From the NCBI GenBank assembly GCA_964561155.1, contig CAZLOI010000003.1:16832-80831 (forward strand): DNA of 64,000 nt. The letters are read 5' to 3'. The notes under the pieces were generated by a model. That model worked only from the letters and a program-made list of their open reading frames with translations. It made no database searches and had not been told where the DNA came from. A program made the translations under genes and the position numbers. The stretch is from an uncultured Candidatus Saccharibacteria bacterium. Its GTDB lineage: Bacteria > Patescibacteriota > Dojkabacteria > J137. How positions within the stretch are numbered: position 1 is the stretch's first letter; each line of letters begins with the position of its first letter. Below, piece after piece: positions 1 through 64,000 of this stretch.

Positions 1-171
1 AACGATTCTAATTGGAATTAATACCAAGATAGCTGTAGCAAAGAACTTAAGTTCCTCATCTGTAGTTAGATTTTGGGATTGGTAACTTGAATATACATGT
101 GCAAAATATGGAACAGATATTAATATTGTAGAGATTAAACCAACTATATTTTCCTTTTCTTTGTGTGTCAT
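1..171 (-). CDS. Partial CDS (N-terminus only; continues beyond window start): hydrophobic N-terminal segment, probably a membrane protein
   Basis: ATG at complement 171..169 gives MTHKEKENIVGLISTILISVPYFAHVY..., open to the window edge. Confidence 0.25.
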   Translation of the reverse strand, partial: MTHKEKENIVGLISTILISVPYFAHVYSSYQSQNLTTDEELKFFATAILVLIPIRIV

Positions 172-303
172 ATTGATAATAATAAAATAATACTATGAAT
201 AGTAACCTAAACTATACACCGTGTCAAGTCTTCTTTACATCTACTTGAACATAATACATTCATGATATATAAATATATGTACACTACATTTTAGAAATAC
301 AAT

Positions 304-645
304 ATGGATACTCAAGGAACAGATACAAGAGTTACAAAACCAATACCTACAGTTGGGGACAAAGAAAAACAACAGCCGGAAAACCCAGAACTAGTTAATC
401 CTGAAGTGTTTTTCGCTCCCAAGGAGCTAGATTACATTAAAAGACAAACTACAGAGCTCGAGTCTGAGGAAAGAGAAGCGGTCTTAAGTTTAATTCACAA
501 TCTAAACTCCGGAACTTTCATAGAGGCAGCAAATATAATGTCTTTGGTTAGTCGATTTGGGGTTGTGAATCAGACTAGAGCTATGGAATTGTACTCAGTA
601 GCAAAAGATATAAGAATTAGATTAAAGACACCACAACTACAATAA
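304..645 (+). CDS. Hypothetical protein (113 aa), co-transcribed with the EVE-domain gene
   Basis: ORF ends TAA at 643-645 and the next ATG is at 648 (2-nt spacer); no recognisable motif. Confidence 0.45.
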   Translation: MDTQGTDTRVTKPIPTVGDKEKQQPENPELVNPEVFFAPKELDYIKRQTTELESEEREAVLSLIHNLNSGTFIEAANIMSLVSRFGVVNQTRAMELYSVAKDIRIRLKTPQLQ

Positions 646-647
646 CT

Positions 648-1061
648 ATGAACTATTGGTTAATAAAATCAGAGCCTGAGGAATATTCTTGGGACGATCT
701 CGTTAAAGATGGTAAATGTGTCTGGACTGGAATTAGAAACTATAGAGCAAGAAATAACTTGAAGTTAATGAAGGTAGGAGACCTCGCTTTCTTCTATCAT
801 AGCAATACCGGAAAAGAGATTGTAGGTATAGCCAAAGTTACAAAGGAATACTTCCAAGACCCAACTACTAAGGAAGAAGCGTGGGTGGCGGTTGAATTTG
901 AACCTGTAAAGAAAATGCATAAACCAGTTGGTTTACAAGTAGCCAAGGAAACACCTGCTCTAAAAGATATGGAACTAGTAAAGCTTTCAAGATTATCTGT
1001 ATCATCAGCTACAGATGCAGAGTTTAAGTTAATTCTTAAGATGGGTGAAACTACGCTATAG
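648..1061 (+). CDS. EVE domain (PUA-like, DUF55) protein
   Basis: MNYWLIKSEPEEYSWDDL...GIRNYRARNNLKLMKVGDLAFFYHS is the classic EVE/thymocyte-nuclear-protein-like N-terminus and core. Confidence 0.8.
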   Translation: MNYWLIKSEPEEYSWDDLVKDGKCVWTGIRNYRARNNLKLMKVGDLAFFYHSNTGKEIVGIAKVTKEYFQDPTTKEEAWVAVEFEPVKKMHKPVGLQVAKETPALKDMELVKLSRLSVSSATDAEFKLILKMGETTL

Positions 1062-1158
1062 TAAAATCATATATTGATTAAAACAACTACTCATATTATC
1101 ATCTCGTAGTTATACCAAATAAGTGATCTATTCAAACAATACAGACAAAAGACTTTAG

Positions 1159-1183
1159 GAGCCAAGTGGCTCTTTTTTTTTAT
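1159..1183 (+). terminator. Rho-independent terminator after the EVE gene
   Basis: GAGCC-aagt-GGCTC hairpin followed by T9 tat T6. Confidence 0.5.
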
Positions 1184-1199
1184 TTTTTAAATACACTAC

Positions 1200-2180
1200 A
1201 TGATTCAAGATTCAAACATTCTAGATGCAGAACAAGAACAAAAAGCTATACGAGAAGCCCTGGATGCTATGGGATTAAAGGGATACGAACTAGACCCGAA
1301 AGCTCACATAACTTTGGAAGTACTACAGTCCCTACGTGATGCTGAAGTTGTTGGTGCTCCAAAAACATGGATGACAAACAACTTTGAGAATACAAATCCG
1401 TTGCCTAACGAAGCTATTCACCCAGAGTTACTTGCAATACTTAGAAAGATAAATGATATTTCAGAAGGACAAGCAGAGGAACACATAGCTCGTATTACCG
1501 AGCTTGCGAATACGAAAGACCCTCAATTTGCTGAACCTTCGGACAATCCCGAATTAAGGAAAGAATATCAAGATCACGAATGGGACTTAATGAATCTAGT
1601 TGTTAGTGCTATTGAAGAAGATATTGTTCAAATACCTAGTGAGCAAACACTTCTTTGGATTGTACTTAGAGGAGCAAAGTTTCACCAAGCAGCCTTCGAA
1701 GAGTTTGCTTCTTGTTTAGTTGAGAATGAATCGAAGCGACTAAAGCTGAAAGATGGTATTTTTGCTATGGCACATAGATTTTCCTCTATGGCAGGTGACC
1801 TTGGAAACAGGAATATAAGGCAGGTGATCATTCCCGATGATTGCCTAAGTACAGGTATGAGTCAGGCAGAGAATATTAAAATGATTTTTGAACTGGGATT
1901 TAGACCAGAAAGAATCGTTGTTCCTGTAACAGTTGCTACAACTGATGGATTTAACCATCTAAAGAATCTTGAAAGAGAACTAAAGATAAGATTTGGAGGC
2001 GAATTAGTCGATGATTTCTGTATTCTAATTGCTACTGCTGCTACATGCGAATCTGTGAATGAAGAAATGTACCTACAAGCCCTAGATGGAAGAGCTCTCG
2101 TTGGTGATATGGGTAACTGGAACAGAGCTGTTGGTGGTGATACAGGTTTTGATTCAGAGAAGGATTCAGCTGAACAATAG
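1200..2180 (+). CDS. Hypothetical protein with C-terminal phosphoribosyltransferase (PRTase type I)-like PRPP-binding motif
   Basis: VIIPDDCLSTGMSQ matches the hydrophobic4-DD-hydrophobic-(S/T)G PRTase signature; N-terminal 170 aa have no recognisable motif. Confidence 0.45.
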   Translation: MIQDSNILDAEQEQKAIREALDAMGLKGYELDPKAHITLEVLQSLRDAEVVGAPKTWMTNNFENTNPLPNEAIHPELLAILRKINDISEGQAEEHIARITELANTKDPQFAEPSDNPELRKEYQDHEWDLMNLVVSAIEEDIVQIPSEQTLLWIVLRGAKFHQAAFEEFASCLVENESKRLKLKDGIFAMAHRFSSMAGDLGNRNIRQVIIPDDCLSTGMSQAENIKMIFELGFRPERIVVPVTVATTDGFNHLKNLERELKIRFGGELVDDFCILIATAATCESVNEEMYLQALDGRALVGDMGNWNRAVGGDTGFDSEKDSAEQ

Positions 2181-2224
2181 GAAGTTTTGATATATACTAA
2201 CGTATAGCAAATATATAAAGAAAT

Positions 2225-2848
2225 ATGCCAGAAATTGATCCAGAAAAACTAGAAATTGTTCAGGGCAGTGTATCCGATTCAGATATTGCTCCATTCCTTA
2301 TGGAAATGGCAATGGATGAATCAGCTCAATATATCTTTGGAACAAGAGATATCAAAAGGATAACGGAGTATCTGAGAGAGATGTGGGTGCACGAGAACAA
2401 CCGCATGAGCATGAAATACAGCAAGGTTATTAGATTCAAAGACAAAACTATTGGTCTTTTGACTGCGTATCCTGGTAGTCAGAACTCAAAGTTATTCCTT
2501 CCATCGTTTTTTAAGCTAGTTAGTATTCACCCAGGACTTCTTTGGTATATAAATATGCACTTGAATCATTTGTACCATGTGTTGTTTACCAAGGAAGCTG
2601 AGCTAGATGAATATTACGTATTCATGCTTGCAGTTCTTCCTGAATATAGGAATTTAAAACTTGGAACAAAGTTATTGAGTTATGCTGAATCCGAAGCAAG
2701 GAGACTAGGATACAAGAAGTGTTCTTTGCTTGTAAGGATCGCTAATGTAGCTGGTATACGTTTCTACGAAAGAAATGGCTATGTAAAGGTAAAGAAACTA
2801 CATATGAAGCCTTTTGAATCCTACAAAGTAGTTAAGGTTTTAGATTAG
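2225..2848 (+). CDS. GNAT family N-acetyltransferase
   Basis: YVFMLAVLPEYRNLKLGTKLLSYAESEARRLGYKKCSLLV...RFYERNGY acetyl-CoA binding motif A-like. Confidence 0.6.
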   Translation: MPEIDPEKLEIVQGSVSDSDIAPFLMEMAMDESAQYIFGTRDIKRITEYLREMWVHENNRMSMKYSKVIRFKDKTIGLLTAYPGSQNSKLFLPSFFKLVSIHPGLLWYINMHLNHLYHVLFTKEAELDEYYVFMLAVLPEYRNLKLGTKLLSYAESEARRLGYKKCSLLVRIANVAGIRFYERNGYVKVKKLHMKPFESYKVVKVLD

Positions 2849-3087
2849 TTACTTCTATTAACTTCATCCACTACTCTTTGTATTCTATCTCTGTAGTCTG
2901 TCATTTCTCTCTTTAATCTCTCTGTTCTATCGATAATGTCTTGCTTATATTCTCTTGCTAGCTTATCACTTGTTTCTCTTAATGCTTGTATCTCCTGCAA
3001 TCTATTTGGGGGGAAACTTGGGTTTGCAGTTGCACCTGTAATCTGAGAATTAATTTGGGATTGTATATTTGTTACTTCTGGGTCCAT
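2845..3087 (-). CDS. Small coiled-coil hypothetical protein (80 aa)
   Basis: ORF convergent with the GNAT gene; charged heptad-like C-terminal half. Confidence 0.35.
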   Translation of the reverse strand: MDPEVTNIQSQINSQITGATANPSFPPNRLQEIQALRETSDKLAREYKQDIIDRTERLKREMTDYRDRIQRVVDEVNRSN

Positions 3088-3202
3088 ATTCTATTCTTAA
3101 TAAGTATGCTCTCTATATTTTACTACACTATGCCTAATAACGAAGAATTGACGAGGCTAGGGTTAAGTAATAAGCTAATATCATACCTATTATCTTCAAC
3201 AT

Positions 3203-3469
3203 ATGGATAATTTCAAACAACAATGCCAGTCTTGCGGAATGCCACTTCAAAAAGGCAAGAAAAGCGGTACAGAAGCAGATGGATCATTGAGCAAGACCTA
3301 TTGTGTGCTTTGTTACCAAAATGGTAGCTTTATACAGCCAGATCAAACTCTCGATGAAATGAGAGTTATAGTGGACAATGCACTTAAGGAAGCTGGTTGG
3401 TGGCTCCCCTTACGATGGATGGCAAAGAGCCAGCTGCCTACTCTTGAGAGATGGAAGCCTGCTAAATAG
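3203..3469 (+). CDS. Zinc-ribbon domain small protein
   Basis: CxxC...CxxC pairs (CQSCG...CVLCY) in an 88-aa protein. Confidence 0.5.
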   Translation: MDNFKQQCQSCGMPLQKGKKSGTEADGSLSKTYCVLCYQNGSFIQPDQTLDEMRVIVDNALKEAGWWLPLRWMAKSQLPTLERWKPAK

Positions 3470-3505
3470 TAGGGTGTATAATAGATACAATCAGCATTTC
3501 ACAAT

Positions 3506-4348
3506 ATGAGTACAACTCCAAGCTTAAAACTTACAAACCTTCAGCTTTACGTTAAAGATCTAAATTCTCAGAAGGAATTCTATACAGATCTTGTTGGGCT
3601 AGGAGTTATCCAAGAATCGAATACGACTGTTAAACTAGGCACGAATACAGAAGTAGTTATTGAGCTGATTAAAGAAGATTCTTATCAGTTTCCATCAACC
3701 CGAGAAGCTGGTTTATATCATTCAGCATTTGTGTATAAAACAAGACCACAGCTAGCGGCGACGATTGCCAACATATTAGAGATTAGACCTGACCTTTATG
3801 AAGGAAGTTCAGATCACGGAGCGACAGAAGCTTTCTACTTTCATGATCTTGAGGAGAATGGCGTAGAACTGTATTTTGATAAGCCACTGTCTGAAGTATC
3901 TTTTGACGAGTCAGGTAAGCCAATCATGCGTAGTTTGTATATTAACGAACAAGCATATGTACAGACACATTCAAAAGAAACCGATACAGTTCCAGAGTTG
4001 CGAATTGGTCATATTCATTTAAGAGTTGGGAATATTGCCGAAGCAAAATCATTCTATATAACTACTCTCAAGTTTGATTTAATAATTGAAATGCCCACTG
4101 CTCTATTTGTATCTCGTGACAACTATCACCATCACTTTGGAATGAATACTTGGGAGAGCCTTGGATCAAAGAAAAGATCTGGTTCTAAATACGGACTGAA
4201 GAGTTTTAAAATAGTGTATCTAGATAAGACACTATTCAATGATGTTATTAAATCTATTCAAGAAAACAGCCACAGTATTGAGCAAATATCTGACTCCTCA
4301 TTCCTAACACTAGACCCTTGGGGCAACGAAATAGTGCTTGAATTCTGA
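3506..4348 (+). CDS. VOC/glyoxalase-family two-domain protein (extradiol dioxygenase-like fold)
   Basis: Two repeats of a glyoxalase-like module (LQLYVKDLNSQKEFY... and IGHIHLRVGNIAEAKSFY...). Confidence 0.55.
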   Translation: MSTTPSLKLTNLQLYVKDLNSQKEFYTDLVGLGVIQESNTTVKLGTNTEVVIELIKEDSYQFPSTREAGLYHSAFVYKTRPQLAATIANILEIRPDLYEGSSDHGATEAFYFHDLEENGVELYFDKPLSEVSFDESGKPIMRSLYINEQAYVQTHSKETDTVPELRIGHIHLRVGNIAEAKSFYITTLKFDLIIEMPTALFVSRDNYHHHFGMNTWESLGSKKRSGSKYGLKSFKIVYLDKTLFNDVIKSIQENSHSIEQISDSSFLTLDPWGNEIVLEF

Positions 4349-4648
4349 ATTTACTAGAATCTATATAGATGTAAAAAGCATTGTTTTAGCTCCATATAAG
4401 CGATATATAAGAGGTATAGGAATCGTATAACCCATATAGGTAACCTGTTCTGCGGATCGCAACCATAGTTATTATAGGGTAGATATGATATAATAGTTGT
4501 ATAACTTCAAAGTAGCTCTCTGCGATTAGTATTTTGGTTAATTGGTTCTCGCAGTCTATTTTGATTATTCCACACTTTTTAGTGTGAAGGGTCAAATAAC
4601 ATTAGCACGAGTTGCTCGACCGAGAATTAATTATTAACAAAAAATACT

Positions 4649-6178
4649 ATGTTCACAAAACGTAAATATCCTACGTCCGGCCACCAAAAACGGACTAGCT
4701 CTAGCGAGTTTAAGCCTAGAAGAGAAGGCTCTAGTGATAGAGGAAATACATCAAGACCTGAAAGGGATACAAGAACCTGGAGTAAATCTACAGGTAATAT
4801 TCCTGCGGGCAATAGATCAGAAGGATCTGACAGACCAAGTTACGCTGCTAGACCAAGCAGAGATGACTCAAGATCTGGAAGTTCTTTTGGATCAAGATCA
4901 AGCTATTCAGCTGACAGAGGAAGCAGAGGTTCATCTTCAAGCTCATATGGAAATAGGAGTGGAGGAAGTCGATACGGAGGCTCTAATGACAGAGGAGGTA
5001 GATCTGGAGGATTTAATCGAGGAAGATCAGGCGGAGGCAGATCTGGAGGAGGAAGGGGTAATAGATTCGAAGGTAAGAAAATTGGCCATGAGAAGTATAT
5101 TGCTAAATCTGAAACTATGGAACAAATAAACCATTATGTTCCTAGTACTTCATTTGACGCACTACCAATTGATTCTAAGATTAAGATCAATATCGCTGAA
5201 AAGGGATACACTCATCCTACAGAGATTCAAGACAAGACTATCAAGCATATTATGGCTGGAAAAGATGTTGTTGGATTGGCAGGAACAGGACAAGGTAAGA
5301 CTGCAGCATTCTTGATTCCATTGATGCAAAAAGCATTGGATAATCAAGAGACACAAGTTCTAATCATTGTTCCAACTAGAGAACTAGCTACTCAGATATA
5401 TGAAGAGTTCAGAACTTTAAATAATGGTACTTTCCTAAGGGCAGAGACTGTTATTGGAGGAGCTTCTGCATATAGACAGATTTCTGGATTAAGGAGAAAT
5501 CCTCAGTTCGTTATCGGAACCCCTGGTAGACTTAAGGATCTAGAAGACAGAAAGGTACTAAGGCTTGAAAACTTTAATACTATTGTTCTAGACGAGGTTG
5601 ATAGAATGTTGGATATGGGATTCGTTGATGAGATTAAGGCTTTGATTTCAAAGTTAAGATCAAGTAGACAGTCACTATTCTTCTCTGCAACTATGGATGG
5701 ACCTGCTGAAAAGATAGCTCACTCATTGTTACACGATCCTGTAACTATTGAAATCGCAAGAACATCACCTGCAAAGAGTGTTGATCAAGATATCATTAAG
5801 ATAGGAAGAGATGGAAGCAAGATAGACGAGTTAGTAAAGATTATTGAAAAGGAAGCTAATCAGAAGATTCTTGTGTTTACAAAAACAAAGAGAGAAGCAG
5901 ACAGAGTTTCAGACAATTTATACGACAGAGGAATCAAAGTTGAAGCAATTCACGGAGATAAGTCTCAGTATATTAGAAACAAAGTTATTTCTAAGTTTAA
6001 ACACGATGAGATTCATATTCTAATTGCAACAGACGTTGCAGCTAGAGGATTAGATATCCCTGATATAACTTTGGTTATCAACTACGATGAACCTATGACT
6101 TATGAAGACTATATTCACAGAATCGGAAGAACTGGAAGATATGGTAAGAAAGGTAAGGCTTTAACGTTTGTAGATTAA
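4649..6178 (+). CDS. DEAD-box ATP-dependent RNA helicase with about 165-aa N-terminal Arg/Ser/Gly-rich low-complexity tail
   Basis: Q motif GYTHPTEIQ, motif I AGTGQGKT, motif II DEVD (variant of DEAD), SAT, HRIGRTGR; N-terminus full of RSGG/SRGS repeats. Confidence 0.9.
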   Translation: MFTKRKYPTSGHQKRTSSSEFKPRREGSSDRGNTSRPERDTRTWSKSTGNIPAGNRSEGSDRPSYAARPSRDDSRSGSSFGSRSSYSADRGSRGSSSSSYGNRSGGSRYGGSNDRGGRSGGFNRGRSGGGRSGGGRGNRFEGKKIGHEKYIAKSETMEQINHYVPSTSFDALPIDSKIKINIAEKGYTHPTEIQDKTIKHIMAGKDVVGLAGTGQGKTAAFLIPLMQKALDNQETQVLIIVPTRELATQIYEEFRTLNNGTFLRAETVIGGASAYRQISGLRRNPQFVIGTPGRLKDLEDRKVLRLENFNTIVLDEVDRMLDMGFVDEIKALISKLRSSRQSLFFSATMDGPAEKIAHSLLHDPVTIEIARTSPAKSVDQDIIKIGRDGSKIDELVKIIEKEANQKILVFTKTKREADRVSDNLYDRGIKVEAIHGDKSQYIRNKVISKFKHDEIHILIATDVAARGLDIPDITLVINYDEPMTYEDYIHRIGRTGRYGKKGKALTFVD

Positions 6179-6199
6179 TCAACAACTATAGAGTTTAGA

Positions 6200-6226
6200 A
6201 CGCACCAGAAATGGTGCGTTTTTTTA
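6200..6226 (+). terminator. Rho-independent terminator after the helicase gene
   Basis: ACGCACC-agaaat-GGTGCGT hairpin followed by T7. Confidence 0.7.
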
Positions 6227-6232
6227 TACTTA

Positions 6233-6802
6233 ATGTATAATTCTTACATGGTAGATTACGCAGAAGTCGAAACTCAACCAAGTAGGGAAGCAATTAGGTT
6301 CTCAAAGTTGCCTAGGAAGATTGATTTACTAGATAAACATGAGGACAACTTTGTTGCTACTGCATGCATGGTTGTATCTGAAGATATGTCTAGAATGGTA
6401 ATGGTAAATAAACCTAAGTACCCAGGAAGTGATTCATATTACAGAGCTTTCGTTGGAGGAAGCAAACAAGGATCTGAATCGAGCCTGGAGAGTGCAATAC
6501 GTACATGCTTTGAAGATATTGATCTTCAAGAAGATGAAATCAAAAACATATACCCATTTCTATGTGTGAAAAAAAGTGAGGATCCACTACAATACACTAT
6601 CTACTATTGCATTGTTACAAATGGAACTCCTCCTATTGAGGCTCCTTCTTCAAAGAATATTAAGCCTGCTTGGTATTCACCCTTTGCACTTGGTAAGTTC
6701 GAAACTGAACTATTTATGCCTCACGTAACCAAGCAAATACTAGCCGGTGCAGGTGTATCATTCAACAATCCTTCTTCTAGAGCTCAAGAAAGAATATCCT
6801 AA
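6233..6802 (+). CDS. NUDIX-fold protein with degenerate NUDIX box
   Basis: FVGGSKQGSESSLESAIRTCFEDIDL aligns to GX5EX7REUXEEXGU but reads RT..ED instead of RE..EE. Confidence 0.4.
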   Translation: MYNSYMVDYAEVETQPSREAIRFSKLPRKIDLLDKHEDNFVATACMVVSEDMSRMVMVNKPKYPGSDSYYRAFVGGSKQGSESSLESAIRTCFEDIDLQEDEIKNIYPFLCVKKSEDPLQYTIYYCIVTNGTPPIEAPSSKNIKPAWYSPFALGKFETELFMPHVTKQILAGAGVSFNNPSSRAQERIS

Positions 6803-6825
6803 CTTGTGTTGTATAATACAGCACT

Positions 6826-7347
6826 ATGGATAAACTAAGACTTCCTGACAGGATACAGTTTTCAGAGGAAATTGAAAGAAACACATTTGGTTGCGTAGCT
6901 ATTATATATTGCAGAGCCACCGGAAGAGTCGTTATGTAGCACAGACAATGTCGTGATGGCAAGGTAACATTCGCTCTCCCAGGTGGGAAAAAGGCTGAAG
7001 GTGAGAAATCGAACGAGTGTATAGTTAGAGAGATCAAAGAAGAGACAGGATTAGATGTGATAGATATCTACCCATATCTTTATAGATTCGAGTTTGCTAA
7101 GGAGCCACAGCACGAAATGAAACCTGATCGCAGACATTTAGTAATTCAGTATTTTCTTGCCATAGTAGATCAAGAATCTGACCTGCAAAATACATTACCC
7201 GACGGGAAAGAATTCGATCCCAAATGGTTCTCATTCACTGATATACAAACGATTGCAGATAGTTTCCTCTTGTATAACGCTCGTAGTATGAAAGAGGCAT
7301 TTAGATACATTGGATTCAATATCCAATTAAGAGCAAGAGAAGCTTAA
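6826..7347 (+). pseudogene. NUDIX hydrolase interrupted by an in-frame TAG (6937-6939)
   Basis: ATG 6826 ...GCVAIIYCRATGRVVM-TAG-HRQCRDGKVTFALPGGKKAEGEKSNECIVREIKEETGL (canonical NUDIX box) continues in the same frame to 7347. Confidence 0.5.
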
Positions 7348-7410
7348 CTTCTCTTTTACTAAACCGCCCTTATCGCATATAATAAGTTACTAACTGTTAA
7401 AAACATAATT

Positions 7411-7875
7411 ATGTTTGGAGATCTAAACGAAGTCACAATATTGGGTAACATTACAAAAGATCCAGATTTGAGATTTACACCTAGTGGAGCAGCTGTTGTT
7501 TCATTTAGCGTTGCAACTAATAGAAGATACAAGAAAGGAGAAGAATGGGTAGATGAGCCTTCATTCCACAACGTTGTTGTTTGGAACAATGCTGAAAGTC
7601 TTGCTCAGAGAATAAGAAAGGGTACAAGAATATTAATCCAAGGAAGAGTTCAGACTAGAAGTTGGGACGGACAAGATGGAAAGAAACAATACAAAACAGA
7701 AATTGTTTCAGAGAAGATAATATTGGTATCTAGATTTGAAGGAGATACAAATGAACCTGGAAATGCAGGTGGTGGTTTCGAAAAGAAAGCAAAAGCAAAG
7801 CCTTCTGAAGATATGCCAGAGGAATCAGGTAGTGCTGCTGAAGAAGACATTGATCCATCAGATCTACCTTTTTAA
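7411..7875 (+). CDS. ssb: Single-stranded DNA-binding protein
   Basis: OB-fold SSB core (ILGNITKDPDLRFTPSGAAVVSFSVATNRRYK...VVVWN) and acidic C-terminal tail DIDPSDLPF. Confidence 0.9.
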   Translation: MFGDLNEVTILGNITKDPDLRFTPSGAAVVSFSVATNRRYKKGEEWVDEPSFHNVVVWNNAESLAQRIRKGTRILIQGRVQTRSWDGQDGKKQYKTEIVSEKIILVSRFEGDTNEPGNAGGGFEKKAKAKPSEDMPEESGSAAEEDIDPSDLPF

Positions 7876-7896
7876 TCTCCTTAAGATTTAAAGTAA

Positions 7897-7926
7897 AAGA
7901 TCCCAAGAAATTGGGATCTTTTTGTT
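7897..7926. terminator. Bidirectional rho-independent terminator between convergent ssb and the TrmH-like gene
   Basis: AAGATCCCAA-gaaa-TTGGGATCTT 10-bp perfect hairpin flanked by A-run and T-run. Confidence 0.75.
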
Positions 7927-7951
7927 ACGCGCTTGTTAGATAAAACTGGAT

Positions 7952-8458
7952 TTACTTTATCTGATAAAGTATCACTGCAAGATCATTAACGATTCCTGCA
8001 TCTGAATACTTTCTAAACTTTGTAGTTGATACGCTAAAGTCACAAGCTTTAACTGTTTCCTTAGATAAATTCTGATTCTCGTCTGTAACTACAATTAATA
8101 GGTTTTCACCTAGTTCTAGTTCCTGAATAGGTTGTGTATCATCGTTAACTGTCATTGCCAAAGATATAAATCCTTTTGGACTATAGTTTGATATTAGCTT
8201 CTTTGTACTAACACTTGTTCTAATATCAAGCTTTGTCTCAGCACTGTCTGAAAGAGCCTGTAGCTCCTTTCCAAATGGTGGTTGAGCAGTTGATCCTACA
8301 AGATATACCCTATCTACTCCGTATGCGTATGCAACTCTAAGTACCTGAGCAACATGAGTTGCACTTTGGAAGTTATCCAAAACTAATACAATCTTTGTTT
8401 CTCTTCTTTTGAGCAAATTGTTTCTAAACTCTTTCTGCCTTCCTATATATTTTTTCAT
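7952..8458 (-). CDS. SpoU/TrmH-family RNA 2'-O-methyltransferase-like protein with atypical motif II
   Basis: LVLDNFQSATHVAQVLRVAYAYGVDRVYLVG matches SPOUT motif I; motif II reads VTDENQNLS in place of GNEGxGLS. Confidence 0.5.
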   Translation of the reverse strand: MKKYIGRQKEFRNNLLKRRETKIVLVLDNFQSATHVAQVLRVAYAYGVDRVYLVGSTAQPPFGKELQALSDSAETKLDIRTSVSTKKLISNYSPKGFISLAMTVNDDTQPIQELELGENLLIVVTDENQNLSKETVKACDFSVSTTKFRKYSDAGIVNDLAVILYQIK

Positions 8459-8489
8459 TAGGTATAATCATTAAATACATCGTAATTAT

Positions 8490-9152
8490 ATGCAAAGAGT
8501 CACGAAAATCATAGTCAGTCTGGTATTATTCTCAATATTCCTAATTCTGTGTCTTGTACTCACTATAGGAGGATATACAGCTCTGCTTCTAAGAACATAC
8601 AATGTCTTTACTCAAAGAGAGGAAATAGCCCAAGTAACTATATCTGAAATGAAGGAGGATACTTTTGGAACCTATGCAGATGTGTATTTAAAGGTAGTTA
8701 AGAATGAGAATACAGCTCTTGGATATATATTTGGAGCAAAGGAAACACCAGAGGAAGAAAGAACCTTAAACGAATTCAGCTTTAAGATATATGGAGATAC
8801 CGTTCATCTTTCAGGTCCTGTTATTAAGTTCCATAATGGTTTAATCTTCATTAACTTCCAAACTATATTCAAACTTGGGCAAGTATATGGAAGGTATAAC
8901 TTTAATAATGAGAAGGAGAAGAATAGACCACTAGAGGCTTTCTCTTCGTTTGATATCAATGGTGGAATCTCTGATTGGCAGAGTGTATTTGAACTATACC
9001 AAAATGATGGTGGTTTAAGAGGTTGGTTTGTTAGAGGATTAGTTGATTCTATGCAGATATCATCAGAAGGCCAACCAATTACTTCCCAACCACAGCAATA
9101 TACTGTATTCATGACAAATGAAGGTTTTCTTTGGGTATTAGAACGGATTTAA
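8490..9152 (+). CDS. Hypothetical membrane-anchored protein (single N-terminal TM)
   Basis: Hydrophobic N-terminus IVSLVLFSIFLILCLVLTIGG followed by a soluble domain. Confidence 0.4.
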   Translation: MQRVTKIIVSLVLFSIFLILCLVLTIGGYTALLLRTYNVFTQREEIAQVTISEMKEDTFGTYADVYLKVVKNENTALGYIFGAKETPEEERTLNEFSFKIYGDTVHLSGPVIKFHNGLIFINFQTIFKLGQVYGRYNFNNEKEKNRPLEAFSSFDINGGISDWQSVFELYQNDGGLRGWFVRGLVDSMQISSEGQPITSQPQQYTVFMTNEGFLWVLERI

Positions 9153-9202
9153 CTTCCTATCGTTACAAAGTAGTCCAAACACGATATAATTCGTGAGTCT
9201 CT

Positions 9203-9274
9203 GGTGACGTGGCCAAGTGGTAAGGCGAGAGTCTGCAAAACTCTTATTCGCGGGTTCGAATCCCGCCGTTACCT
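9203..9274 (+). tRNA. tRNA-Cys (anticodon GCA), no encoded CCA
   Basis: Cloverleaf folded by hand: acceptor GGTGACG/CGTTACC, anticodon stem AGAGT/ACTCT with loop CTGCAAA, T-arm GCGGG-TTCGAAT-CCCGC. Confidence 0.85.
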
Positions 9275-9318
9275 TAATAATAACTTTAAATATCCAACTA
9301 CCCTCTACTTAATCCCTA

Positions 9319-10995
9319 TCAATCTCCTTTTTTCTTTGTAACGTAATACTCTAGATACTTACCAAATATAAGCCTTGTATGAGCCTCTAGACCTGGTAGG
9401 ACGGTTAATAGGAAGCCAACGAAGGGTTGGACTATCCATTCGAATAAATGCTTTATTCTAGTAATTACATTGTTACTCGTATTTGGTTTTAGGAATATAT
9501 CTAGGATAATGACAGGAATCATGCAGAATATCGTTAACTGAATGATACTCGAAGATACTCTTGGTAGATTTGCTCCAAACACTGTGAATGCAAACTCAGG
9601 TCTAATTAGTGCTGGAATATTACCTCCAACCAAGATCATTAAAGATCCCACTGGTCCAAATATATGGTCGAATATTGTGTGAACAGACATATATATCATT
9701 CTAGGTCTTAACTTTCTAATTGGTGTAGAAAACAAGTTCTTAAGAACCCATCCATCATCTGAAATACCCCACTGCCATCTTCGTTCCTGTAAATAGTTGT
9801 TCCTGATTGTTTGCCAATGTGATTCTCCTTCAGCAGCATCAGACATAATCTTTATGAACATTGGAATCGTTTGTACTTTTTCTGGGTATTTAAATAATCC
9901 TTTAAAGAACATGTGGAAATCTTCAGGAGTAACCCAAGGAGTCCAGTATCCAATCTCTTCAATTAACCACAAAGTTGTTGTGTATGTAGAAAATGGAACT
10001 AGCTTATCTGTTCGAATTAATCTTCCTACGTTATATATACTAGACATTGAATTCTTAACTCTTGCATAGAAAGGTAATCTCCAAATATTGTTGTATAGAA
10101 CTAAAGCTCCGTTAAAGTATTTGTATTCACTGTCAGCAATTGTTGAGAATAGATATGTTTGATATGAGAAATATTCTGCTGGTAGCTTTGAATCGGCATC
10201 GCAACTAGTTAATGTTACTCTCTTCTTGTTCCAGCCGAGTAGATTAACCTGCTTTGTAACTTCTCTACCTGCCCATGCCATATTCGCAGATTTACCCACT
10301 GCTTCACCTTCTTGTAGAACATGATTTGTTATCCATATGTTATTAAATACATCTTTGTATTCTTCGCGTAGCTTTTCCGAAACAATAACACCGTTTGGGT
10401 CTGCAGCCTCTGCTGCAAGTACTACATTAATCTGTTTAACTGGAAAGGTTTGATTCTTAAGGTGCTCCATCGTTGCCCTAAGGATTGATTCTGGTTCCTT
10501 AACATGAGGAACAACTACGATATGTTGAATATCACTCCAGTTTGTAATATTGTTTCTAACTCTTTTTATTTCTCCTATCTCTATACCCAAGAACCTTATC
10601 GTTTCATACTTATGGAACATGAATGCAAGACGACCAAACCATTTTCTTGCATTTGGATTCTCTGCTCTATAGGTTTCATAGCTCATGCTTCGAACACCTG
10701 CGATACTGCTTTGAATATTTGAAATGAATTCATCAGGATTCAATGTACTATCCAATCTTTTCCTCCATTGTACTGACTCTTCTCTTCGTATCTTTGCTAA
10801 CGATATAGCGAAGAGTACTGCGAATGAGAATGATTTATACAGAAAATATACGTTTAGTAGGATTATTAATATTGCTGCTAGTTCTGGATTTATAAGACTT
10901 ATTAATAGTGGAAGTATTAAAAGTGAAACTCCAATTATTGGTGGAACCTTTTCTAGAATTACATCGAGATTAGTTTTATTTATATTTTTGGCCAT
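9319..10995 (-). CDS. Membrane-integrated family-2 glycosyltransferase (processive synthase-like)
   Basis: N- and C-terminal TM segments, DxD-type TSCDADS, QERRWQWG (QxxRW) motif. Confidence 0.7.
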   Translation of the reverse strand: MAKNINKTNLDVILEKVPPIIGVSLLILPLLISLINPELAAILIILLNVYFLYKSFSFAVLFAISLAKIRREESVQWRKRLDSTLNPDEFISNIQSSIAGVRSMSYETYRAENPNARKWFGRLAFMFHKYETIRFLGIEIGEIKRVRNNITNWSDIQHIVVVPHVKEPESILRATMEHLKNQTFPVKQINVVLAAEAADPNGVIVSEKLREEYKDVFNNIWITNHVLQEGEAVGKSANMAWAGREVTKQVNLLGWNKKRVTLTSCDADSKLPAEYFSYQTYLFSTIADSEYKYFNGALVLYNNIWRLPFYARVKNSMSSIYNVGRLIRTDKLVPFSTYTTTLWLIEEIGYWTPWVTPEDFHMFFKGLFKYPEKVQTIPMFIKIMSDAAEGESHWQTIRNNYLQERRWQWGISDDGWVLKNLFSTPIRKLRPRMIYMSVHTIFDHIFGPVGSLMILVGGNIPALIRPEFAFTVFGANLPRVSSSIIQLTIFCMIPVIILDIFLKPNTSNNVITRIKHLFEWIVQPFVGFLLTVLPGLEAHTRLIFGKYLEYYVTKKKGD

Positions 10996-11064
10996 CTGTA
11001 TAGCTTAATTAGGTAATAGAATCAGGATATTATATCACTATACAGTCTACTAGTTTAACTGTAA

Positions 11065-12225
11065 CTATTGAAGCACTTCTTCTATAACTTTGAATATTTT
11101 CTTAGGTGAGTCCAGATCTACAAGGCTTCCTGCAAAGTCCTTGCACTTATCTAACGAGTCTCCATTGAAGCCTTTGTTCGATTTCTTCTGATTTAATCCA
11201 ATAAGAATTGTTTGATACAAAGTTTCTGATCTTAACTTGTCATTTTGTAACAGAGTATATCCAAGTCCTGTCTTCTCTACATACTTTGCATTGATAACTT
11301 GCTCATCATGCGATGTATTTGGAATTGGGATAATGATTGAAAGCTTTCCTAAAGCTAGAATTTCTGTGATAGTATTGGCTCCACCTCTAGACACAAGTAA
11401 ATCTGCATAGTGGAATACTTCTCCAATATATTCTGAAGCAATGTAGTCTGTAACAACGTATCGATTTCTTTTCTCCATTGGAAGATTATTCTTAATTTCT
11501 TTTGCTTTAGCAAAGTCTCCAGTTACTGAAGAACTTCCTGTCTGATGAATTATATTTACATCTTCCAACAACTTATCTAGTACTTCAAAAACTCTTGAAT
11601 TAATAAAGTGGGAACCTTGGTTACCTCCCATAATTAATACTGTTGGTCTCTTTGTATCTAAGTCTTTGGTAAAGAAATCTGTTTTAGAAACCAAAACTTC
11701 TCTTCTAATTGGATTCCCAACTAGTATAGTTTTCTTCTCTGAATAGTATTTAAGTGAAGTATCCCAAGAAACTAGTACCTTATTAGCAAATCTAGCAATT
11801 ATCCTATTAGATAGTCCTGCAACAACTGTTTGCTCATGTGTAATGATTCTTTTTCTAAACAACCAACCCATTATCGCTACAGGAACAGCAGTGTAGCCAC
11901 CAAAGGATATTATCATCCTTGGTTGATGCCACCCTACAATGAAGAATGCCTTTATAATACCAACAAGAACCATGAATAGATCCCAAAAGAGTCTATAGAA
12001 CTTAGTTATGGGTAGATGTCTATTTAGTTTTCCTGAGTTTAGGTTAACGAATGGTATTCCAAGTTTTGAAACTGTAATATATTCAGCTGAATTTGTTGTA
12101 TTACCAAGTTGATTGTACTTCTGTCCTACCCAAACGATATTAGTATAGCCATTTTTTCTTAGCTCAGAAAGAACCGCCAAAGCAGGAGTTAGATGTCCGC
12201 CTACAATCATTATCTTACTTTTCAT
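11065..12225 (-). CDS. murG: MurG-like UDP-GlcNAc:lipid I N-acetylglucosaminyltransferase (GT28)
   Basis: MIVGGHLTPALAVLSELRKNGY... ISFGGYTAVPVAI... and a C-terminal UDP-sugar binding half (GGNQGSHFIN). Confidence 0.75.
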   Translation of the reverse strand: MKSKIMIVGGHLTPALAVLSELRKNGYTNIVWVGQKYNQLGNTTNSAEYITVSKLGIPFVNLNSGKLNRHLPITKFYRLFWDLFMVLVGIIKAFFIVGWHQPRMIISFGGYTAVPVAIMGWLFRKRIITHEQTVVAGLSNRIIARFANKVLVSWDTSLKYYSEKKTILVGNPIRREVLVSKTDFFTKDLDTKRPTVLIMGGNQGSHFINSRVFEVLDKLLEDVNIIHQTGSSSVTGDFAKAKEIKNNLPMEKRNRYVVTDYIASEYIGEVFHYADLLVSRGGANTITEILALGKLSIIIPIPNTSHDEQVINAKYVEKTGLGYTLLQNDKLRSETLYQTILIGLNQKKSNKGFNGDSLDKCKDFAGSLVDLDSPKKIFKVIEEVLQ

Positions 12226-14453
12226 ATATCTGATTTCGAATCAAATTTTAAAAGATTCCTTCTTCTAATATACTGCCTAGCCACCGCCATTGCTATGATA
12301 GAAGCAACAGGAATTCCAATCGAGCTAATAAACAAGGTTGTAATCTGGCTTGAGTCTGGTGTAAATCTAACAGTTTGTCTAATCTTGCTTCGTAATTCAG
12401 AAATACTTTGTTCTTTAGACAACCATTCTAGAGAGTTAATCATGAATGTTAGAACTAGTTGATCTTGTCCATCTCTTGATTGCAATGAACTTAATATTTC
12501 ATCTGAGAACACATCAGAGTCCCCTAGTACTATAGCTCTTGAGTCACCCTTTTCAATTGATGCAGCAACTGTAATTTGCCTGTCATCTTCGCGCTCGTTA
12601 TAGTTTCGCTGTAAAGAAATATTTAATACTTCTTTTCCTTCAGTATTAGAACTATTTGATGTTACATAAAGTGGTTTAACATTAACACCTGCTGATTGTC
12701 CTATTGTTAATGCATTTGCCCAAAGCAATGAAATATTCTGAGCACCCTTAGTTATTGGATCATTCAAATCTGATTGTGCTGGAAGTATCCAGAAAGGATA
12801 ATCTACAGGAACTTGGAATAGTCCGTTACTAATACCTACTACATTATTTTGTACCATATCGTATACAATTTCAGACTCTACACTTACTCCATATTCCGAG
12901 AACAGATCTGCGAGTGTGAAAGCTACTTCTTCACCTCCTGTTTCAGATGTTGTACTTGGTTCAAGTGTATCTTGAAGTAACATAACCGATCCTCCATTAT
13001 CAAAGTATGCTTTAATTGTTTCTACAACACTTTCTTCAAGTACCTGATTCGCACCAGGAATTAATAGAACCTTGATATCTTCTGGAATAGTTAGTGTGCC
13101 CTCCTCCGTTGATAGTTCAACGAAGCTAAACAAAGATCCAGCTTCTGTATTAAGAGTTGTGTATGTTGTATCTAGTGTATTCTTAACACCCTTTGCTAGC
13201 ACTCCAATTTTTTGAGTTTGTAATCCTGCTAGTTTCCTAATCTTTGTTGTTATCTGATATTCTAAATCTTCTGTACCTGCTGTTAGATTAATTACTTCTT
13301 TTTGATCTCCATAGTTAATTACAATTCCAAAGAAACCTACAACGCTTTGTGAAGAATCTTCAGAACTTACTTGGAATAGGATTTCTTGTAAACCATCGGC
13401 TTGTGCTTCTGATCTTGCATCTTCTGAACCAGAAGTATTTATTCTTTCATACTTAACTTTATTAGGAATGAATCTAGAATATTCTGTGAGTAGATCATTA
13501 ATATTCTTATGTACCGATTGCAGTTCTCCTGGTAGGTTGCTTGAAGTGTATAGTTTGATATAAACCTCCCCTTCAACAGAACCAACAATATTCTTGCTTG
13601 CATCTGTTAGTGTGTATCTTTTGTCTGACGTTAAATCTAGTTTTAGATATACGTTTTGGAACAAGAAAATAATACTTAGGGCAAGTACAATTGTTAGGAA
13701 AAGGTTTGTATATAGTGTCTTAAACTCTTTGCTCTTTCTAGAAAATATCTCAGCCTTTATAGCAAAGTGAGCTAGAGTCAAGAATACTATAATGAAGCCT
13801 ACAAAAAATGAAACATCCTTTACATCGAATACTCCATTTGAAAGACTTTGATAGTGGAACAAGATACCAAATGTTTGAAATAGGTCTCTTAAAGCTAGTG
13901 GAATAATATTCAACATATCTGTTCCACCTACAATAAGAATCAATCCTAGTATTAATGAGATTAAGAATGTTGGGATTTCTGAGCTAAAATTTGTTGATAC
14001 CCAGATACCTAAAGCTATAAGGGCAGATGCATAGAAGTATATTCCAATGTATTGTGCAATTACCTGACCAAAGTCTAAAGGCGTTATCGTTCCTATAGAT
14101 AGAACAAATGGTAGAGTTAATGCTAGTAAGATTCCTGTAAATGAAAGGTATGCAAAAAACTTTCCTAGAATAATATCTCTAACTCTTAAAGGTGAAGTTA
14201 ATAGATATTCATAAGTACCGGCTCCTTTCCCCTTGGAAAAAGCTCCCATTGTTATGGCTGGTAGTATGAATGTTAGAGTTATTGCTACCGCATTAAAAAG
14301 CTGCGTAGTATCTCCTGATCCAAATTTAATGAATTGAAATACAAAGAATAGTAGAAGAAATGTTACTAGAAAAAATACAATACCGATTACATAAAATGTA
14401 GGGGTATTTATAAATGATCTTAGTTCTTTTTTTGTGACTGCGAATGACTTCAT
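12222..14453 (-). CDS. ABC-2 type permease fused to a GldG-like extracytoplasmic domain
   Basis: Six N-terminal TM helices, a large soluble domain, a C-terminal TM; 4-nt overlap with the upstream ATPase gene. Confidence 0.55.
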   Translation of the reverse strand: MKSFAVTKKELRSFINTPTFYVIGIVFFLVTFLLLFFVFQFIKFGSGDTTQLFNAVAITLTFILPAITMGAFSKGKGAGTYEYLLTSPLRVRDIILGKFFAYLSFTGILLALTLPFVLSIGTITPLDFGQVIAQYIGIYFYASALIALGIWVSTNFSSEIPTFLISLILGLILIVGGTDMLNIIPLALRDLFQTFGILFHYQSLSNGVFDVKDVSFFVGFIIVFLTLAHFAIKAEIFSRKSKEFKTLYTNLFLTIVLALSIIFLFQNVYLKLDLTSDKRYTLTDASKNIVGSVEGEVYIKLYTSSNLPGELQSVHKNINDLLTEYSRFIPNKVKYERINTSGSEDARSEAQADGLQEILFQVSSEDSSQSVVGFFGIVINYGDQKEVINLTAGTEDLEYQITTKIRKLAGLQTQKIGVLAKGVKNTLDTTYTTLNTEAGSLFSFVELSTEEGTLTIPEDIKVLLIPGANQVLEESVVETIKAYFDNGGSVMLLQDTLEPSTTSETGGEEVAFTLADLFSEYGVSVESEIVYDMVQNNVVGISNGLFQVPVDYPFWILPAQSDLNDPITKGAQNISLLWANALTIGQSAGVNVKPLYVTSNSSNTEGKEVLNISLQRNYNEREDDRQITVAASIEKGDSRAIVLGDSDVFSDEILSSLQSRDGQDQLVLTFMINSLEWLSKEQSISELRSKIRQTVRFTPDSSQITTLFISSIGIPVASIIAMAVARQYIRRRNLLKFDSKSDI

Positions 14454-15362
14454 GCTGTTTCTTTTAATTTAATGAATAATTGCTCAAGACTTGAACTACA
14501 TTGGTGGAAACTTAAAATATTAAGTTTATTCGATCTAATCGTTTCATTCACCATTTTTATAGCAATCTCTAGATCTCCCTTTATCTCAATTTCAAATAAT
14601 GTTCCAATACTAGATTCTTTCTTAACTACATCGTATCCCTTTAGTAGATCTTGCTTAACGTCTTGTTCTAGGAAATGTAGTTCGTATTTAACAGTCTTGT
14701 CTTTCAGATCCTTTATACTTCCATCTGCTACTATCTTTCCTTTGTGGATAAGGATAATCTTTGAACAAATAGCTTCAACTTCTTGTAGAACATGAGTACT
14801 AATTAAGACTAAGCTGTCACTAGCCAATGATTTAATTAATCCTCGAATCTCATTTCTTTGAATTGGGTCTAATCCTTCTGTTGGTTCATCAAGTATTACA
14901 ATCTTAGGTTTACCAATAATTGCTATAGCAAGACCAAGTCTTTGTTTGTAACCTTTAGATAGTTCGGAAACTCTTTTGTAGTACACTTCCTTTATTCCTG
15001 TTGCATCAACTACTCTCTTTATTTCAGCTTTTCTTTCTCCCTTGTCGTTAATTGATTTAAAATCTAAAGCAGTATCGAGACTCTCTTTTACAGATAGCTC
15101 AGCATATAGTGGATTGCTTTCAGGCATAAACCCTACGTTTGTTTTGTATGCATCGAAGTCTTCATATATAGATTTACCATCTATTTGAATAGTTCCTTCA
15201 TCTGGAAAGAAGAAACCAGCTAGAGCTCTCATAGTCGTTGTTTTTCCCGCTCCGTTTGGACCAAGCAACCCAACTACTTCACCTTTATGTAATTCGAAAG
15301 AAATTTCATCTAAAACCTTTTTTTCTCCTAAGTATTTTGTAACTTTTTCTAGTTTAAGCATA
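14450..15362 (-). CDS. ABC transporter ATP-binding protein
   Basis: Walker A GPNGAGKTT, signature LSKGYKQRL, Walker B IVILDEPTEGLD; start taken as MLKLEKV at complement 15362 rather than the longer ORF-track start that would overlap the YhaM gene. Confidence 0.85.
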
Positions 15363-16403
15363 TTAGAATAATGATTGAATATCTTCTGGATTAGATTCTG
15401 GTTTGCTCTCTGCTCCCTTATCGCTAGTTGTTTTTGTATCTGAGTTTGTATTTGTTTTTGGATTCTTCCAAACCTTAACTCCTCCAAGCCATCTGTTGTA
15501 GTCTGAAAACTCTTGTCCTTCCGCTATTCTACTAGTTGCTGAATCTACACTTCGTGCTTTAGACGAAAGATTATCAATGTTGCTTAAGATAACAGCTTCA
15601 GTAGTACTTGGAAGCACTGGACTACCAAATTCATGTGTACCGTGATGAGAAAGAATTAAGTGACAGATATGATTGTACGTACCTTCATCAATTGTTTCAT
15701 CTGCGAACTGAGTGAATATAATCACTCCTAGGTTTATATGTCCTATTAACATTCCTTTTGTAGAATAATTGGCACCTATGTTTGAACTATCTAACTCTTC
15801 AACTTTTCCAATATCGTGTAAAACTATACCTGCTGTTAATACATCGTAATCAATTCCTGGATAGAATCTAGCAAGTGATTTTTTTATTTCTAACATCTCT
15901 AATATATGCTGTAGAAGACCTGATCTAAATTCATGATGAACAGTTTTTCCTGCTGGCCAGAACTTTAGCTTAGCGTTTATCTCTTTGTCATTAACTATCT
16001 TTAGAAGAACCTTCTTTAACTTTGCATCTTTAATCGTTTCTATCTCTTCTAGAAGCTCCTTCATCATGTCTTCTGGTGAATAGATACTTGTTTCCAAAAA
16101 ATCATCCATATCAGCAGCAGTTGATTCTATAACTTCCGTTATATTTAACTGAGGAACACCACGAAACTCTTCAACTCTTGCATTAATACTTACAATTGTT
16201 CCTGGAGCAAGTAATGATTTATCTATATTAAGAAGTTTGTCTCCCCAAATCTTTCCCTCAACCTTTCCTGTCTTATCTCCAATAACTACTTTGAAATATT
16301 CCGATCCATTCTTGTCTAATGCCTTTTCGGCCTCAACCAATAAAAAGTTTTCGAAGTTAATTGAAGCTCCTTTTTTCAGATCTTTAACGTATGTATTTTT
16401 CAT
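15363..16403 (-). CDS. yhaM: YhaM-like 3'-5' exoribonuclease (OB-fold + HD domain)
   Basis: HHEFRSGLLQHILEM, GIVLHDIGK and LSHHG HD-domain motifs with an N-terminal OB-fold region. Confidence 0.7.
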   Translation of the reverse strand: MKNTYVKDLKKGASINFENFLLVEAEKALDKNGSEYFKVVIGDKTGKVEGKIWGDKLLNIDKSLLAPGTIVSINARVEEFRGVPQLNITEVIESTAADMDDFLETSIYSPEDMMKELLEEIETIKDAKLKKVLLKIVNDKEINAKLKFWPAGKTVHHEFRSGLLQHILEMLEIKKSLARFYPGIDYDVLTAGIVLHDIGKVEELDSSNIGANYSTKGMLIGHINLGVIIFTQFADETIDEGTYNHICHLILSHHGTHEFGSPVLPSTTEAVILSNIDNLSSKARSVDSATSRIAEGQEFSDYNRWLGGVKVWKNPKTNTNSDTKTTSDKGAESKPESNPEDIQSLF

Positions 16404-16410
16404 TTGAAAT

Positions 16411-16794
16411 TTATCTTATGTATATAAAATAGTATAACCAGTATAGCACTACTGATACTATTTCGAACACGATAGAGAAGATCTGAACAATAACTCTACC
16501 ACCTCGTAGCGTTAGAGCGTTACCGAAGATTTTGAGTAATTGTATGAAGATTGAAAGTACATTAACTATTGTTAGAACAATAACTACTGCAAGGAATGCT
16601 CCTTGTAATCCTAGAGCTGTTTGGGACAATAAAAAGATTGCAGCTATTGGAACTCCTATCGTTCTTAGTAATAATCCAAACATATTTTTTAAGTTTATAT
16701 TTAATCTATCTCTAGTATACACAGCTGTACTAAAAGTTCCAAGGATAAACTTTGTAGAGTATGTGCCTACGACTAACGTGATAAAATTATTCAA
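16411..16794 (-). CDS. Small multi-TM membrane protein
   Basis: 127-aa ORF that is almost entirely hydrophobic. Confidence 0.35.
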   Translation of the reverse strand: MNNFITLVVGTYSTKFILGTFSTAVYTRDRLNINLKNMFGLLLRTIGVPIAAIFLLSQTALGLQGAFLAVVIVLTIVNVLSIFIQLLKIFGNALTLRGGRVIVQIFSIVFEIVSVVLYWLYYFIYIR

Positions 16795-17804
16795 TGCAAT
16801 TCCAGATAAACAACAAAACTAGATACTTTCTTATCGTCCTCATTCTTGGTTTTATTCTATATAGAGTACTTAACGTTGAAAGCTTTCTACAATTTGATCC
16901 AAATGGAATTCAAATCGGATACAAATTAAATGATCTAGTTACTACTTTTAGAAGTATCCTTATACAATCTTTCCCATTCCTGGTAATAGGATCTCTAGTC
17001 TCTGCTATAGTTGCAGCATTTGTTAAAGAAACCTGGCTCTTAAGCATTATTCCAAAGAATAGATTCCTATCTCACTTCCTTGTTTCTCTCCTTGGGTTCC
17101 TAATGCCTGTATGTGAATGCGGGAATGTTCCAGTAGCAAGAAGATTCATGCTACAAGGGTTTAAAGTATCCCACGCTGTTACCTTTCTAATGTCCGCACC
17201 AATTCTAAACCCTATTACTCTTTGGAGCACTTACGAAGCATTTAGAGGTGTGTATCAGAACGATATTATGCTGTGGGCTAGAATAATTGCGTGCTTAGTA
17301 GTAGCAAATGGACTTGGTTTGATAATTAGTTACAAAAGAAATCAATACTCTTTGCTTACAGATTCATTCTACAAAGAAGTATGTGAACATAAGCCGGAAG
17401 AAAAGAAAGACGGATTCCGAAACTTTATTGGAATCTTTTCAAAAGAATTTACAGTGGTAGCTACAACTTTAATTATGGGAGCTGCTATTGCAACACTGTT
17501 CCAATTAATTCCAAGGGATATTATTCTTGGTGTTGGCCAGAATGTAATACTATCTATTTTCGCAATGATTCTATACTCATTTATAATTTCTGTTTGTTCT
17601 AACGTAGATTCATTCCTTGTTATTAGGTATACATCAACATTCACACCAGGTTCAATTGCTGCTTACCTTTCATTTGGTCCATTGATTGATATAAAGGTAC
17701 TGACAATGCTTAGATCATCATTTAAAACAAAAACACTGTTATTCTTTACTGCATTCATATTCCTAACTTCTGTACTAACAGGTTTAATAGTTAACTTACT
17801 GTAA
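16794..17804 (+). CDS. DUF318/UPF0718 family permease
   Basis: Multi-TM protein with MPVCECGNVPVARRF motif typical of the DUF318 permease family. Confidence 0.65.
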   Translation: MQFQINNKTRYFLIVLILGFILYRVLNVESFLQFDPNGIQIGYKLNDLVTTFRSILIQSFPFLVIGSLVSAIVAAFVKETWLLSIIPKNRFLSHFLVSLLGFLMPVCECGNVPVARRFMLQGFKVSHAVTFLMSAPILNPITLWSTYEAFRGVYQNDIMLWARIIACLVVANGLGLIISYKRNQYSLLTDSFYKEVCEHKPEEKKDGFRNFIGIFSKEFTVVATTLIMGAAIATLFQLIPRDIILGVGQNVILSIFAMILYSFIISVCSNVDSFLVIRYTSTFTPGSIAAYLSFGPLIDIKVLTMLRSSFKTKTLLFFTAFIFLTSVLTGLIVNLL

Positions 17805-18610
17805 TGTTTGGATACGTATTTTCGATAATATTTGGTGGTTGGATTCTTTCAGCACATTTCCTACAACGAAATTTAAGTATCTATACATCTGACAGATACT
17901 ATGGATTAATACTGGTTGCTGCTTTCGTATCCGTTTTAATAGGAGTAGCAGGTATATATATAAATCGTAACTCATTCAAACAATCAAGCGACTCAACTAC
18001 ATATCTTGGAACATTCATAGCAACGCTAATCGGCGGACTCATCTTTTCACCAATACTCCTTCTATTCTCTATCTTTATGCTCGTATATTCTCAGTTCAAT
18101 TTGAAAATAAGCATGAACTTTATCTTTGCAGGAGTTCTCTTAACCAGTATCATCTTCCCTTCAAAAGGAATATCTCCGGCACTTGCAGAAGAACGTGCAG
18201 ATGAAATTAATACTGTGAACATTCAAACAGGAGTTAAGATACTTAACAACTTTGCTGTAGCTACAGATGAATACAGTATTGGAGACTGGGCTGCTTCTAT
18301 TTCATACAATCCAGATCCAGAATTCTATAAAGGAAAGAAAGTGAACTTAGATGGATTCATATTTAAACCTTCAAACCTAGAAAGTGATGAATTCTATATT
18401 GCTAGATACACAATTCGTTGTTGTGTTGCAGATGCAGCTCCTACTGGAATAAAGGTGAAGTATGACATTACAGATGAATTCCGAGTTGGAGACTGGGTAC
18501 GAGTTAGCGGTGAATTTGATATAGATGATTCAAAAGGTTACCAAGATATAGTAGTAAAGACTGAAAGTGTAGAAGCAATAGATATTCCAGAGAAACAGTA
18601 TATTTTCTAA
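17804..18610 (+). CDS. TIGR03943 (DUF1980) family protein, usual partner of the DUF318 permease
   Basis: Two N-terminal TMs followed by a soluble domain with ARYTIRCCVADAAP (the conserved CCxxDA motif); start overlaps the stop of the permease gene. Confidence 0.65.
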   Translation: MFGYVFSIIFGGWILSAHFLQRNLSIYTSDRYYGLILVAAFVSVLIGVAGIYINRNSFKQSSDSTTYLGTFIATLIGGLIFSPILLLFSIFMLVYSQFNLKISMNFIFAGVLLTSIIFPSKGISPALAEERADEINTVNIQTGVKILNNFAVATDEYSIGDWAASISYNPDPEFYKGKKVNLDGFIFKPSNLESDEFYIARYTIRCCVADAAPTGIKVKYDITDEFRVGDWVRVSGEFDIDDSKGYQDIVVKTESVEAIDIPEKQYIF

Positions 18611-18613
18611 CAT

Positions 18614-19984
18614 ATGAGAAAAAGCCTTGAGTTAATTACAATTATTGCCCTAATAATATCAACAGTCTTGGTAGGTATTGTATCGCTACAAAGTAGCTTT
18701 AGAGTTTCAGGAACAGAAAGGAATGATGATACAAACGTTATTAGCATCTACTTTAATAAACCAATTCCAAGAGACCTTGATCTTACAAAGTATATAAGCT
18801 CCATTCCTTCTAGCAATCTATCGTTTAACAACGTTGGAAACAGAATTGAGATATTACTGAGTAACCTAAGTTTAGGTGAAACATACAACGTTAAGGTAGA
18901 TAGAAGTCTTCCAAATCTATTCAATGAAACGCTTAATCAAGATACGATTGTAGAATTTAGTACAAAGAATCCAAAGTTTGCATACCTTAGAAACAAAGAT
19001 GGCTCCTTTGCAATACATACGTACGATCTAAAGACACAGGAAGATGTGCTTCAATACGCTACTTCTAATGAAATTAGAAGCTATTCGATTACAAGAAAAT
19101 ATCTACTTGTTGCAGAACTACAAACACTAACAGATATCAAAGTATCTTTAATAGATATAGCTACAAAAGATGTTGTAGAAGAAATAAATTTAAGTCAAAG
19201 CAACTTGTTTAAAGTAGAACTATCAGACAACAATGATTTTTTCATATATATCAGTCAGGATGCAAAGTCAGAAAGCGGTTTTGTAATACCTTTGGGATCA
19301 AGTAAGTTAACGCGTGTAGAAATTGATACTCTCGAAACAATTAACTTTAGCTACAATGAATTTACCAATGATATTCTCGATGCGTATATTACACCAGACA
19401 ACGAGGCTATGCTTCTACGAGGATTTGATTCAACATTCTATATAAAATCATTCCTAACAGATGACGAACCAATTACATTAGCGAAGTTTATAGGGACAGG
19501 TGGCTTTAATAGCAAAGGAAGCCAAATAATCTTTACAGCATTCGATCCAACGCTTGCATTCTCATCATTCCCATATATATCAATATACAACTCAGATCGA
19601 TCAACTGAGGATATAAAGATAGAAGGTTCATACGTAATAGATTCAGTGTTTGGTGGAGATTCTTCGATATACTACGCGAAGAAAGTAAAGGAACTTTTAG
19701 GAACACCAGGTTTCTTTGGAATATATAACTACAAAGACAATGCAGAGAAAGTAGTTATTCAAGATGACAACCTAGATACAAGCTTTGAATTACCTATACT
19801 CAGTCAAGACGACAACTATCTTTGCTACGAATCATATAGCGAAGCTGCAATGATGGATAACAGTAATCAAAGAAGTTTTATTAATCAAAGAAAACCTAAA
19901 AATGCATCTGTAAATATTTTCGAATTTCAAAGAAAAGGAAATGTAATTGAAATCCCGAATTCATATGACTGTAGGTGGATCTAG
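18614..19984 (+). CDS. Hypothetical N-terminally anchored beta-rich extracytoplasmic protein (456 aa)
   Basis: ATG 3 nt after the upstream stop; one N-terminal TM then a long Ser/Thr/Asn-rich beta-type sequence. Confidence 0.45.
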   Translation: MRKSLELITIIALIISTVLVGIVSLQSSFRVSGTERNDDTNVISIYFNKPIPRDLDLTKYISSIPSSNLSFNNVGNRIEILLSNLSLGETYNVKVDRSLPNLFNETLNQDTIVEFSTKNPKFAYLRNKDGSFAIHTYDLKTQEDVLQYATSNEIRSYSITRKYLLVAELQTLTDIKVSLIDIATKDVVEEINLSQSNLFKVELSDNNDFFIYISQDAKSESGFVIPLGSSKLTRVEIDTLETINFSYNEFTNDILDAYITPDNEAMLLRGFDSTFYIKSFLTDDEPITLAKFIGTGGFNSKGSQIIFTAFDPTLAFSSFPYISIYNSDRSTEDIKIEGSYVIDSVFGGDSSIYYAKKVKELLGTPGFFGIYNYKDNAEKVVIQDDNLDTSFELPILSQDDNYLCYESYSEAAMMDNSNQRSFINQRKPKNASVNIFEFQRKGNVIEIPNSYDCRWI

Positions 19985-20019
19985 GCAATAACACCCTTAA
20001 TCAAATTTAAACTAATATT

Positions 20020-20055
20020 CTTGACACCGATCTTTGGAAATGTTTCAATATACTC
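20020..20055 (+). promoter_or_regulatory. Conserved upstream element (copy A) containing TTGACA, about 65 nt upstream of surface-protein paralog 1
   Basis: CTTGACACCGATCTTTGGAAATGTTTCAATATACTC; near-identical element at 22479. Confidence 0.35.
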
Positions 20056-20121
20056 TGAGGTTGCACTCATAACTATATCGCCTAAGTTTTATATTTAAAG
20101 CACATTAACTAGGACTATTTT

Positions 20122-21234
20122 ATGACAACCAATTCACGATCTCTAGTCTCAGCACTAACAATATTATTCGTTCTAGCATCACCTCTACTTGGATTTTCAG
20201 AAGTATCTGCAGCTGCGTTAACAAACATGGCAATTGCTGGTACTGGTATTACAGCATCATCTTCTGCAGTAAGTGCAGCAATTACACCAACTATTTCATT
20301 TCAACTTCAAACAGCAGTAGCATCAACTGATACTATAAGAATACTATTCACAGGTAACGGCTCAAATAACGGAGTCACTGTATCTGGTGCAGGACTTGCA
20401 TCAGCAGATATAACAGTTTCAGGGGCATGCTCGGGAACAGTCACACTTGCTGGTACTCCAATAGCTACATCAACCGATAACCCAACATTGTCATTAACAG
20501 GCATTACAGGAACAACAGGTAGTGTTTGCAATGTAATAATTGCTGCATCTGAGCTATCTACAGACTCTGCTGCTGGAAATGTTTCTGTAGCAGTTGCAAC
20601 AAGCGTTGGAGACTTTGGAGCATTCATGTACTACATTGGAGATGCAAACGATGTTTCTGTAACAGCAATTGTTCCACCAACACTTTCATTCGTATTAAGA
20701 AATGCAGCAGATACTGCTGATTTATCACCTGGAGCTACTACTGGAAACAGAGTATGCAGCCTTGGAATCTTACAACTAGCAACAACTCCTGTACCTAGTA
20801 CTGGTGTTAATGGTTGCCAATACCGAATAAGAATTGCTACAAACGCTACTTCTGGATACGCAGTTAACTATCTATCAGATTCTGCAGATACCTCCGGCGG
20901 AGGCTTCGAAAGACTTGCTAAGAGTACAACTGTAAATATCCCAAATGTTTCAAATGATCCATTAACATCTAACAATGGTTATGGAGCTAGACTAACTCAA
21001 GTTTCAGCTGGACACACTAGAGGCGCTACTTTCACAGGTACTGCTGCTAACTATTTCCCAATAACCGCTAGTACTTCTACCGCAATGTATTCAAGTTCAG
21101 GACCACTAGCTCCTGGTGCTGCTCCAGATACAACTAACACCTCTCTAATTGAGCATGGTGCAAGAATAGCAGCCTCTCAAGAAGTAGGTAACTATGCTCA
21201 CGTTGTTACTTACACAGTCACAGCAACTTTCTAG
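20122..21234 (+). CDS. Secreted Thr/Ser/Ala/Gly-rich surface protein, paralog 1 of 3
   Basis: Signal peptide ...GFSEVSAA/ALT; conserved blocks DSAAGNVS, YYIGDANDVSVTAIVPPTLSFV, NRVCSLGILQLATTP, C-terminus EVGNYAHVVTYTVTATF. Confidence 0.6.
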   Translation: MTTNSRSLVSALTILFVLASPLLGFSEVSAAALTNMAIAGTGITASSSAVSAAITPTISFQLQTAVASTDTIRILFTGNGSNNGVTVSGAGLASADITVSGACSGTVTLAGTPIATSTDNPTLSLTGITGTTGSVCNVIIAASELSTDSAAGNVSVAVATSVGDFGAFMYYIGDANDVSVTAIVPPTLSFVLRNAADTADLSPGATTGNRVCSLGILQLATTPVPSTGVNGCQYRIRIATNATSGYAVNYLSDSADTSGGGFERLAKSTTVNIPNVSNDPLTSNNGYGARLTQVSAGHTRGATFTGTAANYFPITASTSTAMYSSSGPLAPGAAPDTTNTSLIEHGARIAASQEVGNYAHVVTYTVTATF

Positions 21235-21343
21235 TATAAGTATCAATTGATCATCAATTTATTACTAGAAAGACTAGCAAAGTAGTAGTATTAAAATAGA
21301 AAAAGAGTAAACTAAAATTGATATAAAACAACTTATAAAAAAC

Positions 21344-22468
21344 ATGAAAAACTATCAAGGAAAGGCAATTAATACATTAGTAATAGCATTCACATTGCTT
21401 AGTCCATTTACTGGATTCTTTAATGTATCTGCTGCTGCCCTAACTGCAATGAGTATATCTGGAACTGGTATTACAACTAACTCGTCTGCTGTAAGTGCTG
21501 CAATTACTCCAACATTCAACTTCACATTGGCAACAGCTGTTGGACCAACAGAAACAATTCAGATTACTTTCGTTGGTAACGGATCAAATAATGGAATAAC
21601 AGTTTCAGATGTTACAGGTCTTGCCTCAGCAGATATAACAGCAGGCGGAGTATGTTCTGGTTCAGTTACACTAGCTGGATCACCAATAGCTCAAAATACA
21701 GATAATCCAACTCTTTCTATAACTGGAGTTACTTGTACTACAGGTGCTGCAACATTAGCTATAGCAGCTTCCCAAGTATCTACAGATAGTGCTGCTGGTA
21801 ATGTTTCAATAGCAATTCTTGTAACAAGTGCCACTGGTGACTACGGTACATTTCTTTACTACATTGGAGATTCAAACGATGTTTCTGTAACAGCTATTGT
21901 TCCTCCAACTCTATCTTTTGTTATTCGAAATGGTGCAGATACATCTGATCTTTCACCAGGTGCAACAACAGGAAACAGAGTATGTAGTTTGGGTATCTTA
22001 CAATTAGCAACAACACCAACCCCATCCTCAGGTATAAACGGTTGTCAGTATAGATTTAGAATTGCTACTAACGCTACCTCAGGTTACGCTGTTTCATATC
22101 TCTCAAACTCTGCAGATACTGGTGGAGGTGCTTACGATAGACTTGCAAAGAATACAACTGTAAGTATTGCTAATGTCGCTGGTGGAGGAGATCCCTTATC
22201 TTCAAACGCAGGTTACGGAGTAAGATTGACTCAAGTTTCAGCAGGTCATGCAAGAGGTGCAACATTTACAGGTACAGCATCAAACTACTTCATAATTACA
22301 GCTAACACTGCAACTGCAATGTATAATAGTACTGGACCATTGGCTCCAGCTACTGCACCAGACACTACAAATACTTCTCTTATTGAACACGGTACTAGAA
22401 TAACCGCAGCTCAAGAAGTAGGTAACTATTCACACATAGTGACCTATACGGTAACAGCAACCTTCTAA
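21344..22468 (+). CDS. Secreted Thr/Ser/Ala/Gly-rich surface protein, paralog 2 of 3
   Basis: Same architecture and conserved blocks as paralog 1; C-terminus EVGNYSHIVTYTVTATF. Confidence 0.6.
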   Translation: MKNYQGKAINTLVIAFTLLSPFTGFFNVSAAALTAMSISGTGITTNSSAVSAAITPTFNFTLATAVGPTETIQITFVGNGSNNGITVSDVTGLASADITAGGVCSGSVTLAGSPIAQNTDNPTLSITGVTCTTGAATLAIAASQVSTDSAAGNVSIAILVTSATGDYGTFLYYIGDSNDVSVTAIVPPTLSFVIRNGADTSDLSPGATTGNRVCSLGILQLATTPTPSSGINGCQYRFRIATNATSGYAVSYLSNSADTGGGAYDRLAKNTTVSIANVAGGGDPLSSNAGYGVRLTQVSAGHARGATFTGTASNYFIITANTATAMYNSTGPLAPATAPDTTNTSLIEHGTRITAAQEVGNYSHIVTYTVTATF

Positions 22469-22478
22469 ATTCATGCTA

Positions 22479-22514
22479 CTTGACACCGACATTTAGAAAT
22501 GATTGAATGTTAAG
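22479..22514 (+). promoter_or_regulatory. Conserved upstream element (copy B), about 57 nt upstream of paralog 3
   Basis: CTTGACACCGACATTTAGAAATGATTGAATGTTAAG. Confidence 0.35.
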
Positions 22515-22570
22515 TAAGCCGATTTGGAAAATACTATTTACCTATTCCGAAATCTGATACACTAAAATAT

Positions 22571-23671
22571 ATGAAAAAATCAGTTGCACTCTTTACTATA
22601 GTTACGCTCTTCTTAACTCCATTTGCAGGATTCTTTAATGTCTCTGCTGCTGGAATTACATCAATGAGTATCACAGGAACTAATATTACATCTAACTCAT
22701 CTGCAGTCAGTACTGCAATTACACCTACTATAAACTTTACCTTAGCAACAGCTGTTGGACCAACTGAACCAATTCAACTTACATTTGCAGGTAACGGATC
22801 AAACAATGGAATTACAGTCTCAGATGCTGCAGGTCTTGCTTCAGCAGATATTACAGCTGGTGGTGTATGTTCAGGAACAGTCACACTAGCAGGTACTCCA
22901 ATTGCACAAAATACAGATAACCCAACACTTTCACTGACTGGAATAACATGTACAACAGGAGCAGCTACAATAACAATTGCAGTTTCAAATGTTTCAACAG
23001 ATTCTGCAGCTGGAAACCTTTCTGTAGGAATTACTACTGGATCTGGAGACTTCGGATCATTTCTCTACTACATTGGAGATGCTAACGATGTTTCAGTTAC
23101 AGCAATCGTTCCACCTACACTATCATTCGTTTTAAGAAACTCAGCAGATACAGCAGATCTAACACCAGGTACAACTGCAGGTGTTAGAGTTTGTAGTCTT
23201 GGTATCTTACAATTAGCTACAACTCCTGACCCAGGTACTGGTGTTAACGGTTGTATGTATAGATTAAGAATCGCAACAAACGCTACTTCTGGCTATGCAG
23301 TAAGCTATCTATCTGACTCTGCAGACACTCAAGCTGGTGGTTTTGAAAGACTTGCTAAAGATACAGATACAAATATCCCAAATGTTTCTAATGACCCACT
23401 AACAGCAACTAATGGTTATGGTGCTAGATTAACTCAAGTCTCAGCTGGACACACTAGAGGTGCTACCTTCACTGGTACTGCAGCTAACTATTTCCCAATA
23501 ACTGCTAGTACTGCTACAGCAATGTACAATAGCTCAGGTCCATTAGCTCCTGGAAACCCTCCAGACACTACAAATACATCACTTGTAGAACACGGAGCAA
23601 GGATTTCTGCGTCGCAGGAAGTAGGTAACTATGCTCATGTTGTTACATATACTGTAACTGCTACATTCTAA
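22571..23671 (+). CDS. Secreted Thr/Ser/Ala/Gly-rich surface protein, paralog 3 of 3 (mosaic of 2 and 1)
   Basis: N-terminal half matches paralog 2 (FNFTLATAVGPTE, ITAGGVCSG, PIAQNTDNPTLS, TCTTGAAT); C-terminal half matches paralog 1 (GGFERLAK, NIPNVSNDPLT, GYGARLTQVSAGHTRGATFTGTAANYFPITAST). Confidence 0.6.
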   Translation: MKKSVALFTIVTLFLTPFAGFFNVSAAGITSMSITGTNITSNSSAVSTAITPTINFTLATAVGPTEPIQLTFAGNGSNNGITVSDAAGLASADITAGGVCSGTVTLAGTPIAQNTDNPTLSLTGITCTTGAATITIAVSNVSTDSAAGNLSVGITTGSGDFGSFLYYIGDANDVSVTAIVPPTLSFVLRNSADTADLTPGTTAGVRVCSLGILQLATTPDPGTGVNGCMYRLRIATNATSGYAVSYLSDSADTQAGGFERLAKDTDTNIPNVSNDPLTATNGYGARLTQVSAGHTRGATFTGTAANYFPITASTATAMYNSSGPLAPGNPPDTTNTSLVEHGARISASQEVGNYAHVVTYTVTATF

Positions 23672-23765
23672 TATGGAGAATAAATACTAATCGCCTTGCT
23701 CATTCGCAATTAATTTTGTAAACTTATGAGCACAATATACTCTCTTATTTAGAAGCAGTTAAAAT

Positions 23766-24872
23766 ATGAAGTCTTTAAATATAGGTTTGTTGGTTCTCGT
23801 ACTAACTTCAACCGTTTCCCCATTTATCCAATTAGTATCAGCTCAAGAAGGTGTTTATGGTCCAATTATCAATGCAACTACATTTGAGTATGTTGTAGAG
23901 AAAGGTTCGACTATTACCGATTCATTTGAAGTACGGCATGACTATCAGGATGCAAATTTTATTGCAACTTTCTACCCAACAGCTGTAGATTTCACTGCAG
24001 ATGGAGAAAGTGGAACACCTGTATTCCTAGACAAGACAAGATCTAAGGGTAAATCATCATTAGAAGACTGGATTACACCAATAACAAGATCTATTACAAT
24101 ATCTGAACTTGGAGATACAGCACTTGTTGAATTTGAAATTACCGTCCCAATCGATGCAGAACCTGGATCATATACAGCAGGTCTTTTGCTTTCAGACTCA
24201 GAGTTTGACCCTCAAGCAGGACCAAACCAAGTAGCATTGGAATCAAGATTAGGTCCGTTAATCTTTGTAACAGTACCTGGAAACATTCAATCAAATCTAG
24301 AAGTTCTTAGCTTTGAAGCTGTAGATATATATGGAAATGCTCCTTTCTTAGGAATTTTTGAATACCACCCTATCGATTTCAAGCTTACACTAAAGAATGG
24401 TGGTAACGTATACATGACACCAGGAGGAACAATCTCTGTTCACCAAGGTGATCTTGCAAAGTCATCTTTTGTTATTCCAAATCTAAATGAAGACAAAGGT
24501 TCTATTTTAGCTGGTACAACTAGATCATATTTGAATCAATGGAATGATTCTGCATTTAGAATGAAATCTGAAATAGATACCAGCACAGGTCAAACAAACT
24601 ATAGCTTCGATTTCCACCCTGAATCATTAAACAAGATACGAGTTGGTAGATATACAGCTACTCTGCAACTATTCTATCGAGACAAAGCTACTGGTGAGAA
24701 TATTAGAATGGATTATGATATTCATTTCTGGATTATTCCTTGGAAAGCAATCCTATTAATCATTGCCCTAATCGTAGGATACTTCTTAATCAAGAAAGCA
24801 ATTAGGAACAGAAGAAACTCTCTTAAGAAATCTAAGAACGGACAGAGAATGATTGGTCAACGTGTTGTCTAA
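23766..24872 (+). CDS. DUF916-like cell-surface protein with C-terminal TM anchor and basic tail
   Basis: Signal peptide, about 300-aa beta-rich ectodomain, TM WKAILLIIALIVGYFLI, then KKAIRNRRNSLKKSK. Confidence 0.45.
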   Translation: MKSLNIGLLVLVLTSTVSPFIQLVSAQEGVYGPIINATTFEYVVEKGSTITDSFEVRHDYQDANFIATFYPTAVDFTADGESGTPVFLDKTRSKGKSSLEDWITPITRSITISELGDTALVEFEITVPIDAEPGSYTAGLLLSDSEFDPQAGPNQVALESRLGPLIFVTVPGNIQSNLEVLSFEAVDIYGNAPFLGIFEYHPIDFKLTLKNGGNVYMTPGGTISVHQGDLAKSSFVIPNLNEDKGSILAGTTRSYLNQWNDSAFRMKSEIDTSTGQTNYSFDFHPESLNKIRVGRYTATLQLFYRDKATGENIRMDYDIHFWIIPWKAILLIIALIVGYFLIKKAIRNRRNSLKKSKNGQRMIGQRVV

Positions 24873-24929
24873 TTCTTCGTAATATTTAGATCTTGCTCTT
24901 TGTACTACTAACTATTAAACTAGGTTAGT

Positions 24930-26495
24930 ATGAAGAGCAATTTCTATAAATTTAAAATCACATTCGCAATTATTTTCGGTACCCTACTTTCTATATCCCC
25001 ATTCAATCCAGTTAGATTAACAAATCCTAAAGATACGCTTGAGGTTTGTGCTCAGGATATTGGCTGGGAGGACTTAGGAACTGGTGTAAGTTGTGTTCCA
25101 AACTATTCAAGCTGTGGTTCAGGATTTAACATACTTGAAAGTGCTCTAGGAGCTAGATATGTAAATGGAATATCTCAATCACAACTTATTTCAAGTCTAG
25201 AAGCTAGTTATGGCACTGATATCAATCGAATTTGTACAACAGAGAACTTTTCTGACATAACTATACGTTGGATGACTGGGGGTGAATACAATGCTGCTCA
25301 GACGCAGAATATACCTAGCGTTGGTGATACACTTTCTGGTAAAGCAATACCTAGATTTTGTCCTGCAGGCTGGCAGGCACAGATTGGAACACAAAGATTC
25401 AACTTTGCTACTGGATACCCTAGTGGATGTTGTCCAACAGGATTTAAATTTGTAAACGTTGCAGAGCAACAAGACCCCAGTGCTTCACAAAATGGAGTTT
25501 GTTGTCGACTTCCTACTGTTTCAGGAGTAGGTACGCCTCACAAATATGCAACATCTGAATTTGGAGGTACGCTTGAAATTGCAGGCTGTTACGACGAAAA
25601 TGAAAACTTGATCTATGCAGTAGATGATGCTGAAAGCCAATCACCTTCCAGAGACTACAGTACTCTTGCTGATGCTATAGAAGCTGCTGAAGAAGGAAAT
25701 ATTATTGTTGGAATTAAGCAGACTGCAGGAGGGTACAACCCAAGTGTTAGTTTTGCAGAATCAAGTGGAAATAGCACAACAGTAGTTAAGCCACAACTTG
25801 GATTAGGCTTTGGGTTGGCATTCCCTGGGAATATAAACACTATTGCAGAAAGCAAACTTAGTAAAGAAAGATGTAGAAATAATGTTGGTTGTTTTATCTC
25901 GTCTGCAGGCATAGTGTCACCTAGAAATATAGTTGGCAGCGATGGTGTTAATGTTTTTGATAATCCTAGTAATAGCTCACTGACTTGTGAGAGATGCTTC
26001 AGTCCTGGAGAACCAGTAGAAGTTGATACTACAACGAACCTTCTAAGTATTTGTGATCCAACAGCACCGAATGCAATTCGAGAACAACCACTATGTAACT
26101 CCTCAGTTATAGACACCATAGCTTGTCTTGGTGGATCCAATTCTACTAGTCAAAATGCTAACTCCGATGGAGTCGGTAGTACAAACTACGATCTTTGTTG
26201 TGCTTGTAGAGTACAAGGAGGCGTGTGGACTGGAATAGGTTGTACCGATACAACTCCTGCAGGCTTAATTACAGGCCTGATCCGAATCGTCTACGGAGTC
26301 ATGGGTGGTGTTGCTTTAATCATGCTAATCTATGCAGGTATTATGTACCAAACAGGAAATGAAGCTAACGTAAAGCAAGCTAGAGAGAGTATTATAAGAA
26401 CTATCACGGGATTAATCGTACTAACATTTAGTATCTTGATATTAAGGATCATTGGAATCAATGTTCTAGATATATTACCTTCTGGGAGTATTTAA
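24930..26495 (+). CDS. Cys-rich secreted protein (about 30 Cys) with C-terminal two-helix membrane hairpin resembling VirB2/TrbC pilin topology
   Basis: N-terminal signal/TM; CC, CxxC and CxC clusters (GCCPTGFKF, GVCCRLP, LCCACRV) with no CxxCH; C-terminus LIRIVYGVMGGVALIMLIYAGIMY-QTGNEANVKQARESIIR-TITGLIVLTFSILIL. Confidence 0.5.
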   Translation: MKSNFYKFKITFAIIFGTLLSISPFNPVRLTNPKDTLEVCAQDIGWEDLGTGVSCVPNYSSCGSGFNILESALGARYVNGISQSQLISSLEASYGTDINRICTTENFSDITIRWMTGGEYNAAQTQNIPSVGDTLSGKAIPRFCPAGWQAQIGTQRFNFATGYPSGCCPTGFKFVNVAEQQDPSASQNGVCCRLPTVSGVGTPHKYATSEFGGTLEIAGCYDENENLIYAVDDAESQSPSRDYSTLADAIEAAEEGNIIVGIKQTAGGYNPSVSFAESSGNSTTVVKPQLGLGFGLAFPGNINTIAESKLSKERCRNNVGCFISSAGIVSPRNIVGSDGVNVFDNPSNSSLTCERCFSPGEPVEVDTTTNLLSICDPTAPNAIREQPLCNSSVIDTIACLGGSNSTSQNANSDGVGSTNYDLCCACRVQGGVWTGIGCTDTTPAGLITGLIRIVYGVMGGVALIMLIYAGIMYQTGNEANVKQARESIIRTITGLIVLTFSILILRIIGINVLDILPSGSI

Positions 26496-26496
26496 T

Positions 26497-27750
26497 ATGA
26501 AAAAACTGTTCTTTGTCAGTATTCCGCTTACTGCTGTAATCGTATGGTTTATGGAAGGCTTTCTACTTAGCTACTTTCAGGATTCATCTATTCAATCAAA
26601 TCTTGCAAAGCTAACTGGATTACTAGGTATCGCCTTTATGACGACTAGCTTTGTAACATCTTCAAGACTTGATCTCATTGAGAAACTATTTGGAGGATTA
26701 GATATAGCATACAAATACCACAAACTTGCAGGCAAGATTGCATATGTATTCATATTCATGCATCCAGTGCTTCTTGTTTTAAGAAGAGCTGTGAGTGTAG
26801 ATTCCATAAAGACATTCTTCGTAGCTGGAACAACACAAAGTACAACACTTAATACTGGTATCGTTGCATTCTACGTACTATCACTTTTAATACTGTTCAC
26901 ATTGGTTCTTAAACTACCATATCAATTCTGGAAGAAGACACATAGATTCATGATTGTAGTATTCCTACTCTCTTCTTGGCATATAATCGTTGCGGGAAAC
27001 GATATATCTAAAGTATACGGAGGTATATTACTTGTAGTTGGAGTATTTGCTTTTATCTACAGAGACTACATATATGGTCACTTTGTAAAAAAAAAACTCT
27101 ATCAGGTAGTTGATATTAAAAAGCTTTCTATTTCTACTACCGAAATCTTCCTTAAACCAGTAGGAAAAAGACTTGAATTCAAACCAGGACAATTCGTATT
27201 CATGAAGTTCATGAATTCAAAAACTATTCCTAGTGAAGCTCATCCATTCTCAATGGCTTCAGACAACTCCAAGGATATAATAAGGTTTTCGATTAAGGAA
27301 CTAGGTAACTACTCAGAGATTCTAGATTCAGCAAAGCCTGGCGATATGGTCAAACTAGTAGGACCACACGGTAAGTTCACCCTAGATACATCGATCAAGA
27401 AACAACTATGGATATCAGGAGGTATAGGTACTACTCCATTTCTTTCAATGCTACACGATGCAGAAGATACAGATATTGTCTTCATTCATTCTAATAGGGA
27501 AGAATCAGATGCTGTATATATTAGAGAGATCAGTGGTCTTCTAAATTCGAATTCAAAACTAATTACACATATGTCTGATATCGAAGGATTCATAGATGCA
27601 GAATACTTTAAGAAACATGTACCAGATTACCTAGAACGAACCATATACATATGTGGACCATTTGTAATGATGCATTCCCTAAGCAAAATACTACAAGGGC
27701 TAGGAGTACCAAAGGAGAACATTAGGTTTGAGGATTTCAACTTTAAGTGA
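26497..27750 (+). CDS. NOX/ferric-reductase-like transmembrane flavocytochrome (FRD heme domain + FAD + NAD(P)H binding)
   Basis: His pairs HKLAG...FMH (H-x13-H) and HRF...SSWH (H-x12-H) in TM helices, HPFS FAD motif, GGIGTTPF NAD(P)H motif; ATG 1 nt after the upstream TAA. Confidence 0.75.
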   Translation: MKKLFFVSIPLTAVIVWFMEGFLLSYFQDSSIQSNLAKLTGLLGIAFMTTSFVTSSRLDLIEKLFGGLDIAYKYHKLAGKIAYVFIFMHPVLLVLRRAVSVDSIKTFFVAGTTQSTTLNTGIVAFYVLSLLILFTLVLKLPYQFWKKTHRFMIVVFLLSSWHIIVAGNDISKVYGGILLVVGVFAFIYRDYIYGHFVKKKLYQVVDIKKLSISTTEIFLKPVGKRLEFKPGQFVFMKFMNSKTIPSEAHPFSMASDNSKDIIRFSIKELGNYSEILDSAKPGDMVKLVGPHGKFTLDTSIKKQLWISGGIGTTPFLSMLHDAEDTDIVFIHSNREESDAVYIREISGLLNSNSKLITHMSDIEGFIDAEYFKKHVPDYLERTIYICGPFVMMHSLSKILQGLGVPKENIRFEDFNFK

Positions 27751-27751
27751 T

Positions 27752-28699
27752 CTAAACAGCAACCATTATCTGACTGATAATCATTGCGACATATACTGTT
27801 ACTAACAGTATACCCTCTGTCCTATTCAAGCTTCTTTCAGAAAGCATAAAGAATATAAAGAGAACTAATGCAAAGAATAAGAAGAATATACCAAGTAGGA
27901 GTGCTGTAGTATCGGCTATCAATACTCCGTTTGCTAGCAGCGCTAGGAGCCCTAATATACCAACATTCACACATGCACTACCAAAGAAGTTACCTAGAGC
28001 TAGTTCCTCTTCAGAGCCTTGTTTGGCGGTAAGTAGAATAGTAATCTCTGGTAAGTTGGTACCAATAGATAGAAGCACTAATCCCACAAATGTTCCAGAT
28101 ATTCCTAGAGCTTCAACAATCACTTCTAGATTGTTAACTATCTGGCTTGAAGAAAATAGTAACAAGAATATTCCAACTATCACCAAAACAATTAACCTAT
28201 ATATCGAAGTATTTTCTAGTGTTAAATAGAAAACCTGTCTTCCAAGCTTCCACATCTTCCTATTCAAGAATACCAAGTATGCAAAGTATGAAAGAATTAG
28301 TAACAAACCTTCGAATACACCTAGATATCCATCGAGAAGAGTAAAGACCATAACAAACATAGTAGCTATACCACCAAGGATCTCTAATGCAGAGAAACTA
28401 CTTTGAAACTTAATCAGCTTGTACTTAACCGCAGACAATCCAATAATTAATGCAAGAATAACCGTAGATGCTCCAACAAGGTTTCCTACAGATATTTCTG
28501 GATGATGATCACTTGAGAATACAGCAATACTAATTTCAGGGAGAGATGTAACAATACCAAGCACAACAAATCCTAAGAAGAATTCATTAATCCTAAACAT
28601 TTGTCCAAACTTCACAAAAGAATTCTCGACAAGCTTTGCTGAATAGATAAGAAGAATTAAGAAAAATCCTGAAAGAATAATATTACCTGCAATATTCAT
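27752..28699 (-). CDS. CaCA-family cation (Na+/Ca2+) antiporter
   Basis: Two alpha-repeat motifs GIVTSLPEISIAV and GTNLPEITILLTA in a 10-TM protein. Confidence 0.7.
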   Translation of the reverse strand: MNIAGNIILSGFFLILLIYSAKLVENSFVKFGQMFRINEFFLGFVVLGIVTSLPEISIAVFSSDHHPEISVGNLVGASTVILALIIGLSAVKYKLIKFQSSFSALEILGGIATMFVMVFTLLDGYLGVFEGLLLILSYFAYLVFLNRKMWKLGRQVFYLTLENTSIYRLIVLVIVGIFLLLFSSSQIVNNLEVIVEALGISGTFVGLVLLSIGTNLPEITILLTAKQGSEEELALGNFFGSACVNVGILGLLALLANGVLIADTTALLLGIFFLFFALVLFIFFMLSERSLNRTEGILLVTVYVAMIISQIMVAV

Positions 28700-28705
28700 A
28701 TATTT

Positions 28706-29653
28706 TTAGTTACTAGGTATCATTTTGTAAGATTTTGTTCTTCTTTGCAACTTCTTCTTCAAGAATCTCGATAATACATACAGAATAACAACAGATGCAG
28801 TTCCTCCAGCGACTGTATAGAAGGTTCTGTTCTGAGTTGGGATATCAATTCTAAATACTTGTGACTTTCCAGTGAACGTATCAGTTAGCTGAAGCTCCAC
28901 AACTTTGTTAGGTGAAAGAACTGTATCCAAAAAATCAAACTCATATTTAAAGCTCTCTTCAACAACCTTGTCTGGAGAAAGGTATCTTAGATTTTCATTG
29001 ATAACTTTCTGAAGATATACATTTCCTCGGTTATCTATAACCTGAACTCTAGCTAATATCTTACTTGGGAATAATCCTGAGTTCTTGTATCCAATATTGA
29101 TATCAATTATTCCATCGTATTGGCTTTCATCTGTATAATCAAAGCTATACATTTCAATTTCAGATTCGTATGATTGATTGCCAGAAACGAATAGATTAAT
29201 TCTATGCCCAATAGCAGCCTTAAGTGTTGTACCCTCCCCTAATCCAATATTTCTAAGAATAATTAGTGGAACATAGAATCCATCATTTAAATTGGCAGGA
29301 ACTATGAAGTTAAAATATATTAGCTGTTCTTCGTTAGGTAATACAATGAATTCACGAACACTTGATTGAAGAAAGCTCTCTTCATCACTTAATTCTCTAA
29401 TCTCTTCACCATATACTTCACCAAAGCTTAGTTCAAACCCGAATGCTGTATCGTAGTTATTCTTAAGAATAAAACTTCCAGTAACAGTTTCTCCTTGCTT
29501 TGCTCTTATCTCTGTTTCAAATGGATACATACTCATACCTTCAATCTCTTGAGCCTGAATTGGGTTTAGATTGGAAAACAATGATGAAGATATCAGAACA
29601 AGGATCACGAAAAGCGATCTTAGAAGTAATCCTTTAGATAGAAATCTTTGCAT
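28706..29653 (-). CDS. DUF916-like cell-surface protein with C-terminal TM anchor, distant paralog of 23766..24872
   Basis: Signal peptide, beta-rich ectodomain with colinear motifs (FETEIRAKQGETVTGSF versus FEYVVEKGSTITDSF), C-terminal TM and KKKLQRRTK tail. Confidence 0.45.
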   Translation of the reverse strand: MQRFLSKGLLLRSLFVILVLISSSLFSNLNPIQAQEIEGMSMYPFETEIRAKQGETVTGSFILKNNYDTAFGFELSFGEVYGEEIRELSDEESFLQSSVREFIVLPNEEQLIYFNFIVPANLNDGFYVPLIILRNIGLGEGTTLKAAIGHRINLFVSGNQSYESEIEMYSFDYTDESQYDGIIDINIGYKNSGLFPSKILARVQVIDNRGNVYLQKVINENLRYLSPDKVVEESFKYEFDFLDTVLSPNKVVELQLTDTFTGKSQVFRIDIPTQNRTFYTVAGGTASVVILYVLSRFLKKKLQRRTKSYKMIPSN

Positions 29654-29714
29654 TAATGTAAGTTAATCGACTTACTCAGTATATCGGAGAGAGGATTTAA
29701 GGACAAGGATGAAC

Positions 29715-30611
29715 CTAGTTAGTGGAAGTATTTAAATTCGCAGGTTGTAACTTATATCTTGAGTTTGATTTACAATCTTCACAGCAACCTCCTTCAAACT
29801 TAGCATCGCATTCCTCACAGCAGATAAATTGCTTGTTACACTTTGCATTGCAGCAGTTAATATATCTAAGTGTCTTAGTATTACAGTGTAAACATTCAGA
29901 TATTATTTCTGGATTAACGCTATTAACAGGAACATGAATTCGATTGTCGAAAACATAGCATGCACCTTCGAAATCCTTTCCCCCTGTTTCTTCTCCGTAT
30001 CTAACTATACCTCCATGCAACTGTCTGACATTTTTAAAACCCTGTTCTACAAGATATGCAGAAGCTTTCTCGCATCTAATACCACCCGTACAATATGTAA
30101 CAACAGGTTTGTCTTTTAAATCTTTAATAGATTCTACAAATGTAGGCCAGTCTCGGAAGTTATTAATATCTGGAGTAATTGCATTCTTGAATTTACCAAT
30201 CTTTGATTCGTAGTTATTTCTTGCATCGATAATGATAACGTCATCAGGGGACTCATCTAATATCTTTCTTAGCTCCTTTGGTTCAATATACTCCGCTCTA
30301 TTTTTTACATCTACAGAATAACGAAGTGTTACAACTTCTTCTCGAACTACAACTCTAAGCTTTGGGAAAGGGTCAATTTCCGATGTGCTAATCTTCCATT
30401 CCATATCACTAAACTCAGGATAGCTTTCTGTAACTCTCATGTATTCCTCTACAGCTTCCTCGGATCCACCAACAGTACCATTAAGGCCTTCAGAAGATAT
30501 AAGGATTCGACCCTTTAGATTTAATCTAGAGCATAGCTCAAACTGCTCATCTCTGAATTTATCAGGATTAGCTAATTCGACGTATTTGTAATACAAAAGA
30601 ACTTTAAACAT
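29715..30611 (-). CDS. trhO: Rhodanese-domain tRNA uridine(34) hydroxylase TrhO/YceA-like, with extended Cys-rich C-terminal tail
   Basis: UPF0176 N-domain, rhodanese active-site CTGGIRCEKAS, and a C-terminal tail with more than 12 Cys. Confidence 0.7.
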   Translation of the reverse strand: MFKVLLYYKYVELANPDKFRDEQFELCSRLNLKGRILISSEGLNGTVGGSEEAVEEYMRVTESYPEFSDMEWKISTSEIDPFPKLRVVVREEVVTLRYSVDVKNRAEYIEPKELRKILDESPDDVIIIDARNNYESKIGKFKNAITPDINNFRDWPTFVESIKDLKDKPVVTYCTGGIRCEKASAYLVEQGFKNVRQLHGGIVRYGEETGGKDFEGACYVFDNRIHVPVNSVNPEIISECLHCNTKTLRYINCCNAKCNKQFICCEECDAKFEGGCCEDCKSNSRYKLQPANLNTSTN

Positions 30612-30653
30612 GTGCTAATTATACTATATGACTAAAAGAAGATGATAATGCTA

Positions 30654-31214
30654 TTAAGCCTCAATAGTTTCGAAAGGTACCATTTCAGCACTCCCTACTG
30701 CAAATCTTGAAGAACCACCATCAACATTGTGTGGCTGACAAAGTATTCCTTCAATTCCTGCGGATTTAGCAGCTTCAAGAACTATTTCAAGGGATTTAAT
30801 AAAGTCAGATTCATAACCAAAAGGAACATAGTTTGTACTAGAAAAGTCTGCTCGCAAAATAGAAACTGGTAAATGTTCAGATTGTGATAGGTGCAAAGTC
30901 ATTACAGAATCTTGATCAAATTGTACTGTAGCAGAAATACTATTACTTTTAATATCGTTCCGCTTCCAAAATACCACTCCTCCGTATATTTTTACATGTT
31001 GTTCGATAGCTCTAATCGCTGGTCCGTAGGATTTTGAATTTCGATCCCTAGATACAACACTTTCATCAAGAATTAGTGGATCTTCGTAAGTCATACACCC
31101 TTGTAACCAAAGAAATGCGTCCTTCAAAGAATTAGCATCTTCACTTGCTTCATACCACGCGAATGCTGCTAACGATCTTCTTGTACTGTGCTGCTTTTCA
31201 AAATTATTATCCAT
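30654..31214 (-). CDS. Hypothetical protein (186 aa)
   Basis: ORF with no recognisable motif. Confidence 0.4.
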   Translation of the reverse strand: MDNNFEKQHSTRRSLAAFAWYEASEDANSLKDAFLWLQGCMTYEDPLILDESVVSRDRNSKSYGPAIRAIEQHVKIYGGVVFWKRNDIKSNSISATVQFDQDSVMTLHLSQSEHLPVSILRADFSSTNYVPFGYESDFIKSLEIVLEAAKSAGIEGILCQPHNVDGGSSRFAVGSAEMVPFETIEA

Positions 31215-31318
31215 ATATAATTATATCATGACTATATCCTCCGTACAATTATCTCCCTCAATGGAGTTTTTTTGCGTACTTTCTATTATAATAAGTAGTT
31301 ATTTAAGTATTCAAAAAT

Positions 31319-33142
31319 ATGTGCGGAATAGTTGGATTCACTGGAAAGCCCGATAATAATACCCTAAAGAGGATGACTGATTGTATCGAACACCGAGGTC
31401 CGGATGATGATGGTTTTATCGAAACAAGTGCTTTCTCTGTTGGATTTCGAAGACTTGCCATAATTGATCTTACCGATGATATGTACCCTCTTCAAAACGA
31501 AAGTGGTACAGTGCGCGTTGTTTTGAATGGAGAAATATATAACTACAAGGAACTTAGACAAGTTCTAATTGAAAAGAACCATAAGTTTAGAACTAACTCA
31601 GACACTGAAGTTATTGCTCATGGTTATGAAGAATGGGGAACAGATGTTGTTAACTATCTTCGAGGTATGTTTGTTTTCGTACTTCATGATGATGCAAAAG
31701 ATCTATTGTTTATAGCAAGAGATAGGATTGGAATTAAGCCATTCTATTACACTCAGGTCGATGGAAGACTTGTATTCTCTTCCGAAATCAAAGGAATACT
31801 TTCGGGATACAACGTAGATACAACCCCTGACGAAGCTGCAGTATACAAGTTCCTAGCTTATAGAATTCACGATACCAACAAGGATACTTTCTTTGAAAAT
31901 ATAAAGAGATTGCTTCCAGGACACTTCATGCTTATAGAGAAGGATGGAAACTTTAGAACAGAAAAATACTGGAACCCAAGTTTCAATCCTAATTTTTCGT
32001 CAACAAAGAAAGATGAAGAATACGCTGGTGAATTTAGAGAGCTTTTCCTAGATACAGTAGATAGGCACTTAATAGCAGATGTTCCTGTAGGAACAACTCT
32101 TTCAGGGGGTCTTGATTCTAGTGGAATTACATCTTTAGCTGCAAAGATTTACAAAGACAAGAATAATCCTGCTCCACTATATTCATTCTCTGCGGTACAC
32201 CCTGGAGAAACTGTAAACGAAGAAGAGTTTATTGATGAGGTTGTTAATTTTACAGGTGTTGAAAGTATTAAGGTTACACCAAGTGTAGACAAGTTCTGGG
32301 AGGAACTAGATACTTGGACTTATTATCAAGAAGAACCTGTTATTTCTGCAGCTCCTTATGCATATTACGTTGTTATGCGAGAAGCTAGAAAGAAGGTGAC
32401 AGTAATTCTGTCAGGACAAGGAGGAGATGAGCTATTGGCTGGATACATTCCATACTTTATGAGCTATTGGCAGTCTGCAATGGATCAAGGTAAACCAATT
32501 AAAGCTTTAAGCGAAGCATTTGCAGGAAAGGATTTGTACTTTAAGTATCTGTTACACAAGATGGATGATTATCTTCACAAGGGTAATCAGATTAAGGGTG
32601 CAATGTTCTTAAACAAACCAGCAGGATTTGAGTTACCTGAGTTTAAACACAAAAGAAATTTAAATGAGAGGTTATTCGAAGATGTAACTTCTACTACAAC
32701 TCCTTGTCTATTAAGGTATGAAGACAAGAACTCTATGGCTAATTCATTAGAATCTAGAGTTCCTTTCTACGATCATGTTATGGCTGAGTTCATCTTTAAT
32801 CTACCAATTGATCAGAAGATCAAACATGGTTGGAATAGATGGGTATACAGAAATGCAATGAAAGGCCTTATGCCAGAAAAGAATAGGACTAGACGAAGCA
32901 AGATTGGTTTCACTAATCCTGAATGGGAATGGATTGAAAGAAAGAAGGAGAAGTTCCTAGAGATATTTGAGTCAGATATATTTAAATCAAGAAAGTTCTG
33001 GGATGCAGAAAAGGTTCTAGAAGGATTTAAGTTGGCTCTAGACAACAAGATGAGAGGAGATATTCTTTTCTTCTGGAGAGTGTTCTCTGTAGAAATGTGG
33101 ATGAGAACTTATGTAGATAAGTTTGAGGTGTTGAAAAAGTAA
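31319..33142 (+). CDS. asnB: Asparagine synthetase B-like glutamine amidotransferase
   Basis: N-terminal nucleophile MCGIVGF, class II GATase domain, SGGLDSS PP-loop. Confidence 0.8.
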   Translation: MCGIVGFTGKPDNNTLKRMTDCIEHRGPDDDGFIETSAFSVGFRRLAIIDLTDDMYPLQNESGTVRVVLNGEIYNYKELRQVLIEKNHKFRTNSDTEVIAHGYEEWGTDVVNYLRGMFVFVLHDDAKDLLFIARDRIGIKPFYYTQVDGRLVFSSEIKGILSGYNVDTTPDEAAVYKFLAYRIHDTNKDTFFENIKRLLPGHFMLIEKDGNFRTEKYWNPSFNPNFSSTKKDEEYAGEFRELFLDTVDRHLIADVPVGTTLSGGLDSSGITSLAAKIYKDKNNPAPLYSFSAVHPGETVNEEEFIDEVVNFTGVESIKVTPSVDKFWEELDTWTYYQEEPVISAAPYAYYVVMREARKKVTVILSGQGGDELLAGYIPYFMSYWQSAMDQGKPIKALSEAFAGKDLYFKYLLHKMDDYLHKGNQIKGAMFLNKPAGFELPEFKHKRNLNERLFEDVTSTTTPCLLRYEDKNSMANSLESRVPFYDHVMAEFIFNLPIDQKIKHGWNRWVYRNAMKGLMPEKNRTRRSKIGFTNPEWEWIERKKEKFLEIFESDIFKSRKFWDAEKVLEGFKLALDNKMRGDILFFWRVFSVEMWMRTYVDKFEVLKK

Positions 33143-33143
33143 T

Positions 33144-33602
33144 ATGGAAATACGTTCCGCAACAATAGATGATTTTGAAAATTTAGTAGAAATAAATAAA
33201 TCAATATACATAAATAACCCATCCTTTGATGACGATCTAAATCCAGACTTCATGGACACAAATGAAGGGAAGGAATATATAAAGGAATCAATCACAGACC
33301 CTAATGGAATATGCCTTATAGCTGAAGAAGGGGGTAAGTTCCTTGGATATACTTCTGGTAGCCGAAAACCTATTCCGTGGAGAAGGAGTAAATACTTCGA
33401 ATTAATCAATTTAGGTATTATTCCTGAGGCTAAGGGAAAAGGACTTGGCAAAGCTCTTTTGGTTGAAATAGAAAAGGCAGCTAAAGCTGCTGGTTATGAA
33501 AAGATCTATCTAGATTGCTATGCAAAGAATATCGAGGCTTTAGATTTTTATAGAAGGAATAGTTTTGTGGAAATTGATGTTTCTTTGGAAAAGAAACTTT
33601 AA
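33144..33602 (+). CDS. GNAT family N-acetyltransferase, translationally coupled to the asnB-like gene
   Basis: GKGLGKALLVEIEKAAKAAGYEKIYLDCYAKN; ATG 1 nt after the upstream TAA. Confidence 0.65.
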   Translation: MEIRSATIDDFENLVEINKSIYINNPSFDDDLNPDFMDTNEGKEYIKESITDPNGICLIAEEGGKFLGYTSGSRKPIPWRRSKYFELINLGIIPEAKGKGLGKALLVEIEKAAKAAGYEKIYLDCYAKNIEALDFYRRNSFVEIDVSLEKKL

Positions 33603-34753
33603 ACTAAGTTTAAGAATGCCTCTGCGTTTGGTACAAGACAGTTAAATCTCTTGTGCTTTACCTTCAACTTGTTTATAGCTACAAGTGTTGAAGTACCCAG
33701 TGCAAGTTTTATACAGTCTTTACTTGCTGATAGTGCTATGTATTCTCCAATACTTTCTGTTCCTCTGTTAAACGCCTCTATTTCGAACTTTCCTACAGGA
33801 CCATACCAAACTACTGTCTTGGCACTTTCGATGACTTCTCGGAACAGTACAAGCGTTTTTTCGCCTATATCTACAACATACTTAGATTCAGGTACAACTT
33901 GAACATCTACATCTACTCCAGATTCACTATCAAGTTCTTGAGATACTATATGGTCTACTGGTAGAACAAGCTCTATCTTCTTTGATGCTATTAGTTTTAT
34001 TAACTCTTTAACCTTCTTTAATATCTTTTCATCAAGTACAGTCTTACCAATTCCAACACCTTGCGATGCAAGGAAATATAGGGCGATTTCTCCTCCTACA
34101 AGAACGTAGTTAAACTGAGGCAATACTTTCTTGATACCATTCAACTTAGTTAAATCTGCACTTCCTCCAAGTACCAATACAGCAGGGGAGCTTAATCCTT
34201 TTGAAAAGCTTTCTATGCATGAAAGATTCTTTAAGTATCCAAGTCCGTAGTATGAAGGCAGTTCCTTTGAACTTACACTGATTGATGAGAAAGTCTCATC
34301 TACACCAAATGCTTCGTTTATGAAGTAATCACCATATTGTGTAATATGGGTTATTAATTCCTTTCTATCAGCATCCTTACCTTTGTATTCTTCCTTATGA
34401 AAGAAAAGGTTTTCGATTAAAAGGATATCTCCAAATTCCATAAACTTAATCGAATTATCACATCTATCAAGATCTACGAATTTAATTGGTTTCTCCAAAA
34501 GGTTACCAATTTGGAACCTAACCTGCATTAATGAGCTCTCATCTGAGTATTCACCTGTTTGTGAACCTAGAGATGCAAGGATTATTACTTTTGCCTGAGC
34601 CTTTATTAGTTCTTGAAGAGTTGGGATTAGGTTTCTGATTTTTGTATCATCAAGCACTTCTCCGTTAAGTGTTGGAACTTCTAAATCAGCTCGAAGTACA
34701 ACGACTTTCTTTTGAAAGTTACCATCTGAAAACTTTTTATATCCCGTTGACAT
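33599..34753 (-). CDS. pgk: Phosphoglycerate kinase (divergent)
   Basis: KKVVVLRADLEVP...DDTKIRNLIPTL...KVIILASLG resembles the PGK N-terminal signature; C-terminal LVLGGSADLTK...VLVGGEIAL resembles the GGGAS/GGG region. Confidence 0.65.
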   Translation of the reverse strand: MSTGYKKFSDGNFQKKVVVLRADLEVPTLNGEVLDDTKIRNLIPTLQELIKAQAKVIILASLGSQTGEYSDESSLMQVRFQIGNLLEKPIKFVDLDRCDNSIKFMEFGDILLIENLFFHKEEYKGKDADRKELITHITQYGDYFINEAFGVDETFSSISVSSKELPSYYGLGYLKNLSCIESFSKGLSSPAVLVLGGSADLTKLNGIKKVLPQFNYVLVGGEIALYFLASQGVGIGKTVLDEKILKKVKELIKLIASKKIELVLPVDHIVSQELDSESGVDVDVQVVPESKYVVDIGEKTLVLFREVIESAKTVVWYGPVGKFEIEAFNRGTESIGEYIALSASKDCIKLALGTSTLVAINKLKVKHKRFNCLVPNAEAFLNLV

Positions 34754-34849
34754 ATACCTATTATATCATGCGGGAATCCTTTACGCAAGGGGGTTACGGG
34801 AGTTTTGGAGGGTGATTAAGAGTTGACTATTCGTGGTTATCCACAAATA

Positions 34850-34920
34850 TTGCGGGACTAGGATTCGAACCTAGACAAGCAGCTTCAAAGGCTGCGGTCC
34901 TACCATTAGACGATCCCGCA
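34850..34920 (-). tRNA. tRNA-Gln (anticodon TTG), U1-A72 pair, no encoded CCA
   Basis: Hand-folded cloverleaf: acceptor TGCGGGA/TCCCGCA, anticodon stem GCAGC/GCTGC with loop CTTTGAA, T-arm CTAGG-TTCGAAT-CCTAG. Confidence 0.8.
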
Positions 34921-35034
34921 TTAGCAGATGAATTTTATCAGGAAAATCCTTAAGTATAAAGGGTTTATTGTATACTTCAACTTTACCTCAGTATATAGCT
35001 TTACTCTTGATTTTATTCCTTATAGGATCTGATA

Positions 35035-35649
35035 TTATTGTCTGGAAACCAGGGTCACAAGACCATTATAGACTGGTACTAAATCATGACTACCTATGCT
35101 TGTAGAGTGACTTCCTTTCGGGAACAAAGGATCAACACAGAAATACTTATTCTTTGCGCTATCAAAATATACAACCACTAGATGCCTGCTTTCACTAGGT
35201 AACATTACTGATACCATTGCATACTCGAATTCACCATCCTTCAATTTGTTAAAAACTTCTTCCAATGATATATCTTCAAAGTATTTTGCTTTTAAATCAT
35301 ATAGTCTAAATAGGATCTCGGATATTCTATGGTCATAACCTGCTTTCAAGCTGAACGCAGGCTGGAAAGTTTGATCAGGACCACAAATATAAAATGGTTC
35401 AGAATAAACTTCTTCTGCAGCGCCAAGAGTTATAGGTAAGGTGATCCCACTCTCTAAGTAGTCTCTTTTAGCTACTGCTAGACGATTTTTATGAAGTGCA
35501 CTTAGAAGCTCTACTATTTGTAATGGTAACACTGCAGTCTGAGTCAATTCAGTAACTATCATTGCTACACAGCAAACACCACAGGTAGCTTTTTTCAGAT
35601 CATCATTTTCGAAACTGTCATGTTGATTATAGAAGCTTGATTCTTTCAT
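35035..35649 (-). CDS. Standalone papain-fold C39-like cysteine peptidase domain protein
   Basis: KKATCGVCCVAMIV resembles the C39 Cys motif (DCGxAxLxMI); RHLVVVY...FCVDP resembles the C39 His motif (HFVVL...ADP). Confidence 0.5.
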   Translation of the reverse strand: MKESSFYNQHDSFENDDLKKATCGVCCVAMIVTELTQTAVLPLQIVELLSALHKNRLAVAKRDYLESGITLPITLGAAEEVYSEPFYICGPDQTFQPAFSLKAGYDHRISEILFRLYDLKAKYFEDISLEEVFNKLKDGEFEYAMVSVMLPSESRHLVVVYFDSAKNKYFCVDPLFPKGSHSTSIGSHDLVPVYNGLVTLVSRQ

Positions 35650-36535
35650 CTTTATCTAGTTGATTAAGAATATAATTTGCTAAATGCTTATTGGCCTCGT
35701 GTCCTGGTTTAAGAACCTCGAATCTTCCGATTAAGGCTGCACCTACAAGACCTAAATCTCCAATCATGTCGAGTATCTTATGCCTCACTAACTCTGTATC
35801 ATTTTTTAACGGAGTGATGAATTTATCTTTATTGAATACTATTATGGGTGAGAGCGATGGATCATCCGAAATACCTGGAAATATCTTCTTAACATTCTGC
35901 CAGGCTACACCTTCGTCATCCAATTCAGATCTCATAAAAGATCTTGAAGGAGATATATACCCCAAGTAATTTTCTTTATTAACAACTACTGAATATGATT
36001 GTTTTCCAATTATATTATTAAAATCGATAGTAGCGTTAATTTCATAATAGTCCGAAGGTATTACACGAATATGGGTATCTGTGCTTTCATAGGTAATTTC
36101 TACCTCGTTTGTACAAACAATAGAATGCCGAGCTTGCTCCTGTTGTTTAAGTCCTGCATTTGCTATGAATCTACAGAACTCTTCGGAACTGCTACTTAGA
36201 AATGGTACTTGTCCATTACATAGATCAATGTAGATATTGTCTATGCCCATTCCTCTAATTGCCGAGATAATGTGTTCAATCGTTTTCACCTCTATACCAT
36301 TGGAAGTAAGAGAGGTAGTGTGTGTATATCCATCATCTTTTAGATTTCCGATTACCGCTTTTATTTCCATATTATTAACACTGAAGACAATCCCAGTATC
36401 ACAAGGTGCCGGGCTAAATATAGCCTTACACGTTTCTTTTGAATAAGCAGAGAACCCTGACATCTCAATTGCTAGATCTATCGTCATCTGCTTGGTATTT
36501 GTTTCAATTAATTTGAAAGATTTCATATTATGCAT
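35627..36535 (-). CDS. LpxC-like zinc-dependent N-acetylglucosamine deacetylase
   Basis: TIEHIISAI, VRHKILDMIGDLGLVG and PGHEANKH match the LpxC zinc-ligand and active-site motifs (HKxLD, GH). Confidence 0.75.
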   Translation of the reverse strand: MHNMKSFKLIETNTKQMTIDLAIEMSGFSAYSKETCKAIFSPAPCDTGIVFSVNNMEIKAVIGNLKDDGYTHTTSLTSNGIEVKTIEHIISAIRGMGIDNIYIDLCNGQVPFLSSSSEEFCRFIANAGLKQQEQARHSIVCTNEVEITYESTDTHIRVIPSDYYEINATIDFNNIIGKQSYSVVVNKENYLGYISPSRSFMRSELDDEGVAWQNVKKIFPGISDDPSLSPIIVFNKDKFITPLKNDTELVRHKILDMIGDLGLVGAALIGRFEVLKPGHEANKHLANYILNQLDKDERIKLL

Positions 36536-37424
36536 CTATAAAACATAGTGGGTTTGGGTGTACTAATCTAATACCTACTGTATCTACTATTGCTGTCACA
36601 TCGAATAATCCTCTGGTGACAACTCGACCACCATAATCACATTGCCTAAATCCTCCTCCAAGTGCAATAGAATATGCTCCATCCGTAGCAGACCCCCATT
36701 GGCCTCCAGGATTCCTAGTATGTCCCAGAGCAAAAATAGAAACATTACCTGTTGCGTGATGTAGACCCAGATGATTAGTTGGAACTTCATTAGAATCTAC
36801 AGGTAAAGTTCCTCCTTCGTCTCCATATTCTTTGTCGAATGCGTTAAAGCTGTTCTGTTTACCTTTGATAGGTTTGCCATCTTGTTGATATGGATACTTC
36901 CAATGTTCAGGAGCAGCAAAGGCGACATATTCTGGCTCGGTCGGTAGACGGAAATTCAATCCAGATCGTTTATTCAACCACATACAATATGATATTGCTT
37001 TGCCATAAGTAAGACAAGTTACTGGATGTCTATCACCAGGTGATGTTGATGGTCGTTTATGACCTGGATCGAACTGTTCGAATTCCTCGTTTGTAACAGT
37101 AAACTTACTTACATAAAAGCTTGGGATATTAATTATCTCTCTAACTGGCGTTTCATTTGCTCGACTTCCCTCCAGTTTACATGGCAAGCCTTTATCTTCA
37201 CCCATGTGAACTTTTGAAGGAGAACATAATACAAAGCCTTGTGCTGTTAAAGCTTCTGCTATTTTATGGGCTTCTTGTGTTGAAGTTAATTCCAAAGTTC
37301 TTAGTAGTTGTTGCTCTCTCCAACTCAATCTTTGAGCAAAAACATTAATTTGCTCTGCATAGTCTAATAGATTTGGCTTACTGGTTACTTCATTCATGAG
37401 ATGATAATACATCTCTAAATGCAA
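36528..37424 (-). CDS. FGE-sulfatase (SUMF1/EgtB/PvdO) fold protein
   Basis: VTNEEFEQF, HPVTCLTYGKAISYCMWL and RLPTEPEYVAFAA match formylglycine-generating-enzyme family motifs. Confidence 0.7.
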   Translation of the reverse strand: MHLEMYYHLMNEVTSKPNLLDYAEQINVFAQRLSWREQQLLRTLELTSTQEAHKIAEALTAQGFVLCSPSKVHMGEDKGLPCKLEGSRANETPVREIINIPSFYVSKFTVTNEEFEQFDPGHKRPSTSPGDRHPVTCLTYGKAISYCMWLNKRSGLNFRLPTEPEYVAFAAPEHWKYPYQQDGKPIKGKQNSFNAFDKEYGDEGGTLPVDSNEVPTNHLGLHHATGNVSIFALGHTRNPGGQWGSATDGAYSIALGGGFRQCDYGGRVVTRGLFDVTAIVDTVGIRLVHPNPLCFIDA

Positions 37425-37470
37425 TTATTCATTGTATTACAATACAAATTTATGGAGATTTTTGCGACTA

Positions 37471-38424
37471 TTAAGTTATCCATATAACTACGTTTCCTTT
37501 CTTGTGACCCGTATCTACATGTTTATGAGCTTCTACTATCTCCTCTAGCTTGTAAACTCTATCTATAACCACTTTCAATTTCCCAGAAGTAACTAATTCT
37601 AGTAAAAAAACTAAATCTTCTTTTCTTTCTGGTGCAGTTCCTTGTACTACATTTTTCCCAGAGAAGATCATGTCCCTTAAACCTGCTACAACAAGAAGCA
37701 AAAGTCCATTTTCATTTAAGCGTTCTTTTGTTTCCCTTATTGGGAGACTTCCAATGGTATCTAGTATTAAGTCATATTTCTGATCCTTTTCAAGAAAGTT
37801 CTCTTTATTGTAATCAATCACATAATCTGCACCCAAGGATTTAACTAGCTCATGATTAGTAGATGAGCAAACCGCAGTAACTTCAGCACCGTAGTATTTT
37901 GCTAATTGTATAGCATTTGTACCAACTGCTCCTGAAGCACCGTTTATCAAAATCTTTTGTCCTTCTTTAATTTTGGCGAGATCTCGAAGGTAGTAAAGAG
38001 CTGTAGTACCACCGAAAGGTAAACCTGCAGCTTCGTTAAAACCTAAGTTTTCAGGCATTTTGACAATCGCCTTGTTCTCAGAAACACTAATATACTCTGC
38101 ATGAGCAGCCATCTTCATACCAGTCATTCCAAATACCGTATCGCCAACTTGAAAACTTTTCACATCCATTCCAACTGCTTCTACGGTACCTGCAAAAGTA
38201 CCTCCTAGTATCTTCTTTCTTGGTTTGAATAACCCAAATACTAGTCTAGCAGGCAAGCTAAAACCTGGTGGGAATTTCGCTCCTCTAACTCTAGAATCAG
38301 ATGTGTTAACTGATGTTGCTGAAATTTTAACAAGTACCTCATCGTCTTTTATTATTGGTTTCTCTACTTCAGAAACATTTACTGCTTCAGGTGGACCATA
38401 GTTTTCGTAAACGGCTGCTTTCAT
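37471..38424 (-). CDS. MDR-superfamily NAD(P)H-dependent quinone oxidoreductase / alcohol dehydrogenase-like
   Basis: GroES-like N-domain, Rossmann motif INGASGAVGTNAIQLAK. Confidence 0.75.
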   Translation of the reverse strand: MKAAVYENYGPPEAVNVSEVEKPIIKDDEVLVKISATSVNTSDSRVRGAKFPPGFSLPARLVFGLFKPRKKILGGTFAGTVEAVGMDVKSFQVGDTVFGMTGMKMAAHAEYISVSENKAIVKMPENLGFNEAAGLPFGGTTALYYLRDLAKIKEGQKILINGASGAVGTNAIQLAKYYGAEVTAVCSSTNHELVKSLGADYVIDYNKENFLEKDQKYDLILDTIGSLPIRETKERLNENGLLLLVVAGLRDMIFSGKNVVQGTAPERKEDLVFLLELVTSGKLKVVIDRVYKLEEIVEAHKHVDTGHKKGNVVIWIT

Positions 38425-38498
38425 TTGTGATTAGGAAAAAAATCTAATTATTAATATTACTTAATGGGAAATCTGGTGTCAAACTGTATGAGTGTATA

Positions 38499-38569
38499 AG
38501 CGAGATACGAGGTTCGAACTCGTGCCATATCCTTGGGAAGGACACGTACTACCACTATACTAATCCCGC
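38499..38569 (-). tRNA. tRNA-Gly (anticodon CCC), discriminator U, no encoded CCA
   Basis: Hand-folded: acceptor GCGGGAT/ATCTCGC, anticodon stem TGTCC/GGATA with loop TTCCCAA, T-arm ACGAG-TTCGAAC-CTCGT. Confidence 0.8.
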
Positions 38570-38622
38570 GTATTAGGATTATATCGTTGTTGAAAGAAAA
38601 GAGAAAGAAGAAGCCGGTGGGT

Positions 38623-38730
38623 TATTAGAGACTTCTAATAACACTTATGCACAACTTACCTCCGCCCCACGAGACGTAGGAATTGTTGGACCGTTTTACC
38701 GTAATATGTTGAAGTTCTATGGCCACCGGC
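38623..38730. ncRNA. Candidate structured small RNA (GC-rich, bounded by an 8-bp inverted repeat, with an internal perfect 9-bp hairpin)
   Basis: GCCGGTGG (38623-38630) pairs with CCACCGGC (38723-38730); internal GTTATTAGA-gact-TCTAATAAC hairpin; locally GC-rich within AT-rich non-coding DNA next to tRNA-Gly. Confidence 0.25.
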
Positions 38731-38859
38731 TACATAAATTATAAGACCTAACATTTAATTTCGTCTACTATTACCTTGAGATTCCTTGTTATGTATATGA
38801 AATTTATTAGTAGTACGTTAGTTTTAATTTATATATAATGAACTGTTTAGAACTAACTT

Positions 38860-39378
38860 ATGAATCCTGCAATTATTTCTGTTTTAATTTGTGAAGTATT
38901 ATTAATTGTCTTTGCTGTATACCTTATCATTTCTTGGATTAGTCAAACCCCATTCTACCCTTCTTCTACGAAACAGTTGGACAATCTACTTTCTGACCCT
39001 AGTATTTCCTTACCATCAACTATACGTTTTGTTGATATTGGTTCAGGAGATGGACGTTTTGTTATCTGGGCTGCGAGGAAAGGTTTTGAAGCTAGCGGTA
39101 TTGAATACAACCCTTTCTTGAGTATCTGGAGCAAGTTTAAGATATTCGTTAGAAGGTTAAACAATGCGAAGATATATAACGCGGACTTCTATAAGCATGA
39201 TTTCAGTAGTTACAATTTTGCATATATGTATATCTTCTCGGAGCATATGGACAAGATTAAAGACAAGCTTCTTAAGGAGATGGATAAGGGTAGTATTATA
39301 GTTACGAATTCATTTAAATTCAGTAATTTGGAGCCAGATGCTAAAATAGGCAAGTATAATATTTACTACATTAAGTAA
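38860..39378 (+). CDS. Class I SAM-dependent methyltransferase with N-terminal TM segment
   Basis: Motif I VDIGSGDGRFV. Confidence 0.55.
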   Translation: MNPAIISVLICEVLLIVFAVYLIISWISQTPFYPSSTKQLDNLLSDPSISLPSTIRFVDIGSGDGRFVIWAARKGFEASGIEYNPFLSIWSKFKIFVRRLNNAKIYNADFYKHDFSSYNFAYMYIFSEHMDKIKDKLLKEMDKGSIIVTNSFKFSNLEPDAKIGKYNIYYIK

Positions 39379-39411
39379 TAGCGATTAGCTAGCACTTGTT
39401 AAGTATAGAAA

Positions 39412-39993
39412 ATGAGATTATTTATAGCGTTGTATCCACCGCAAAGCTACCTTAAGTACATTACTTCGGTAATGCGGGAGTTTGACAAAGAGAAGAGAAA
39501 TCTTAGGAATGTTGCGTTGGAACAGATCCACGTTACTCTAAAGTTTATTGGTTCTGAAGTTAGTGTTCATAGCTACGAAGCTATATTAGACATGCTTAAG
39601 AAGTTCGAAGGACAATATACAAAGCCTGAGATTAAGAGTCATGCAATTAGACTAGGGTTTCCAGGGCAGATTGATCCTAGACACCTTCTAGTTGAGATTG
39701 AATCTACAGATACTCTATTAGAGCTTTCAGATTCTATTCACAAGCTAATTAAGCACTTGGCTCTACGGGATACTATTAAGTGGAAGGACAAGCAGTTTAA
39801 TGAATTCCATGTTTCTATAGCGAAGTTAAAGGACAGTGCATCTTCAACTAAAGGAAAGGATATAAAGAAGATGGCTGCAGCTCTTAGAACAAAGATGCAT
39901 GAACCTTTCTTTCCTGAGGAGATGGTATTGGTTGAAAGTGTGTTTGAAGACAACGTTCCAAAGTACAAGAAACTAGCTAGTATTAGGCTTTAA
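39412..39993 (+). CDS. thpR: RNA 2',3'-cyclic phosphodiesterase (2H family, LigT/ThpR)
   Basis: Two H-x-T/S-x motifs (HVTLKF and HVSIAKL). Confidence 0.7.
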   Translation: MRLFIALYPPQSYLKYITSVMREFDKEKRNLRNVALEQIHVTLKFIGSEVSVHSYEAILDMLKKFEGQYTKPEIKSHAIRLGFPGQIDPRHLLVEIESTDTLLELSDSIHKLIKHLALRDTIKWKDKQFNEFHVSIAKLKDSASSTKGKDIKKMAAALRTKMHEPFFPEEMVLVESVFEDNVPKYKKLASIRL

Positions 39994-40375
39994 AGTTACT
40001 TAGCTCTACTGCATAGTGGGCTATTTTCTCAGCAACTATTTCCCAGTCTACACTCGAATGGTCTTCACTATGTCTATAGATTACTTCACTTGAATACTCT
40101 AAGAGATCGAAGAATGGTTTGTATGTAAATGCACCAAGATTTAGTTCCTTCGGTAGCTTTCTTATTTGTAATTTACTACCAATCTGAATTAGTTCTTTAA
40201 GAGACAATAGCCCTTTATGGAAGAGCTTGTAGGACCTCAACCAAACACTGCCATACAATGCTTGATCGAAAGTTTGTGTATCTGGTAAGAGTAGTTCGAA
40301 TACAAGATGGACTTTATCTGTATTGAATGGCTTACTATTTATTAGTTCAACTTTTGGCTTATTCAACTTCGTCAT
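39983..40375 (-). CDS. Hypothetical protein (130 aa), last gene of the minus-strand cluster
   Basis: ORF overlaps the histidine kinase stop by 17 nt; no receiver-domain motifs. Confidence 0.35.
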   Translation of the reverse strand: MTKLNKPKVELINSKPFNTDKVHLVFELLLPDTQTFDQALYGSVWLRSYKLFHKGLLSLKELIQIGSKLQIRKLPKELNLGAFTYKPFFDLLEYSSEVIYRHSEDHSSVDWEIVAEKIAHYAVELSNFKA

Positions 40376-42035
40376 CTTCTACTTTTCTCTGTTCCTGCAT
40401 ATTTAGTTGTCCGTTATACAGTGGTAGTCTAATTATGAACTTACTACCCTTCCCTAGTTCACTTTGAACTTCGTAACTACCATCCATAATCTTGGTTAGA
40501 CTGAATGCAACATACAATCCTAATCCAGTTCCTCCTGGCCTTATTACCTGCTTAGTTTCTTCTGGTTTCTCATTTGCTTTAGTTATATATTGATCAACTC
40601 TGTAGAATTTCTTACCAAGTTTCTTTATATCATCTTCTGTCATACCTATACCTGTATCAGCAACTTCAATAGTTAAGTTGTTTTCATCTTTAATCAAGGA
40701 AACCTCTACCTTACCCTTATCAGTATATTTAACAGCATTACTTAGCAAGTTATCTACAATCTCTTGTGTTCTTATCCTATCTGCATATGCCAAGAACTCA
40801 CCAGTAGTATTAAAGAGTACATCGACTCCTTTCTTTGCACCTTCTTTTTTAAATAGTTCTAATGAATCATTAACCACATCCAAAACATCTACTTTTTCAA
40901 ACATAAGTTGGAACCCTCTACTATCTGCTTTTGCTGAAGAAAGTAGTGTTTCAACAAGTCTAACTTCTCGTCTTGCTGATTCCATTGCTATATCTAGATA
41001 CCTTGCCAGTTTTTCTTGAGGAATAGTTCCATTCTTCTTGAACTCCATTTCCATAACACCCAATGAGTTTCTAACAATTGTAATTGGTGTTCTAAGTTCA
41101 TGCCCCATGATATCGATCATATCTTGTTCGTGCTGACGTAAACCTTGCACCTGTTTGTATGCTTTTTCTAATTCTTCTCTCTGTTTTATCTCTTTTACGA
41201 CACCTCTTACAAGTAATACAGATATACCTACAAAGAATACAAGAATTATCAGTTTAATTGCCTGTTCCAGTAGATTATTGCTAAGTGCTAGTATATCTAC
41301 TACTAGTAGCATTCCAACAATTCCTATAAGGAACGATGTTAAGGCAATTTTGACATTCATAAATTTCCTACGGAGAATTGCAACGGCTGTAAATATTATG
41401 AAGAAAATAGCAGCGTAATCACCAAAATGCTGATATCGTACTGTTCCTAAAATATCCGGTAGTAAAATATTGAAGACTATATTCAAGAAAATTGCTAGGA
41501 AAGTTCCAACAAGAAAGTAAGCCACTTTACGTCTCTCAATTGAAGGTAACTTGAAGTATCTTGTGATTAGTAGAATCACAACAACTAGATTAATTAATAG
41601 AACTAATGTACTAAATAACTCATAGCCGGGGCCAAATGTAAACTCATTCCCCCACTCCTGACGTGTTACTGTGACAATCATTAGATCAGTCAACAGGAAT
41701 AATATTGAAAATGTTAAACATATCACAAATAATGCAGCTCTGAAAATCCTATTTACAATTTTTAGGAAAGATTCAATATAAAGCATGTATTCAGCAAATA
41801 GAAAGAACGCGACAAATGCCCCATTGATATTGTAGAAAAGAAGCGCTAAGGAAGAATTTGGTTCAACGTAGCCCAGATAAGCAAAATTTACCCATCCTAA
41901 AATTGTTACTGTCATTACACTGAGCCAGCGATGCACAGGATCTTTAGTAGAATTGGCCACTATAATGATTAACAGAAATATACTTCCTGTATTAATTACT
42001 GTTAACACAATTATATCTATAATATTTTGAAACAT
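40359..42035 (-). CDS. Sensor histidine kinase with about 270-aa multi-TM (7TM-type) N-terminal sensor domain
   Basis: HisKA H-box MGHELRTPIT, HATPase_c N/G boxes (LLSNAVKYT, EVADTGIGM, GGTGLGL); no response regulator nearby. Confidence 0.8.
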   Translation of the reverse strand: MFQNIIDIIVLTVINTGSIFLLIIIVANSTKDPVHRWLSVMTVTILGWVNFAYLGYVEPNSSLALLFYNINGAFVAFFLFAEYMLYIESFLKIVNRIFRAALFVICLTFSILFLLTDLMIVTVTRQEWGNEFTFGPGYELFSTLVLLINLVVVILLITRYFKLPSIERRKVAYFLVGTFLAIFLNIVFNILLPDILGTVRYQHFGDYAAIFFIIFTAVAILRRKFMNVKIALTSFLIGIVGMLLVVDILALSNNLLEQAIKLIILVFFVGISVLLVRGVVKEIKQREELEKAYKQVQGLRQHEQDMIDIMGHELRTPITIVRNSLGVMEMEFKKNGTIPQEKLARYLDIAMESARREVRLVETLLSSAKADSRGFQLMFEKVDVLDVVNDSLELFKKEGAKKGVDVLFNTTGEFLAYADRIRTQEIVDNLLSNAVKYTDKGKVEVSLIKDENNLTIEVADTGIGMTEDDIKKLGKKFYRVDQYITKANEKPEETKQVIRPGGTGLGLYVAFSLTKIMDGSYEVQSELGKGSKFIIRLPLYNGQLNMQEQRKVEDDEVE

Positions 42036-42039
42036 ATGG

Positions 42040-42906
42040 TTATGTTAATAATCTTCCAATAAATATAATGATGGGCCAGAAGGTGGATTCACCATCTACA
42101 ACTATATAAGAGAATAATCTTAAGTTCTCTGCCTGTGCAGATAGCCCTTTATTTAGGTAAATGATACCACTAATAAATGTAAATCCAAGAAATATTGCAA
42201 CTGTAGGTAAGTAACCTAGGTATACACCAAGTAGTATAGGTAACAAAGACAATAGATTTATAATGTGCAACAGCTTTATTGTTTTCTCTCTTCCTAGGTA
42301 TACAGGAACTGTTCTTACGTCATCTGCTTTATCGCTTTCAATATCCTTTATGTCGAAGAAAATATTATTCACAACTTCGCGCATAAAAACGAATAGCGAG
42401 ACAAAGATAAAAGGCGTTAGAGAGTCAATTACGTAGGCCAGAGGTACTACTAGAACTAGAATAGCCCAAAAGAATGCAGTATAGAAATTTTTAAACCCGA
42501 GTACCTGTACCCATTTGAAGTACTCTGTATACAGTATCCCGCTAAACACTATTACCAGCACAAGAATTGATGTCATCCAGTTTGTAAAAACTAATAATAT
42601 CCCAAGCAGCACAATACATAAATAGAATACGAATTTCATTCGAGTCTTCTTTTCGATTACATGTTTTACTCTTTCTGGGTTACTAATAGCATCTGCGTTT
42701 AGTTCACGCAAATAGTTATATCTATATACGATCTGGGGGATTAGATAGACAATAAATAGTAGAGCAGTATTAATCCAAAGTCCAAAGATCATTATAGTTC
42801 CTAATACTATACCAACTGTCCCTAAAGAGACTAGATGCGCACCATACAATAGTTCTAGTCCAATTCCTCCTAACTTCTTCCTTATGTAGCTTTGCTGTAT
42901 CTTCAT
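42040..42906 (-). CDS. UbiA-family aromatic/polyprenyl prenyltransferase (membrane)
   Basis: Multi-TM protein with Asp-rich FDIKDIESDKADD motif. Confidence 0.55.
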   Translation of the reverse strand: MKIQQSYIRKKLGGIGLELLYGAHLVSLGTVGIVLGTIMIFGLWINTALLFIVYLIPQIVYRYNYLRELNADAISNPERVKHVIEKKTRMKFVFYLCIVLLGILLVFTNWMTSILVLVIVFSGILYTEYFKWVQVLGFKNFYTAFFWAILVLVVPLAYVIDSLTPFIFVSLFVFMREVVNNIFFDIKDIESDKADDVRTVPVYLGREKTIKLLHIINLLSLLPILLGVYLGYLPTVAIFLGFTFISGIIYLNKGLSAQAENLRLFSYIVVDGESTFWPIIIFIGRLLT

Positions 42907-42987
42907 TGATCCAATTTATCAAAAAAGTTAGAAATTAACAATGTATACGACTTCCTTAGATCGATTTCTAAGATTGCAATTGTATTG

Positions 42988-43791
42988 TTATAGTTGAACT
43001 CTTTTTTCCAATACATTAATTTTATTCTCTAGTTCCCTGTACTTCAAGGCATTCATTATTGATGATGAAACATGTTCAACAAAAGAACTTAAAATCTCAA
43101 ACTCATTATTGAAATTATCTCCGTTATTCTTTGAGAATATTATTGCCCCAATAGCGGTGTTATCAACAATCATTGGAAATGAGATTACGCAACTAGTACC
43201 ATTAAATCTTTGTATTGTATCTGATATTTTGTCTGAAAAAACTTTCTTTGAAAAATCGCGCAACAATTTACTTGTTAGTGGTTGCCTCTCAATGATAGAT
43301 TTAACAACAAAATTCTCTATTTCTCTTAGTGAGATCTTTAAAGTGTTGAACGCCTGAGGAAGGATCTGATTTACAAATTTGGTATACCAAGTATCTGTCT
43401 GTGTCTTAGCATATACATACTGATCATCACAAAGGAATACTAAACAGCCAAATAAATTCAGATCGTAGGCAATTTGATTAGCAGCATTCTGAAGCAAATG
43501 ATCGATATCTAGAGAACTGCTAAGCTTTTTTGCCAGCTCTACAAGTCCGGGTAGTTCATTAACTTCCAGCTCAAATAATGACATTGCGTCATAAGATTTA
43601 AGTTCTAACGCATCAATTATTTTTCTCAATGTTTCCTTTGTTGGATTAACTTGTCCACTCTCAATTCTTGACATACTACCAGGCGAAGCTTCAATTTCAA
43701 GCTCTAGCTCAAACTGACTTTTCCCAGCCCTTTTCCTAAAGTTCCTAATTTTCTCGCCTATTTCTGTTTCTAGTTGCTTATTTGTTTCCAT
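42988..43791 (-). CDS. XRE-family HTH + GAF-like sensor domain transcription regulator (paralog 1)
   Basis: IGEKIRNFRKRAGKSQFELELEIEASPGSMSRIESGQ HTH; C-terminal domain with AIGAIIFSK and FVEHVSSSIMNA GAF-like motifs. Confidence 0.55.
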   Translation of the reverse strand: METNKQLETEIGEKIRNFRKRAGKSQFELELEIEASPGSMSRIESGQVNPTKETLRKIIDALELKSYDAMSLFELEVNELPGLVELAKKLSSSLDIDHLLQNAANQIAYDLNLFGCLVFLCDDQYVYAKTQTDTWYTKFVNQILPQAFNTLKISLREIENFVVKSIIERQPLTSKLLRDFSKKVFSDKISDTIQRFNGTSCVISFPMIVDNTAIGAIIFSKNNGDNFNNEFEILSSFVEHVSSSIMNALKYRELENKINVLEKRVQL

Positions 43792-44563
43792 ATTTTAGTA
43801 CATTAACCTCTGCTTGTAAGACTTCATATCTTTTCGCATTCATAATCGCTATTCCAACATGCTCTGCAAACACCTTGAGTACATTAATCTCTGCTTCAAA
43901 TTTATCAATAATCCCTTTAGAAAACAGTATTGCACCTATTGCCCTAGAATTGACTTCAATGGGAAAACAAAGCGTACATTTGGTACCATTCAGCTTCTGA
44001 ATCAAGTCCGCAACTTGATTTGGAATGAAACCTGAAGTGAAATTATTAAATACTGTACTGTACTGTGGAACCTTCTCTCTAATAGACTTGATGACGTAGT
44101 TATTGGGATTTTTTAACATCGATGCCTTTAGTTTTTTTAGAGGAATTGGCAACATATCCTGTATCTTTTTTGTGTGTACATTCTGTGACATCGCTTCAGC
44201 ATAGACATAATCACCTTCACACAGTAGTAATACACTTCCTAAGAAACCTAATTCATTAGTTATTTCATTAACTGCATATTGAAGTACTTCTTCAAAATCT
44301 AAGCTGCTACTTAACTTTTTTGCTAGATTAACCATTTTTGGGAACTCATCAAAATTCAGATTAAAGAGGGACCCAGCTTCAAAAACCTTGAGATCCAGAA
44401 CTTCAATTACCTTTTGAAGCGTTTCCTTCGTAGGATTAACCTGACCTGATTCAATCCTAGAGATACTTCCAGGTGACGCATTTATTCTAAGCTCAAGTTC
44501 GAACTGGCTTACTCCAGCTCTTTTCCTGAATCTCCTTATTTTCTCCCCTACTGCATTGTCCAT
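43778..44563 (-). CDS. XRE-family HTH + GAF-like regulator (paralog 2); start taken at MDNAVGEK by alignment to paralog 1
   Basis: VGEKIRRFRKRAGVSQFELELRINASPGSISRIESGQ; colinear with paralog 1 along the whole length (AIGAILFSK, FAEHVGIAIMNA). Confidence 0.55.
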   Translation of the reverse strand: MDNAVGEKIRRFRKRAGVSQFELELRINASPGSISRIESGQVNPTKETLQKVIEVLDLKVFEAGSLFNLNFDEFPKMVNLAKKLSSSLDFEEVLQYAVNEITNELGFLGSVLLLCEGDYVYAEAMSQNVHTKKIQDMLPIPLKKLKASMLKNPNNYVIKSIREKVPQYSTVFNNFTSGFIPNQVADLIQKLNGTKCTLCFPIEVNSRAIGAILFSKGIIDKFEAEINVLKVFAEHVGIAIMNAKRYEVLQAEVNVLKYGNK

Positions 44564-44590
44564 ATATACTGACAAAATTTCTAAGATTAT

Positions 44591-44618
44591 ACACAATAAA
44601 TGCTCAAAAACATTGTGT
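44591..44618. promoter_or_regulatory. Inverted repeat ACACAAT-N14-ATTGTGT overlapping an extended -10 (TGTGTATAAT on the minus strand) upstream of HTH-GAF paralog 2; candidate operator
   Basis: Palindrome read directly from the sequence; TGTGTATAAT on the minus strand about 25 nt before the ATG. Confidence 0.3.
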
Positions 44619-44630
44619 CGTAATACAAAT

Positions 44631-45707
44631 TTATCTATCTCTAGAAATAATGTAGTCACTTAAACCTATGAAGAACTCAATTGAAGAGTGTTTACTGTCA
44701 AAATTACTTAGTAACGAATCCTTAGCTACTTCAACAGAAGCTCTCGCCATCTTTCTTGCATATGCCAATGCGCCTGAATCTTCGACAATTTTTTGTGCTA
44801 TTAACCACTCTTCTTTCCCAATATCTTGATTTCCTAGTATCCACTCTAACTTAGATCTACTATCTTCATCTGTGTTGTAACTAGCATAAACAACCAGCAA
44901 GGTTCTCTTTCCTTCCTTTAAATCTGAAAGTACAGGCTTTCCAAGGGTTGCTTCATCTCCGTATAATCCCAATATGTCATCTACGATTTGGTATGTAATA
45001 CCGCATGGTGTAGCAAACATCGATAGACCTTTAAGATCTTCTTCAGAAGCACCACCTAATATAGCTCCTACGACCATGGGATTTTCAAATGTATACTTTC
45101 CTGTTTTGTATCTATATATTTGAAGAACATCTTCTTCTTCGAGCTTGTCATGAACACCTCCCCAGACATCAATAAATTGTCCGTAACAAGTATTTATTAT
45201 AGTTCTCTGGATATGATGAGAAACTAGAAGCTTTCTCTTGTCATCAAACTTCGTTTCTAGAATTAACTTGTTCGCTAAGTGCGCTATGGCGTCCCCTACA
45301 ACAACAGCGATTGAGTTTCCAAAATGTATCCATTCAGGTTGAGAAAAATCTAAGTTTGAATTTCCATTGGCGTACATCCAATGTATCGTCTTCTTTCCAT
45401 GTCTAGTATCCGCTCTGTCCATGACATCATCGTGAATGAGCAAGTATAGATGATATAGTTCAATTGCTGCAGCTATCTTGTATATATCTTCCTCCTCTTT
45501 GTCTGTGAAAAGCTTGTATGAATAATACACGAGGGCTCCTCTTAGACCTTTACCGCCAGTCGCTATCGACAAAAGGTTGTCGTATAAATCTTTAAAAAGC
45601 GGGGAGATTTCTGAAGCTACAATAGCCTCATTACGTAGAGTCTCTAAGACGATTGCCTCTACCTTGGTAGCCACCTCTTTTAACCCTTTCTTGATATCCA
45701 TTGTCAA
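44631..45707 (-). CDS. Polyprenyl (isoprenyl) diphosphate synthase
   Basis: First Asp-rich motif LIHDDVMD, second Asp-rich motif VDDILG, conserved FQ...D.. and GK residues. Confidence 0.8.
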   Translation of the reverse strand: MTMDIKKGLKEVATKVEAIVLETLRNEAIVASEISPLFKDLYDNLLSIATGGKGLRGALVYYSYKLFTDKEEEDIYKIAAAIELYHLYLLIHDDVMDRADTRHGKKTIHWMYANGNSNLDFSQPEWIHFGNSIAVVVGDAIAHLANKLILETKFDDKRKLLVSHHIQRTIINTCYGQFIDVWGGVHDKLEEEDVLQIYRYKTGKYTFENPMVVGAILGGASEEDLKGLSMFATPCGITYQIVDDILGLYGDEATLGKPVLSDLKEGKRTLLVVYASYNTDEDSRSKLEWILGNQDIGKEEWLIAQKIVEDSGALAYARKMARASVEVAKDSLLSNFDSKHSSIEFFIGLSDYIISRDR

Positions 45708-45820
45708 TTCTAATTGTTTGTCAACGAATTATAGCAGTAAATATGAAAGAAACCAAGAGATAGACAATCCCATTAGGACTACAAGAGAAGAGGATTAAGG
45801 ATATAGATAGTATATATTGA

Positions 45821-46888
45821 TCAATATGGAATGTAACCGTAAGGATCAACAGCGAACCCATTTTTGAAAAGAGATATATGAAGGTGAACTCCAGTACTGT
45901 TACCAGACGTACCCATCATCATAATATTCTGCCCTTGCGATACCCTGTCTCCACTCTTTACCCAGAACTCACCACTTCCATGATAGTAGTGGCTAACAAT
46001 ACCTCCTCCGTGATCAATCTTTACATGATACCCTTCACCAAAGTTTCCCCATCCAGCATAGCTGACTACACCATTGGCGATAGCCTGAATTGGGCACCCA
46101 GGGTACCTAGAAAGGTCTACTCCATTGTGATATGACAAGTAGCCCCTCTGCCAAATATAACCTGCACAATCGGGGCTAGCTAAAGGATTGCTAAATACGC
46201 CTCTTGGAATATCGATAATTTGTCCTACATTGTCTGTACTCTTTAGGTTTCCATTAGGAATGAATAACTTCTGCCCAGGAGTTAACGCATATGGAGGAGT
46301 GAGGGTATTAAGTTCAATAACATTAAACCTGTTTGCCTCATCATTTGAAAGACTGGTAAACGATATAATACTATCGACCGTATCCCCTGCCTTAACTTCA
46401 TACAACACACCGTTGATCTCTGGAACTGTTAATACCATCCCCTCATCTATTTGATTCGTAAATGGATTAATAACATCGGTACTCGCCCAACGTATCGTAT
46501 CGGTAGTGACTCCATGGGTATCTGCAATTTCCTGCAAAGATTCACCTGCCTTAACAGTGTATTTTTCAGTAGCAATATTAATACCTCTTTCTGCATTCAA
46601 AAGAACTGTTTCAATAGAGCTTCCTTGATACAAAAGATCGCTAGTAGAAGCAAGCGTTGGCTCTGACGCTATTTGAGATGAACCTGCAACAAGATTAACC
46701 CTGTAAACAAGTCCTGAAATAGCAACAAAGGAGGTAACAGAGATGATTATTAAATGGATAATGTTTTTGTAGAGATAGCTTCGTCCCCAGAATAGTCTAC
46801 TTACGAACTTTGCCTGTACGTTGTACAAAGCATCGCTCCTTCTACGATTAGAAGGAGCAGGAAAAAGACTCGTCTGAGGAGATGCCAT
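45821..46888 (-). CDS. LysM-domain M23 family metallopeptidase
   Basis: Two LysM-like repeats (YTVKAGESLQEIA, YEVKAGDTVDSII); M23 motifs HNGVD and GNSTGVHLH. Confidence 0.75.
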   Translation of the reverse strand: MASPQTSLFPAPSNRRRSDALYNVQAKFVSRLFWGRSYLYKNIIHLIIISVTSFVAISGLVYRVNLVAGSSQIASEPTLASTSDLLYQGSSIETVLLNAERGINIATEKYTVKAGESLQEIADTHGVTTDTIRWASTDVINPFTNQIDEGMVLTVPEINGVLYEVKAGDTVDSIISFTSLSNDEANRFNVIELNTLTPPYALTPGQKLFIPNGNLKSTDNVGQIIDIPRGVFSNPLASPDCAGYIWQRGYLSYHNGVDLSRYPGCPIQAIANGVVSYAGWGNFGEGYHVKIDHGGGIVSHYYHGSGEFWVKSGDRVSQGQNIMMMGTSGNSTGVHLHISLFKNGFAVDPYGYIPY

Positions 46889-46898
46889 ACAACACTCC

Positions 46899-47474
46899 TT
46901 AGAAGCTAACCTTTACGTTCTCTCTTTCAGCAGCATCTGCTATTTCAAAGAACTCTCTTTCTTTAATACCAAACATACCAGCTATAAAGCTGTTAGGGAA
47001 AACAACAATCATTCTGTTCAAATCTCGTACAGCACCGTTATAGTATCTTCTTGCAGACTCTAGTTCATCTTCAATTTGCTGCAATGATCTTTGTAGAGAT
47101 AAGAAATTCTCATTTGATTTTAATTCAGGGTAACTTTCAGCAACAGCAAACAATGTTTTAAGAGTAGATCTTAATTCACCTTCCATCTTTCCTAACTCTT
47201 CTGGATTAGAAGTATTCATCATTCCAGATCTTAGGGCTGCAACTTTTTCAAAGATTCCACTCTCCTGTTTTGCATAACCTTTTACAGTTTCTACAAGGTT
47301 AGGAATAAGATCGAATCTCTTCTTTAATTGAACGTCGATTCCGCTCCAAGCTTCATCAACTAATACATTCTGAGATCTTAGACTGTTGTATATTGAAAGA
47401 ACGTATAGTCCTACTGCTAAGGCTATAGCACCAAGAACACATAAGCAAACTAATAAAATTATACCTGCTGACAT
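46899..47474 (-). CDS. LemA family protein
   Basis: N-terminal TM followed by the LemA core (NVLVDEAWSGIDVQLKKRFDLIPNLVETVKGYA). Confidence 0.75.
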   Translation of the reverse strand: MSAGIILLVCLCVLGAIALAVGLYVLSIYNSLRSQNVLVDEAWSGIDVQLKKRFDLIPNLVETVKGYAKQESGIFEKVAALRSGMMNTSNPEELGKMEGELRSTLKTLFAVAESYPELKSNENFLSLQRSLQQIEDELESARRYYNGAVRDLNRMIVVFPNSFIAGMFGIKEREFFEIADAAERENVKVSF

Positions 47475-47535
47475 ATTGTGAAAGTAAATAAGTATTAAGT
47501 AAATTATATGAAAGTAGAGTCAAATAGTAAAGGAA

Positions 47536-48810
47536 TTACTGTTCATCATCAAAACCAGGTCCATCCTCGAAATTATCGTTCGGATCTTCAGAATCTTCAT
47601 CTGAGTCATCATCTTCTAGCGAGAATAAGCTTTTAAGTGCTACTCGTAGCCCCAAAGAATCTATAAATTCTAGCTCTCGCAAGATTGCATATCTTCTTAA
47701 ACAGTTTATATATTCGTAGAACTGAGCTTCATCTACAACTCTCAATCTTTCATATAAATACTCTAGATTTTCATCTAAGTGAAGCACATCATGCAGTAAA
47801 TCCATTGTTTTCTCATACTCAGGATCTGGATCCTCATTTCCCAAATAATATAAACCTTGCTTGAATATATCTTCATCTGTAACTATCAAGGAATCCCAAG
47901 GAGTAAACTCCAACTCTTCATCTATGAGTCTTCTTTTAAGTAACTTCGCTGATTCCAAAGATATGCTTAATCCAAGTCCCATGACAGCTTCTACAATTAG
48001 TTCAGATTCATCCCAGAATAGCATCATGATTTCAGAAATAGCCGCCATGTATTCGGCAACCAATCCTGGAATGATATCTTGTATTTCTGCTTCATCGCCT
48101 CCTTCCAAAGTATTAAAGTATCTAATTCGATTCTTTAAAAAATTGTTTACGTATATATAAACCTGAACATCTGACTGAGCATTATTACTCGGATCTATGG
48201 TGAATTCTGAGAATCTTGTTTCATTTCCATCCCGTAACTCATCTACCAAGTTCTGAAAGTATGTGTAGTTTAAGCCCATTAGTATTGGTGATAGCTCCTC
48301 GGGTTCTATATGTAAAGAATGGAGTATTATTTCATCATCTCCTTCTGCATAGACTGCCTCTGCAGCCTGTTTAGCTAACTCAGCTTCTTTTATATTCTGC
48401 TGCTCAATAATAAAGTCCTCAATAAACCTCTCCTTCCTCTTTTGAATCTTGAGTGCTCCGCTCTCACCAAAATTCATTCCTAGCTTTTCTGTATTAGCTA
48501 ATATCTGCCTAATCACTTCTTCTGGGGCATTAATCAGCTGTGACAATATATGGTGGAGTATCTCTGTAATCTTTTTGTTATTCAAAGCTACAATTTTTGT
48601 ATGAATCCACTTCTCTATTCCAGAACCTTTCTCGGTATCTTTCAATCTTTGTTTTAATTCTGTGATCTGAGACCTAAGGTTTAATTGATCTTGTTTTATG
48701 ATTTCTGGGATATCGTAGGCGGCGAATTGGAAGAAGTAGTTTTCAAAGAGATCAAGTATTTCACTTGAAGGTATAGCTTCGATTAAGTTCAACATAACGG
48801 ATAATATCAT
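47536..48810 (-). CDS. Hypothetical acidic cytoplasmic protein (424 aa) with poly-Asp/Glu C-terminus
   Basis: ORF; C-terminus LEDDDSDEDSEDPNDNFEDGPGFDDEQ. Confidence 0.45.
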   Translation of the reverse strand: MILSVMLNLIEAIPSSEILDLFENYFFQFAAYDIPEIIKQDQLNLRSQITELKQRLKDTEKGSGIEKWIHTKIVALNNKKITEILHHILSQLINAPEEVIRQILANTEKLGMNFGESGALKIQKRKERFIEDFIIEQQNIKEAELAKQAAEAVYAEGDDEIILHSLHIEPEELSPILMGLNYTYFQNLVDELRDGNETRFSEFTIDPSNNAQSDVQVYIYVNNFLKNRIRYFNTLEGGDEAEIQDIIPGLVAEYMAAISEIMMLFWDESELIVEAVMGLGLSISLESAKLLKRRLIDEELEFTPWDSLIVTDEDIFKQGLYYLGNEDPDPEYEKTMDLLHDVLHLDENLEYLYERLRVVDEAQFYEYINCLRRYAILRELEFIDSLGLRVALKSLFSLEDDDSDEDSEDPNDNFEDGPGFDDEQ

Positions 48811-48876
48811 AATTCGCCTATTTATATTTAATCATTCAGAAGATATAATCAGAGCAATAATATTTACCAATTCTAT

Positions 48877-50286
48877 ATGGAAAGAACGCTAGTAAAGGAC
48901 ACTCTGCAAAAGGTAGGTGAAACAGTTATGTTATCCGGATGGGTAGATAATATTAGGGATATGGGTAAAATTGGTTTCATTGACCTTAGAGATAGAACTG
49001 GAAAGATACAGTGTTTCGTAGCTAAAGCTGAAGATCTTAAACAACTTTCTGTTGAAAGTGTAGTTGAAGTAACAGGCCTAGTTAAACAACGACCTGAAAA
49101 GATGATTAATGCGAATGTAGCTACTGGAACTATAGAATTAGAAACAGTATCAATTAAGCTTTTAAATAGAGCAGAAGCTCTACCAATTCCTGTAGAGGGA
49201 GATGGTTATGATATTAACGAAGATGCTAGATTACAATACAGATACTTAGACTTAAGACGAGAAAGACTAGCAAAGGTTGTAAGACTTAGATCTAAGTTCA
49301 TTCGAGCTTTGAGAGAAGCACTTTATGAGCAAGATTTTGTTGAAGTTGAAACACCTATTCTAACTTCATCAACAAAGGAAGGTGCTAGAGACTTTGTTGT
49401 ACCTTCAAGAGTTAATCCAGGAAAGTTCTATGCACTTCCTCAGAGTCCTCAACAGTACAAACAGTTACTTATGGTTGGAGGTGTAGAAAACTATTTTCAA
49501 GTAGCAAGATGTATTAGAGATGAGAACTTGAGAGCAGATAGAGGTTTTGAATTTACTCAACTCGATGTTGAAACAAGTTTTAGAACTCAGGAAGAAGTTA
49601 GAGCTCTAATGGAGAAGGTTGTAACTGATGCAGTTCTTGCAGTTGATGGGAAACTAAAAAAAGGTCCTTTTGCGACATATACGTTTGCAGAAGTAATTGA
49701 GAAATTCGGAGATGACAAGTTTGATATTCGAACAGAGGAAGAGAAAGCTGAAGGTGTTTTGGCATTCGCTTGGGTGACAAGATATCCAATGTTTAAGAAG
49801 GTAGACAAGGAAGATGCAGCAGAGGTTATGGATGGGAAAAGTGGTTGGACATTTACTCATAACCCTTTCTCAGGAATAATTGAGGAACACTGGGATATGC
49901 ATTTAAAAGGAGAGAATATTGATCAAATAGAAGCAACTCAATATGACTTGGTATGTAACGGATATGAGATTGGAAGTGGAAGTATCCGAAACTATAGACC
50001 AGACCTACTAAGAGCTACATACAAGACAATGGGATATTCAGATGAAGAAACTGAGGAGAGTATAGGGCATATGCTAAAGGCGTTTGAGCTTGGAGCACCA
50101 CCACACGGAGGAATTGGACTAGGAATCGAAAGATTAATTATGCTTTTGTCTCAGGAAAAGTCTCTAAAAGAAACTGTAGCTTTCCCAATGACTTATACAG
50201 GAAAGACAGCAGTTATGAATGGACCTTCTGAATTACCCGAACAAGTCCTAAAAGACCTTCACTTAGTCGTTACAAATAAAAAATAA
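48877..50286 (+). CDS. aspS: Aspartyl-tRNA synthetase, short archaeal/non-discriminating type
   Basis: N-terminal OB anticodon-binding domain (LSGWVDNIRDMGKIGFIDLRD), class II motif 2 FTQLDVETSF, motif 3 GGIGLGIERL. Confidence 0.75.
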   Translation: MERTLVKDTLQKVGETVMLSGWVDNIRDMGKIGFIDLRDRTGKIQCFVAKAEDLKQLSVESVVEVTGLVKQRPEKMINANVATGTIELETVSIKLLNRAEALPIPVEGDGYDINEDARLQYRYLDLRRERLAKVVRLRSKFIRALREALYEQDFVEVETPILTSSTKEGARDFVVPSRVNPGKFYALPQSPQQYKQLLMVGGVENYFQVARCIRDENLRADRGFEFTQLDVETSFRTQEEVRALMEKVVTDAVLAVDGKLKKGPFATYTFAEVIEKFGDDKFDIRTEEEKAEGVLAFAWVTRYPMFKKVDKEDAAEVMDGKSGWTFTHNPFSGIIEEHWDMHLKGENIDQIEATQYDLVCNGYEIGSGSIRNYRPDLLRATYKTMGYSDEETEESIGHMLKAFELGAPPHGGIGLGIERLIMLLSQEKSLKETVAFPMTYTGKTAVMNGPSELPEQVLKDLHLVVTNKK

Positions 50287-50287
50287 T

Positions 50288-50668
50288 ATGGAATTACAAA
50301 CATATGTAGAGCTTTCACCAGAGTTATTGGAGGATGTAACAAATCAGATAGCAGGTATTGTAGCTAGAGATAGGAATGCTATTGTCGTCATTGTCTCTAC
50401 TGCTCAGAGTGAATCTGAAGTGGGGGTAACAAAAATGCAAGTATTAAAAGATGCGATTGGGAAGATTCTAGATATGTACTTTGGAAATAGTGAAAACAAC
50501 TATTCATTTGAGAATTACTCGCCTGAGGATTTGCTAACGTTGTACAAGATTGTTGGACCAGCAATATCTGAGGCTTTTGGTGCTCCAAGGAGAGAATCTA
50601 CAGAGTTAGCCGCAGAAAGTCTCTTGAATGCTATTCTTCTGGAATATAGTCCAGAGCTAGAGAACTAG
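50288..50668 (+). CDS. Hypothetical small acidic protein (126 aa)
   Basis: ATG 1 nt after the aspS stop. Confidence 0.4.
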   Translation: MELQTYVELSPELLEDVTNQIAGIVARDRNAIVVIVSTAQSESEVGVTKMQVLKDAIGKILDMYFGNSENNYSFENYSPEDLLTLYKIVGPAISEAFGAPRRESTELAAESLLNAILLEYSPELEN

Positions 50669-50713
50669 ACCCACAAATATTAAAGGATTTAAGTTTAGAA
50701 ATAGTTAAGAAGA

Positions 50714-50746
50714 AGTAGGGACTAAAATGTCTCTACTCTTTTTTTG
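50714..50746. terminator. Bidirectional terminator hairpin between convergent genes
   Basis: AGTAGGGAC-taaaat-GTCTCTACT (9 bp, one G-U) followed by CTTTTTTTG; overlaps the last codons of the minus-strand gene. Confidence 0.4.
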
Positions 50747-51168
50747 AATCTAGCAATAGATTCCTTAGCTTCAGGTATATCTAGATGATCTCTAAAGAAA
50801 TTGTCCCATCCTTTGCCGTTATTTAGACCAGGTGCAAAGTGAGTGAAATCTTCTGGTATAAAATCACTAAAATCTAACTTAAGATATCCCCACAATGTAA
50901 AACCTTCTGTATCATCAGTTTTCGTATATCCGTGTTTTGCTGCTTTATCCTCAATGATATTAAAGACTACATGTACGTTCATGAATCTATATTCATGCAA
51001 AGCCTCATATCTGGATGCAGTGTTTGAACAACTAATCTGTACCCGCGAATTGTCGAAATCTCTTGCAAGATCCATACGTCCAGTCTCAGGAAACTTGGAT
51101 ATTTCTAAAAGAGTGAATATCTTGAGAACAACCTCGTGTAATGTTTTATTATAGATCTCCTTTATCAT
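50722..51168 (-). CDS. Hypothetical protein (148 aa)
   Basis: ORF with no recognisable motif. Confidence 0.4.
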   Translation of the reverse strand: MIKEIYNKTLHEVVLKIFTLLEISKFPETGRMDLARDFDNSRVQISCSNTASRYEALHEYRFMNVHVVFNIIEDKAAKHGYTKTDDTEGFTLWGYLKLDFSDFIPEDFTHFAPGLNNGKGWDNFFRDHLDIPEAKESIARFKKRVETF

Positions 51169-51187
51169 AATATTATTATACTAGGTA

Positions 51188-51213
51188 GGAGAGGGGTACG
51201 AATATCCCTCTCC
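51188..51213. terminator. GC-rich hairpin GGAGAGGG-N10-CCCTCTCC immediately 3' of the GC-rich small ORF
   Basis: 8-bp perfect inverted repeat; composition atypical for the window. Confidence 0.3.
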
Positions 51214-51238
51214 AGGTATTTATGACCGTACAGCCTTC

Positions 51239-51514
51239 TTACCTATTTGGCCAGTTCGGATCGTCGACGTTGTCGCCACGACGCGTGTCATATTGGGCAT
51301 CCTCTTTCGAGGTTCCTTCACCGCGAATATACACGACATCGCCACCCTTATCGTAGACGATATGACCGTGGTTGGAATCATTGTCCTTTCCGATGATCAC
51401 GGCTCGGGCATCGTCACTTGAGCGGGTGTAATGTTTATCCACCTCACCAGTGTTGCGATCATCCCTCTGCTTGTCATTCGAATCCGACTTCTGATTACCC
51501 TTCGGGTCACTCAT
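51239..51514 (-). CDS. Small hydrophilic protein (91 aa from the ATG) in a compositionally foreign, GC-rich (about 52%) cassette; only gene in the window with a strong SD
   Basis: AGGAGG 6 nt upstream of ATG 51514 (complement); protein MSDPKGNQKSD...GHIVYDKGGDVVYIRGEGTSKED...; codon usage rich in GAC, CGC and ATC unlike neighbours. Confidence 0.5.
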   Translation of the reverse strand: MSDPKGNQKSDSNDKQRDDRNTGEVDKHYTRSSDDARAVIIGKDNDSNHGHIVYDKGGDVVYIRGEGTSKEDAQYDTRRGDNVDDPNWPNR

Positions 51515-51626
51515 TGTGAGCCTCCTCACACTATTACCAGGCCAATATACACTGGTACAAAGAGTTTACTCTGGAAGAATCATTTCAACATTGTCATGCA
51601 ATACAAATTTTGGGACTTTTTTTAAT

Positions 51627-52106
51627 CTACCTCTCTAGTACAGAATTAAGGTATATCTCTACCTTTTCAAGTTCTTCGACCAAAGAATCTAGCTGATCTT
51701 GAGTCATCGTTTCAGTTAATATACTTCCTTCAATAAAGGATAGCTCATCATATGCTTGCAGAACTGGAGTCATTAAATGCATATCCTCATCTGGCATATT
51801 CTCTAGGATATAGGTAATATTGTGTAAATACCAACGTACCGCCTCAAGTAAATCAGAAGTTGTATACAACTCTCTTCCATCAAATATTTCAGATACAGGT
51901 CTAATGGTATTCTTGAAATCATCCGATTTCCTCTGCTTTTCTGTAATATTTCTTGAAGTGTAAATTGAAACACAAATAACGGCCACTATTGCCAGAGTGC
52001 TAATTCCTAGAAGCAGAAACTCTTTCAGCTCTTGCTTGAAAGTAGTCCTATTGTACCTATACCTTGGTCTTTCTCTACCAACAGTATACGTGTAGGTATT
52101 CTTCAT
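51627..52106 (-). CDS. Hypothetical single-TM protein (159 aa)
   Basis: ORF with a central TM segment LLGISTLAIVAVICVSIY. Confidence 0.4.
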   Translation of the reverse strand: MKNTYTYTVGRERPRYRYNRTTFKQELKEFLLLGISTLAIVAVICVSIYTSRNITEKQRKSDDFKNTIRPVSEIFDGRELYTTSDLLEAVRWYLHNITYILENMPDEDMHLMTPVLQAYDELSFIEGSILTETMTQDQLDSLVEELEKVEIYLNSVLER

Positions 52107-52210
52107 AAATAAATTATAGCGCCAAGGTGTAATTTGAGGAAGAAATTTGTACTAAGTATCAAGAATATTGAAAGCAATAAATATAGAAGCAATTAAGAAC
52201 AAGAATAACT

Positions 52211-52687
52211 TTAGTTGGAGCAGTCTACCCATTCTCCAACTACAACCTCTTTAAATCCATTAACCTTCATATCTATGCTCTGTGACTTCGTACCACAATT
52301 GAAAGATACATTCTCATTTTTTAATATAGCTGTATCGTAGAAGGTTTGGATATCAAATAGAAACCCAAAAGGTGGTACTCCACCAATAACTAGTCCGTAC
52401 TTTTCATATATCACCTCTGGCTTCTCAAAAGAAAAGTTCTCTCCTATAACCTCTTTTAATTTCTTTGAATCAATCTTCCTGTCCCCTGGCAATACAACCA
52501 TGTAGTTAGCATTGCTCTTTGAAGTACGAAGAATTAAAGCCTTGGCTCCTTCATGTAGCGGTGTACCTCTAACCCTTGCAGAATCGATACTAGTTGGAGT
52601 TGGTTCGTGTTCAAGATATTTAAAAGGAATAGATTTAGAGGAAAGCAATGATCTTATTTGTTCTGATATTTGAATACCTTTGTCCAT
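52211..52687 (-). CDS. YbaK/ProX-type aminoacyl-tRNA deacylase
   Basis: GAKALIL...GLVIGGVPPFGF matches the YbaK-domain signature. Confidence 0.7.
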   Translation of the reverse strand: MDKGIQISEQIRSLLSSKSIPFKYLEHEPTPTSIDSARVRGTPLHEGAKALILRTSKSNANYMVVLPGDRKIDSKKLKEVIGENFSFEKPEVIYEKYGLVIGGVPPFGFLFDIQTFYDTAILKNENVSFNCGTKSQSIDMKVNGFKEVVVGEWVDCSN

Positions 52688-52700
52688 TGAAGTTAAATAA

Positions 52701-52784
52701 TACTGAGGGAGGGAGTCGAACCCTCACGCCCATTACGAGCAACGGATTTTAAGTCCGTAGTGTCTACCATTCCACCACCCCAGC
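52701..52784 (-). tRNA. tRNA-Leu (anticodon TAA), long variable arm, no encoded CCA
   Basis: Hand-folded: acceptor GCTGGGG/CCTCAGT (two G-U), anticodon stem ACGGA/TCCGT with loop CTTAAAA, 16-nt variable arm, T-arm GAGGG-TTCGACT-CCCTC. Confidence 0.8.
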
Positions 52785-52820
52785 ATGTTTGTGAATTATA
52801 TCGCAAAATAAGTATCTGGG

Positions 52821-53879
52821 CTACTTTTCCCTGAACTTAAATCCAGTAGGATTACCCTCTGCAATAACTATCTTGTATGTATGAAACCTCAAACTTGGGT
52901 GAGATATCCTAACATCATATGTTCCCAAAGGAATTGGTGATGACAAAGAGAACTTACCTTCCTGAGATGTAGATACCCTTGCTACAACTCTGTCTGTAGA
53001 AATAAAATCAATTATTGCATTCGGAACTGGGACATCTTTCTTGCTAACAACAATACCAACAATCATCTTTCCAGCTGTAGCCATTCTTTCAAGCTTGTTC
53101 TGCACAGGAGCATTGTTCTTAAACTGATTGTCATTCATGATTAGCTTCACTTCCATGAATAGCTCATTAATCTCCTCAGTTATCCTTCTTTCACTAACTG
53201 GATCCTTTCCAGAATACTTCGAAAGCTCATACTTCAATCTTTCGATCTCCCTTTTGTATTCCTCCATAGAAGCAAACTTCCTTCCTTCTGGTCTTGAACC
53301 CATTGTTTGCTTTGGAGCTACATTCACCTTCTGCTTAGCCACAGTTTCAAATACAGGAACATTTCTTTGAGTATTAATCACCTCTTTCCCGAATACGTCT
53401 TCATATATTGCATTCACATTCTCCTTAGGAGCATCTAGTGTATCCACTGTTTCTGTTACTGGATCTACAACCTTTGGACTACCGAAAAGCTTTTCTAAAG
53501 GTAGTTTGTCTATATCTATCATTTTCTTGTCTAAGGCAGATTCAAGACTTTCATCCTTGGTATCACTTTTAACCATAGGAGAGAAGAGAGTGTCTGTTGA
53601 AACACGTTGCTTCTGCCATACGTATCTTGGGGAAACAAAGATTGCTTTAATATATCCAAAGACCCATTTCTCAAACCCCGGTATTATCGCTGTCATTACA
53701 CCAATACCAATAGCTGCAAGTATTAACGGAATCTTGATTAAAAGGTTAATATTGATTACAAAAATACCAATAGCTACAAGTACACCGACAAGAATTCTTA
53801 CGAATTGCTTAAGTGTAAAGGCACCGAATAGTTTAAATTCTGTGCTTAAAAAGTTTTGTGGTACTGGATGCGGTTCCAT
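52821..53879 (-). CDS. Membrane protein with PrgI/VirB3-like N-terminal motif and C-terminal carboxypeptidase-regulatory-like beta-sandwich domain
   Basis: N-terminus VPQNFLSTEFKLFGAFTLKQFVRILVGVLVAI plus 2 TMs; C-terminus GKMIVGIVVSKKDVPVPNAIIDFIST...GTYDVRISHPSL. Confidence 0.4.
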   Translation of the reverse strand: MEPHPVPQNFLSTEFKLFGAFTLKQFVRILVGVLVAIGIFVININLLIKIPLILAAIGIGVMTAIIPGFEKWVFGYIKAIFVSPRYVWQKQRVSTDTLFSPMVKSDTKDESLESALDKKMIDIDKLPLEKLFGSPKVVDPVTETVDTLDAPKENVNAIYEDVFGKEVINTQRNVPVFETVAKQKVNVAPKQTMGSRPEGRKFASMEEYKREIERLKYELSKYSGKDPVSERRITEEINELFMEVKLIMNDNQFKNNAPVQNKLERMATAGKMIVGIVVSKKDVPVPNAIIDFISTDRVVARVSTSQEGKFSLSSPIPLGTYDVRISHPSLRFHTYKIVIAEGNPTGFKFREK

Positions 53880-53910
53880 AGATACATGTTACAACCAATA
53901 GACTTCAGTC

Positions 53911-54222
53911 TCAAGGGATTAAGTATTGCTGAATTCTCTGTACATTAGTTCCATGCTCAGATTCAAAGACAGCAGACATATCTGTCCCACACTCATATAC
54001 GTCTCCTCCAGAATGCGTACTACGAAGCTCTGTAACATCATATTGATTATCAAATATTGTAACTATACACTCCCCTTCCTTGTTTCCTACAGAGTTTGCA
54101 ACTATTATTGCTATTACTACTACAACAATTACTCCTGGGATAGCTAATATTCCTTTGTTCATTTCTATATTATAAAATGTATATCTACATTCTAATAGAA
54201 AAACGATAAAAAAATACCCCAT
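53911..54222 (-). CDS. Small membrane/secreted protein (true start probably the internal MNKGIL...)
   Basis: ORF with hydrophobic segment GVIVVVVIAIIVANS. Confidence 0.3.
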   Translation of the reverse strand: MGYFFIVFLLECRYTFYNIEMNKGILAIPGVIVVVVIAIIVANSVGNKEGECIVTIFDNQYDVTELRSTHSGGDVYECGTDMSAVFESEHGTNVQRIQQYLIP

Positions 54223-54252
54223 TTCTGGGGTATTTCAAATTCTTTTATAAAA

Positions 54253-54618
54253 TTATTCACCCTTAGCTTTCTTTGCAACAGCCTTCTTTGCTGGTTTCTT
54301 AACCTCTGCTACAACTTCTTCTTTCTTAGCCTTTGGAGCTACTACAGCTTCAGCTGCCTTTGCAACAATATCTACATACTTCTGAGTTCTTTTATGTCCT
54401 GTCATCCTTCTGAATGCAACAAATCCTTCAGACTTAGCGAATATTGTAAAGTCCTTGCCCATAGCTGCATTTGTACCTGGGTGAAAGCTTGAGCCTCTCT
54501 GTCTTACGATAATTTCGCCAGACTTAACGTACTCACCTCCGTATCTTTTGATACCAAGTCTTTTACCTGCTACATTTACATTTCTTTTGACTGAACCAAC
54601 GGACGCTGAATGTGCCAT
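54253..54618 (-). CDS. rpmA: 50S ribosomal protein L27 with Lys/Ala-rich C-terminal extension
   Basis: MAHSASVGSVKRNVNVAGKRLGIKRYGGE...IIVRQRGSSFHPGTN core, then about 35-aa KAKKEEVVAEVKKPAKKAVAKKAKGE tail. Confidence 0.9.
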   Translation of the reverse strand: MAHSASVGSVKRNVNVAGKRLGIKRYGGEYVKSGEIIVRQRGSSFHPGTNAAMGKDFTIFAKSEGFVAFRRMTGHKRTQKYVDIVAKAAEAVVAPKAKKEEVVAEVKKPAKKAVAKKAKGE

Positions 54619-54629
54619 ATACTATATAT

Positions 54630-54941
54630 TTACTTAATACTAATAACTTTAATTAGAGTGTTTTCTTCTCTTTTTCCTCTTGTTCTTCTATATCTTGATT
54701 TAGCTTTGTATATTCTACTAACTACTTTCTTTCCTTTTTCATGACCTAGTACTTCAATATCTACTGAAACATTTCCAAGATATGGTTTTCCAAACTCTAC
54801 AGAATCATTATCAGTTAATGATAATACCTTGTCTAGCTTTGTTTTTCCTGCTTCCGCAGTGAATTTAGGTAATGTGTATGACTTGCCTTCTGTTAATGAA
54901 AACTGTCTACCTCCTATTTCAATTACTACTGTTTTTGCCAT
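54630..54941 (-). CDS. rplU: 50S ribosomal protein L21
   Basis: MAKTVVIEIGGRQFSLTEGK...KVVSRIYKAKSRYRRTRGKR; immediately upstream of rpmA. Confidence 0.9.
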   Translation of the reverse strand: MAKTVVIEIGGRQFSLTEGKSYTLPKFTAEAGKTKLDKVLSLTDNDSVEFGKPYLGNVSVDIEVLGHEKGKKVVSRIYKAKSRYRRTRGKREENTLIKVISIK

Positions 54942-55018
54942 AAATACGCCTTAAAATTGCTTTTGAATAATACTATAAAAACTCCGGTTAATCAACTAAT
55001 AAAGGCTAAAAGCTAGCT

Positions 55019-56779
55019 CTATATCTCTAACGACTTAGTCGATACTTTTTCTTCTACATAGCTCACAAATTCATCAATACTCATATTTAAGCTATCTCCA
55101 GTTCTTTTCCTGATAGATAGGTTTCCTGATTCAATTTCTTTTTCTCCAATAACAATCATGAATGGAATCTTCTCTGCTTGAGCTTTTCTGATTCTGTTAC
55201 CCAAAGTCTCGTTCGCTGCATCAATCTTAATTCGTAATCCCTTCTTCCTTAATGTCTTTACAAGGTTTTCTGTATATTCCAAGTGATTCTCAGAAGATAT
55301 TGGAATTGCTGTAACTTGAGTAGGGGATAGCCATACTGGGAAAGCACCCATTGTTGATTCCATTAAGTATGCAATAAATCTCTGATATGAACCTAATATT
55401 GCTCTGTGAAGCATAACAGGAGTCTTTTGAGTACCATCGCTATCTGCATATTCCAAACCAAAATTCTTAGGCATAGCAAAGTCAATCTGAACTGTACCTA
55501 GCTGCCTATCATTTCCTAGCGCATCTTTAAGCATGAAGTCTATCTTTGGACCATACAATGCAGCTTCTCCAAGCCTTATCTGTCCATTTAGTCCCAACTC
55601 CTCATTAATCTTTGAAAGCATACTTTGAGCAGTATTCCAGTCTTCTTCAGATCCAATATACTTCTCAGGTGTTTCTGGATCTCTGAATGAAAGAGAAACC
55701 CAATGATTGCCCCACATTCCAAATGCTTTATAGAATTCTTCGATAATCTTAACAATCTTCAAAGCTTCTTCCTTAATCTGATCTGGTCTACAGAAAGTAT
55801 GTCCATCATCAACTTCGAATGAACTTGTTCTGTTAAGACCTCCCATTGATCCTGGTTTCTCGTCTCTATGCTGCTGTGTAGATTCTACATAGGCTATAGG
55901 TAAATCCTTGTAGCTTCTTGGTCTAGATGCGTAGATTTGAGTATGGTGAGGGCAGTTAACAGGCTTTAATACATATTCATTGTCGTAGTGACCTTTAACA
56001 TAGAATAGCTCTTCTCTAAATTTCTTTGCATGTCCTGATTTCTCGTACAGGTCTATTTTTGCCATATGAGGAATGTTTACCTCCATTGCTCCATATTCCT
56101 TACAGATATCCATTAAATGCTCTCGAAGAAGATTCTTGATGATAGTTCCGTTTGGCGTAAACATCACTAATCCCTTTCCAACCAAGTCGGAGAAGGCAAA
56201 AATATCCAACACTTCGTTAAGTTTTCTATGATCTCGTTTCTTTGCTTCTTCCAATGCTACCAAGTATTCATCAAGTTCGGCTTTTGCATTGAAAGCAGTA
56301 GCATAGATTCTTGTTAACATCTTGTTGGCTTCACTTCCTCTCCAATATGCTCCAGCTACAGACAATAGTTTGAAAGCACCAATTTCTTTTGATGGATTCT
56401 CAACATGACCACCTCTACATAGATCTGTATAGTTTCCAGATTTATAGAAAGTTAAGGATTGTCCTTCGCTAGCAAACTCATTAATTAGTTCTACCTTGTA
56501 TTCGTTATCTTTATATTCCTCAAGCGCTTGTTCCTTAGTAACTTCCTGTTTTTCAAAACTATTCCAGCTCTTTAGTATCTCCTTCATCTTTGCTTCAATC
56601 TTTGGGAAATCTTCCTCAGAAATCCTTACGTCTCCAAAATCAAAGTCATAGTAGAAACCATTGTCTATAGCAGGACCAATAGTTCTTTTTGTTTGTGGAT
56701 ATAGCTCCATAACAGCTGCTGCCAATAAATGGGCTGCACTATGTCTTAAATGATCTAAATACTCCTTATCGTTGTTCAT
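55019..56779 (-). CDS. thrS: Threonyl-tRNA synthetase lacking the N-terminal TGS domain
   Basis: Starts directly at the editing-domain motif HLRHSAAHLLAAAV...GFYYDF; class II catalytic core and anticodon-binding domain follow. Confidence 0.9.
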   Translation of the reverse strand: MNNDKEYLDHLRHSAAHLLAAAVMELYPQTKRTIGPAIDNGFYYDFDFGDVRISEEDFPKIEAKMKEILKSWNSFEKQEVTKEQALEEYKDNEYKVELINEFASEGQSLTFYKSGNYTDLCRGGHVENPSKEIGAFKLLSVAGAYWRGSEANKMLTRIYATAFNAKAELDEYLVALEEAKKRDHRKLNEVLDIFAFSDLVGKGLVMFTPNGTIIKNLLREHLMDICKEYGAMEVNIPHMAKIDLYEKSGHAKKFREELFYVKGHYDNEYVLKPVNCPHHTQIYASRPRSYKDLPIAYVESTQQHRDEKPGSMGGLNRTSSFEVDDGHTFCRPDQIKEEALKIVKIIEEFYKAFGMWGNHWVSLSFRDPETPEKYIGSEEDWNTAQSMLSKINEELGLNGQIRLGEAALYGPKIDFMLKDALGNDRQLGTVQIDFAMPKNFGLEYADSDGTQKTPVMLHRAILGSYQRFIAYLMESTMGAFPVWLSPTQVTAIPISSENHLEYTENLVKTLRKKGLRIKIDAANETLGNRIRKAQAEKIPFMIVIGEKEIESGNLSIRKRTGDSLNMSIDEFVSYVEEKVSTKSLEI

Positions 56780-56911
56780 ATTGTTTTATTAAGATTTAAT
56801 GAGATTATATTACAAGCTAAGACATTCCGAAAGCAGCTTTTGTAACTGCAATCCTCGACATTGAAACCTAATGATGTATAATTTTAAAATTAAGTTACCA
56901 AAATTTAACAT

Positions 56912-57655
56912 ATGCATCACGTAGAAGACGACAATACAAACCTAGGATTACAAGAAGTAGCGAAAGAAGGACAAGAACTCTTTTCAGAGCTTAATGGAAA
57001 GAAATACGCAAGATTCCCAGTTAAAACACATTTAATTCTAATCGATGAAGATCTAGACAAAGTAATAGAGAAGTATGCGATTCCTGAATATAGAGCAGGG
57101 GACATATTCTGCATTACATCTAAGGTTGTAAGCATAACTAAAGGTTTCTACGTTAAAGAAAGTGAGCTCAAAGTTACTTGGCTAGCAAGATTCCTTGTTA
57201 GATTCGTAAAGAAGACTCCAAATGATCCTGGATTTGCTCTTCCACAAAAGATTCAAGTTGCTATGAACGAAGTTGGAATTCTACGATTTATTTTCGCAAT
57301 GATTGGAGGAGTGGTGATGAAGTATATTTTTAGAAAACCTGGATATTTCTATATTCTTGCAGGACACAACATCAACGCTATCGATGGCTTTGTTCCTCAT
57401 ATGTATCCAGAACCTTTGAGAGGATATGGTTTCCTTGCTCCAAAGAATCCAGACGGAATCTGCAACGAAATAGAGCAGAAGTTTAGTATGCAAACAGCAA
57501 TGCTAGATGGAAACAATGTAGAAAATATTGTATTGGGGATGAGTGAGGGTCTTAAAAATCGATTTAGCAAAGAAGAGTTACTTCAGATATTAAATGGTAA
57601 CCCTCAAGGACAATCAGGTAATACACCAATATTGTTAGTTAGGGAAGTAGAATAG
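56912..57655 (+). CDS. CofE-like (F420-0:gamma-glutamyl ligase family fold) protein of unknown function
   Basis: GDIFCITSKVVSITKGFYV resembles the CofE family core motif (GD..vvsSKvVSkAEGR). Confidence 0.35.
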   Translation: MHHVEDDNTNLGLQEVAKEGQELFSELNGKKYARFPVKTHLILIDEDLDKVIEKYAIPEYRAGDIFCITSKVVSITKGFYVKESELKVTWLARFLVRFVKKTPNDPGFALPQKIQVAMNEVGILRFIFAMIGGVVMKYIFRKPGYFYILAGHNINAIDGFVPHMYPEPLRGYGFLAPKNPDGICNEIEQKFSMQTAMLDGNNVENIVLGMSEGLKNRFSKEELLQILNGNPQGQSGNTPILLVREVE

Positions 57656-57711
57656 GACGGAATAGCAGTTATCCACAAAGATAACATTGGCTACTCCTCT
57701 ACTTATCCACA

Positions 57712-59484
57712 TTAGTTCCTTGGAACGCCTAGAAGATCTTTGACTTCATTAAACATCTCTAACCATAGTGGCCTTACGTTATAGAAAGCAAGCAAGTCTC
57801 CTTCTGGAATCTGTGGTTTCTCAAGCATCACTATCATAGCGAAACTCCTCTCTGCAGAAATATCGTAACCTACAAATGAAGCGTTAATGTTTCCTGAATA
57901 TTGTCCATTCTCTACAACCAAAGCAGTTCCTGACTTAACACCTAAGTTATAGTTCTTGATACTGTCATATCCTGGTTCCCAAGATACCAAACTCTTTCCA
58001 TAGTTAATACCCATCATCATATCCATAGTATCTGCAGTCTCCTTCTTAATAACTCTTTCAACAACAACTGGTTTATATTCCTGAATAGTTCCATCTGCAT
58101 CGATAATCTTGTCTACAATCCTAGGTCTCATCCTTACACCATGATTCGCTATAGCTCCAACATACTCGATAGCCTGAACTGCGTTAACCTGATATCCGTG
58201 ACCGTATGAATACGCCGCAACATCTCCAAGGTTCCAATCCTCTGGTTTCTTTAAGATACCATATGAATCTCCTACACCAAGGTCAACTCCACTTGCTTTT
58301 CCTATACCAAATCCTGAAAGATAGTTATAGAAATCCTGTTTCTGCATAAGCTTTGAAATATGGTAGAAACATATATTGTCAGACTTGTTAAAACACTCCC
58401 ATGCTTTTAATGGACCTTGTGGCTTCTTGTCCCAAGTACATAGAGCTGCAAGATCTCCTGAAATCTCTTCACAACCATTGTGACCTTCTGGCTGAAGAAT
58501 TGTATCTGGGGTAACAACACCTAGATCTACTGCGGAAGCCAAAGTGATGATCTTTCCAATGGAACCTGCTTCATACGGTCTATTTATAGCAGCATTACCA
58601 AATTCTCCACCGTCTTTTCTGTCATTTGGATTGTAGTCTGGGTAGTTTGCTAAAGCTTTAATAGCACCAGTTTTAGGGTCAATGATAATAACAATTCCTG
58701 ACTGAGCTTCATATTTTTCAACACCTTCTTTAAGCTTTGCTTCAGCTTTTTGCTGTATCTTTTTGTCCAAAGTTAAATATACTGAGCTTCCATTCTTTGG
58801 TTCGATTGTAGGTAACAGTGCAGCTGTAACTGTTTGACCAATAGCGTCCAATTCACTTTGCAAGAAGCCCTTCTGAGGGTTTAAGATACCATTGTAGTAC
58901 TCCTCTACTCCACCTACACCGTAATATTCATCTGAGCCCATATTTGTTAACCCAACAACATGAGCAGCCAAACTTCCTTCTGGGTAGTATCTTTTCGAAG
59001 TTAGAATGTAGTCCCAACCAGATAGTTTTGAATTCGAATCTGACTCCTTCCTTAATTCTTTAATTTTTTTGTAGTTCTCGTAGGAAACTCCTTTTGCAAT
59101 TGGAATCCACGATATTCCTTCGGAATAGTATTCATTTATCTTTCCACTAATCTCGTTTTGTGGAATATTAAGTGTGATTGAAAACTTCTCAAGTAGCTCT
59201 GCTCTAGTTTGATTACCCTTCGTCTCTGCGATAATAAGGTCATTCATGTAGATATATATATCGAAAGATGGTTCGGAATATGCCAAGGTAGAGCCATCAC
59301 TTGAATAGATGGTACCTCGATAACTCTTTAGCTCAAACGTAGCTGCTCTACTCTTTGCATACTCAACAAACTTGGAAGCTTCAGCTACCTGCCACCTGAT
59401 AGAAAAAAGTGCTCCAACTACGAATAGGACTAAAAGGAGGGTGTGTATGAATCTAATTTTCTTCTGTACATTGTCTTTATTCAT
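57712..59484 (-). CDS. ftsI: Class B penicillin-binding protein / peptidoglycan D,D-transpeptidase (FtsI-like)
   Basis: N-terminal TM, dimerisation domain, transpeptidase SxxK SIGK, SGN-like and KSG(T) motifs. Confidence 0.8.
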   Translation of the reverse strand: MNKDNVQKKIRFIHTLLLVLFVVGALFSIRWQVAEASKFVEYAKSRAATFELKSYRGTIYSSDGSTLAYSEPSFDIYIYMNDLIIAETKGNQTRAELLEKFSITLNIPQNEISGKINEYYSEGISWIPIAKGVSYENYKKIKELRKESDSNSKLSGWDYILTSKRYYPEGSLAAHVVGLTNMGSDEYYGVGGVEEYYNGILNPQKGFLQSELDAIGQTVTAALLPTIEPKNGSSVYLTLDKKIQQKAEAKLKEGVEKYEAQSGIVIIIDPKTGAIKALANYPDYNPNDRKDGGEFGNAAINRPYEAGSIGKIITLASAVDLGVVTPDTILQPEGHNGCEEISGDLAALCTWDKKPQGPLKAWECFNKSDNICFYHISKLMQKQDFYNYLSGFGIGKASGVDLGVGDSYGILKKPEDWNLGDVAAYSYGHGYQVNAVQAIEYVGAIANHGVRMRPRIVDKIIDADGTIQEYKPVVVERVIKKETADTMDMMMGINYGKSLVSWEPGYDSIKNYNLGVKSGTALVVENGQYSGNINASFVGYDISAERSFAMIVMLEKPQIPEGDLLAFYNVRPLWLEMFNEVKDLLGVPRN

Positions 59485-59770
59485 ATAAAGCTACTTGATC
59501 TGAAGAATCAATCAAGTAATTAACATTTTTCTCAGTTAACTGATACTTCTCAGACACTGAAATACTTCCTGCTACACTTTTCTGTTTATTAATATCAGAA
59601 ATCAACATCTCGTTTTCTAATCTATAAAGTTCCTTCTGTACCCTTATCCTGTCGATCTCCTGTGATTTCGCACCTAGTACTGAAGTTGCAAGTATTTGAG
59701 ACATGAAGAATACAATACCTAGTATCGCATTAAGAACAATCATATTTTTATTTAGTATTCTAAAGTTCAT
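59477..59770 (-). CDS. ftsL: FtsL-like cell division protein
   Basis: 97-aa single-TM coiled-coil protein between rsmH and ftsI. Confidence 0.5.
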   Translation of the reverse strand: MNFRILNKNMIVLNAILGIVFFMSQILATSVLGAKSQEIDRIRVQKELYRLENEMLISDINKQKSVAGSISVSEKYQLTEKNVNYLIDSSDQVALYE

Positions 59771-60675
59771 GCTTGGTATTCGTAACAGAATAATTTAGCG
59801 CTTCTTGAGCTTAAATTTGCTAACAACTCTTCTACAGTTGGCCTTACTTCGAACGCTACTTCTTTAAACTTATCTGCAGCGGTTCTTTTGAAGTATTCTT
59901 TTACAAGTTTCTCTTCTCCTGAATGGAACGTTATGATCACAACTCTTCCTTTCTCGTTTAGAACCTTTTTTAAATCTTCTAAAGCAAGTTTTAGGTTATA
60001 CATTTCATTGTTAACCGATATTCTTAGAGCCTGATACACTTTAGACAGAAAACTCATTCGTTTAGATTTCTCTCTTACGCTATCAAACTTAAATGTCTTA
60101 TCAATCAGCTTATTTAAATCATCTACCTTGCTAAATAGTTTTCTTTTTCTTTCAATCTTTATAGCTTCAACTAGTTTCTTAAGAATTGATCCTTGGATGT
60201 CTGCATAATCGCTAAACATTTTTTCAAGCTCTTTGTTTCCAAGTCCATTTAATAAATCAGATGCCTTAACTCCATAACTCATATCTAATCGCATATCCAA
60301 TTCATCATCTTTGCTTAAGTAAGACAATCCCTCCATTCTTTCTAGCTGATCTGTTGCCCAGCCTAAATCGAATAGTATTCCATCTACCTTCGTTATTCCA
60401 TCTTCTTTAAGTGAATCTATTATTCTCTCCAGATTAGAAAAGTTCGCATTTCGTGCATAAATATGAACATTTCTAATCTCGGATGTTTCTTTAACAAAGT
60501 CATCTACATGCTTTTGATCTACATCTAAAGCTATTAGATTTCCTGTAGTTAGGTTATTAATTATCTCTTGCGCATGCCCTCCTTCACCAAGTGTACAATC
60601 AACATATGTACCAGAGTCCTTTACGTTAAGCAGCTCAATCGATTCCTTTTTTAATACTGGTATATGTTTTTTCAC
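59767..60675 (-). CDS. rsmH: 16S rRNA (cytosine1402-N4)-methyltransferase RsmH/MraW
   Basis: HIPVLKKESIELLNVKDSGTYVDCTLGEGGHAQEI. Confidence 0.9.
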   Translation of the reverse strand: MKKHIPVLKKESIELLNVKDSGTYVDCTLGEGGHAQEIINNLTTGNLIALDVDQKHVDDFVKETSEIRNVHIYARNANFSNLERIIDSLKEDGITKVDGILFDLGWATDQLERMEGLSYLSKDDELDMRLDMSYGVKASDLLNGLGNKELEKMFSDYADIQGSILKKLVEAIKIERKRKLFSKVDDLNKLIDKTFKFDSVREKSKRMSFLSKVYQALRISVNNEMYNLKLALEDLKKVLNEKGRVVIITFHSGEEKLVKEYFKRTAADKFKEVAFEVRPTVEELLANLSSRSAKLFCYEYQA

Positions 60676-61088
60676 AATCTTTCAGCTAAATCACTAACAT
60701 TGTTTTTTAAATTATCTAACTTCTCTTTCCACAACTCCTCTGACCAAACTTCAGCCCATTCCCCTACTCCTATAAATATTGCGGTGGTTAAAATCTGTGC
60801 AAAATTTATTAAGCTGTCTGGAATCACAAATCTACCTTGCGAATCCGTTTCAACTTCCACCGCTCCTCCTAAAAGATATCTTTTCGTGTCTCTGACACTT
60901 AAGTTTAGTAGTGGCTTGGTATTCATCTCCTTTATCAATACATTCCATCTTGTCTCGTCTACTAGAATAAGACATCCTTCATATCCTCTAGTAATAATCA
61001 TCCTGCCTTTGAGTTCATCCCTTATTTTCTTTGGTACAGCAATCCTATTTTTTTCACCAACTTGTGATGAATATTCTCCTAATAACAT
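60672..61088 (-). CDS. mraZ: Transcriptional regulator MraZ (start taken at MLLGEY...; ORF-track start 61151 is probably an N-terminal over-extension)
   Basis: Duplicated MraZ modules (GEKNRIAVPKKIRDEL and DSQGRFVIPDSL). Confidence 0.75.
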   Translation of the reverse strand: MLLGEYSSQVGEKNRIAVPKKIRDELKGRMIITRGYEGCLILVDETRWNVLIKEMNTKPLLNLSVRDTKRYLLGGAVEVETDSQGRFVIPDSLINFAQILTTAIFIGVGEWAEVWSEELWKEKLDNLKNNVSDLAERL

Positions 61089-61319
61089 TCTGGTGGATTT
61101 AGTCAAAACAGTTAAAAGTGCAATCTTTCTATGTTCACCACTAATCACCACATATCGCCAGTTTATGTGAAAACACTTTGAGTGTCAAGATTAATGCAGG
61201 AAAAATACTACAAGATGAAGGTAATTGAAGTATGAGAAAACATTAAAACTAAATAGAAATTACAAGAAGAATACAATTGTTATGGAGAAAATTAAGGGAT
61301 TTTAATTTTGATGTTGTAG

Positions 61320-63269
61320 CTACAATTCCCAAGTTCCGATATTTCGGAATCTTGTTTCAAGAGAATTAACATCAAACAAATCAATGTTTTTAATTCTGTT
61401 GTTTGCGTAGTATATGAATTCTGGGTGATACAAGAACACTACTGGAACATCATCTGCAAGTAAAGATTGAAATTCAAGATAGTTAGTTTTTCTTCTCTCT
61501 TTGTCTTCCAATGGATCAAGCTTCCTTGTATTCTCTAGAATCGAGTCAACCTTGGATACTCTAACCACAGTTCTATTTCCACTACCATCTGTTCCAACCT
61601 GTACAGTTTCTTCAGTACCTTTGTATCCTGAAAGGTTAAGCCCTGGAGTTTTTTCCTGACTACTATGAAATAGCTCATATCTATCTGGATCTATGAAGGT
61701 ATTCATTCCGTAAAGTATTACATCAAAAAGTCTTGGAGAAAGAAACTGATTATTAATTTCTTCTAGAGACCATCCTTCAGGTGCATCTGTTCCAGTTTCC
61801 TGTCCTGCCATTTCCCTTCTGTCTATAATTACTTTAATTCCAACCTCCTCTAGATCTCTTTGAATACTCTTACCAACGTTTAACCTATCAAAGCTGTCAA
61901 CAAAGTACAAACTAAAGCTCATTGTTTCTCCACTTGAATTTGTTCTATACAAATCATCTTCACCTCGAATTAACCAATCCGATGCATCTAGTAATTCAAT
62001 AGCCTTTTCTTTGTTGTACGTAGCCCAAGGAGCGCTAGCGTTAAAGAACTCTGACTTAGATGCAATTGGACCGAAAGCTTCCTCCCCAGCGCCTTGCAGA
62101 GCGTTTGTTACAAGCTCGCTTCTATCTGTAGCATATGAAATTGCTTTCCTTATATTCTTGTCTTGCAAGAATGCAGGCCCTATTGTACTTCCATCTGGCT
62201 TTGTTCTTAGGTTGAAGTATAACCCCCAGAATTGATTTACAAGAACTGGACTATTGAACTGATTAATGTTCTTGTACTTATCAATATCTTGATTGTACTG
62301 GGTTGTCGATGCAGCAAGTGTGTGAATAGCACCTGTTTCTAAAGCAGTTACTGCTTCCTCAAAACTTCTAAACATTCTAAACTGAATTCTCGAGAATGGT
62401 GGAACCTTTGTATTGTCGTAGTAGTTAGTGTTGTATGAAAGCACAACAGCAGCACTATCTATAGATGCAAATTTAAACAACCCAGTTCCAACAGGAGATC
62501 TAAATAATTCTGGTTGAGAACTATCAATATCTGCTGAATTAACATCGTCTGTTCTATGTGCTGGAATAATCTTAATCGCTATAAGTTCTAAAAAGTTTGA
62601 AAGAATTGGATTGTCGCTTGTTTCATTACAAGTAGAACTATTGTCAGCTCCCTTGGTACAGATTCTAATAGTATAAGGGTCAACAACTTCCCATCTCATC
62701 TGCTTAATAGCTTTAATATAAGCTTCGTTTCTATTTTCAATAGTTGATATTAACTCCAATGTTTTGGCAACATCTTCAGCTGTGAACGGAATACCATCGT
62801 GCCATCTGACAGTCTTTTTAAGACTGAATTGATAGTCTGCTCCTTCTCGAAATCTAATTACTTCAGCAGCCAATACATTTGTAATCTTTGGAACCCACAC
62901 TTCTCCACTTTGTTCATATTCAAACTTAATAAGAGGTTCATAAACAAGTTCAGTAATATCTCTTTCTAACTGAATTCCAGATGGAATTAGCGGGTTAATC
63001 TTATTTAATTTCTGCAAAGCTCCACTTGAATCCGCACCCATGACAACACCTTCAATCAATATCCCCTGTTCTGATCTAACAACACCTACTGAAAATAGGC
63101 CGATAACGAGAACAACAAGTATCGAAGAAAGGAAATGAGAGTTTGGAGTATGCCTTGAATAAATAGTTTCAGTTTTTCTATAGATAGCAGAAAGATAGTC
63201 AGGATAACTCCATACTATCTCCCTTATTCTGTAGAAGATTTTTTCTATAATTAGAAATATCTTAAGCAT
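61320..63269 (-). CDS. ABC transporter substrate-binding protein, family 5 (peptide/nickel type), N-terminally anchored
   Basis: N-terminal TM, about 600-aa SBP_bac_5-like domain. Confidence 0.65.
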   Translation of the reverse strand: MLKIFLIIEKIFYRIREIVWSYPDYLSAIYRKTETIYSRHTPNSHFLSSILVVLVIGLFSVGVVRSEQGILIEGVVMGADSSGALQKLNKINPLIPSGIQLERDITELVYEPLIKFEYEQSGEVWVPKITNVLAAEVIRFREGADYQFSLKKTVRWHDGIPFTAEDVAKTLELISTIENRNEAYIKAIKQMRWEVVDPYTIRICTKGADNSSTCNETSDNPILSNFLELIAIKIIPAHRTDDVNSADIDSSQPELFRSPVGTGLFKFASIDSAAVVLSYNTNYYDNTKVPPFSRIQFRMFRSFEEAVTALETGAIHTLAASTTQYNQDIDKYKNINQFNSPVLVNQFWGLYFNLRTKPDGSTIGPAFLQDKNIRKAISYATDRSELVTNALQGAGEEAFGPIASKSEFFNASAPWATYNKEKAIELLDASDWLIRGEDDLYRTNSSGETMSFSLYFVDSFDRLNVGKSIQRDLEEVGIKVIIDRREMAGQETGTDAPEGWSLEEINNQFLSPRLFDVILYGMNTFIDPDRYELFHSSQEKTPGLNLSGYKGTEETVQVGTDGSGNRTVVRVSKVDSILENTRKLDPLEDKERRKTNYLEFQSLLADDVPVVFLYHPEFIYYANNRIKNIDLFDVNSLETRFRNIGTWEL

Positions 63270-63495
63270 TTGTTAGTGCGATAGCTATCGCCAATCCTGC
63301 GAATAGGAATCCCAATACTAAAGTAGAGTTATATAATAAGCCTTCTAGTCCTCTTCTTGATCTATATGATTCTCCTCCAGATGAACCTCCAAAAACAGTA
63401 CCTAAACCACCGTTTCTGTTTTGTAATAAGATACTGATTGATAATAGCAACGCTACAACCGCTTCAGCATATTTGAATATTGTATTAAGCTCCAT
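63262..63495 (-). CDS. secG: Preprotein translocase subunit SecG
   Basis: 77 aa, two TMs, LLQNRNGGLGTVFGGSS matches the SecG signature. Confidence 0.75.
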   Translation of the reverse strand: MELNTIFKYAEAVVALLLSISILLQNRNGGLGTVFGGSSGGESYRSRRGLEGLLYNSTLVLGFLFAGLAIAIALTNA

Positions 63496-63627
63496 AATTT
63501 ATTTATAACTATCAAGATTTTAACTTAAAGTACTCAAAATGACCATTCTAGAATACTACATCAACTCAAATAGTTTTAGAATATGCATTGTTTGTAATAT
63601 AATCCGATATATTGTTAAAAACTATAT

Positions 63628-64000
63628 ATGCGAAAGGTTGGAGAGATAACATTTATTGCTGATTCAAAGTTTGCCATTGCCAAGACAACTGAGTTCCTAA
63701 TCCTAGGTTCCGAAGTTCTTGTATGCCAAGATATTAAGCTTCCAAATGAAGAGAATACATTTAGAATTCCAAAAGGAAAGCTTAAGGTTGTTATGCTTCA
63801 AGACGAGAACGTATACCTTCTCTCGATTGTAACAAAGAACAAAGCAGAAGATACTCATGACAATCAAACATTGATTCGAAGCTTAAGTATTTTCTCATCT
63901 CTTTTCCCAGAGAACACAGGAAGTACAGTTATTCCAGAGAACGATACCGAACTCGCTGAATACAGCGCGAAGCTTGAAGCTGCCAATCTTTCAGATATTA
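63628..64000 (+). CDS. Partial CDS (N-terminal 124 aa; continues past window end), hypothetical
   Basis: ATG 63628, open to the window edge. Confidence 0.3.
   Translation, partial: MRKVGEITFIADSKFAIAKTTEFLILGSEVLVCQDIKLPNEENTFRIPKGKLKVVMLQDENVYLLSIVTKNKAEDTHDNQTLIRSLSIFSSLFPENTGSTVIPENDTELAEYSAKLEAANLSDI

Follow-up and report, generated by a model that had tools for sequence, protein, structure and literature searches.

The window analysed here, a stretch of 64,000 nucleotides of patescibacterial DNA, contains a lineage variant of a conserved gene pair that encodes an FGE-sulfatase-fold protein and an LpxC-like protein. A preliminary description of this DNA had treated these two genes and a third one, encoding a C39-like peptidase, as a functional unit. 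The trio is conserved in relatives, but the basic unit turned out to be the FGE-like/LpxC-like pair, normally accompanied by a gene for a protein of about 400 aa (p400) and often by a radical SAM gene, whereas the C39-like gene is lineage-specific. Because a conserved pair of this kind is found in a bacterium that is not expected to make LPS, an undescribed cytoplasmic pathway is indicated rather than lipid A synthesis. Our preferred interpretation is an undescribed, CPR-specific cytoplasmic N-deacylation module that would act on an amino-sugar-phosphate or nucleotide-sugar-type substrate (probability roughly 0.42). Literature searches on LpxC/Patescibacteria, FGE-sulfatase/LpxC, 'LpxC-like', and FGE/CPR retrieved no paper describing the module, in agreement with the earlier statement that the combination is not a described pathway.

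All three overlapping ORFs were present on the minus strand, as had been reported. The FGE-fold gene (36528..37424, 298 aa when read from a TTG at 37424) probably starts at an ATG at 37412, which yields a protein of 294 aa. It is followed by the gene for the LpxC-family zinc-dependent amidase paralogue (35627..36535, 302 aa, alternative start at 36526), which is the second core component, and by the gene for the C39_2-like papain-fold cysteine hydrolase (35035..35649, 204 aa). Immediately upstream on the same strand lies an accessory gene for an MDR-family NAD(P)H oxidoreductase of the quinone-reductase/PIG3-like type (37471..38424, 317 aa), as had also been noted. Direct reading of the junctions bore out the tight operon structure. 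From the two claimed overlaps of 8 and 23 nt, the latter was confirmed: the LpxC-like and C39-like genes overlap by 23 nt (...GATAAAGATGAAAGAATCAAGCTTCTATAA), and the MKESSF start of the C39-like protein is invariant across all close homologues. The same overlap comprises 23 nt in the relative L006 and 38 nt in the relative L001. The 8 nt overlap of the FGE-fold and LpxC-like genes, in contrast, depends on the start codon, since use of the second ATG results in a 1 nt gap, as called in L006. In L001 the gap is 0 nt, and the genes abut under either start choice. Physical or translational coupling of the module genes may be presumed.

Between a tRNA-Gly gene and the start of the MDR gene, a candidate promoter was read directly from the sequence (38454..38482, minus strand; TTGACA, a 17 nt spacer, and TAATAT, with 10 of 12 matches in a consensus scan). 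It could serve a four-gene operon consisting of the MDR gene and the trio, but it is ranked as a candidate because the total of promoter-like sites was no higher than in shuffled sequences. Intrinsic terminators were not predicted, and an Rfam scan at gathering thresholds returned four tRNAs and nothing else. The block is syntenic with L006 and L001 and has an ordinary GC content. A mobile island bounded by two tRNAs was considered and rejected, as the differences to L006 are insertions in L006 and not movements of the block. Exact look-up yielded no identical records for the LpxC-like and C39-like proteins of the window.

The preliminary description had named a failure of the three genes to stay together in relatives as evidence against it. 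This was not the case: all recovered relatives have the trio, on independent contigs and at identities as low as 48-62%. On a larger scale, about 45 full-length FGE-fold homologues with 45-55% identity were found in Patescibacteria, which corresponds to some 45 clusters in a set of 5.8 billion proteins. Full-length identities between the protein from the window and family members are 47-51%. In all FGE-family loci with enough flanking sequence an LpxC-like gene was adjacent. The neighbourhood counts were 29 loci for FGE-like genes, 27 for LpxC-like genes, 21 for p400, 8 for the radical SAM gene, and 4 for the C39-like gene. The FGE-like and LpxC-like genes occur in co-directional as well as divergent arrangements, showing that their proximity was maintained through rearrangement. 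The evolutionary distances of the two families co-vary (r = 0.92, a value reached by 0 of 2000 Mantel permutations), which may simply reflect a shared species phylogeny. The window contains an FGE-family gene that adjoins an LpxC-clade gene with the signature residues of the clade and therefore carries the module. Its lineage has gained the C39_2-like gene and, among close relatives alone, a gene for the MDR reductase. It lacks the p400 and radical SAM genes, so that its chemistry may differ from that of the main family.

The p400 protein is a putative, divergent NAGPA-like phosphodiester glycosidase. It shares the pattern of its C-terminal half (DARP...Q.G...EL...D.GQSSK...GN.HY...WDG..GR) with the NAGPA/DUF2233 'uncovering enzyme' family (PF09992), which is matched by 2 of 12 members with a best E-value of 4.7e-8. 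In contrast to that family, p400 is so divergent that most members fall below detection; it is predicted to be cytoplasmic, and it is absent from the lineage of the window. PDB sequence matches for p400 were not found. A profile-profile comparison revealed no relationship between p400 and the C39-like protein, and thus they are not homologous replacements of one another. The radical SAM partner is closest to MoaA (99 bits) and viperin models, albeit under every cut-off, and resembles such nucleotide-acting enzymes and not SPASM peptide maturases. The neighbourhood survey identified no glycosyltransferase, sugar kinase, or transporter that was consistently linked to the module. The module proteins have no strongly hydrophobic segment of 19 residues and hence no obvious transmembrane helix, and on this basis they look cytoplasmic.

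The LpxC-like protein matches PF03331 with 198 bits, and residues 16-290 cover positions 1-267 of the 268 profile positions. It is 30-36% identical to solved LpxC structures, and the catalytic residues are aligned. The HKxLD, EH, and GH motifs correspond to H237/K238/D241, E77/H78, and H264 of the P. aeruginosa enzyme, so the zinc-ligand and catalytic motifs are intact, as had been stated. In contrast, the score against the lpxC equivalog model TIGR00325 is 148.1 bits and thus below the cut-off of 187.25 (a relative from L033 reached 141.5 bits). A set of 21 non-redundant LpxC-like proteins from CPR bacteria was compared with canonical LpxC, using P. aeruginosa numbering. They cluster apart from canonical LpxC, and the protein of the window falls into the FGE-linked CPR clade. 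All 21 proteins, including that of the window, share the zinc ligands H78, H237, and D241, the general base E77, and R189, F191, K238, D245, and H264 without exception, and they have T or S at position 190. Since the zinc-binding and catalytic residues are conserved, the protein is very likely a metal-dependent amide hydrolase, and catalysis of an N-deacylation can be predicted.

The substrate region, unlike the active site, has been remodelled. The Insert II tunnel motif GLAxGGSxxNA, in full G204-L-A-x-G-G-S-x-[DE]-N-A, is replaced by the clade-invariant R/K-L-P-x-D/N-P-x-x-S-P-I, and the canonical H19 is F or Y throughout the clade. Both the hydrophobic-tunnel motif and H19 accommodate the 3-O-hydroxyacyl chain in LpxC (tunnel role according to PMC11472313). 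Further clade-specific invariants are H62, T63, W200, T224, and P262, and the protein of the window carries every clade-specific residue, including P209, S212, and P213 of the replacement motif. Lipid A genes (lpxA, lpxD, lpxB, lpxK, waaA) were not detected in the window, for which nearly all ORFs of at least 150 aa were scanned, and lpx genes were likewise absent from the flanks of 27 related LpxC-like loci. Both earlier statements on this point, that no other lipid A genes are visible in the window and that the lineage is not expected to make LPS, hold, the latter because Patescibacteria/CPR are a monoderm group (bioRxiv 10.1101/2021.05.31.446380). Taken together, the score below the cut-off, the separate clade with its remodelled substrate region, the lack of lipid A genes in the window, and the monoderm lineage support the view that this gene has no housekeeping role in lipid A synthesis.

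The FGE-fold protein matches PF03781 with 74 bits at residues 63-288, and together with the results for the other two proteins this means that all three original domain calls stand. The AF2 model (pLDDT 78, pTM 0.83) has PvdO, CarF, FGE, ToxD, and EgtB as its top Foldseek matches, with E-values from 1e-11 to 1e-8 (about 1e-9 for FGE structures). It contains a small N-terminal helical region at residues 14-57. The N-terminal extension of 90 aa that had been described is therefore too long; the region comprises about 55-60 aa of short helices, and the Pfam domain begins at residue 63. The protein shares the FGE-sulfatase fold with FGE, PvdO, ToxD, CarF, EgtB, and OvoA, and the conserved motifs of its N-terminal and central parts can be aligned with FGE. 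Several features distinguish it from FGE: the identity is only about 20%, the N-terminal region is its own and carries an LSxRE motif, the family has its own invariant residues C78 and C133, and the protein is cytoplasmic-looking and paired with an LpxC-like enzyme. Neither a sulfatase among the scanned ORFs of the window nor a CxPxR-type motif (C/S-x-P/A-x-R) in the module proteins was found that could represent a nearby substrate. The family alignment contains many invariant residues, among them several cysteines and histidines, including C78, C133, and C258. The latter is located in a GGxFRxC motif without a cysteine five residues downstream. The loop that holds the two copper-binding cysteines of FGE would thus contain at most one cysteine in this family, according to a weak alignment; the hhalign match to the C-terminal segment of human FGE (C336/C341), based on an approximate query and of low match probability, ends just before the cysteine. 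The invariant cysteines and histidines suggest that the protein does more than bind and has a catalytic function, possibly with a peptide as substrate.

The C39-like protein has a papain-like fold with the predicted active-site residues Q9, C23, H156, and D173, the last three of which form a Cys-His-Asp triad. Its description as a C39-like peptidase with intact Cys and His motifs but no ABC transporter proved to be appropriate. Its scores of 16.7 and 16.5 bits are below both thresholds for PF03412 (22) and PF13529 (24), whereas 24 of 31 relatives match PF13529 at E <= 1, the best one with 4e-12. Its nearest neighbours by fold are double-glycine leader peptidases, and phytochelatin-synthase-like and BtrH-like proteins are further papain-fold neighbours. 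In contrast to the C39/C39_2 domains of PCAT and ComA transporters, this protein is a stand-alone, cytoplasmic-looking enzyme of about 205 aa, no ABC transporter or GG-leader gene lies beside it in any locus, and the family carries about 50 inserted residues that include an invariant GYDHR motif (residues 104-108) specific to this family. A PDB sequence search with the C39-like profile gave nothing meaningful. The gene is confined to the small subclade of the window, and a search of genome contigs with the C39-like alignment retrieved the KLAP211 genome only. Remoter relatives occur in unrelated contexts: the closest outgroup overlaps murF, which is a single observation, and two others lie among unrelated housekeeping genes. 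The MDR protein has the Pfam domains ADH_N, ADH_zinc_N, and ADH_zinc_N_2 and scores 158 bits with TIGR02824, below the cut-off. Apart from the window, L006 (95% identical) is the only relative in which its gene precedes the FGE-fold gene; in L001 it is absent.

The observed gene order, conservation, family membership, retained active site, and remodelled substrate region allow a mechanism to be proposed. The LpxC-like enzyme would have been re-purposed away from lipid A. With its zinc site and acid/base machinery retained, it should still hydrolyse an N-acyl amide, most likely an N-acetyl amide; since the acyl-tunnel region has been rebuilt, its substrate should not be UDP-3-O-hydroxyacyl-GlcNAc. 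The NAGPA-like p400, the radical SAM partner with its likeness to MoaA and viperin, a sister LpxC paralogue (P0004) that adjoins a carbamoyltransferase gene, and the murF overlap of the C39-like outgroup point to sugar-phosphate or nucleotide chemistry. Among substrate classes, soluble amino-sugar-1-phosphates or molecules of the nucleotide-sugar type in the cytoplasm would be the likeliest. The FGE-fold protein would be an obligate partner, either as a substrate recogniser, given its C-type-lectin-like fold, or as a redox subunit with a single cysteine. The pathway would be completed by a third hydrolase, in most lineages the NAGPA-like enzyme acting as a sugar-1-phosphodiester glycosidase, often together with the nucleotide-type radical SAM enzyme. 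In the lineage of the window, the C39_2-like protein may instead act as a Cys-His-Asp hydrolase or acyl-transferase that cleaves or re-acylates at the amide/amine stage, and the NAD(P)H-dependent MDR reductase would be an optional extra.

Several pathways follow a deacetylate-then-modify logic, namely LpxC then LpxD, NodB then NodA, MshB/BshB then MshC/BshC, and BtrD and BtrH. By analogy, a metal-dependent GlcNAc-type N-deacetylase would here be encoded beside a Cys-His-Asp papain-fold enzyme able to act on the amine or amide. The differences are that LpxD, NodA, MshC, and BshC are lacking and that the deacetylase has an LpxC fold and not an LmbE or NodB fold. A bolder formulation, to which we would give slightly less than an even chance, is that the FGE-fold and LpxC-fold proteins form an unrecognised two-component enzyme, the first LpxC-family enzyme outside lipid A synthesis, that would build or break down a Patescibacteria-specific metabolite derived from an amino-sugar-phosphate or a nucleotide, with interchangeable third enzymes. 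The latter, either the NAGPA-like glycosidase plus radical SAM enzyme or the C39_2-like cysteine hydrolase, would fit the pathway to individual lineages. The metabolite might be, for instance, a precursor of surface glycoconjugates, a thiol or cofactor built on glucosamine, or a cell-wall fragment scavenged from the host. Among the three options offered originally, the cell-wall or glycoconjugate one, read as glycoconjugate/amino-sugar chemistry, fits the wider evidence best. The sparse distribution (about 45 clusters) and the variable flanks also fit an accessory, secondary-metabolite, or conflict role.

Peptide maturation was the second of these options. In such a RiPP-like or protein-maturation cassette, the FGE-fold protein would oxidise a cysteine or modify a residue, the C39-like protein would trim, and the LpxC-like protein would remove an N-acyl group. 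True FGEs act on peptide cysteines, and the invariant C78, C133, and C258, the nearness of the C39-like fold to leader peptidases, and the radical SAM gene alongside the module in many lineages would be in accord with this. However, the single cysteine in the weakly aligned copper loop, the missing CxPxR-type motifs, the nucleotide-type character of the radical SAM enzyme, the cytoplasmic look of all proteins, and the absence of the C39-like gene from most of the family argue against it, and no ABC/PCAT transporter is linked. A survey of small ORFs (20-90 aa) around at least 30 module loci yielded matches only among trivially identical contigs, with none conserved across divergent loci, and thus no candidate for a precursor peptide or for the small GG-leader genes that had been suggested for a search. 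Small ORFs upstream of the FGE gene at locus L015 seemed to be an exception, but they turned out to be pieces of the p400 gene. We therefore consider peptide modification unlikely.

Equally unlikely is a pathway for making a low-molecular-weight thiol, a cofactor, or a secondary metabolite. Here the LpxC-like protein would be a GlcNAc deacetylase of the MshB/BshB type, the FGE-fold protein an enzyme of the EgtB/OvoA/ToxD/PvdO type, and the C39-like protein an EgtC-like amidohydrolase or a BtrH-like acyl-transferase. The structural neighbours PvdO, ToxD, EgtB, and OvoA are all small-molecule enzymes, the papain-fold neighbours include the phytochelatin-synthase-like and BtrH-like proteins, and a patchy, accessory distribution of a self-contained cassette of three to four genes is typical of specialised metabolism; the MDR reductase of the window would also fit. 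Unlike the EgtB/OvoA sulfoxide synthases, however, the FGE-fold protein has no DinB-type iron-binding domain, for which its N-terminal region leaves about 55-60 aa, and it scores 21 bits with TIGR04344 (ovoA_Nterm) against a cut-off of 400 bits. Moreover, the neighbourhoods show no consistent linkage to a ligase, glycosyltransferase, methyltransferase, or PLP enzyme, and the activity of a NAGPA-like glycosidase is degradative and not biosynthetic.

The third option, a conflict, defence, or effector module in which an FGE-fold sensor is coupled to amidase, protease, and viperin-like radical SAM effectors, is improbable. FGE-fold domains occur as sensors or effectors of conflict systems and as targets of diversity-generating retroelements (DGRs; PMC7159879), the distribution is sparse with variable flanks, and at one locus (L014) the module has restriction-modification, Mrr, and integrase genes as neighbours. 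The radical SAM partner matches pVip models at 66 bits, but this applies to that partner only, its gene lies outside the window, and its higher score is with MoaA and below every cut-off. PADLOC (PADLOC-DB v2) found no match for the four window proteins, p400, and p174, and a scan of IMG/VR viral contigs with the FGE alignment revealed no copy. A role as DGR target was rejected because the FGE family has a highly conserved C-terminus instead of a hypervariable one and none of the neighbourhoods showed a reverse transcriptase. The stable synteny and unremarkable composition of the window locus and the lack of an NTPase, sensor, or toxin architecture also speak against this option. The least probable reading is a cryptic LPS-like pathway encoded elsewhere, in which the LpxC-like protein, with a leftover or true role in lipid A synthesis, deacetylates UDP-3-O-acyl-GlcNAc: the full-length fold with all catalytic residues and an inspection that covered 64 kb of the genome would leave room for it, but the sub-cut-off score, the separate clade with its replaced tunnel motif and H19, the monoderm lineage, the lack of lipid A genes in a window that does contain peptidoglycan and division genes, and the linkage to FGE-like and never to lpx genes at 27 loci argue against it.

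LpxC is a major antibiotic target, and it is not known to have any role other than catalysing the committed step of lipid A synthesis. If the proposed N-deacylation module is real, the LpxC fold has a second, unexplored biochemical role in monoderm, LPS-free Patescibacteria, and the module offers a handle on conserved, unannotated CPR metabolism, possibly in envelope building or in the scavenging of host-derived amino sugars. Annotations of 'LpxC' in CPR genomes should not be taken as evidence for LPS. The set of three to four enzymes is concrete enough for direct expression and assay.

The best explanation of the locus is that the window carries a variant of a module specific to the Patescibacteria (CPR), the core of which would consist of a neofunctionalised amidase of the LpxC fold and an obligate partner of the FGE fold. 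We put the probability that this is a conserved FGE/LpxC module with a function other than lipid A biosynthesis at about 85%.

In the window, the trio is encoded on the minus strand and comprises an FGE-like ORF (36528-37424, 298 aa), an LpxC-like ORF (35627-36535, 302 aa), and a C39-like ORF (35035-35649, 204 aa). An MDR ORF of 317 aa (37471-38424), which contains zinc-ADH-type Pfam domains above threshold and has a TTGACA-17-TAATAT site upstream, is located just upstream of the trio. This block of four genes lies between tRNA-Gly (38499-38569) and tRNA-Gln (34850-34920). The preliminary description had reported overlaps of 8 nt and 23 nt. Direct reading of the junctions bore out the 23 nt by which the LpxC-like gene runs into the C39-like one; the start of the C39-like protein (MKESSF...) is invariant in close homologues, and this gene overlap was also present in relatives (23 nt in L006, a 95%-identical relative, and 38 nt in L001, a more distant one). 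The 8 nt overlap, between the end of the FGE gene and the LpxC-like gene, holds if the latter starts at its first ATG; a second in-frame ATG would instead yield a gap of 1 nt.

The trio is conserved together in relatives that make up a small subclade. A search of 5.8 billion proteins gave just two close relatives of the LpxC-like protein, with 95% and 61% identity, followed by the next one at 36%, and four of the C39-like protein. L006 showed the gene order MDR-FGE-LpxC-C39, the MDR gene was absent from the FGE-LpxC-C39 loci L001-L005, and LpxC-C39 was found at the contig end in L009 and L010.

The FGE-like family is considerably wider. About 45 full-length homologues with 45-55% identity were found, and all named ones belong to Patescibacteria. 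Genomic contexts were obtained from three look-ups and a metagenome scan, and a census was generated by HMM and BLAST clustering. FGE-like genes were present at 29 loci, and LpxC-like genes at 27, that is, at each locus that had enough flank. A protein of about 400 aa (p400) was encoded at 21 loci and a radical SAM protein of 335 aa at 8, while C39-like genes were confined to 4 loci of the window subclade. No further recurring gene family was found in the census loci, and the flanks varied from locus to locus. Two layouts were observed, a co-directional p400-FGE-LpxC arrangement and one in which the radical SAM and LpxC genes are divergent from p400 and FGE, and the module neighbours mostly overlap or abut. 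The pairwise distances of the FGE-like and LpxC-like proteins were correlated with r = 0.92, which was reached by 0 of 2000 permutations. This is consistent with co-inheritance, and shared phylogeny contributes as well. The p400 proteins share a conserved C-terminal pattern, and a match to the NAGPA family of phosphodiester glycosidases was obtained for 2 of 12 members (best E 4.7e-8). The nearest models of the radical SAM protein were MoaA (99 bits) and viperin (62-66 bits), all scores being under the cut-offs.

Several loci deviated from these layouts. p400 was broken into two or three ORFs or N-terminally shortened in L012 (4790-5991), L015 (4867-6008), L031 (4330-5532), and L027 and L029 (about 276 aa), with intact FGE and LpxC genes; pseudogenisation, frameshifting, or assembly error could account for this. 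L040-L042 (e.g. L040 6642-7763) represent the sole case of an LpxC-like gene without a full FGE partner: the intact gene lies beside a 65-aa C-terminal FGE-like remnant and p400 is missing, which suggests a module copy undergoing decay. In L014 (1-2825 and 7997-12870), the module is found amid restriction-modification genes (ResIII/DEAD endonuclease, N6_N4 methylase), a tyrosine integrase, a GIY-YIG gene, and an Mrr nuclease gene, suggesting that variable or defence-island regions can host it.

The LpxC-like protein matched Pfam PF03331 with 198 bits. With the lpxC equivalog model it reached 148 bits, short of the cut-off of 187. In a neighbour-joining tree, 21 non-redundant FGE-linked sequences formed one clade, separate from canonical LpxCs, and the window subclade branched inside it. 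In P. aeruginosa numbering, which was used for the column statistics, E77, H78, R189, F191, H237, K238, D241, D245, and H264 are invariant in the clade, with T or S at position 190. In contrast to canonical LpxC, H19 is replaced by F or Y, and the segment G204-L-A-x-G-G-S-x-[DE]-N-A, the region of which forms the acyl-chain tunnel (PMC11472313), is replaced by R/K-L-P-x-D/N-P-x-x-S-P-I. Further clade-specific invariants are H62, T63, W200, T224, and P262, all of which are present in the window protein. Two positions that we take to belong to the UDP pocket are F160, retained in 20 of the 21 sequences, and position 142, which is basic in most of the clade and T in the window subclade. From these sequence patterns we infer that the protein is still a metal-dependent amidase with a different substrate, which may still be nucleotide-linked.

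The sister sequence P0004 occurs in another non-lipid-A context. Its gene follows immediately after genes for a carbamoyltransferase and a beta-lactamase-fold protein (L007/L008, 2016-10864), within an integrative element that also contains an integrase, a relaxase, a T4SS coupling protein, and an NB-ARC/WD40 and Trypsin/Trypco1 conflict system.

The closest large relative of the window was 'Patescibacteria group bacterium isolate KLAP211', assembly GCA_963169855.1, the locus of which is syntenic (polyprenyl synthase, two HTH genes, UbiA, histidine kinase). The window codes for MurG, an FtsI-type PBP, MraW, and an M23/LysM peptidase, and the CPR have been assigned to a clade of monoderms (bioRxiv 10.1101/2021.05.31.446380). 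A lipid A role for the LpxC-like protein was considered very unlikely on the basis of this lineage, the absence of lipid A enzymes among the window ORFs scanned, the sub-cut-off score, the separate clade, and the replaced tunnel motif.

The FGE-like protein matched Pfam PF03781 (74 bits) from residue 63 onwards, so that the N-terminal extension, previously given as 90 aa, is actually about 55-60 aa long; residues 14-57 form a short helical region in the AF2 model. Alignment with homologues favoured the ATG at 37412 as start. The model (pLDDT 78, pTM 0.83) resembled PvdO, CarF, FGE, ToxD, EgtB, and OvoA about equally; judged by this match, the FGE fold is certain and the subfamily new. C78, C133, C258, H118, H219, H231, and H285 are invariant or near-invariant. 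In a weak alignment with a human sequence, a single Cys appears to occupy the place of the Cu-binding Cys pair of FGE. A DinB domain was absent from the protein, and a CxPxR motif was not found in the module proteins. The FGE-like protein would act in substrate recognition or redox chemistry.

The C39-like protein scored 16.7 bits against PF03412, under the threshold of 22. When 1.84 billion representatives were searched with a profile, about 30 distant relatives with lengths of 205-260 aa were found. C23-G24, P97, G104, D106-H107-R108, H156, and D173-P174 are near-invariant in the alignment, Q9 is present in most members, and 24 of 31 members matched Peptidase_C39_2. The core was well predicted in the AF2 model (pLDDT 63). 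Linkage to FGE or LpxC genes was not seen for the distant relatives, two of which lie among unrelated housekeeping genes; therefore, the C39-like gene is a lineage-specific recruit to the module. The p400 and C39-like families are unrelated. The gene of P0172, the closest outgroup of the C39-like protein, has a 4-nt overlap with a gene for a murF-type Mur ligase (L043, 6001-7874), a single hint that this papain-fold family may act on peptidoglycan-precursor peptides.

The substrate of LpxC is a UDP-GlcNAc derivative, and the NAGPA family acts on GlcNAc-1-phosphodiesters. A cytoplasmic substrate of the amino-sugar-1-phosphate or nucleotide-sugar type would be most economical because of the LpxC ancestry, the NAGPA-like partner, the nucleotide-type radical SAM protein, and the sister paralogue encoded next to a carbamoyltransferase. 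The glycosidase and radical SAM steps would be taken over, in the window lineage, by a hydrolase or transferase with a Cys-His-Asp triad, together with an NAD(P)H reductase as an optional component. Taken jointly, this substrate class and these roles are a tentative proposal, to which we give somewhat less than an even chance. A specialised small-molecule pathway, leading to a thiol, a cofactor, or an antibiotic, is possible and overlaps with the proposed amino-sugar or nucleotide-sugar pathway. Peptide maturation is disfavoured, as neither conserved small ORFs nor a linked transporter were found at the loci surveyed, and the module proteins look cytoplasmic, lacking a strongly hydrophobic 19-residue segment. 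A conflict system is disfavoured, as the window proteins had no PADLOC match, no copy was found among IMG/VR viral contigs scanned with the FGE alignment, synteny is stable, and the FGE C-terminus is not hypervariable. All folds of the FGE/LpxC module are known already, but no account of the FGE/LpxC pairing or of the CPR LpxC paralogue clade was found in the literature. With its three or four small soluble proteins, the module is directly testable by expression.

The GC content of the window block is ordinary, and DNA comparison revealed that 38518-35043 is collinear with L006, with additional insertions at both tRNA-proximal ends in L006. The block is thus a stable part of the chromosome and not a recent island. 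Beside tRNA-Gly, a DUF4238 gene is inserted in L006 (1-1423, compared with window 38495-38528), with about 24-34 bp of the tRNA end duplicated on either side, a pattern like the one left by a small integrative element. Two further genes (about 285 and 264 aa) lie between the C39-like gene and the tRNA-Gln region in both L006 and L009. The place upstream of the FGE gene is occupied in L001 by a 174-aa protein, for which a weak CYTH-like match (E 0.003) was obtained. A pair of genes for a LigT-like 2H-phosphoesterase and a methyltransferase lies on opposite sides of the trio in the window (38860-39993) and in L001 (11590-12689), indicating a local rearrangement or inversion. Elsewhere in the window, three tandem paralogues (20122-23671; 370, 374, and 366 aa; 74-77% identical) with signal-peptide-like N-termini and no Pfam match are followed by genes for a 368-aa protein, which likewise looks secreted, and for a 521-aa protein whose C-terminus resembles a T4SS pilin (23766-26495). 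The GC content is locally elevated there (0.39 versus about 0.36), and these genes are possibly a surface-protein or pilus-associated array.

Follow-up and report, generated by a model that had tools for sequence, protein, structure and literature searches.

A Patescibacterial locus joining isoprenoid enzymes, a 7TM histidine kinase and XRE-GAF regulators: a candidate make-and-sense cassette for an isoprenoid product

The window analysed here is a 64,000-nucleotide stretch of DNA from a candidate-phyla bacterium of the Patescibacteria (CPR). On its minus strand, at 39983–45707, lie six tightly packed genes, for which the ORF list gives exactly the coordinates of an initial annotation made from the sequence. 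They encode an isoprenyl diphosphate synthase (IDS), two XRE-HTH+GAF paralogues (XRE-GAF A and B), a UbiA-fold prenyltransferase, a HisKA_7TM histidine kinase and a small protein, p130. Gaps of 67 nt and 81 nt separate IDS from XRE-GAF A and XRE-GAF B from UbiA, respectively, and only 4 nt lie between UbiA and the kinase; the XRE-GAF A and B genes overlap by 14 nt and those of the kinase and p130 by 17 nt. Dozens of independent loci carry this gene set, and the arrangement is therefore far from chance. Genes for an M23 peptidase and LemA flank the locus.

The IDS (44631–45707, minus strand) is a short-chain trans-isoprenyl diphosphate synthase matching Pfam PF00348 with 188 bits. It has a first motif DDVMD, with Tyr at −5, and a second motif DDILG. 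Its best NCBIfam matches are IdsA, GGPP and FPP synthases, each below cut-off, its nearest solved structures are FPP and GGPP synthases, and its product is predicted to be C15–C20 in length. It may be a plain housekeeping FPP/GGPP synthase serving undecaprenyl phosphate, and its adjacency need not mean dedication.

XRE-GAF A (261 aa; 43778–44563, minus strand) probably starts at the ATG at 44563 rather than the GTG at 44659; XRE-GAF B (267 aa) occupies 42988–43791 on the same strand. The two are 49% identical, in keeping with their description as paralogues in the initial annotation. Both score above threshold for HTH_3 or HTH_31 in Pfam (41.2 bits for HTH_3 in A), while GAF_2 is sub-threshold in the single sequences (22.4 bits in A and 19.7 bits in the other regulator, against 28.6). 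The GAF assignment is nevertheless upheld by three concordant lines of evidence: the family profile matches GAF crystal structures (3oov, E = 1.4e-8); the AlphaFold model of XRE-GAF B (pLDDT 91.5) has GAF domains or GAF-containing structures as all of its 50 best PDB matches listed by Foldseek; and the XRE GAF domains align with Pfam-positive GAF domains of a relative's kinase (32% identity, E = 2e-21). By sequence, the kinase GAF and XRE GAF domains form one subfamily. We know of no GAF domain that binds an isoprenoid.

The UbiA-superfamily intramembrane prenyltransferase (42040–42906, minus strand) belongs to an uncharacterised subfamily and matches PF01040 with 59.8 bits (threshold 34.2). 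Its first motif reads YxYNxxRExxxDxxSNPER and its second FFDIKDIESD. The fold is confirmed by an AlphaFold model (pLDDT 92.6, pTM 0.90), for which the best Foldseek matches are DGGGP synthase 6m31 and ApUbiA; in profile searches of the PDB the nearest solved relatives are DGGGP synthase (E = 1.6e-8) and chlorophyll synthase (E = 1.7e-4). No NCBIfam equivalog is reached, those for MenA, UbiA and DGGGPS included, the best score being 53 bits against a cut-off of 238. The quinone role offered in the initial annotation is unlikely: no quinone-pathway gene was found within the window or the neighbourhoods examined, and no equivalog was approached. An archaeal-type ether lipid is a possible product; genes for GGGP synthase, G1P dehydrogenase and CDP-archaeol synthase were likewise not found in the window or in those neighbourhoods.

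The histidine kinase has a sensor half (residues 1–285; 41181–42035, minus strand) that matches PF16927, HisKA_7TM, with 33.8 bits (threshold 28.6). Nine TM helices are predicted—those of HisKA_7TM and two more—and the conserved WG and FGDY motifs fall within loops whose predicted orientation is outward, on a topology read by eye via the positive-inside rule. The kinase core (40359–41180, minus strand) comprises Pfam HisKA and HATPase_c with complete H, N, G1 and G2 boxes. The kinase gene is translationally coupled through the 17-nt overlap to that of p130 (39983–40375, minus strand), a small conserved orphan protein with no Pfam or NCBIfam match. In strains L136 and L138 p130 is 82–83% identical and the overlap is retained. 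Only five homologues were found among 1.8 billion representatives. A homologue with 33% identity lies in a locus with a terpene synthase (L137). A receiver-domain identity for p130 was ruled out (hhalign probability 0.1%).

An operator-like palindrome, AAATTTGTATTACGACACAATG (44611–44632, minus strand), precedes the start codon of XRE-GAF A by about 65 nt, with a TATAAT box after it. The palindrome, TTGTATT-N-AATACAA, occurs at this and two other promoters of the window. One copy (37430–37451, minus strand) is directly upstream of an operon encoding an FGE-sulfatase-like protein, LpxC and a 204-aa protein, with an equivalent upstream of the FGE-sulfatase gene in L053. The other (51589–51610, minus strand) precedes a 91-aa ORF (about 51239–51514) and a gene for a 148-aa protein (50722–51168), and has an equivalent in L136. 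The 17-base motif has three exact intergenic matches in the window against 0.05 expected. In eight loci the conserved palindrome precedes the first XRE-GAF gene, and among sites of the form ATTTGT-N8-ACAATG in 1.23 Mb of fetched loci, 15 of 16 fall within loci bearing XRE-GAF genes. From this co-occurrence in sequence we infer that the XRE-GAF proteins are the binders of the palindrome TTGTATTGCAATACAA.

The interpretation given in the initial annotation is partly supported, and every one of its domain calls was correct (Pfam, profiles, AlphaFold). Three features absent from it prove decisive for the locus: universal pairing of UbiA with the 7TM sensor, swapping of enzyme and sensor modules, and an allelic specificity block. 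A homologue of the 7TM sensor directly follows the UbiA subfamily in every bacterial locus with sufficient flank (more than 25), often with overlapping stop and start codons, and at some loci the 7TM protein stands beside UbiA without any kinase domain. The pairing crosses domains of life. In methanogens the UbiA homologue adjoins a multi-TM kinase in 9 of 14 loci, and the Methanobacterium neighbours have the architecture HisKA_7TM-PAS-HisKA_2 (57 and 50 bits, both above threshold), with a kinase core from a different family.

In loci lacking UbiA, the orthologous kinase core bears tandem GAF sensors; that of L051, for example, is 80.7% identical to the core here and carries tandem GAF domains in place of the 7TM sensor. 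The slot of UbiA is then filled by a class I terpene synthase (L055, L137, L058) or a geranylgeranyl-reductase-like flavoprotein (L067, L079), or is empty (L051). At these loci the kinase adjoins XRE-GAF arrays, with IDS within reach in most. Arrays of XRE-GAF genes near IDS, a terpene synthase or GGR-like enzyme, and a GAF-kinase are found in at least nine loci, in varied gene orders. The accessory genes found elsewhere code for further isoprenoid enzymes: an IPP isomerase (its 207 bits exceed the cut-off), a methyltransferase of CFA/GPP-methyltransferase-like type and a reductase of the GGR family. No glycosyltransferase or flippase adjoins UbiA in any locus examined.

Comparison with the near-identical strain L136 reveals a hypervariable block at 41200–43650 (minus strand), delimited by sliding nucleotide identity and spanning the GAF domain of XRE-GAF B, UbiA and the 7TM sensor. 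Nucleotide identity is 0.41–0.61 within the block, against 0.90–0.98 in the flanks, and the breakpoints coincide with the HTH|GAF and 7TM|HisKA domain junctions. Flank proteins (AspRS, LemA, IDS, LigT, a methyltransferase and PGK) are about 97% identical, and the value of 97.5% for IDS places this enzyme outside the variable block. Identity is also high in the HTH of XRE-GAF B (86%, residues 1–60), the kinase core (87.9%) and p130 (82%). The block, in contrast, shows saturated divergence at 42–50% protein identity; its parts are only 16–50% identical, with 16–40% over residues 121–267 of XRE-GAF B, 44.6% for UbiA and 41.9% for the sensor half. In XRE-GAF B the HTH is thus kept between strains while the GAF domain falls inside the block. 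XRE-GAF A is much less variable than XRE-GAF B; it shares 85% of its residues with the L136 protein, falling to 60–70% over GAF residues 121–210, and is mostly deleted in L138. Synonymous divergence rises from 0.22–0.30 in the flanks to 1.0–2.3 next to the block, and dN/dS is at most 0.23 throughout, which indicates that the alleles are old and functional. The allele of the window occurs in four more assemblies (L138–L141), with conserved flanks verified in L138; the second type is known from one assembly (L136). By analogy with known specificity loci, inheritance of the block as a unit points to a matched signal-maker and receptor.

As the initial annotation had stated, the window holds no response regulator: none was found with a receiver HMM across the 64 kb, nor by a Pfam scan of almost every ORF of 110 aa or more (all but AspRS and some overlapping shadow ORFs). 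Twelve more distant loci do encode, beside the orthologous IDS-UbiA-kinase operon, a single-domain receiver with intact Asp, Asp and Lys residues and no DNA-binding output domain. These receivers, of a kind which that annotation itself named as refuting evidence, count against its proposal that the kinase signals to the HTH-GAF proteins; speaking for it, no receiver-bearing locus has XRE-GAF genes and no XRE-GAF-bearing locus has an adjacent receiver. In this lineage the kinase probably passes its phosphoryl group to a receiver whose gene lies in another part of the genome, though because receivers and XRE-GAF genes share no locus examined, the XRE-GAF proteins may have replaced the kinase output here.

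The locus can best be explained, at a probability of roughly one half, as a modular cassette that makes an isoprenoid product and senses it through its own matched sensors. The general idea of an isoprenoid-linked sensing circuit, already voiced in the initial annotation, gains strong comparative support from the conserved but permuted synteny and the co-inherited hypervariable block. In such a cassette, IDS would supply a C15–C20 prenyl diphosphate, and the UbiA-fold enzyme, a distant relative of DGGGP synthase, would turn this prenyl donor into a membrane-associated prenylated compound. This compound or a close derivative would be the ligand of the nine-TM (HisKA_7TM) sensor, whose kinase is translationally coupled, while the GAF domain of XRE-GAF B, and probably that of A, would read the compound or its cytoplasmic precursor. 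The XRE-GAF proteins would then bind TTGTATT-N-AATACAA before their own operon and at least two other promoters, those of the FGE-sulfatase/LpxC operon and the small-protein gene. Enzyme, membrane sensor and GAF pocket would be swapped or kept as one co-adapted allelic block, giving strain specificity types as in the agr and comQXP pherotype loci. What the sequences show are the domain identities, the UbiA–7TM pairing, the exchange of modules, the allelic block and the enrichment of the motif; that the UbiA product is the sensor ligand we infer, and the purpose may be cell-cell communication or recognition rather than internal feedback.

Two-component genes often adjoin their target genes, and the locus might simply encode a standard two-component system that watches over a housekeeping pathway for membrane prenyl lipids. 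The kinase would sense the general state of the envelope or membrane and signal to a receiver elsewhere that tunes expression of IDS and UbiA, with the XRE-GAF proteins as unrelated one-component regulators whose genes lie in the operon by coincidence. The intact receivers at the 12 loci fit this account, as does a highly conserved IDS that could be housekeeping, yet we consider it unlikely: it leaves unexplained why loss of the 7TM sensor exactly tracks loss of UbiA, why an enzyme-sensor-GAF block has reached saturated divergence in an otherwise 97%-identical genome, and why XRE-GAF arrays stand beside isoprenoid enzymes and a GAF-kinase in at least nine loci, and the receivers at the 12 loci lack a DNA-binding output. 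It is typical of surface-structure loci, such as those for O-antigen and teichoic acid, to form hypervariable islands between genomes that are otherwise nearly identical, and the variability here could instead mirror selection on a surface lipid rather than signalling specificity. The UbiA product would then be a surface prenyl lipid or anchor diversifying under pressure from phages, hosts or competitors, with sensors that only monitor lipid homeostasis and no communication between cells. Since the product must still be the sensors' ligand, this differs from the make-and-sense cassette only in purpose. LpxC and the FGE-sulfatase-like gene in the putative regulon suggest envelope functions, and the flanking M23 peptidase and LemA genes are in line with them; the soluble terpene synthase and cytoplasmic GAF-kinase variants (L055, L137, L058) are unlike surface-lipid systems, however, and with no glycosyltransferases or flippases at the UbiA loci we rate it as rather improbable.

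Less credible still is a true orphan kinase whose output passes straight to the XRE-GAF proteins, by phosphorylation or GAF–GAF contact, in place of a response regulator. The complementary distribution of receivers and XRE-GAF genes and the receiver-free 64-kb window would suit it, and heteromeric contacts are conceivable because the GAF domains in the kinases of relatives share a subfamily with the XRE GAF domains. The kinase of the window itself, however, lacks a GAF domain that could serve as a partner, its orthologues at other loci adjoin classical receivers, and the view is confined to 64 kb of the genome; to our knowledge, phosphotransfer from HisKA to a GAF or HTH domain has no precedent. 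There is equally little to commend the reading that IDS and UbiA together make a respiratory quinone (MenA/UbiA-like) or an archaeal-type diether lipid (DGGGP synthase), to which we give the smallest chance of all. The confirmed UbiA fold with DGGGP synthase as closest solved relative, the resemblance of IDS, with its aromatic −5 residue and insertion-free first motif, to the type I GGPP synthases of archaea and the sharing of the UbiA subfamily with methanogens favour it, but scores fall far under all MenA, UbiA and DGGGPS cut-offs, the first Asp-rich motif is altered, the pathway partner genes are absent from the window and neighbourhoods examined, and a bulk-lipid enzyme is not expected to be 45% identical between otherwise 97%-identical strains.

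If the locus does make and sense its own isoprenoid product, it would represent an undescribed isoprenoid-based sensing system in a tiny Patescibacteria bacterium, and several of its parts can be set against known ones. The UbiA enzyme shares with archaeal DGGGP synthase (PDB 6m31, 7bpu), its best profile and Foldseek match, a nine-helix fold and the second motif DxxDxxxD; it differs in its low identity (16–18%), in having NxxxExxxD for NDxxDxxxD, and in having no GGGP synthase partner. HisKA_7TM (PF16927) has been recorded in bacterial and archaeal kinases, with its ligand not known (PMC5847659). The N-terminal domain here matches it above the gathering threshold, but carries two further TM helices and has UbiA as its obligate neighbour; literature searches found no published link of HisKA_7TM to UbiA enzymes or isoprenoids. 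The regulators resemble XRE one-component regulators in joining an N-terminal XRE HTH (with SinR-, PlcR- and HipB-like matches) to a domain at the C terminus that senses small molecules. RRNPP receptors such as PlcR, however, use TPR domains and peptide signals, and although the GAF domain resembles those of NifA and PtsP, NifA and FhlA are GAF-regulated sigma-54 activators; no earlier description was found of XRE+GAF proteins in tandem arrays beside isoprenoid enzymes.

The closest systems in overall design are agr and ComQXPA. In agr, hypervariability extends over the enzyme that processes the signal, the signal itself and the sensory half of the receptor kinase, and the breakpoints fall within the gene for the kinase. 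The staphylococcal AgrB/AgrD/AgrC groups thus share with this locus a block of enzyme and sensor half and a breakpoint within the kinase gene, but agr has a peptide thiolactone signal and the LytTR response regulator AgrA, and has no isoprenoid enzymes or GAF regulators. In ComQXPA, the enzyme and the N-terminal membrane sensor of the kinase vary strongly from strain to strain, in contrast to a conserved cytoplasmic kinase domain (PMC4008528). The present locus has the same mosaic, and in the Bacillus quorum-sensing system, too, an isoprenoid-handling modifying enzyme adjoins a multi-TM histidine kinase. ComQ, however, is a soluble or peripheral polyprenyl-synthase-like protein (PF00348) that prenylates the ComX peptide, whereas here the variable enzyme has the intramembrane UbiA fold and the PF00348 protein is the conserved one. 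The 81-nt and 4-nt gaps around UbiA leave no room for a ComX-like precursor ORF, and in place of the ComQXPA arrangement this locus has a HisKA_7TM sensor, no ComA-type regulator and an XRE-GAF protein reaching into its variable block.

The six minus-strand genes between 39983 and 45707 lie exactly where the initial annotation had placed them. The isoprenyl diphosphate synthase (IDS; 44631–45707; PF00348/polyprenyl_synt, 188 bits) is followed by two regulators with HTH and GAF domains, XRE-GAF A (43778–44659; likely start ATG 44563, 261 aa) and XRE-GAF B (42988–43791), and then by a UbiA-fold prenyltransferase (UbiA; 42040–42906; PF01040), a histidine kinase (40359–42035) and a 130-aa ORF, p130 (39983–40375). 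Their spacing is operon-like, with a 14-nt overlap between A and B, a 4-nt gap between UbiA and the kinase, and a 17-nt overlap between the kinase and p130. The kinase contains HisKA_7TM (33.8 bits, threshold 28.6), HisKA (38.2 bits) and HATPase_c (88.8 bits) domains, and its H, N and G boxes are readable (MGHELRTP, DNLLSNAVKYT, DTGIGM, GGTGLGL). No NCBIfam equivalog cut-off was approached by any of the six proteins.

The window has a GC content of ~36%, and its remaining genes, among them MurG, PBP2, MraW, aminoacyl-tRNA synthetases, PrgI/T4SS-pilin-like proteins, LemA and an M23 peptidase, are typical of Patescibacteria, a placement that follows from relatives, the nearest named ones being MAGs of Dojkabacteria and Saccharibacteria. 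At least two Ser/Thr/Ala-rich ORFs of a tandem run (20122–21234 and 22571–23671) are 77% identical, have signal-peptide-like N-termini and match no Pfam family; the ORF between them (21344–22468), judged informally, has sequence stretches in common with them. Next come an unrelated ORF of 368 aa and a protein of 521 aa whose C-terminus is T4SS-pilin-like, and the genes of this region (20122–26495) may form an array for surface or pilus proteins.

The IDS carries a first motif DDVMD and a second motif DDILG, the latter of the same variant type as the DDVLG aligned at that position in a solved FPP synthase (8f8f). Its best PDB matches are FPP and GGPP synthases, and it has the features of a short-chain trans-isoprenyl diphosphate synthase. 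A Tyr at −5 of the first motif, with no insertion, presumably likens it to archaeal type I GGPP synthases under the chain-length rules. UbiA scores 59.8 bits against PF01040 (gathering score 34.2), and its AlphaFold model (pTM 0.90) is matched by Foldseek to 6m31, 4od4 and 4tq3 (DGGGP synthase, ApUbiA and AfUbiA; TM-scores 0.60–0.73), so that Pfam and the predicted all-helical fold of 8–9 TM segments both place it in the UbiA superfamily. Its second Asp-rich motif is intact and invariant (D185, D188 and D192 in FFDIKDIESD). The first reads YxYNxxRExxxDxxSNPER (N64, E68, D72), where the +1 Asp of the canonical NDxxDxxxD is absent and a Glu occupies +4, a variant kept throughout the subfamily; prenyltransferase activity is plausible for an enzyme with these motifs.

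By its sequence, this UbiA belongs to a distinct subfamily. The best equivalog is PRK13591, at 53 bits against a cut-off of 238, and the NCBIfam models for DGGGPS (30–37 bits, cut-offs 278–353) and MenA (19–29 bits, cut-offs 277–555) score far lower than required; archaeal homologs likewise fall below the named equivalog cut-offs, and an exact-sequence database look-up with the window UbiA gave no match. GGGP synthase, G1P dehydrogenase and quinone-ring genes were found neither among the Pfam-scanned ORFs of the 64-kb window (nearly every one from 110 aa upwards) nor in ~50 related neighbourhoods. The window does encode a NOX/ferric-reductase-like membrane flavoprotein (26497–27750; Ferric_reduct, FAD_binding and NAD_binding), unexpected in that respiratory-chain and quinone genes are not visible in the 64 kb of the genome seen.

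Both regulators match HTH_3/HTH_31 (41.2 and 30.1 bits, threshold 23), and the HTH of the family matches SinR, P22 C2 and HipB. On single sequences GAF_2 stays below the Pfam threshold. A profile of the 36-member family matches GAF crystal structures (3oov, E = 1.4e-8) together with the SinR HTH, and for the AlphaFold model (pLDDT 91.5) the 50 top-ranked PDB matches listed are all GAF or GAF-containing proteins, with target TM-scores of up to 0.79. The GAF domain and the paralogy of A and B (49% identical), both proposed earlier, are thereby borne out. The XRE-GAF family is lineage-restricted, single contigs carrying several of its paralogs, and copy number ranges from 1 to 5 among close relatives. 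In L138 (Logan SRR19577260), an assembly with the window-type allele, a deletion of ~640 bp at ~666–805, corresponding to ~43800–44450 of the window, has removed most of XRE-GAF A and left its first 46 codons abutting XRE-GAF B.

Comparison with L136, a strain with identical gene order and a near-identical background, reveals a hypervariable block within the cluster. The flanking proteins are highly similar in the two strains (AspRS 97.4%, LemA 98.4%, IDS 97.5%, LigT 97.9%, MTase 97.1% and PGK 97.4% identical), as are, to a lesser degree, XRE-GAF A (85%), the kinase core (residues 286–558, 87.9%) and p130 (82%). Identity is ~50% for XRE-GAF B, 44.6% for UbiA and 41.9% for the kinase sensor (residues 1–285). 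At the nucleotide level, sliding identity is 0.90–0.98 in the flanks and 0.41–0.61 from ~43650 to ~41200. Binned protein identity places the breakpoints at two domain junctions: HTH|GAF in regulator B, where residues 1–60 are 86% and residues 121–267 are 16–40% identical, and 7TM|HisKA in the kinase, which is 23–56% identical up to residue 270 and 76–100% beyond. XRE-GAF A shows a smaller dip, to 60–70%, in its GAF core. Within the kinase core, nucleotide identity also dips to 0.74–0.80 at 40500–40750, in the comparisons with both L136 and L138. A second fast-evolving gene lies near the cluster at 47536–48810: this 424-aa ORF, with an acidic C-terminus and no Pfam match, is 78% identical to its L136 ortholog, and its neighbours are 94–98% identical.

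Synonymous divergence climbs from 0.22–0.30 in the flanks to 1.0–2.3 beside the block, with dN/dS of at most 0.23; because of this, the block alleles are regarded as old and functional rather than decaying. Positive selection as the cause of the block would call for dN/dS above 1, and is disfavoured by the values of 0.23 or less found wherever dN/dS is measurable, the block itself being saturated. Two allele types are seen in a 97%-identical background. A chimeric metagenome assembly is unlikely as the origin of the block: both alleles have the same conserved flanks on either side, their reading frames are intact and of equal length, and the window-type allele occurs in five assemblies (the window and L138–L141). 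In L138, where flanks were compared, these are the same as in the window, and UbiA and the 7TM sensor are 87.5% and 96.5% identical to those of the window; together with the recurrence of the window-type allele, this argues against chimerism.

A scan of species-representative genomes recovered 47 loci with this UbiA subfamily, in Patescibacteria (Saccharibacteria, Dojkabacteria, Berkelbacteria and Paceibacterota) and in methanogens (Methanobacterium and Methanocella). Pairing was assessed with the window proteins as queries against every ORF of the fetched loci, supplemented by precomputed annotations; phmmer and jackhmmer searches of these loci recovered the 7TM homologs, a word-indexed homolog search with the 7TM region alone having returned one match. 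A homologous 7TM N-terminus directly follows UbiA in every bacterial locus with enough flank (>25); in a few loci one gene stands between them, mostly a methyltransferase and, in L042, a short unannotated reverse-strand ORF. The partner is usually a full kinase, is a 7TM-GAF-kinase in three loci (L016, L026 and L044) and is a stand-alone 7TM protein in four (L008, L019, L030 and L035). What stays constant beside UbiA is the 7TM sensor and not a particular kinase core. The IDS adjoins in most loci, in the order IDS-UbiA-HK or UbiA-HK-IDS, and some loci add an IPP isomerase (207 bits, over the cut-off), a CFA/GPP-methyltransferase-like enzyme or a geranylgeranyl-reductase-family flavoprotein.

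In archaea, the UbiA homolog adjoins a multi-TM kinase in nine of 14 loci, and the Methanobacterium neighbours are HisKA_7TM-PAS-HisKA_2 kinases (Pfam HisKA_7TM, 57 and 50 bits). The presence of the same enzyme–sensor pairing in Archaea implies transfer of the module between domains. In six Methanobacterium MAGs (L011, L017, L020, L027, L028 and L031) the UbiA homolog and such a kinase lie side by side at ~4700–7900. Alignment of the sensors shows that WG and FGDY motifs are kept, in loops predicted to face outward; no catalytic-looking charged residues are conserved in this alignment, a pattern more in keeping with a receptor than with an enzyme. One dojkabacterial kinase (L005, 7795–10323) is 842 aa long and matches the 7TM profile over residues 16–560, which suggests that its sensor domain is duplicated.

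The XRE-GAF loci fall into several arrangements. In the window, L053, L136 and L138, the IDS is followed by one to three XRE-GAF genes, UbiA and the 7TM kinase. In L055 and L137, XRE-GAF arrays precede a class I terpene synthase and a GAF-GAF kinase, and in L058 an IDS and XRE-GAF array precede a 765-aa two-domain terpene synthase and a GAF protein within which the contig ends. L067 and L079 combine XRE-GAF genes with a GGR-like flavoprotein, an IDS and a GAF kinase, while L051 has an IDS, five XRE-GAF genes and a GAF-GAF kinase. L051 occupies the same chromosomal position as the window locus (LemA-M23-IDS ... LigT-MTase), and its kinase core is 80.7% identical to that of the window; its sensor is a tandem GAF (32% and 26% identical to the GAF of XRE-GAF B) instead of 7TM, and UbiA is absent. 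These contexts, together with the sensor swap without UbiA in L051, indicate that membrane enzymes are accompanied by membrane sensors, and that cytoplasmic GAF sensors occur where the enzyme is soluble or missing. All the larger loci have XRE-GAF arrays adjoining the sensors, and most have an IDS nearby.

That the window lacks a response regulator, as the initial annotation stated, holds: a receiver HMM applied to all reading frames and Pfam searches of nearly every ORF from 110 aa upwards detected no receiver domain in the 64 kb, nor any quinone gene, GGGP synthase or G1P dehydrogenase. No cognate response regulator is adjacent in the XRE-GAF-type relatives either. In 12 other loci, however, the orthologous operon does have a single-domain receiver beside it. 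In L004–L007, L142 and the P0006 locus it lies immediately upstream of the IDS; L036, L042 and L048 have it divergent from the IDS; and in L038, L040 and L041 it comes straight after the kinase. These receivers match Pfam Response_reg (E ~1e-21) and retain intact Asp/Asp/Lys residues. Such adjoining receivers are what the initial annotation had named as refuting its further proposal, that of an unconventional output from the kinase to the HTH-GAF proteins. The two arrangements are mutually exclusive, in that XRE-GAF loci never have an adjacent receiver and receiver loci never have XRE-GAF genes. In L004 (2678–3208), L005, L006, L142 (7949–8485) and P0006, a conserved protein of 174–189 aa always precedes the receiver. 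It has no Pfam match, is probably a coiled-coil, and is a candidate output partner of the single-domain receiver.

p130 is 82–83% identical, with the same kinase overlap, in L136 and L138, and a homolog (33% identical) lies inside the terpene-synthase-type locus L137. Its relatives number only five among 1.8 billion representatives. The idea that it is a degenerate receiver is rejected on a receiver-HMM E of 2.7, an hhalign probability of 0.1% and the absence of any solved relative in the PDB; it also shows no similarity to the 174-aa gene at the same position in L053, which counts against it further. p130 is a real gene and a lineage-specific component of the system.

In the window, L136, L138, L051 and L053, a palindrome precedes the first XRE-GAF gene by ~65 nt; it is also found upstream in L055, L058 and L067. 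Three exact copies of the extended 22-nt motif, AAATTTGTATT-N5-ACAATG, occur in the window against 0.05 expected, all intergenic and on the minus strand: at 44611–44632, upstream of the XRE-GAF operon; at 37430–37451, upstream of an FGE-sulfatase-like/LpxC/204-aa operon; and at 51589–51610, upstream of a hydrophilic 91-aa ORF (~51239–51514) and a 148-aa gene. The core TTGT-N8-ACAA occurs eight times in the window (2.3 expected), and in the 1.23 Mb of loci fetched, those with XRE-GAF genes account for 15 of the 16 ATTTGT-N8-ACAATG sites. The motif consensus is a perfect palindrome, TTGTATTGCAATACAA. In L053 a copy again precedes the FGE-sulfatase gene, and extra copies in L053 and L136 lie at equivalent sites. 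From this distribution we infer that the palindrome is the putative XRE-GAF operator, with a regulon reaching beyond the cluster. Another candidate operator, the 10-mer TCTTAGAAAT found upstream of XRE-GAF A and UbiA, occurs at chance frequency when one mismatch is allowed (18 against 16.7 expected) and is not conserved in relatives; it was set aside in favour of the TTGT-N8-ACAA palindrome. A scan for sigma-70 promoters and terminators gave chance-level results. The LpxC homolog (Pfam, 197.8 bits) and the FGE-sulfatase-like gene form one operon at 35627–37424, and are immediately downstream of the kinase cluster in L053. An LpxC is surprising here, as the presumed Patescibacterium is not expected to make lipid A.

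The data themselves establish the domain identities, the UbiA–7TM pairing, the module swapping, the allelic block and the motif statistics. The most economical scheme has four parts. IDS and UbiA together would yield a prenylated product associated with the membrane; this putative ligand, or a near precursor of it, would be recognised by the 7TM sensor and by the GAF pocket of XRE-GAF B (probably that of A too); the three parts that set specificity would be inherited as one co-adapted cassette; and the XRE-GAF proteins, with DNA binding and the direction of signalling both presumed, would couple ligand occupancy to transcription at the palindromic operator. The purpose may be cell–cell communication or recognition, or private feedback on an envelope lipid. 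At a probability of roughly 0.3, the locus may exemplify a form of isoprenoid-based communication, or of kin- or host-recognition, that would be truly new as a class, with pherotype-like allelic diversity, in Patescibacteria and, via the shared UbiA–7TM module, in Methanobacterium-type methanogens. Small, type-specific prenylated or terpenoid signals made by the UbiA-fold enzyme or a terpene synthase would be read by a HisKA_7TM kinase or GAF sensor, and in this lineage XRE-GAF with p130 would replace the single-domain receiver output.

Bacteria of the candidate phyla are minimal-genome obligate epibionts and, to our knowledge, almost nothing is known of how they sense partners or kin; we know of no such signalling in Patescibacteria or in these methanogens. 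No description was found in the literature of a UbiA–HisKA_7TM link, of XRE-GAF arrays beside isoprenoid enzymes or of isoprenoid signalling in Patescibacteria. If the proposed conserved module of UbiA and 7TM sensor is correct, the orphan HisKA_7TM sensor family gains its first candidate ligand class, the UbiA subfamily a functional context, and GAF domains a suggested new type of ligand. The allelic block provides two natural sets of enzyme, sensor and GAF domain in one genetic background, which makes the hypothesis directly testable, and the predicted operator and regulon (its own operon, the LpxC/FGE-sulfatase operon and a small protein) offer concrete experimental read-outs. Some methanogens are hosts of Patescibacteria, so that sharing of the module makes cross-domain exchange or eavesdropping possible.

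In agr systems, the enzyme that modifies the signal diversifies together with the kinase's sensor half, and the kinase core is conserved. The same holds for comQXP (PMC4008528). The present locus is alike in having a co-inherited hypervariable block over the enzyme and the kinase sensor half, next to a conserved kinase core. It differs in its enzyme and sensor families and in having neither a precursor peptide gene nor a response regulator: the intergenic gaps of 4–81 nt hold no small ORF for a precursor peptide, and a DNA-binding response regulator is absent. On sequence evidence, it resembles ComQXPA and agr in population-genetic architecture while being a member of neither, and we rate it as a putative polymorphic cassette of signal enzyme and receptor kinase, built from new parts.

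Follow-up and report, generated by a model that had tools for sequence, protein, structure and literature searches.

In bacteria, mRNAs can be stabilised by a 5′ stem-loop or by a strong ribosome-binding site (RBS), as exemplified by the E. coli ompA leader and the STAB-SD element of B. thuringiensis cryIIIA, and XRE-family proteins can activate transcription, as exemplified by lambda PRM, where a cI dimer positioned at about -42, just upstream of the -35 element, is the activator. Compositional outliers in bacterial genomes are routinely taken as foreign DNA. The small gene described here, found in a 64-kb stretch of Saccharibacteria DNA (the window), has some properties of each of these systems. 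As in the ompA and cryIIIA messages, there is a predicted 5′ hairpin with a nearby AGGAGG, and also a strong 3′ stem-loop, conserved across lineages. In this case, however, GC-richness extends throughout the coding region although the genome is AT-rich, the RBS lies partly within its own hairpin, and stability is a prediction from the sequence. The predicted promoter resembles PRM in having a 16-bp palindrome near -42.5, at a fixed distance of 22 nt from the -10 element, and a poor -35, whereas the candidate regulators are a tandem pair with a weak GAF-like sensor domain. As in horizontally acquired islets, the segment has atypical GC content and codon usage, and the region around it is variable and close to a tRNA gene but, unlike such islets, the segment is present in relatives with the same composition and has not drifted towards the composition of the genome.

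The window has a GC content of 0.361. The first-pass annotation drew attention to a GC-rich segment of ~360 bp within this AT-rich DNA, and the island (51186-51548) does have a GC content of 0.504, the highest in the 64 kb. When all 363-nt windows are compared (mean 0.362, sd 0.029), the top value is 0.512, ~5 sd from the mean, for the window that starts at 51181, and only one other site barely reaches 0.46. The GC-rich zone extends from ~51556 to 51188, coincident with the predicted transcript of a 91-codon gene on the minus strand (51239..51514; ATG at 51514, stop codon at 51241-51239). The GC3 of this small gene is 0.58, as compared to a mean of 0.28 (sd 0.06) for 66 ORFs of the window and 0.40 for the runner-up. 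Its codon usage had also been reported as unlike that of its neighbours, and its synonymous-codon log-likelihood is ~6.9 sd below that of the other genes in the window. All three Ala codons are GCC (background frequency 0.06), three of the eight Arg codons are CGC (0.01), and all six Val codons are GTC or GTG (0.15 combined). The shift to G/C affects first as well as third positions, and the untranslated leader and 3′ region are likewise GC-rich. Amino-acid content can be discounted as the cause; the same protein written in background codons would have a GC content of 0.397 ± 0.015, as compared to the observed 0.519, so that the amino acids account for only ~0.04 of the 0.16 excess. The usual codon bias of highly expressed genes is also ruled out, as the genes in the window that encode ribosomal proteins L21 and L27 have GC3 values of 0.15 and 0.29, respectively.

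The small ORF is a genuine protein-coding gene, as judged from its pattern of substitution. Substitutions are concentrated at third positions, length differences between relatives are whole codons, and dN/dS is 0.16-0.22, which argues that a real protein is encoded. The protein is strongly hydrophilic (GRAVY -1.69), as first described, and Leu, Phe and Cys are absent from it. Its N-terminal tail, variable and disordered, is followed by a conserved core, KHYxRSDG..VIxGD...HGHIVYDxxGDVVYIRGEG, and a C-terminal motif, YDxxxGDNVDDPNWP. The AlphaFold model (pLDDT 62) has four strands; the protein may combine the disordered tail with a small core of four strands, in which a His-Gly-His is invariant. 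Foldseek returned no match to this model below an E value of 0.9, a profile search of PDB sequences gave no match, and there is no match in Pfam, NCBIfam, PHROG or PADLOC. The copy in L007 has an in-frame TGA at the conserved Gly42, and loss or interruption of the protein is therefore possible in one strain at least. A frameshift apparent in the copy from L008, a Saccharibacteria metagenome-assembled genome, was rejected as such; it is a run of 10 N, an assembly gap. An overlapping antisense gene was also rejected; the antisense frame, which is open because Leu codons are absent and TCA is scarce, is not specifically conserved.

The 91-aa proteins constitute a very rare orphan family, at least in the sequence collections searched. 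A word-indexed search of 5.8 billion protein clusters gave four matches, an exhaustive HMMER search of 1.84 billion representatives gave six, one of which is a spurious eukaryotic repeat protein, and a second profile search added only three further family members. A scan of GTDB genomes gave one true match, and a scan of metagenomes one match. There were no matches in viral contigs, nor in phages and plasmids when searched by tblastn, and no relative was found in high-GC DNA, all family members with fetched contigs being located in DNA that is 32-42% GC. The small gene is present at all fetched loci that have a clear homologue of the 148-aa gene located downstream and for which the upstream sequence is long enough (L001/2, L006, L007, L008 and L015-L020). 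Near the aspartyl-tRNA synthetase gene (AspRS), the window shares one gene order with L006, L007 and L001: a 159-aa gene, then the small gene, the 148-aa gene and AspRS. In L008, the small gene, the 148-aa gene and AspRS are retained with an upstream YbaK-like gene in place of the 159-aa gene. The islet between tRNA-Leu and AspRS has been rearranged repeatedly; insertions that close relatives lack are a YbaK-like gene, right at the 3′-end of the tRNA-Leu gene, and a 126-aa ORF, adjacent to AspRS. The pair formed by the small gene and the 148-aa gene is found in three different genomic contexts.

The compositional difference is shared by the closer lineages. In a comparison of nine fetched contigs (the window, L001, L003, L006, L007, L011, L016, L017 and L021), the small gene is 0.48-0.53 GC in the closer lineages and the surrounding DNA 0.32-0.37, and in every lineage the edges of the GC-rich zone are sharp and coincide with the boundaries predicted for the transcript. 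A distant family member, L012, has no GC excess (0.43 versus 0.42). Synonymous sites are saturated between lineages (pS 0.65-0.95), yet GC3 is 0.55-0.65 in each, with no evidence for a decay of the atypical composition with divergence. Synonymous variation is present in 27 of the 31 columns with an invariant amino acid. At conserved sites, CGN is used for 11 of 12 Arg codons, in a genome that prefers AGA (67%), and CCG or CCC for 10 of 12 Pro codons, although each accounts for only 3-4% there. As synonymous turnover is complete and GC3 has been held, the GC-richness is an equilibrium state rather than a fading foreign signature. In a reduced-genome episymbiont, weak selection on synonymous sites is expected, and yet the GC3 of these 91 codons has remained, in several lineages, at about double the genome value through complete synonymous turnover. 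A gene-specific force must act on the sequence, be it for mRNA stability or folding, through translation gating, or by biased conversion.

The small gene had initially been interpreted as a candidate for horizontal acquisition, an idea that was to be abandoned if the gene was present in relatives at this locus and with this composition. That is the case in L006, L007, L001/L002 and L008, so that a recent import is not supported. What stands of the first interpretation is a self-contained coding unit that has translation and 3′ signals of its own and differs in composition from its neighbours. Mis-assembly of the segment is excluded, as the same junctions are present in at least five independent assemblies. 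It remains the case that a recent import from a higher-GC donor, with the composition, RBS and terminator-like hairpin as donor leftovers, would account for the extreme composition and codon usage, and would fit a neighbourhood that has received the YbaK-like and 126-aa ORF insertions, a gene pair in three contexts, and a recombinant mosaic in L007 with a breakpoint inside the small gene, at ~51335. We nevertheless regard such an import as very unlikely, given the shared locus and composition, the GC3 maintained in each lineage at saturated synonymous sites, and the lack of any high-GC, phage, plasmid or viral-contig relative. The segment has no mobility genes, and no direct or inverted repeats bracketing the cassette, or insertion scars, were found. 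The small protein and the adjacent 148-aa protein have, furthermore, diverged alike from their L001 homologues (64% and 61% identity, respectively). An ancient transfer into the ancestor of the clade is possible.

The message itself has several elements that are conserved. Transcription of the small gene probably starts at ~51556, as predicted from the promoter sequence, and 6-9 nt past the -10 box the transcript would enter a 5′ hairpin, ACCAG.UG...GC.CUGGU (51536..51556, minus strand), that folds in every lineage tested. In this hairpin, 36 of 36 cells pair, as compared to 9-50% in controls with the partner slid by 1-3 columns, and two pairs have compensatory changes (CCAG/CUGG to CCUA/UAGG). 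These changes may reflect a single ancestral event, and those in the leader overall one or two events. Just past the stop codon there is a GC-rich stem-loop of 8-11 bp, GGAGAGGG...CCCTCTCC (51188..51213, minus strand), in agreement with the hairpin first noted at this position. It overlaps the -35 region of the promoter of the 148-aa gene. The GC-rich stem is as expected for an intrinsic terminator but there is no U-run after the stem on the gene strand, where the next sequence is UACCUAGUAUAAU, and a terminator scan gave this stem-loop a score solely on the other strand. It may nonetheless serve to end the transcript or to protect it. Equally strong 3′ hairpins of unrelated sequence (folding z-scores between -4.9 and -6.5) are present in L003, L011, L015, L016 and L021. 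The message as a whole is predicted to fold at -0.30 kcal/mol per nt, versus -0.17 to -0.25 for neighbouring genes, although the folding beyond that expected from GC content is modest and overlaps the controls.

The RBS of the small gene is exceptional within the window. As the first-pass annotation stated, a perfect AGGAGG (51526-51521, minus strand) is followed by CTCACA and then the ATG, a gap of 6 nt, and with a GGAGG-type motif 5-10 nt before the start codon this is a canonical Shine-Dalgarno element. Its pairing energy with the anti-Shine-Dalgarno sequence, -12.2 kcal/mol, is the strongest of 66 starts, followed by -9.4 and -9.1 (the 16S 3′-end of the organism itself lies outside the window). 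AGGAGG occurs 29 times in the window, but no other copy precedes a gene start. The relatives have AGGAGG, AAGGAGG or GGAGG at this position. The other genes checked at first, at about a dozen starts, were said to lack such motifs, and the 66 starts do pair no better than random positions; 7.6% and 8.0%, respectively, pair at -6 kcal/mol or below. A TATAAT-like box is located 0-9 nt upstream of ~18 of the 66 starts, and most genes here appear to initiate translation without an RBS, on AT-rich or leaderless 5′-ends. The small gene is then a natural RBS-dependent gene in a genome that apparently does not otherwise use RBSs. A literature search on Shine-Dalgarno and leaderless usage in Saccharibacteria and Patescibacteria provided nothing useful. 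The RBS is predicted to be part of a small hairpin, UGUGAG-GAGG-CUCACA (51515..51530, minus strand); contrary to the initial description of AGGAGG as within the loop, only GAGG is in the loop and the first AG is in the stem. This hairpin is kept in L008 with two compensatory pairs (GCAAG-GAGG-CUUGC), and the predicted folds of L016 (GCAC/GUGC stem) and L011 (CAUCU/AGAUG stem) likewise have the GGAG core within, or at, a small hairpin. The stem of L016 can also be formed in L021, where, however, the fold of minimum energy is a different one.

Upstream of the small gene, an operator-like palindrome, TTGTATTGCATGACAA (51591..51606, minus strand), occupies approximately -50 to -35 of the predicted promoter. 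The palindrome conforms to the 16-bp consensus TTGTA-N6-TACAA, centred near -42.5, and is part of an extended motif, AAATTTGTATT-N5-ACAATG. The predicted -10 hexamer, TAAACT (51563..51568, minus strand), is exactly 22 nt past the palindrome, and the sequence at the -35 position, ATGTTG, is a poor match. The palindrome also precedes the small gene in L001, L003/4, L006, L007, L008, L016/17 and L021, and the 22-nt spacing from the palindrome to TAnnnT is found in six lineages (TAAACT, TATATT, TATAAA, TATATT, TAAAAT and TAGAAT). Exactly three sites in the 64 kb match TTTGTATTNNNNNACAAT with zero mismatches, as compared to 0.49 expected even with one mismatch allowed. Each of the three is intergenic and has the orientation of the gene, and the 22-nt spacing to the -10 element holds at all three sites. 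The second copy (44613..44628, minus strand), located 22 nt upstream of TGTGTATAAT, precedes tandem paralogous genes (42988..44563, minus strand) that encode regulators of 261 and 267 aa with an XRE-type HTH and a GAF-like domain (Pfam HTH_3, 1e-10 and 5e-7; GAF_2, weak, 1e-4 and 1e-3). The third copy is perfect (TTGTATTGTAATACAA; 37432..37447, minus strand) and lies 22 nt upstream of TATTAT, which is followed after 6 nt by an ATG, ahead of genes with FGE-sulfatase-like and LpxC-like products. In L007, the palindrome likewise precedes the regulator genes (16094-16111). A tandem pair whose HTH domains are homologous (51-58% identity, E ~1e-20) adjoins the small gene in L003-L005 and, in L003 and L004, is divergent from it. 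As in an XRE regulon, a shared palindrome thus has a fixed position in several promoters, including that of the regulators themselves, and the tandem XRE-GAF proteins are candidate regulators of the palindrome-bearing promoters. The palindrome before their own genes suggests autoregulation and, with the palindrome common to both, the small gene is probably switched on by these seemingly ligand-sensing regulators; repression is an equally possible outcome of their action. To our knowledge, almost no transcriptional regulation is known in Saccharibacteria, and this would be a first sketch of a regulon, with a palindrome, a promoter of fixed spacing and tandem XRE-GAF regulators.

The explanation that we favour, as somewhat better supported than not, is a joint one; the small gene has been inherited with its neighbours at this locus in related AT-rich Saccharibacteria genomes, and selection specific to this gene acts on its mRNA. 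The conservation of the features described, and of the GC-richness, despite saturated synonymous sites argues for maintained properties of the message rather than a foreign signature, and mRNA selection is our best guess for the force that keeps the gene GC-rich. The small gene would be a separately controlled, single-gene transcription unit, in which a promoter with a poor -35 adjoins the palindrome centred near -42.5, itself found also before the XRE-GAF pair and at least one further operon. Its transcript would open with a terminal hairpin and close with the strong stem-loop, with a coding region written in the GC-ending codons that are rarest in the genome, and with the only canonical RBS among the gene starts of the window half-buried in a small hairpin. 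Selection on the mRNA would favour a compact, strongly folded and probably long-lived message. A message so folded would need a strong RBS for any translation, and the RBS hairpin could gate that translation.

The same codons could be maintained for other reasons. In Streptomyces, the TTA/bldA device gates translation by a rare codon, and a mirror image of this can be proposed in which CGC/CGG, CCG/CCC, GCC, TCG and GTC/GTG make translation of the small gene dependent on scarce tRNAs. The extreme codon log-likelihood and the conservation across lineages of CGN and CCG/CCC at Arg and Pro sites are consistent with this, but the change is a general G/C shift at third and first positions rather than at a few key codons, and extends into the untranslated leader and 3′ region, and so we consider such gating unlikely. 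GC-biased gene conversion, at a hot spot of recombination and without selection on function, would be consistent with the L007 breakpoint and the repeated rearrangements of the tRNA-Leu-AspRS islet. We consider conversion quite unlikely; the tract that has recombined in L007 includes the 5′ two-thirds of the 148-aa gene, a gene of ordinary GC3 (0.29), the GC-rich zone has sharp ends at the predicted transcript boundaries in every lineage, and loci in other genomic contexts are equally enriched.

In AT-rich genomes, a GC-rich island is often an RNA gene, and an island of ~370 nt with terminal hairpins, a whole-transcript folding z-score of -2.66 and an in-frame stop in L007 might indicate a structured non-coding or dual-function RNA in which the ORF is incidental. 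With a dN/dS of ~0.2, whole-codon indels, third-position substitutions and an L008 frameshift that is only apparent, this is highly improbable. There is also no conserved RNA structure within the coding region, for which the consensus fold is weak (-10.8 kcal/mol, with a covariation term of -0.58). Rfam has nothing above the gathering score in the window except four tRNAs, a permissive scan of 50900-51800 (E up to 10) gave only chance-level matches (E 0.6-6), and ARAGORN found no tmRNA in the window. Cultivated Saccharibacteria live attached to high-GC Actinobacteria, and the T-DNA genes of Agrobacterium carry plant expression signals. By analogy, a canonical AGGAGG that the organism's own genes do not use, with the conserved preference for GCC, CGC, GTC/GTG, TCG, CCG, ATC and GAC, could identify a message written for the translation machinery of the host cell and expressed there after transfer. 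We consider this the most far-fetched of the alternatives, as a GC content of ~50% is merely intermediate and no transfer signal is evident.

The 148-aa gene downstream (50722..51168, minus strand) has an ordinary composition and a leaderless-type promoter, with a TATAAT box (51175..51180, minus strand) 6 nt before the ATG. This arrangement, a TATAAT-like box (TAAAAT in L003), 5-7 nt and ATG, is kept at every locus that has the pair. In most lineages, the gene 3′ of the small gene is the 148-aa gene or a distant relative; for its counterpart in L011 and L021, no relationship to the 148-aa protein can be detected. The two genes do not have the features of a type II toxin-antitoxin pair; they are parted by the hairpin, the TATAAT-like box and a 70-nt gap, and Pfam, NCBIfam, PADLOC and PHROG gave no match to toxin, antitoxin or defence families for either protein. 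The 91-aa protein most likely partners the protein encoded downstream, as a two-protein binding pair, although our confidence in this assignment is low. The 148-aa protein has no match in Pfam, NCBIfam, PADLOC or PHROG. Its predicted fold, an antiparallel sheet preceded by an N-terminal and followed by a C-terminal helix, has a weak p32/MAM33-like topology (Foldseek probability 0.98); in common with p32/C1QBP (MAM33), the protein is acidic and has a long antiparallel sheet between two helices.

The GC-rich cassette recognized in the first-pass annotation (51186-51548) is 50.4% GC in a window that is 36.1% GC. Among all 363-nt stretches of the 64 kb, the one beginning at 51181 has the highest GC (0.512, exceeding the mean by ~5 sd) and, in the same scan, a value of 0.46 is barely attained at only one other place. 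The cassette contains a minus-strand gene that encodes a 91-aa protein (ATG 51514, stop 51241-51239) and that has the odd codon usage previously ascribed to it. When compared with 66 non-overlapping ORFs that together constitute 91% of the window, its GC3 is 0.58 versus an ORF mean of 0.28 (sd 0.06, n=66) and a next-highest value of 0.40, and its synonymous-codon log-likelihood is ~6.9 sd below those of the other window genes. Rewritten in background codons, the protein would be encoded at 39.7 +/- 1.5% GC; the value observed is 51.9%. At conserved sites in this gene family, Arg is nearly always encoded by CGN and Pro mostly by CCG or CCC, whereas the genome uses AGA and CCA/CCT, respectively.

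This is a real, conserved, orphan small-protein gene. The dN/dS is 0.16-0.22 (Nei-Gojobori) wherever dS can be estimated, the N-terminal tail of the homologues varies by whole-codon indels with conservation of a ~60-residue core, and G50, H51, G58, D59, Y62, R64 and D76 are invariant across the wider family. Such a coding signal contradicts a function of the segment solely as RNA; an Rfam search matched no family and there is no convincing conserved RNA fold in the coding region. The protein is hydrophilic, as described (GRAVY -1.69, pI 5.0); Asp accounts for 17 of its residues, and Leu, Phe and Cys are absent. An overlapping antisense gene was considered and rejected, as the antisense frame is open because Leu codons are absent and TCA is scarce. 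The predicted structure, a disordered tail followed by four strands, is of low confidence (pLDDT 62), and comparison with the PDB returned nothing similar. The model for the 148-aa protein encoded immediately downstream (50722-51168, minus strand) is good (pLDDT 89.9), with an antiparallel sheet between an N-terminal and a C-terminal helix.

Database searches indicate that the small-protein family is tiny, with four clusters matched among 5.8 billion, five true matches in an exhaustive HMMER search of 1.84 billion representatives, and three more members added by a wider profile. Of the relatives' loci compared with the window, L006 is ~97% and L007 83-92% identical in nucleotide sequence across the locus, and the small protein of L001/L002 has 64% identity to that of the window. 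The locus is also present in L008, a MAG that NCBI lists as uncultured Candidatus Saccharibacteria. Genes at the locus run in the order 159-aa gene, small gene, 148-aa gene, AspRS, with a YbaK-like gene replacing the 159-aa gene in L008. The small gene is frequently paired with the 148-aa family, as the two also occur in this order in two further contexts, adjoining tandem XRE-type regulator genes (L003-L005) and upstream of a 455-aa gene (L015-L020); their products may be physical partners. What looks like a frameshift in L008 is a stretch of 10 N. The L007 copy (9655-9930) was missed by the gene finder, and in it an in-frame TGA replaces the invariant Gly42 codon (GGA to TGA).

The cassette had been proposed as a candidate for horizontal acquisition but, if recent acquisition is meant, this is refuted by the relatives, which have the same composition at the same locus. 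In nine fetched contigs from the closer lineages, the small gene is 48-53% GC inside 32-37% GC DNA; among distant members, L013 and L014 are also GC-enriched, unlike L012. Between lineages, synonymous differences have reached saturation (pS 0.65-0.95), with synonymous variation at 27 of the 31 columns that have an invariant amino acid, and despite this GC3 is held at 0.55-0.65 in each lineage. A foreign composition would decay over such synonymous turnover, and the GC-rich composition is therefore a conserved and maintained, gene-specific anomaly. Recent transfer is further contradicted in that no flanking repeats were found around the cassette, and no relatives of the small gene were found in phages, plasmids, viruses or high-GC DNA. 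A chimeric assembly is excluded, as the junctions are identical in several independent assemblies.

The composition might instead be kept GC-rich by biased gene conversion, and recombination has occurred at this locus. The flanks in L007 are 88-92% identical to the window, but at ~51335, within the small gene, the interior switches to an L001-like allele that continues over the first two-thirds of the 148-aa gene, so that a single exchange took in the C-terminal part of the small protein along with most of the neighbouring protein. Before ~51335, the identity to the window is 90-100%. That this recombined tract takes in the 148-aa gene, which is normal in composition, weakens the gene-conversion explanation. 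Gating of the small gene by rare codons seems improbable. The favoured explanation for the maintained composition is selection acting on the mRNA, through stability, folding or gated translation.

Alignments of the whole cassette and of the upstream region revealed a conserved transcript architecture. A palindrome, TTGTA-N6-TACAA (51591-51606, minus strand), is conserved inside AAATTTGTATT-N5-ACAATG, and is followed after exactly 22 nt, in six lineages, by a TAnnnT hexamer; the match at the -35 position is poor (ATGTTG or equivalents). With this spacing the palindrome would span about -50 to -35, a class II activator position. A 5' hairpin starts 6-9 nt past the -10 box, as CCAG.UG...GC.CUGG in one group and CCUA.UG...GC.UAGG in another, with pairing in 36 of 36 cells and two compensatory pairs. 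The GC-rich 3' hairpin noted previously is a stem-loop at 51188-51213, and strong 3' stem-loops, unrelated in sequence, are common to all the lineages (folding z-scores -4.9 to -6.5). The stem-loop of the window lacks a trailing U-run and overlaps the -35 region of the conserved promoter of the 148-aa gene, which is of the leaderless type (TATAAT-like box 5-7 nt ahead of the ATG). From the positions of the palindrome, -10 box and two hairpins, the GC-rich zone coincides with the predicted transcript (51556-51188), the start of which we infer. The predicted fold of this transcript is -122.8 kcal/mol (z -2.66). Per nt, the coding region folds at -0.30 kcal/mol, whereas neighbouring genes have values of -0.17 to -0.25; relative to synonymous-codon shuffles, its gain in stability is modest (z -1.1 to -4.0 in six lineages; controls -0.1 to -1.7). 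The compositional anomaly is linked both to this distinctive design of the message and to a small Saccharibacteria regulon.

An AGGAGG is present, as annotated, 6 nt ahead of the ATG (51526-51521). As a Shine-Dalgarno (SD) sequence, it has the best anti-SD pairing of 66 starts (-12.2 kcal/mol); the hexamer itself is found 29 times across the window, with only the small-gene copy preceding a start. The TGTGAG/CTCACA hairpin said to enclose it exists, but the loop holds only GAGG. A small hairpin, with a stem that varies by lineage (GUGAG/CUCAC, GCAAG/CUUGC, GCAC/GUGC, CAUCU/AGAUG), contains or adjoins the RBS; in L021, the minimum-energy fold is a different one. Over the 66 starts, taken as the first ATG and so possibly wrong in some cases, anti-SD pairing does not exceed that of random positions (7.6% versus 8.0% at <= -6 kcal/mol), in line with the lack of SD motifs previously reported for the other genes checked. 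This, together with a TATAAT-like hexamer 0-9 nt ahead of the first ATG in ~18 of 66 cases, suggests that leaderless or SD-independent initiation may be widespread in this organism. A strong RBS would then be needed to translate a folded, GC-rich message, with the rest of the genome presumably initiating on AT-rich or leaderless 5' ends.

The window has exactly three zero-mismatch matches to the palindromic motif, all intergenic and on the gene strand, versus 0.49 matches expected even with one mismatch allowed. All are 22 nt from a -10 box; one precedes the small gene, one the tandem genes with XRE-type HTH and GAF-like domains (43778-44563 and 42988-43791), and the third, a perfect palindrome (37432-37447), an FGE-sulfatase-like and LpxC-like gene pair. 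A promoter motif is thus common to the small gene and the XRE-GAF regulator genes, and L007 has the same arrangement ahead of its own regulator pair. Directly adjoining the small gene in L003-L005 is a tandem pair whose HTH domains are homologous (51-58% identity); in L003 and L004, the pair is divergent from the small gene. The XRE-GAF regulators may, therefore, be activators of the small gene. More sites of this design precede other small genes in L008 and L021, and the regulon therefore exceeds the three window promoters. These additional copies are at L008 3589-3604, 4325-4340 and 5440-5455, and L021 2992-3007; those at L008 4325 and L021 3007 have a TATAAT box at the same 22-nt spacing and are followed by genes encoding 180 and 98 aa, respectively. 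In L007, the left half-site is partly duplicated upstream of the small gene. At the third window site (37386-37447 / 35627-37412), the perfect palindrome is 22 nt from a TATTAT, with 6 nt on to an ATG at ~37386, a spacing that suggests that the FGE-sulfatase-like gene may truly start at this downstream ATG, with a leaderless message.

The islet from tRNA-Leu to AspRS is a hot spot at which small genes are gained and lost. L006 and L007, both close relatives, lack window segments 52160-52698 and 50235-50661. A gene for a YbaK-like aminoacyl-tRNA editing protein (52211-52687) is inserted exactly at the 3' end of tRNA-Leu(UAA) (52700-52785), and a 126-aa ORF (50288-50668) between AspRS and the 148-aa gene is also missing from L001 and L008. 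A 352-aa protein encoded ~1.3 kb from the small gene (52821-53879), conserved in L007 and L008, has a weak, below-cutoff PrgI-like match (type IV secretion, VirB3-like membrane segment) at its N-terminus and a carboxypeptidase-regulatory-like beta-sandwich at its C-terminus. Upstream of the small gene, L015 (5800-6000) is unlike L016 and L017, with genes for a restriction-modification-type enzyme of 1022 aa and a protein of 341 aa. The downstream gene is 95% identical to that of L016 and 99% to that of L017. The L015 small protein begins with MAGLNKHYER, versus MADPNKHYERMNDG in L016 and L017, and its gene lacks the upstream palindrome that they have; another palindrome, TCAGCTGA, is present there twice.
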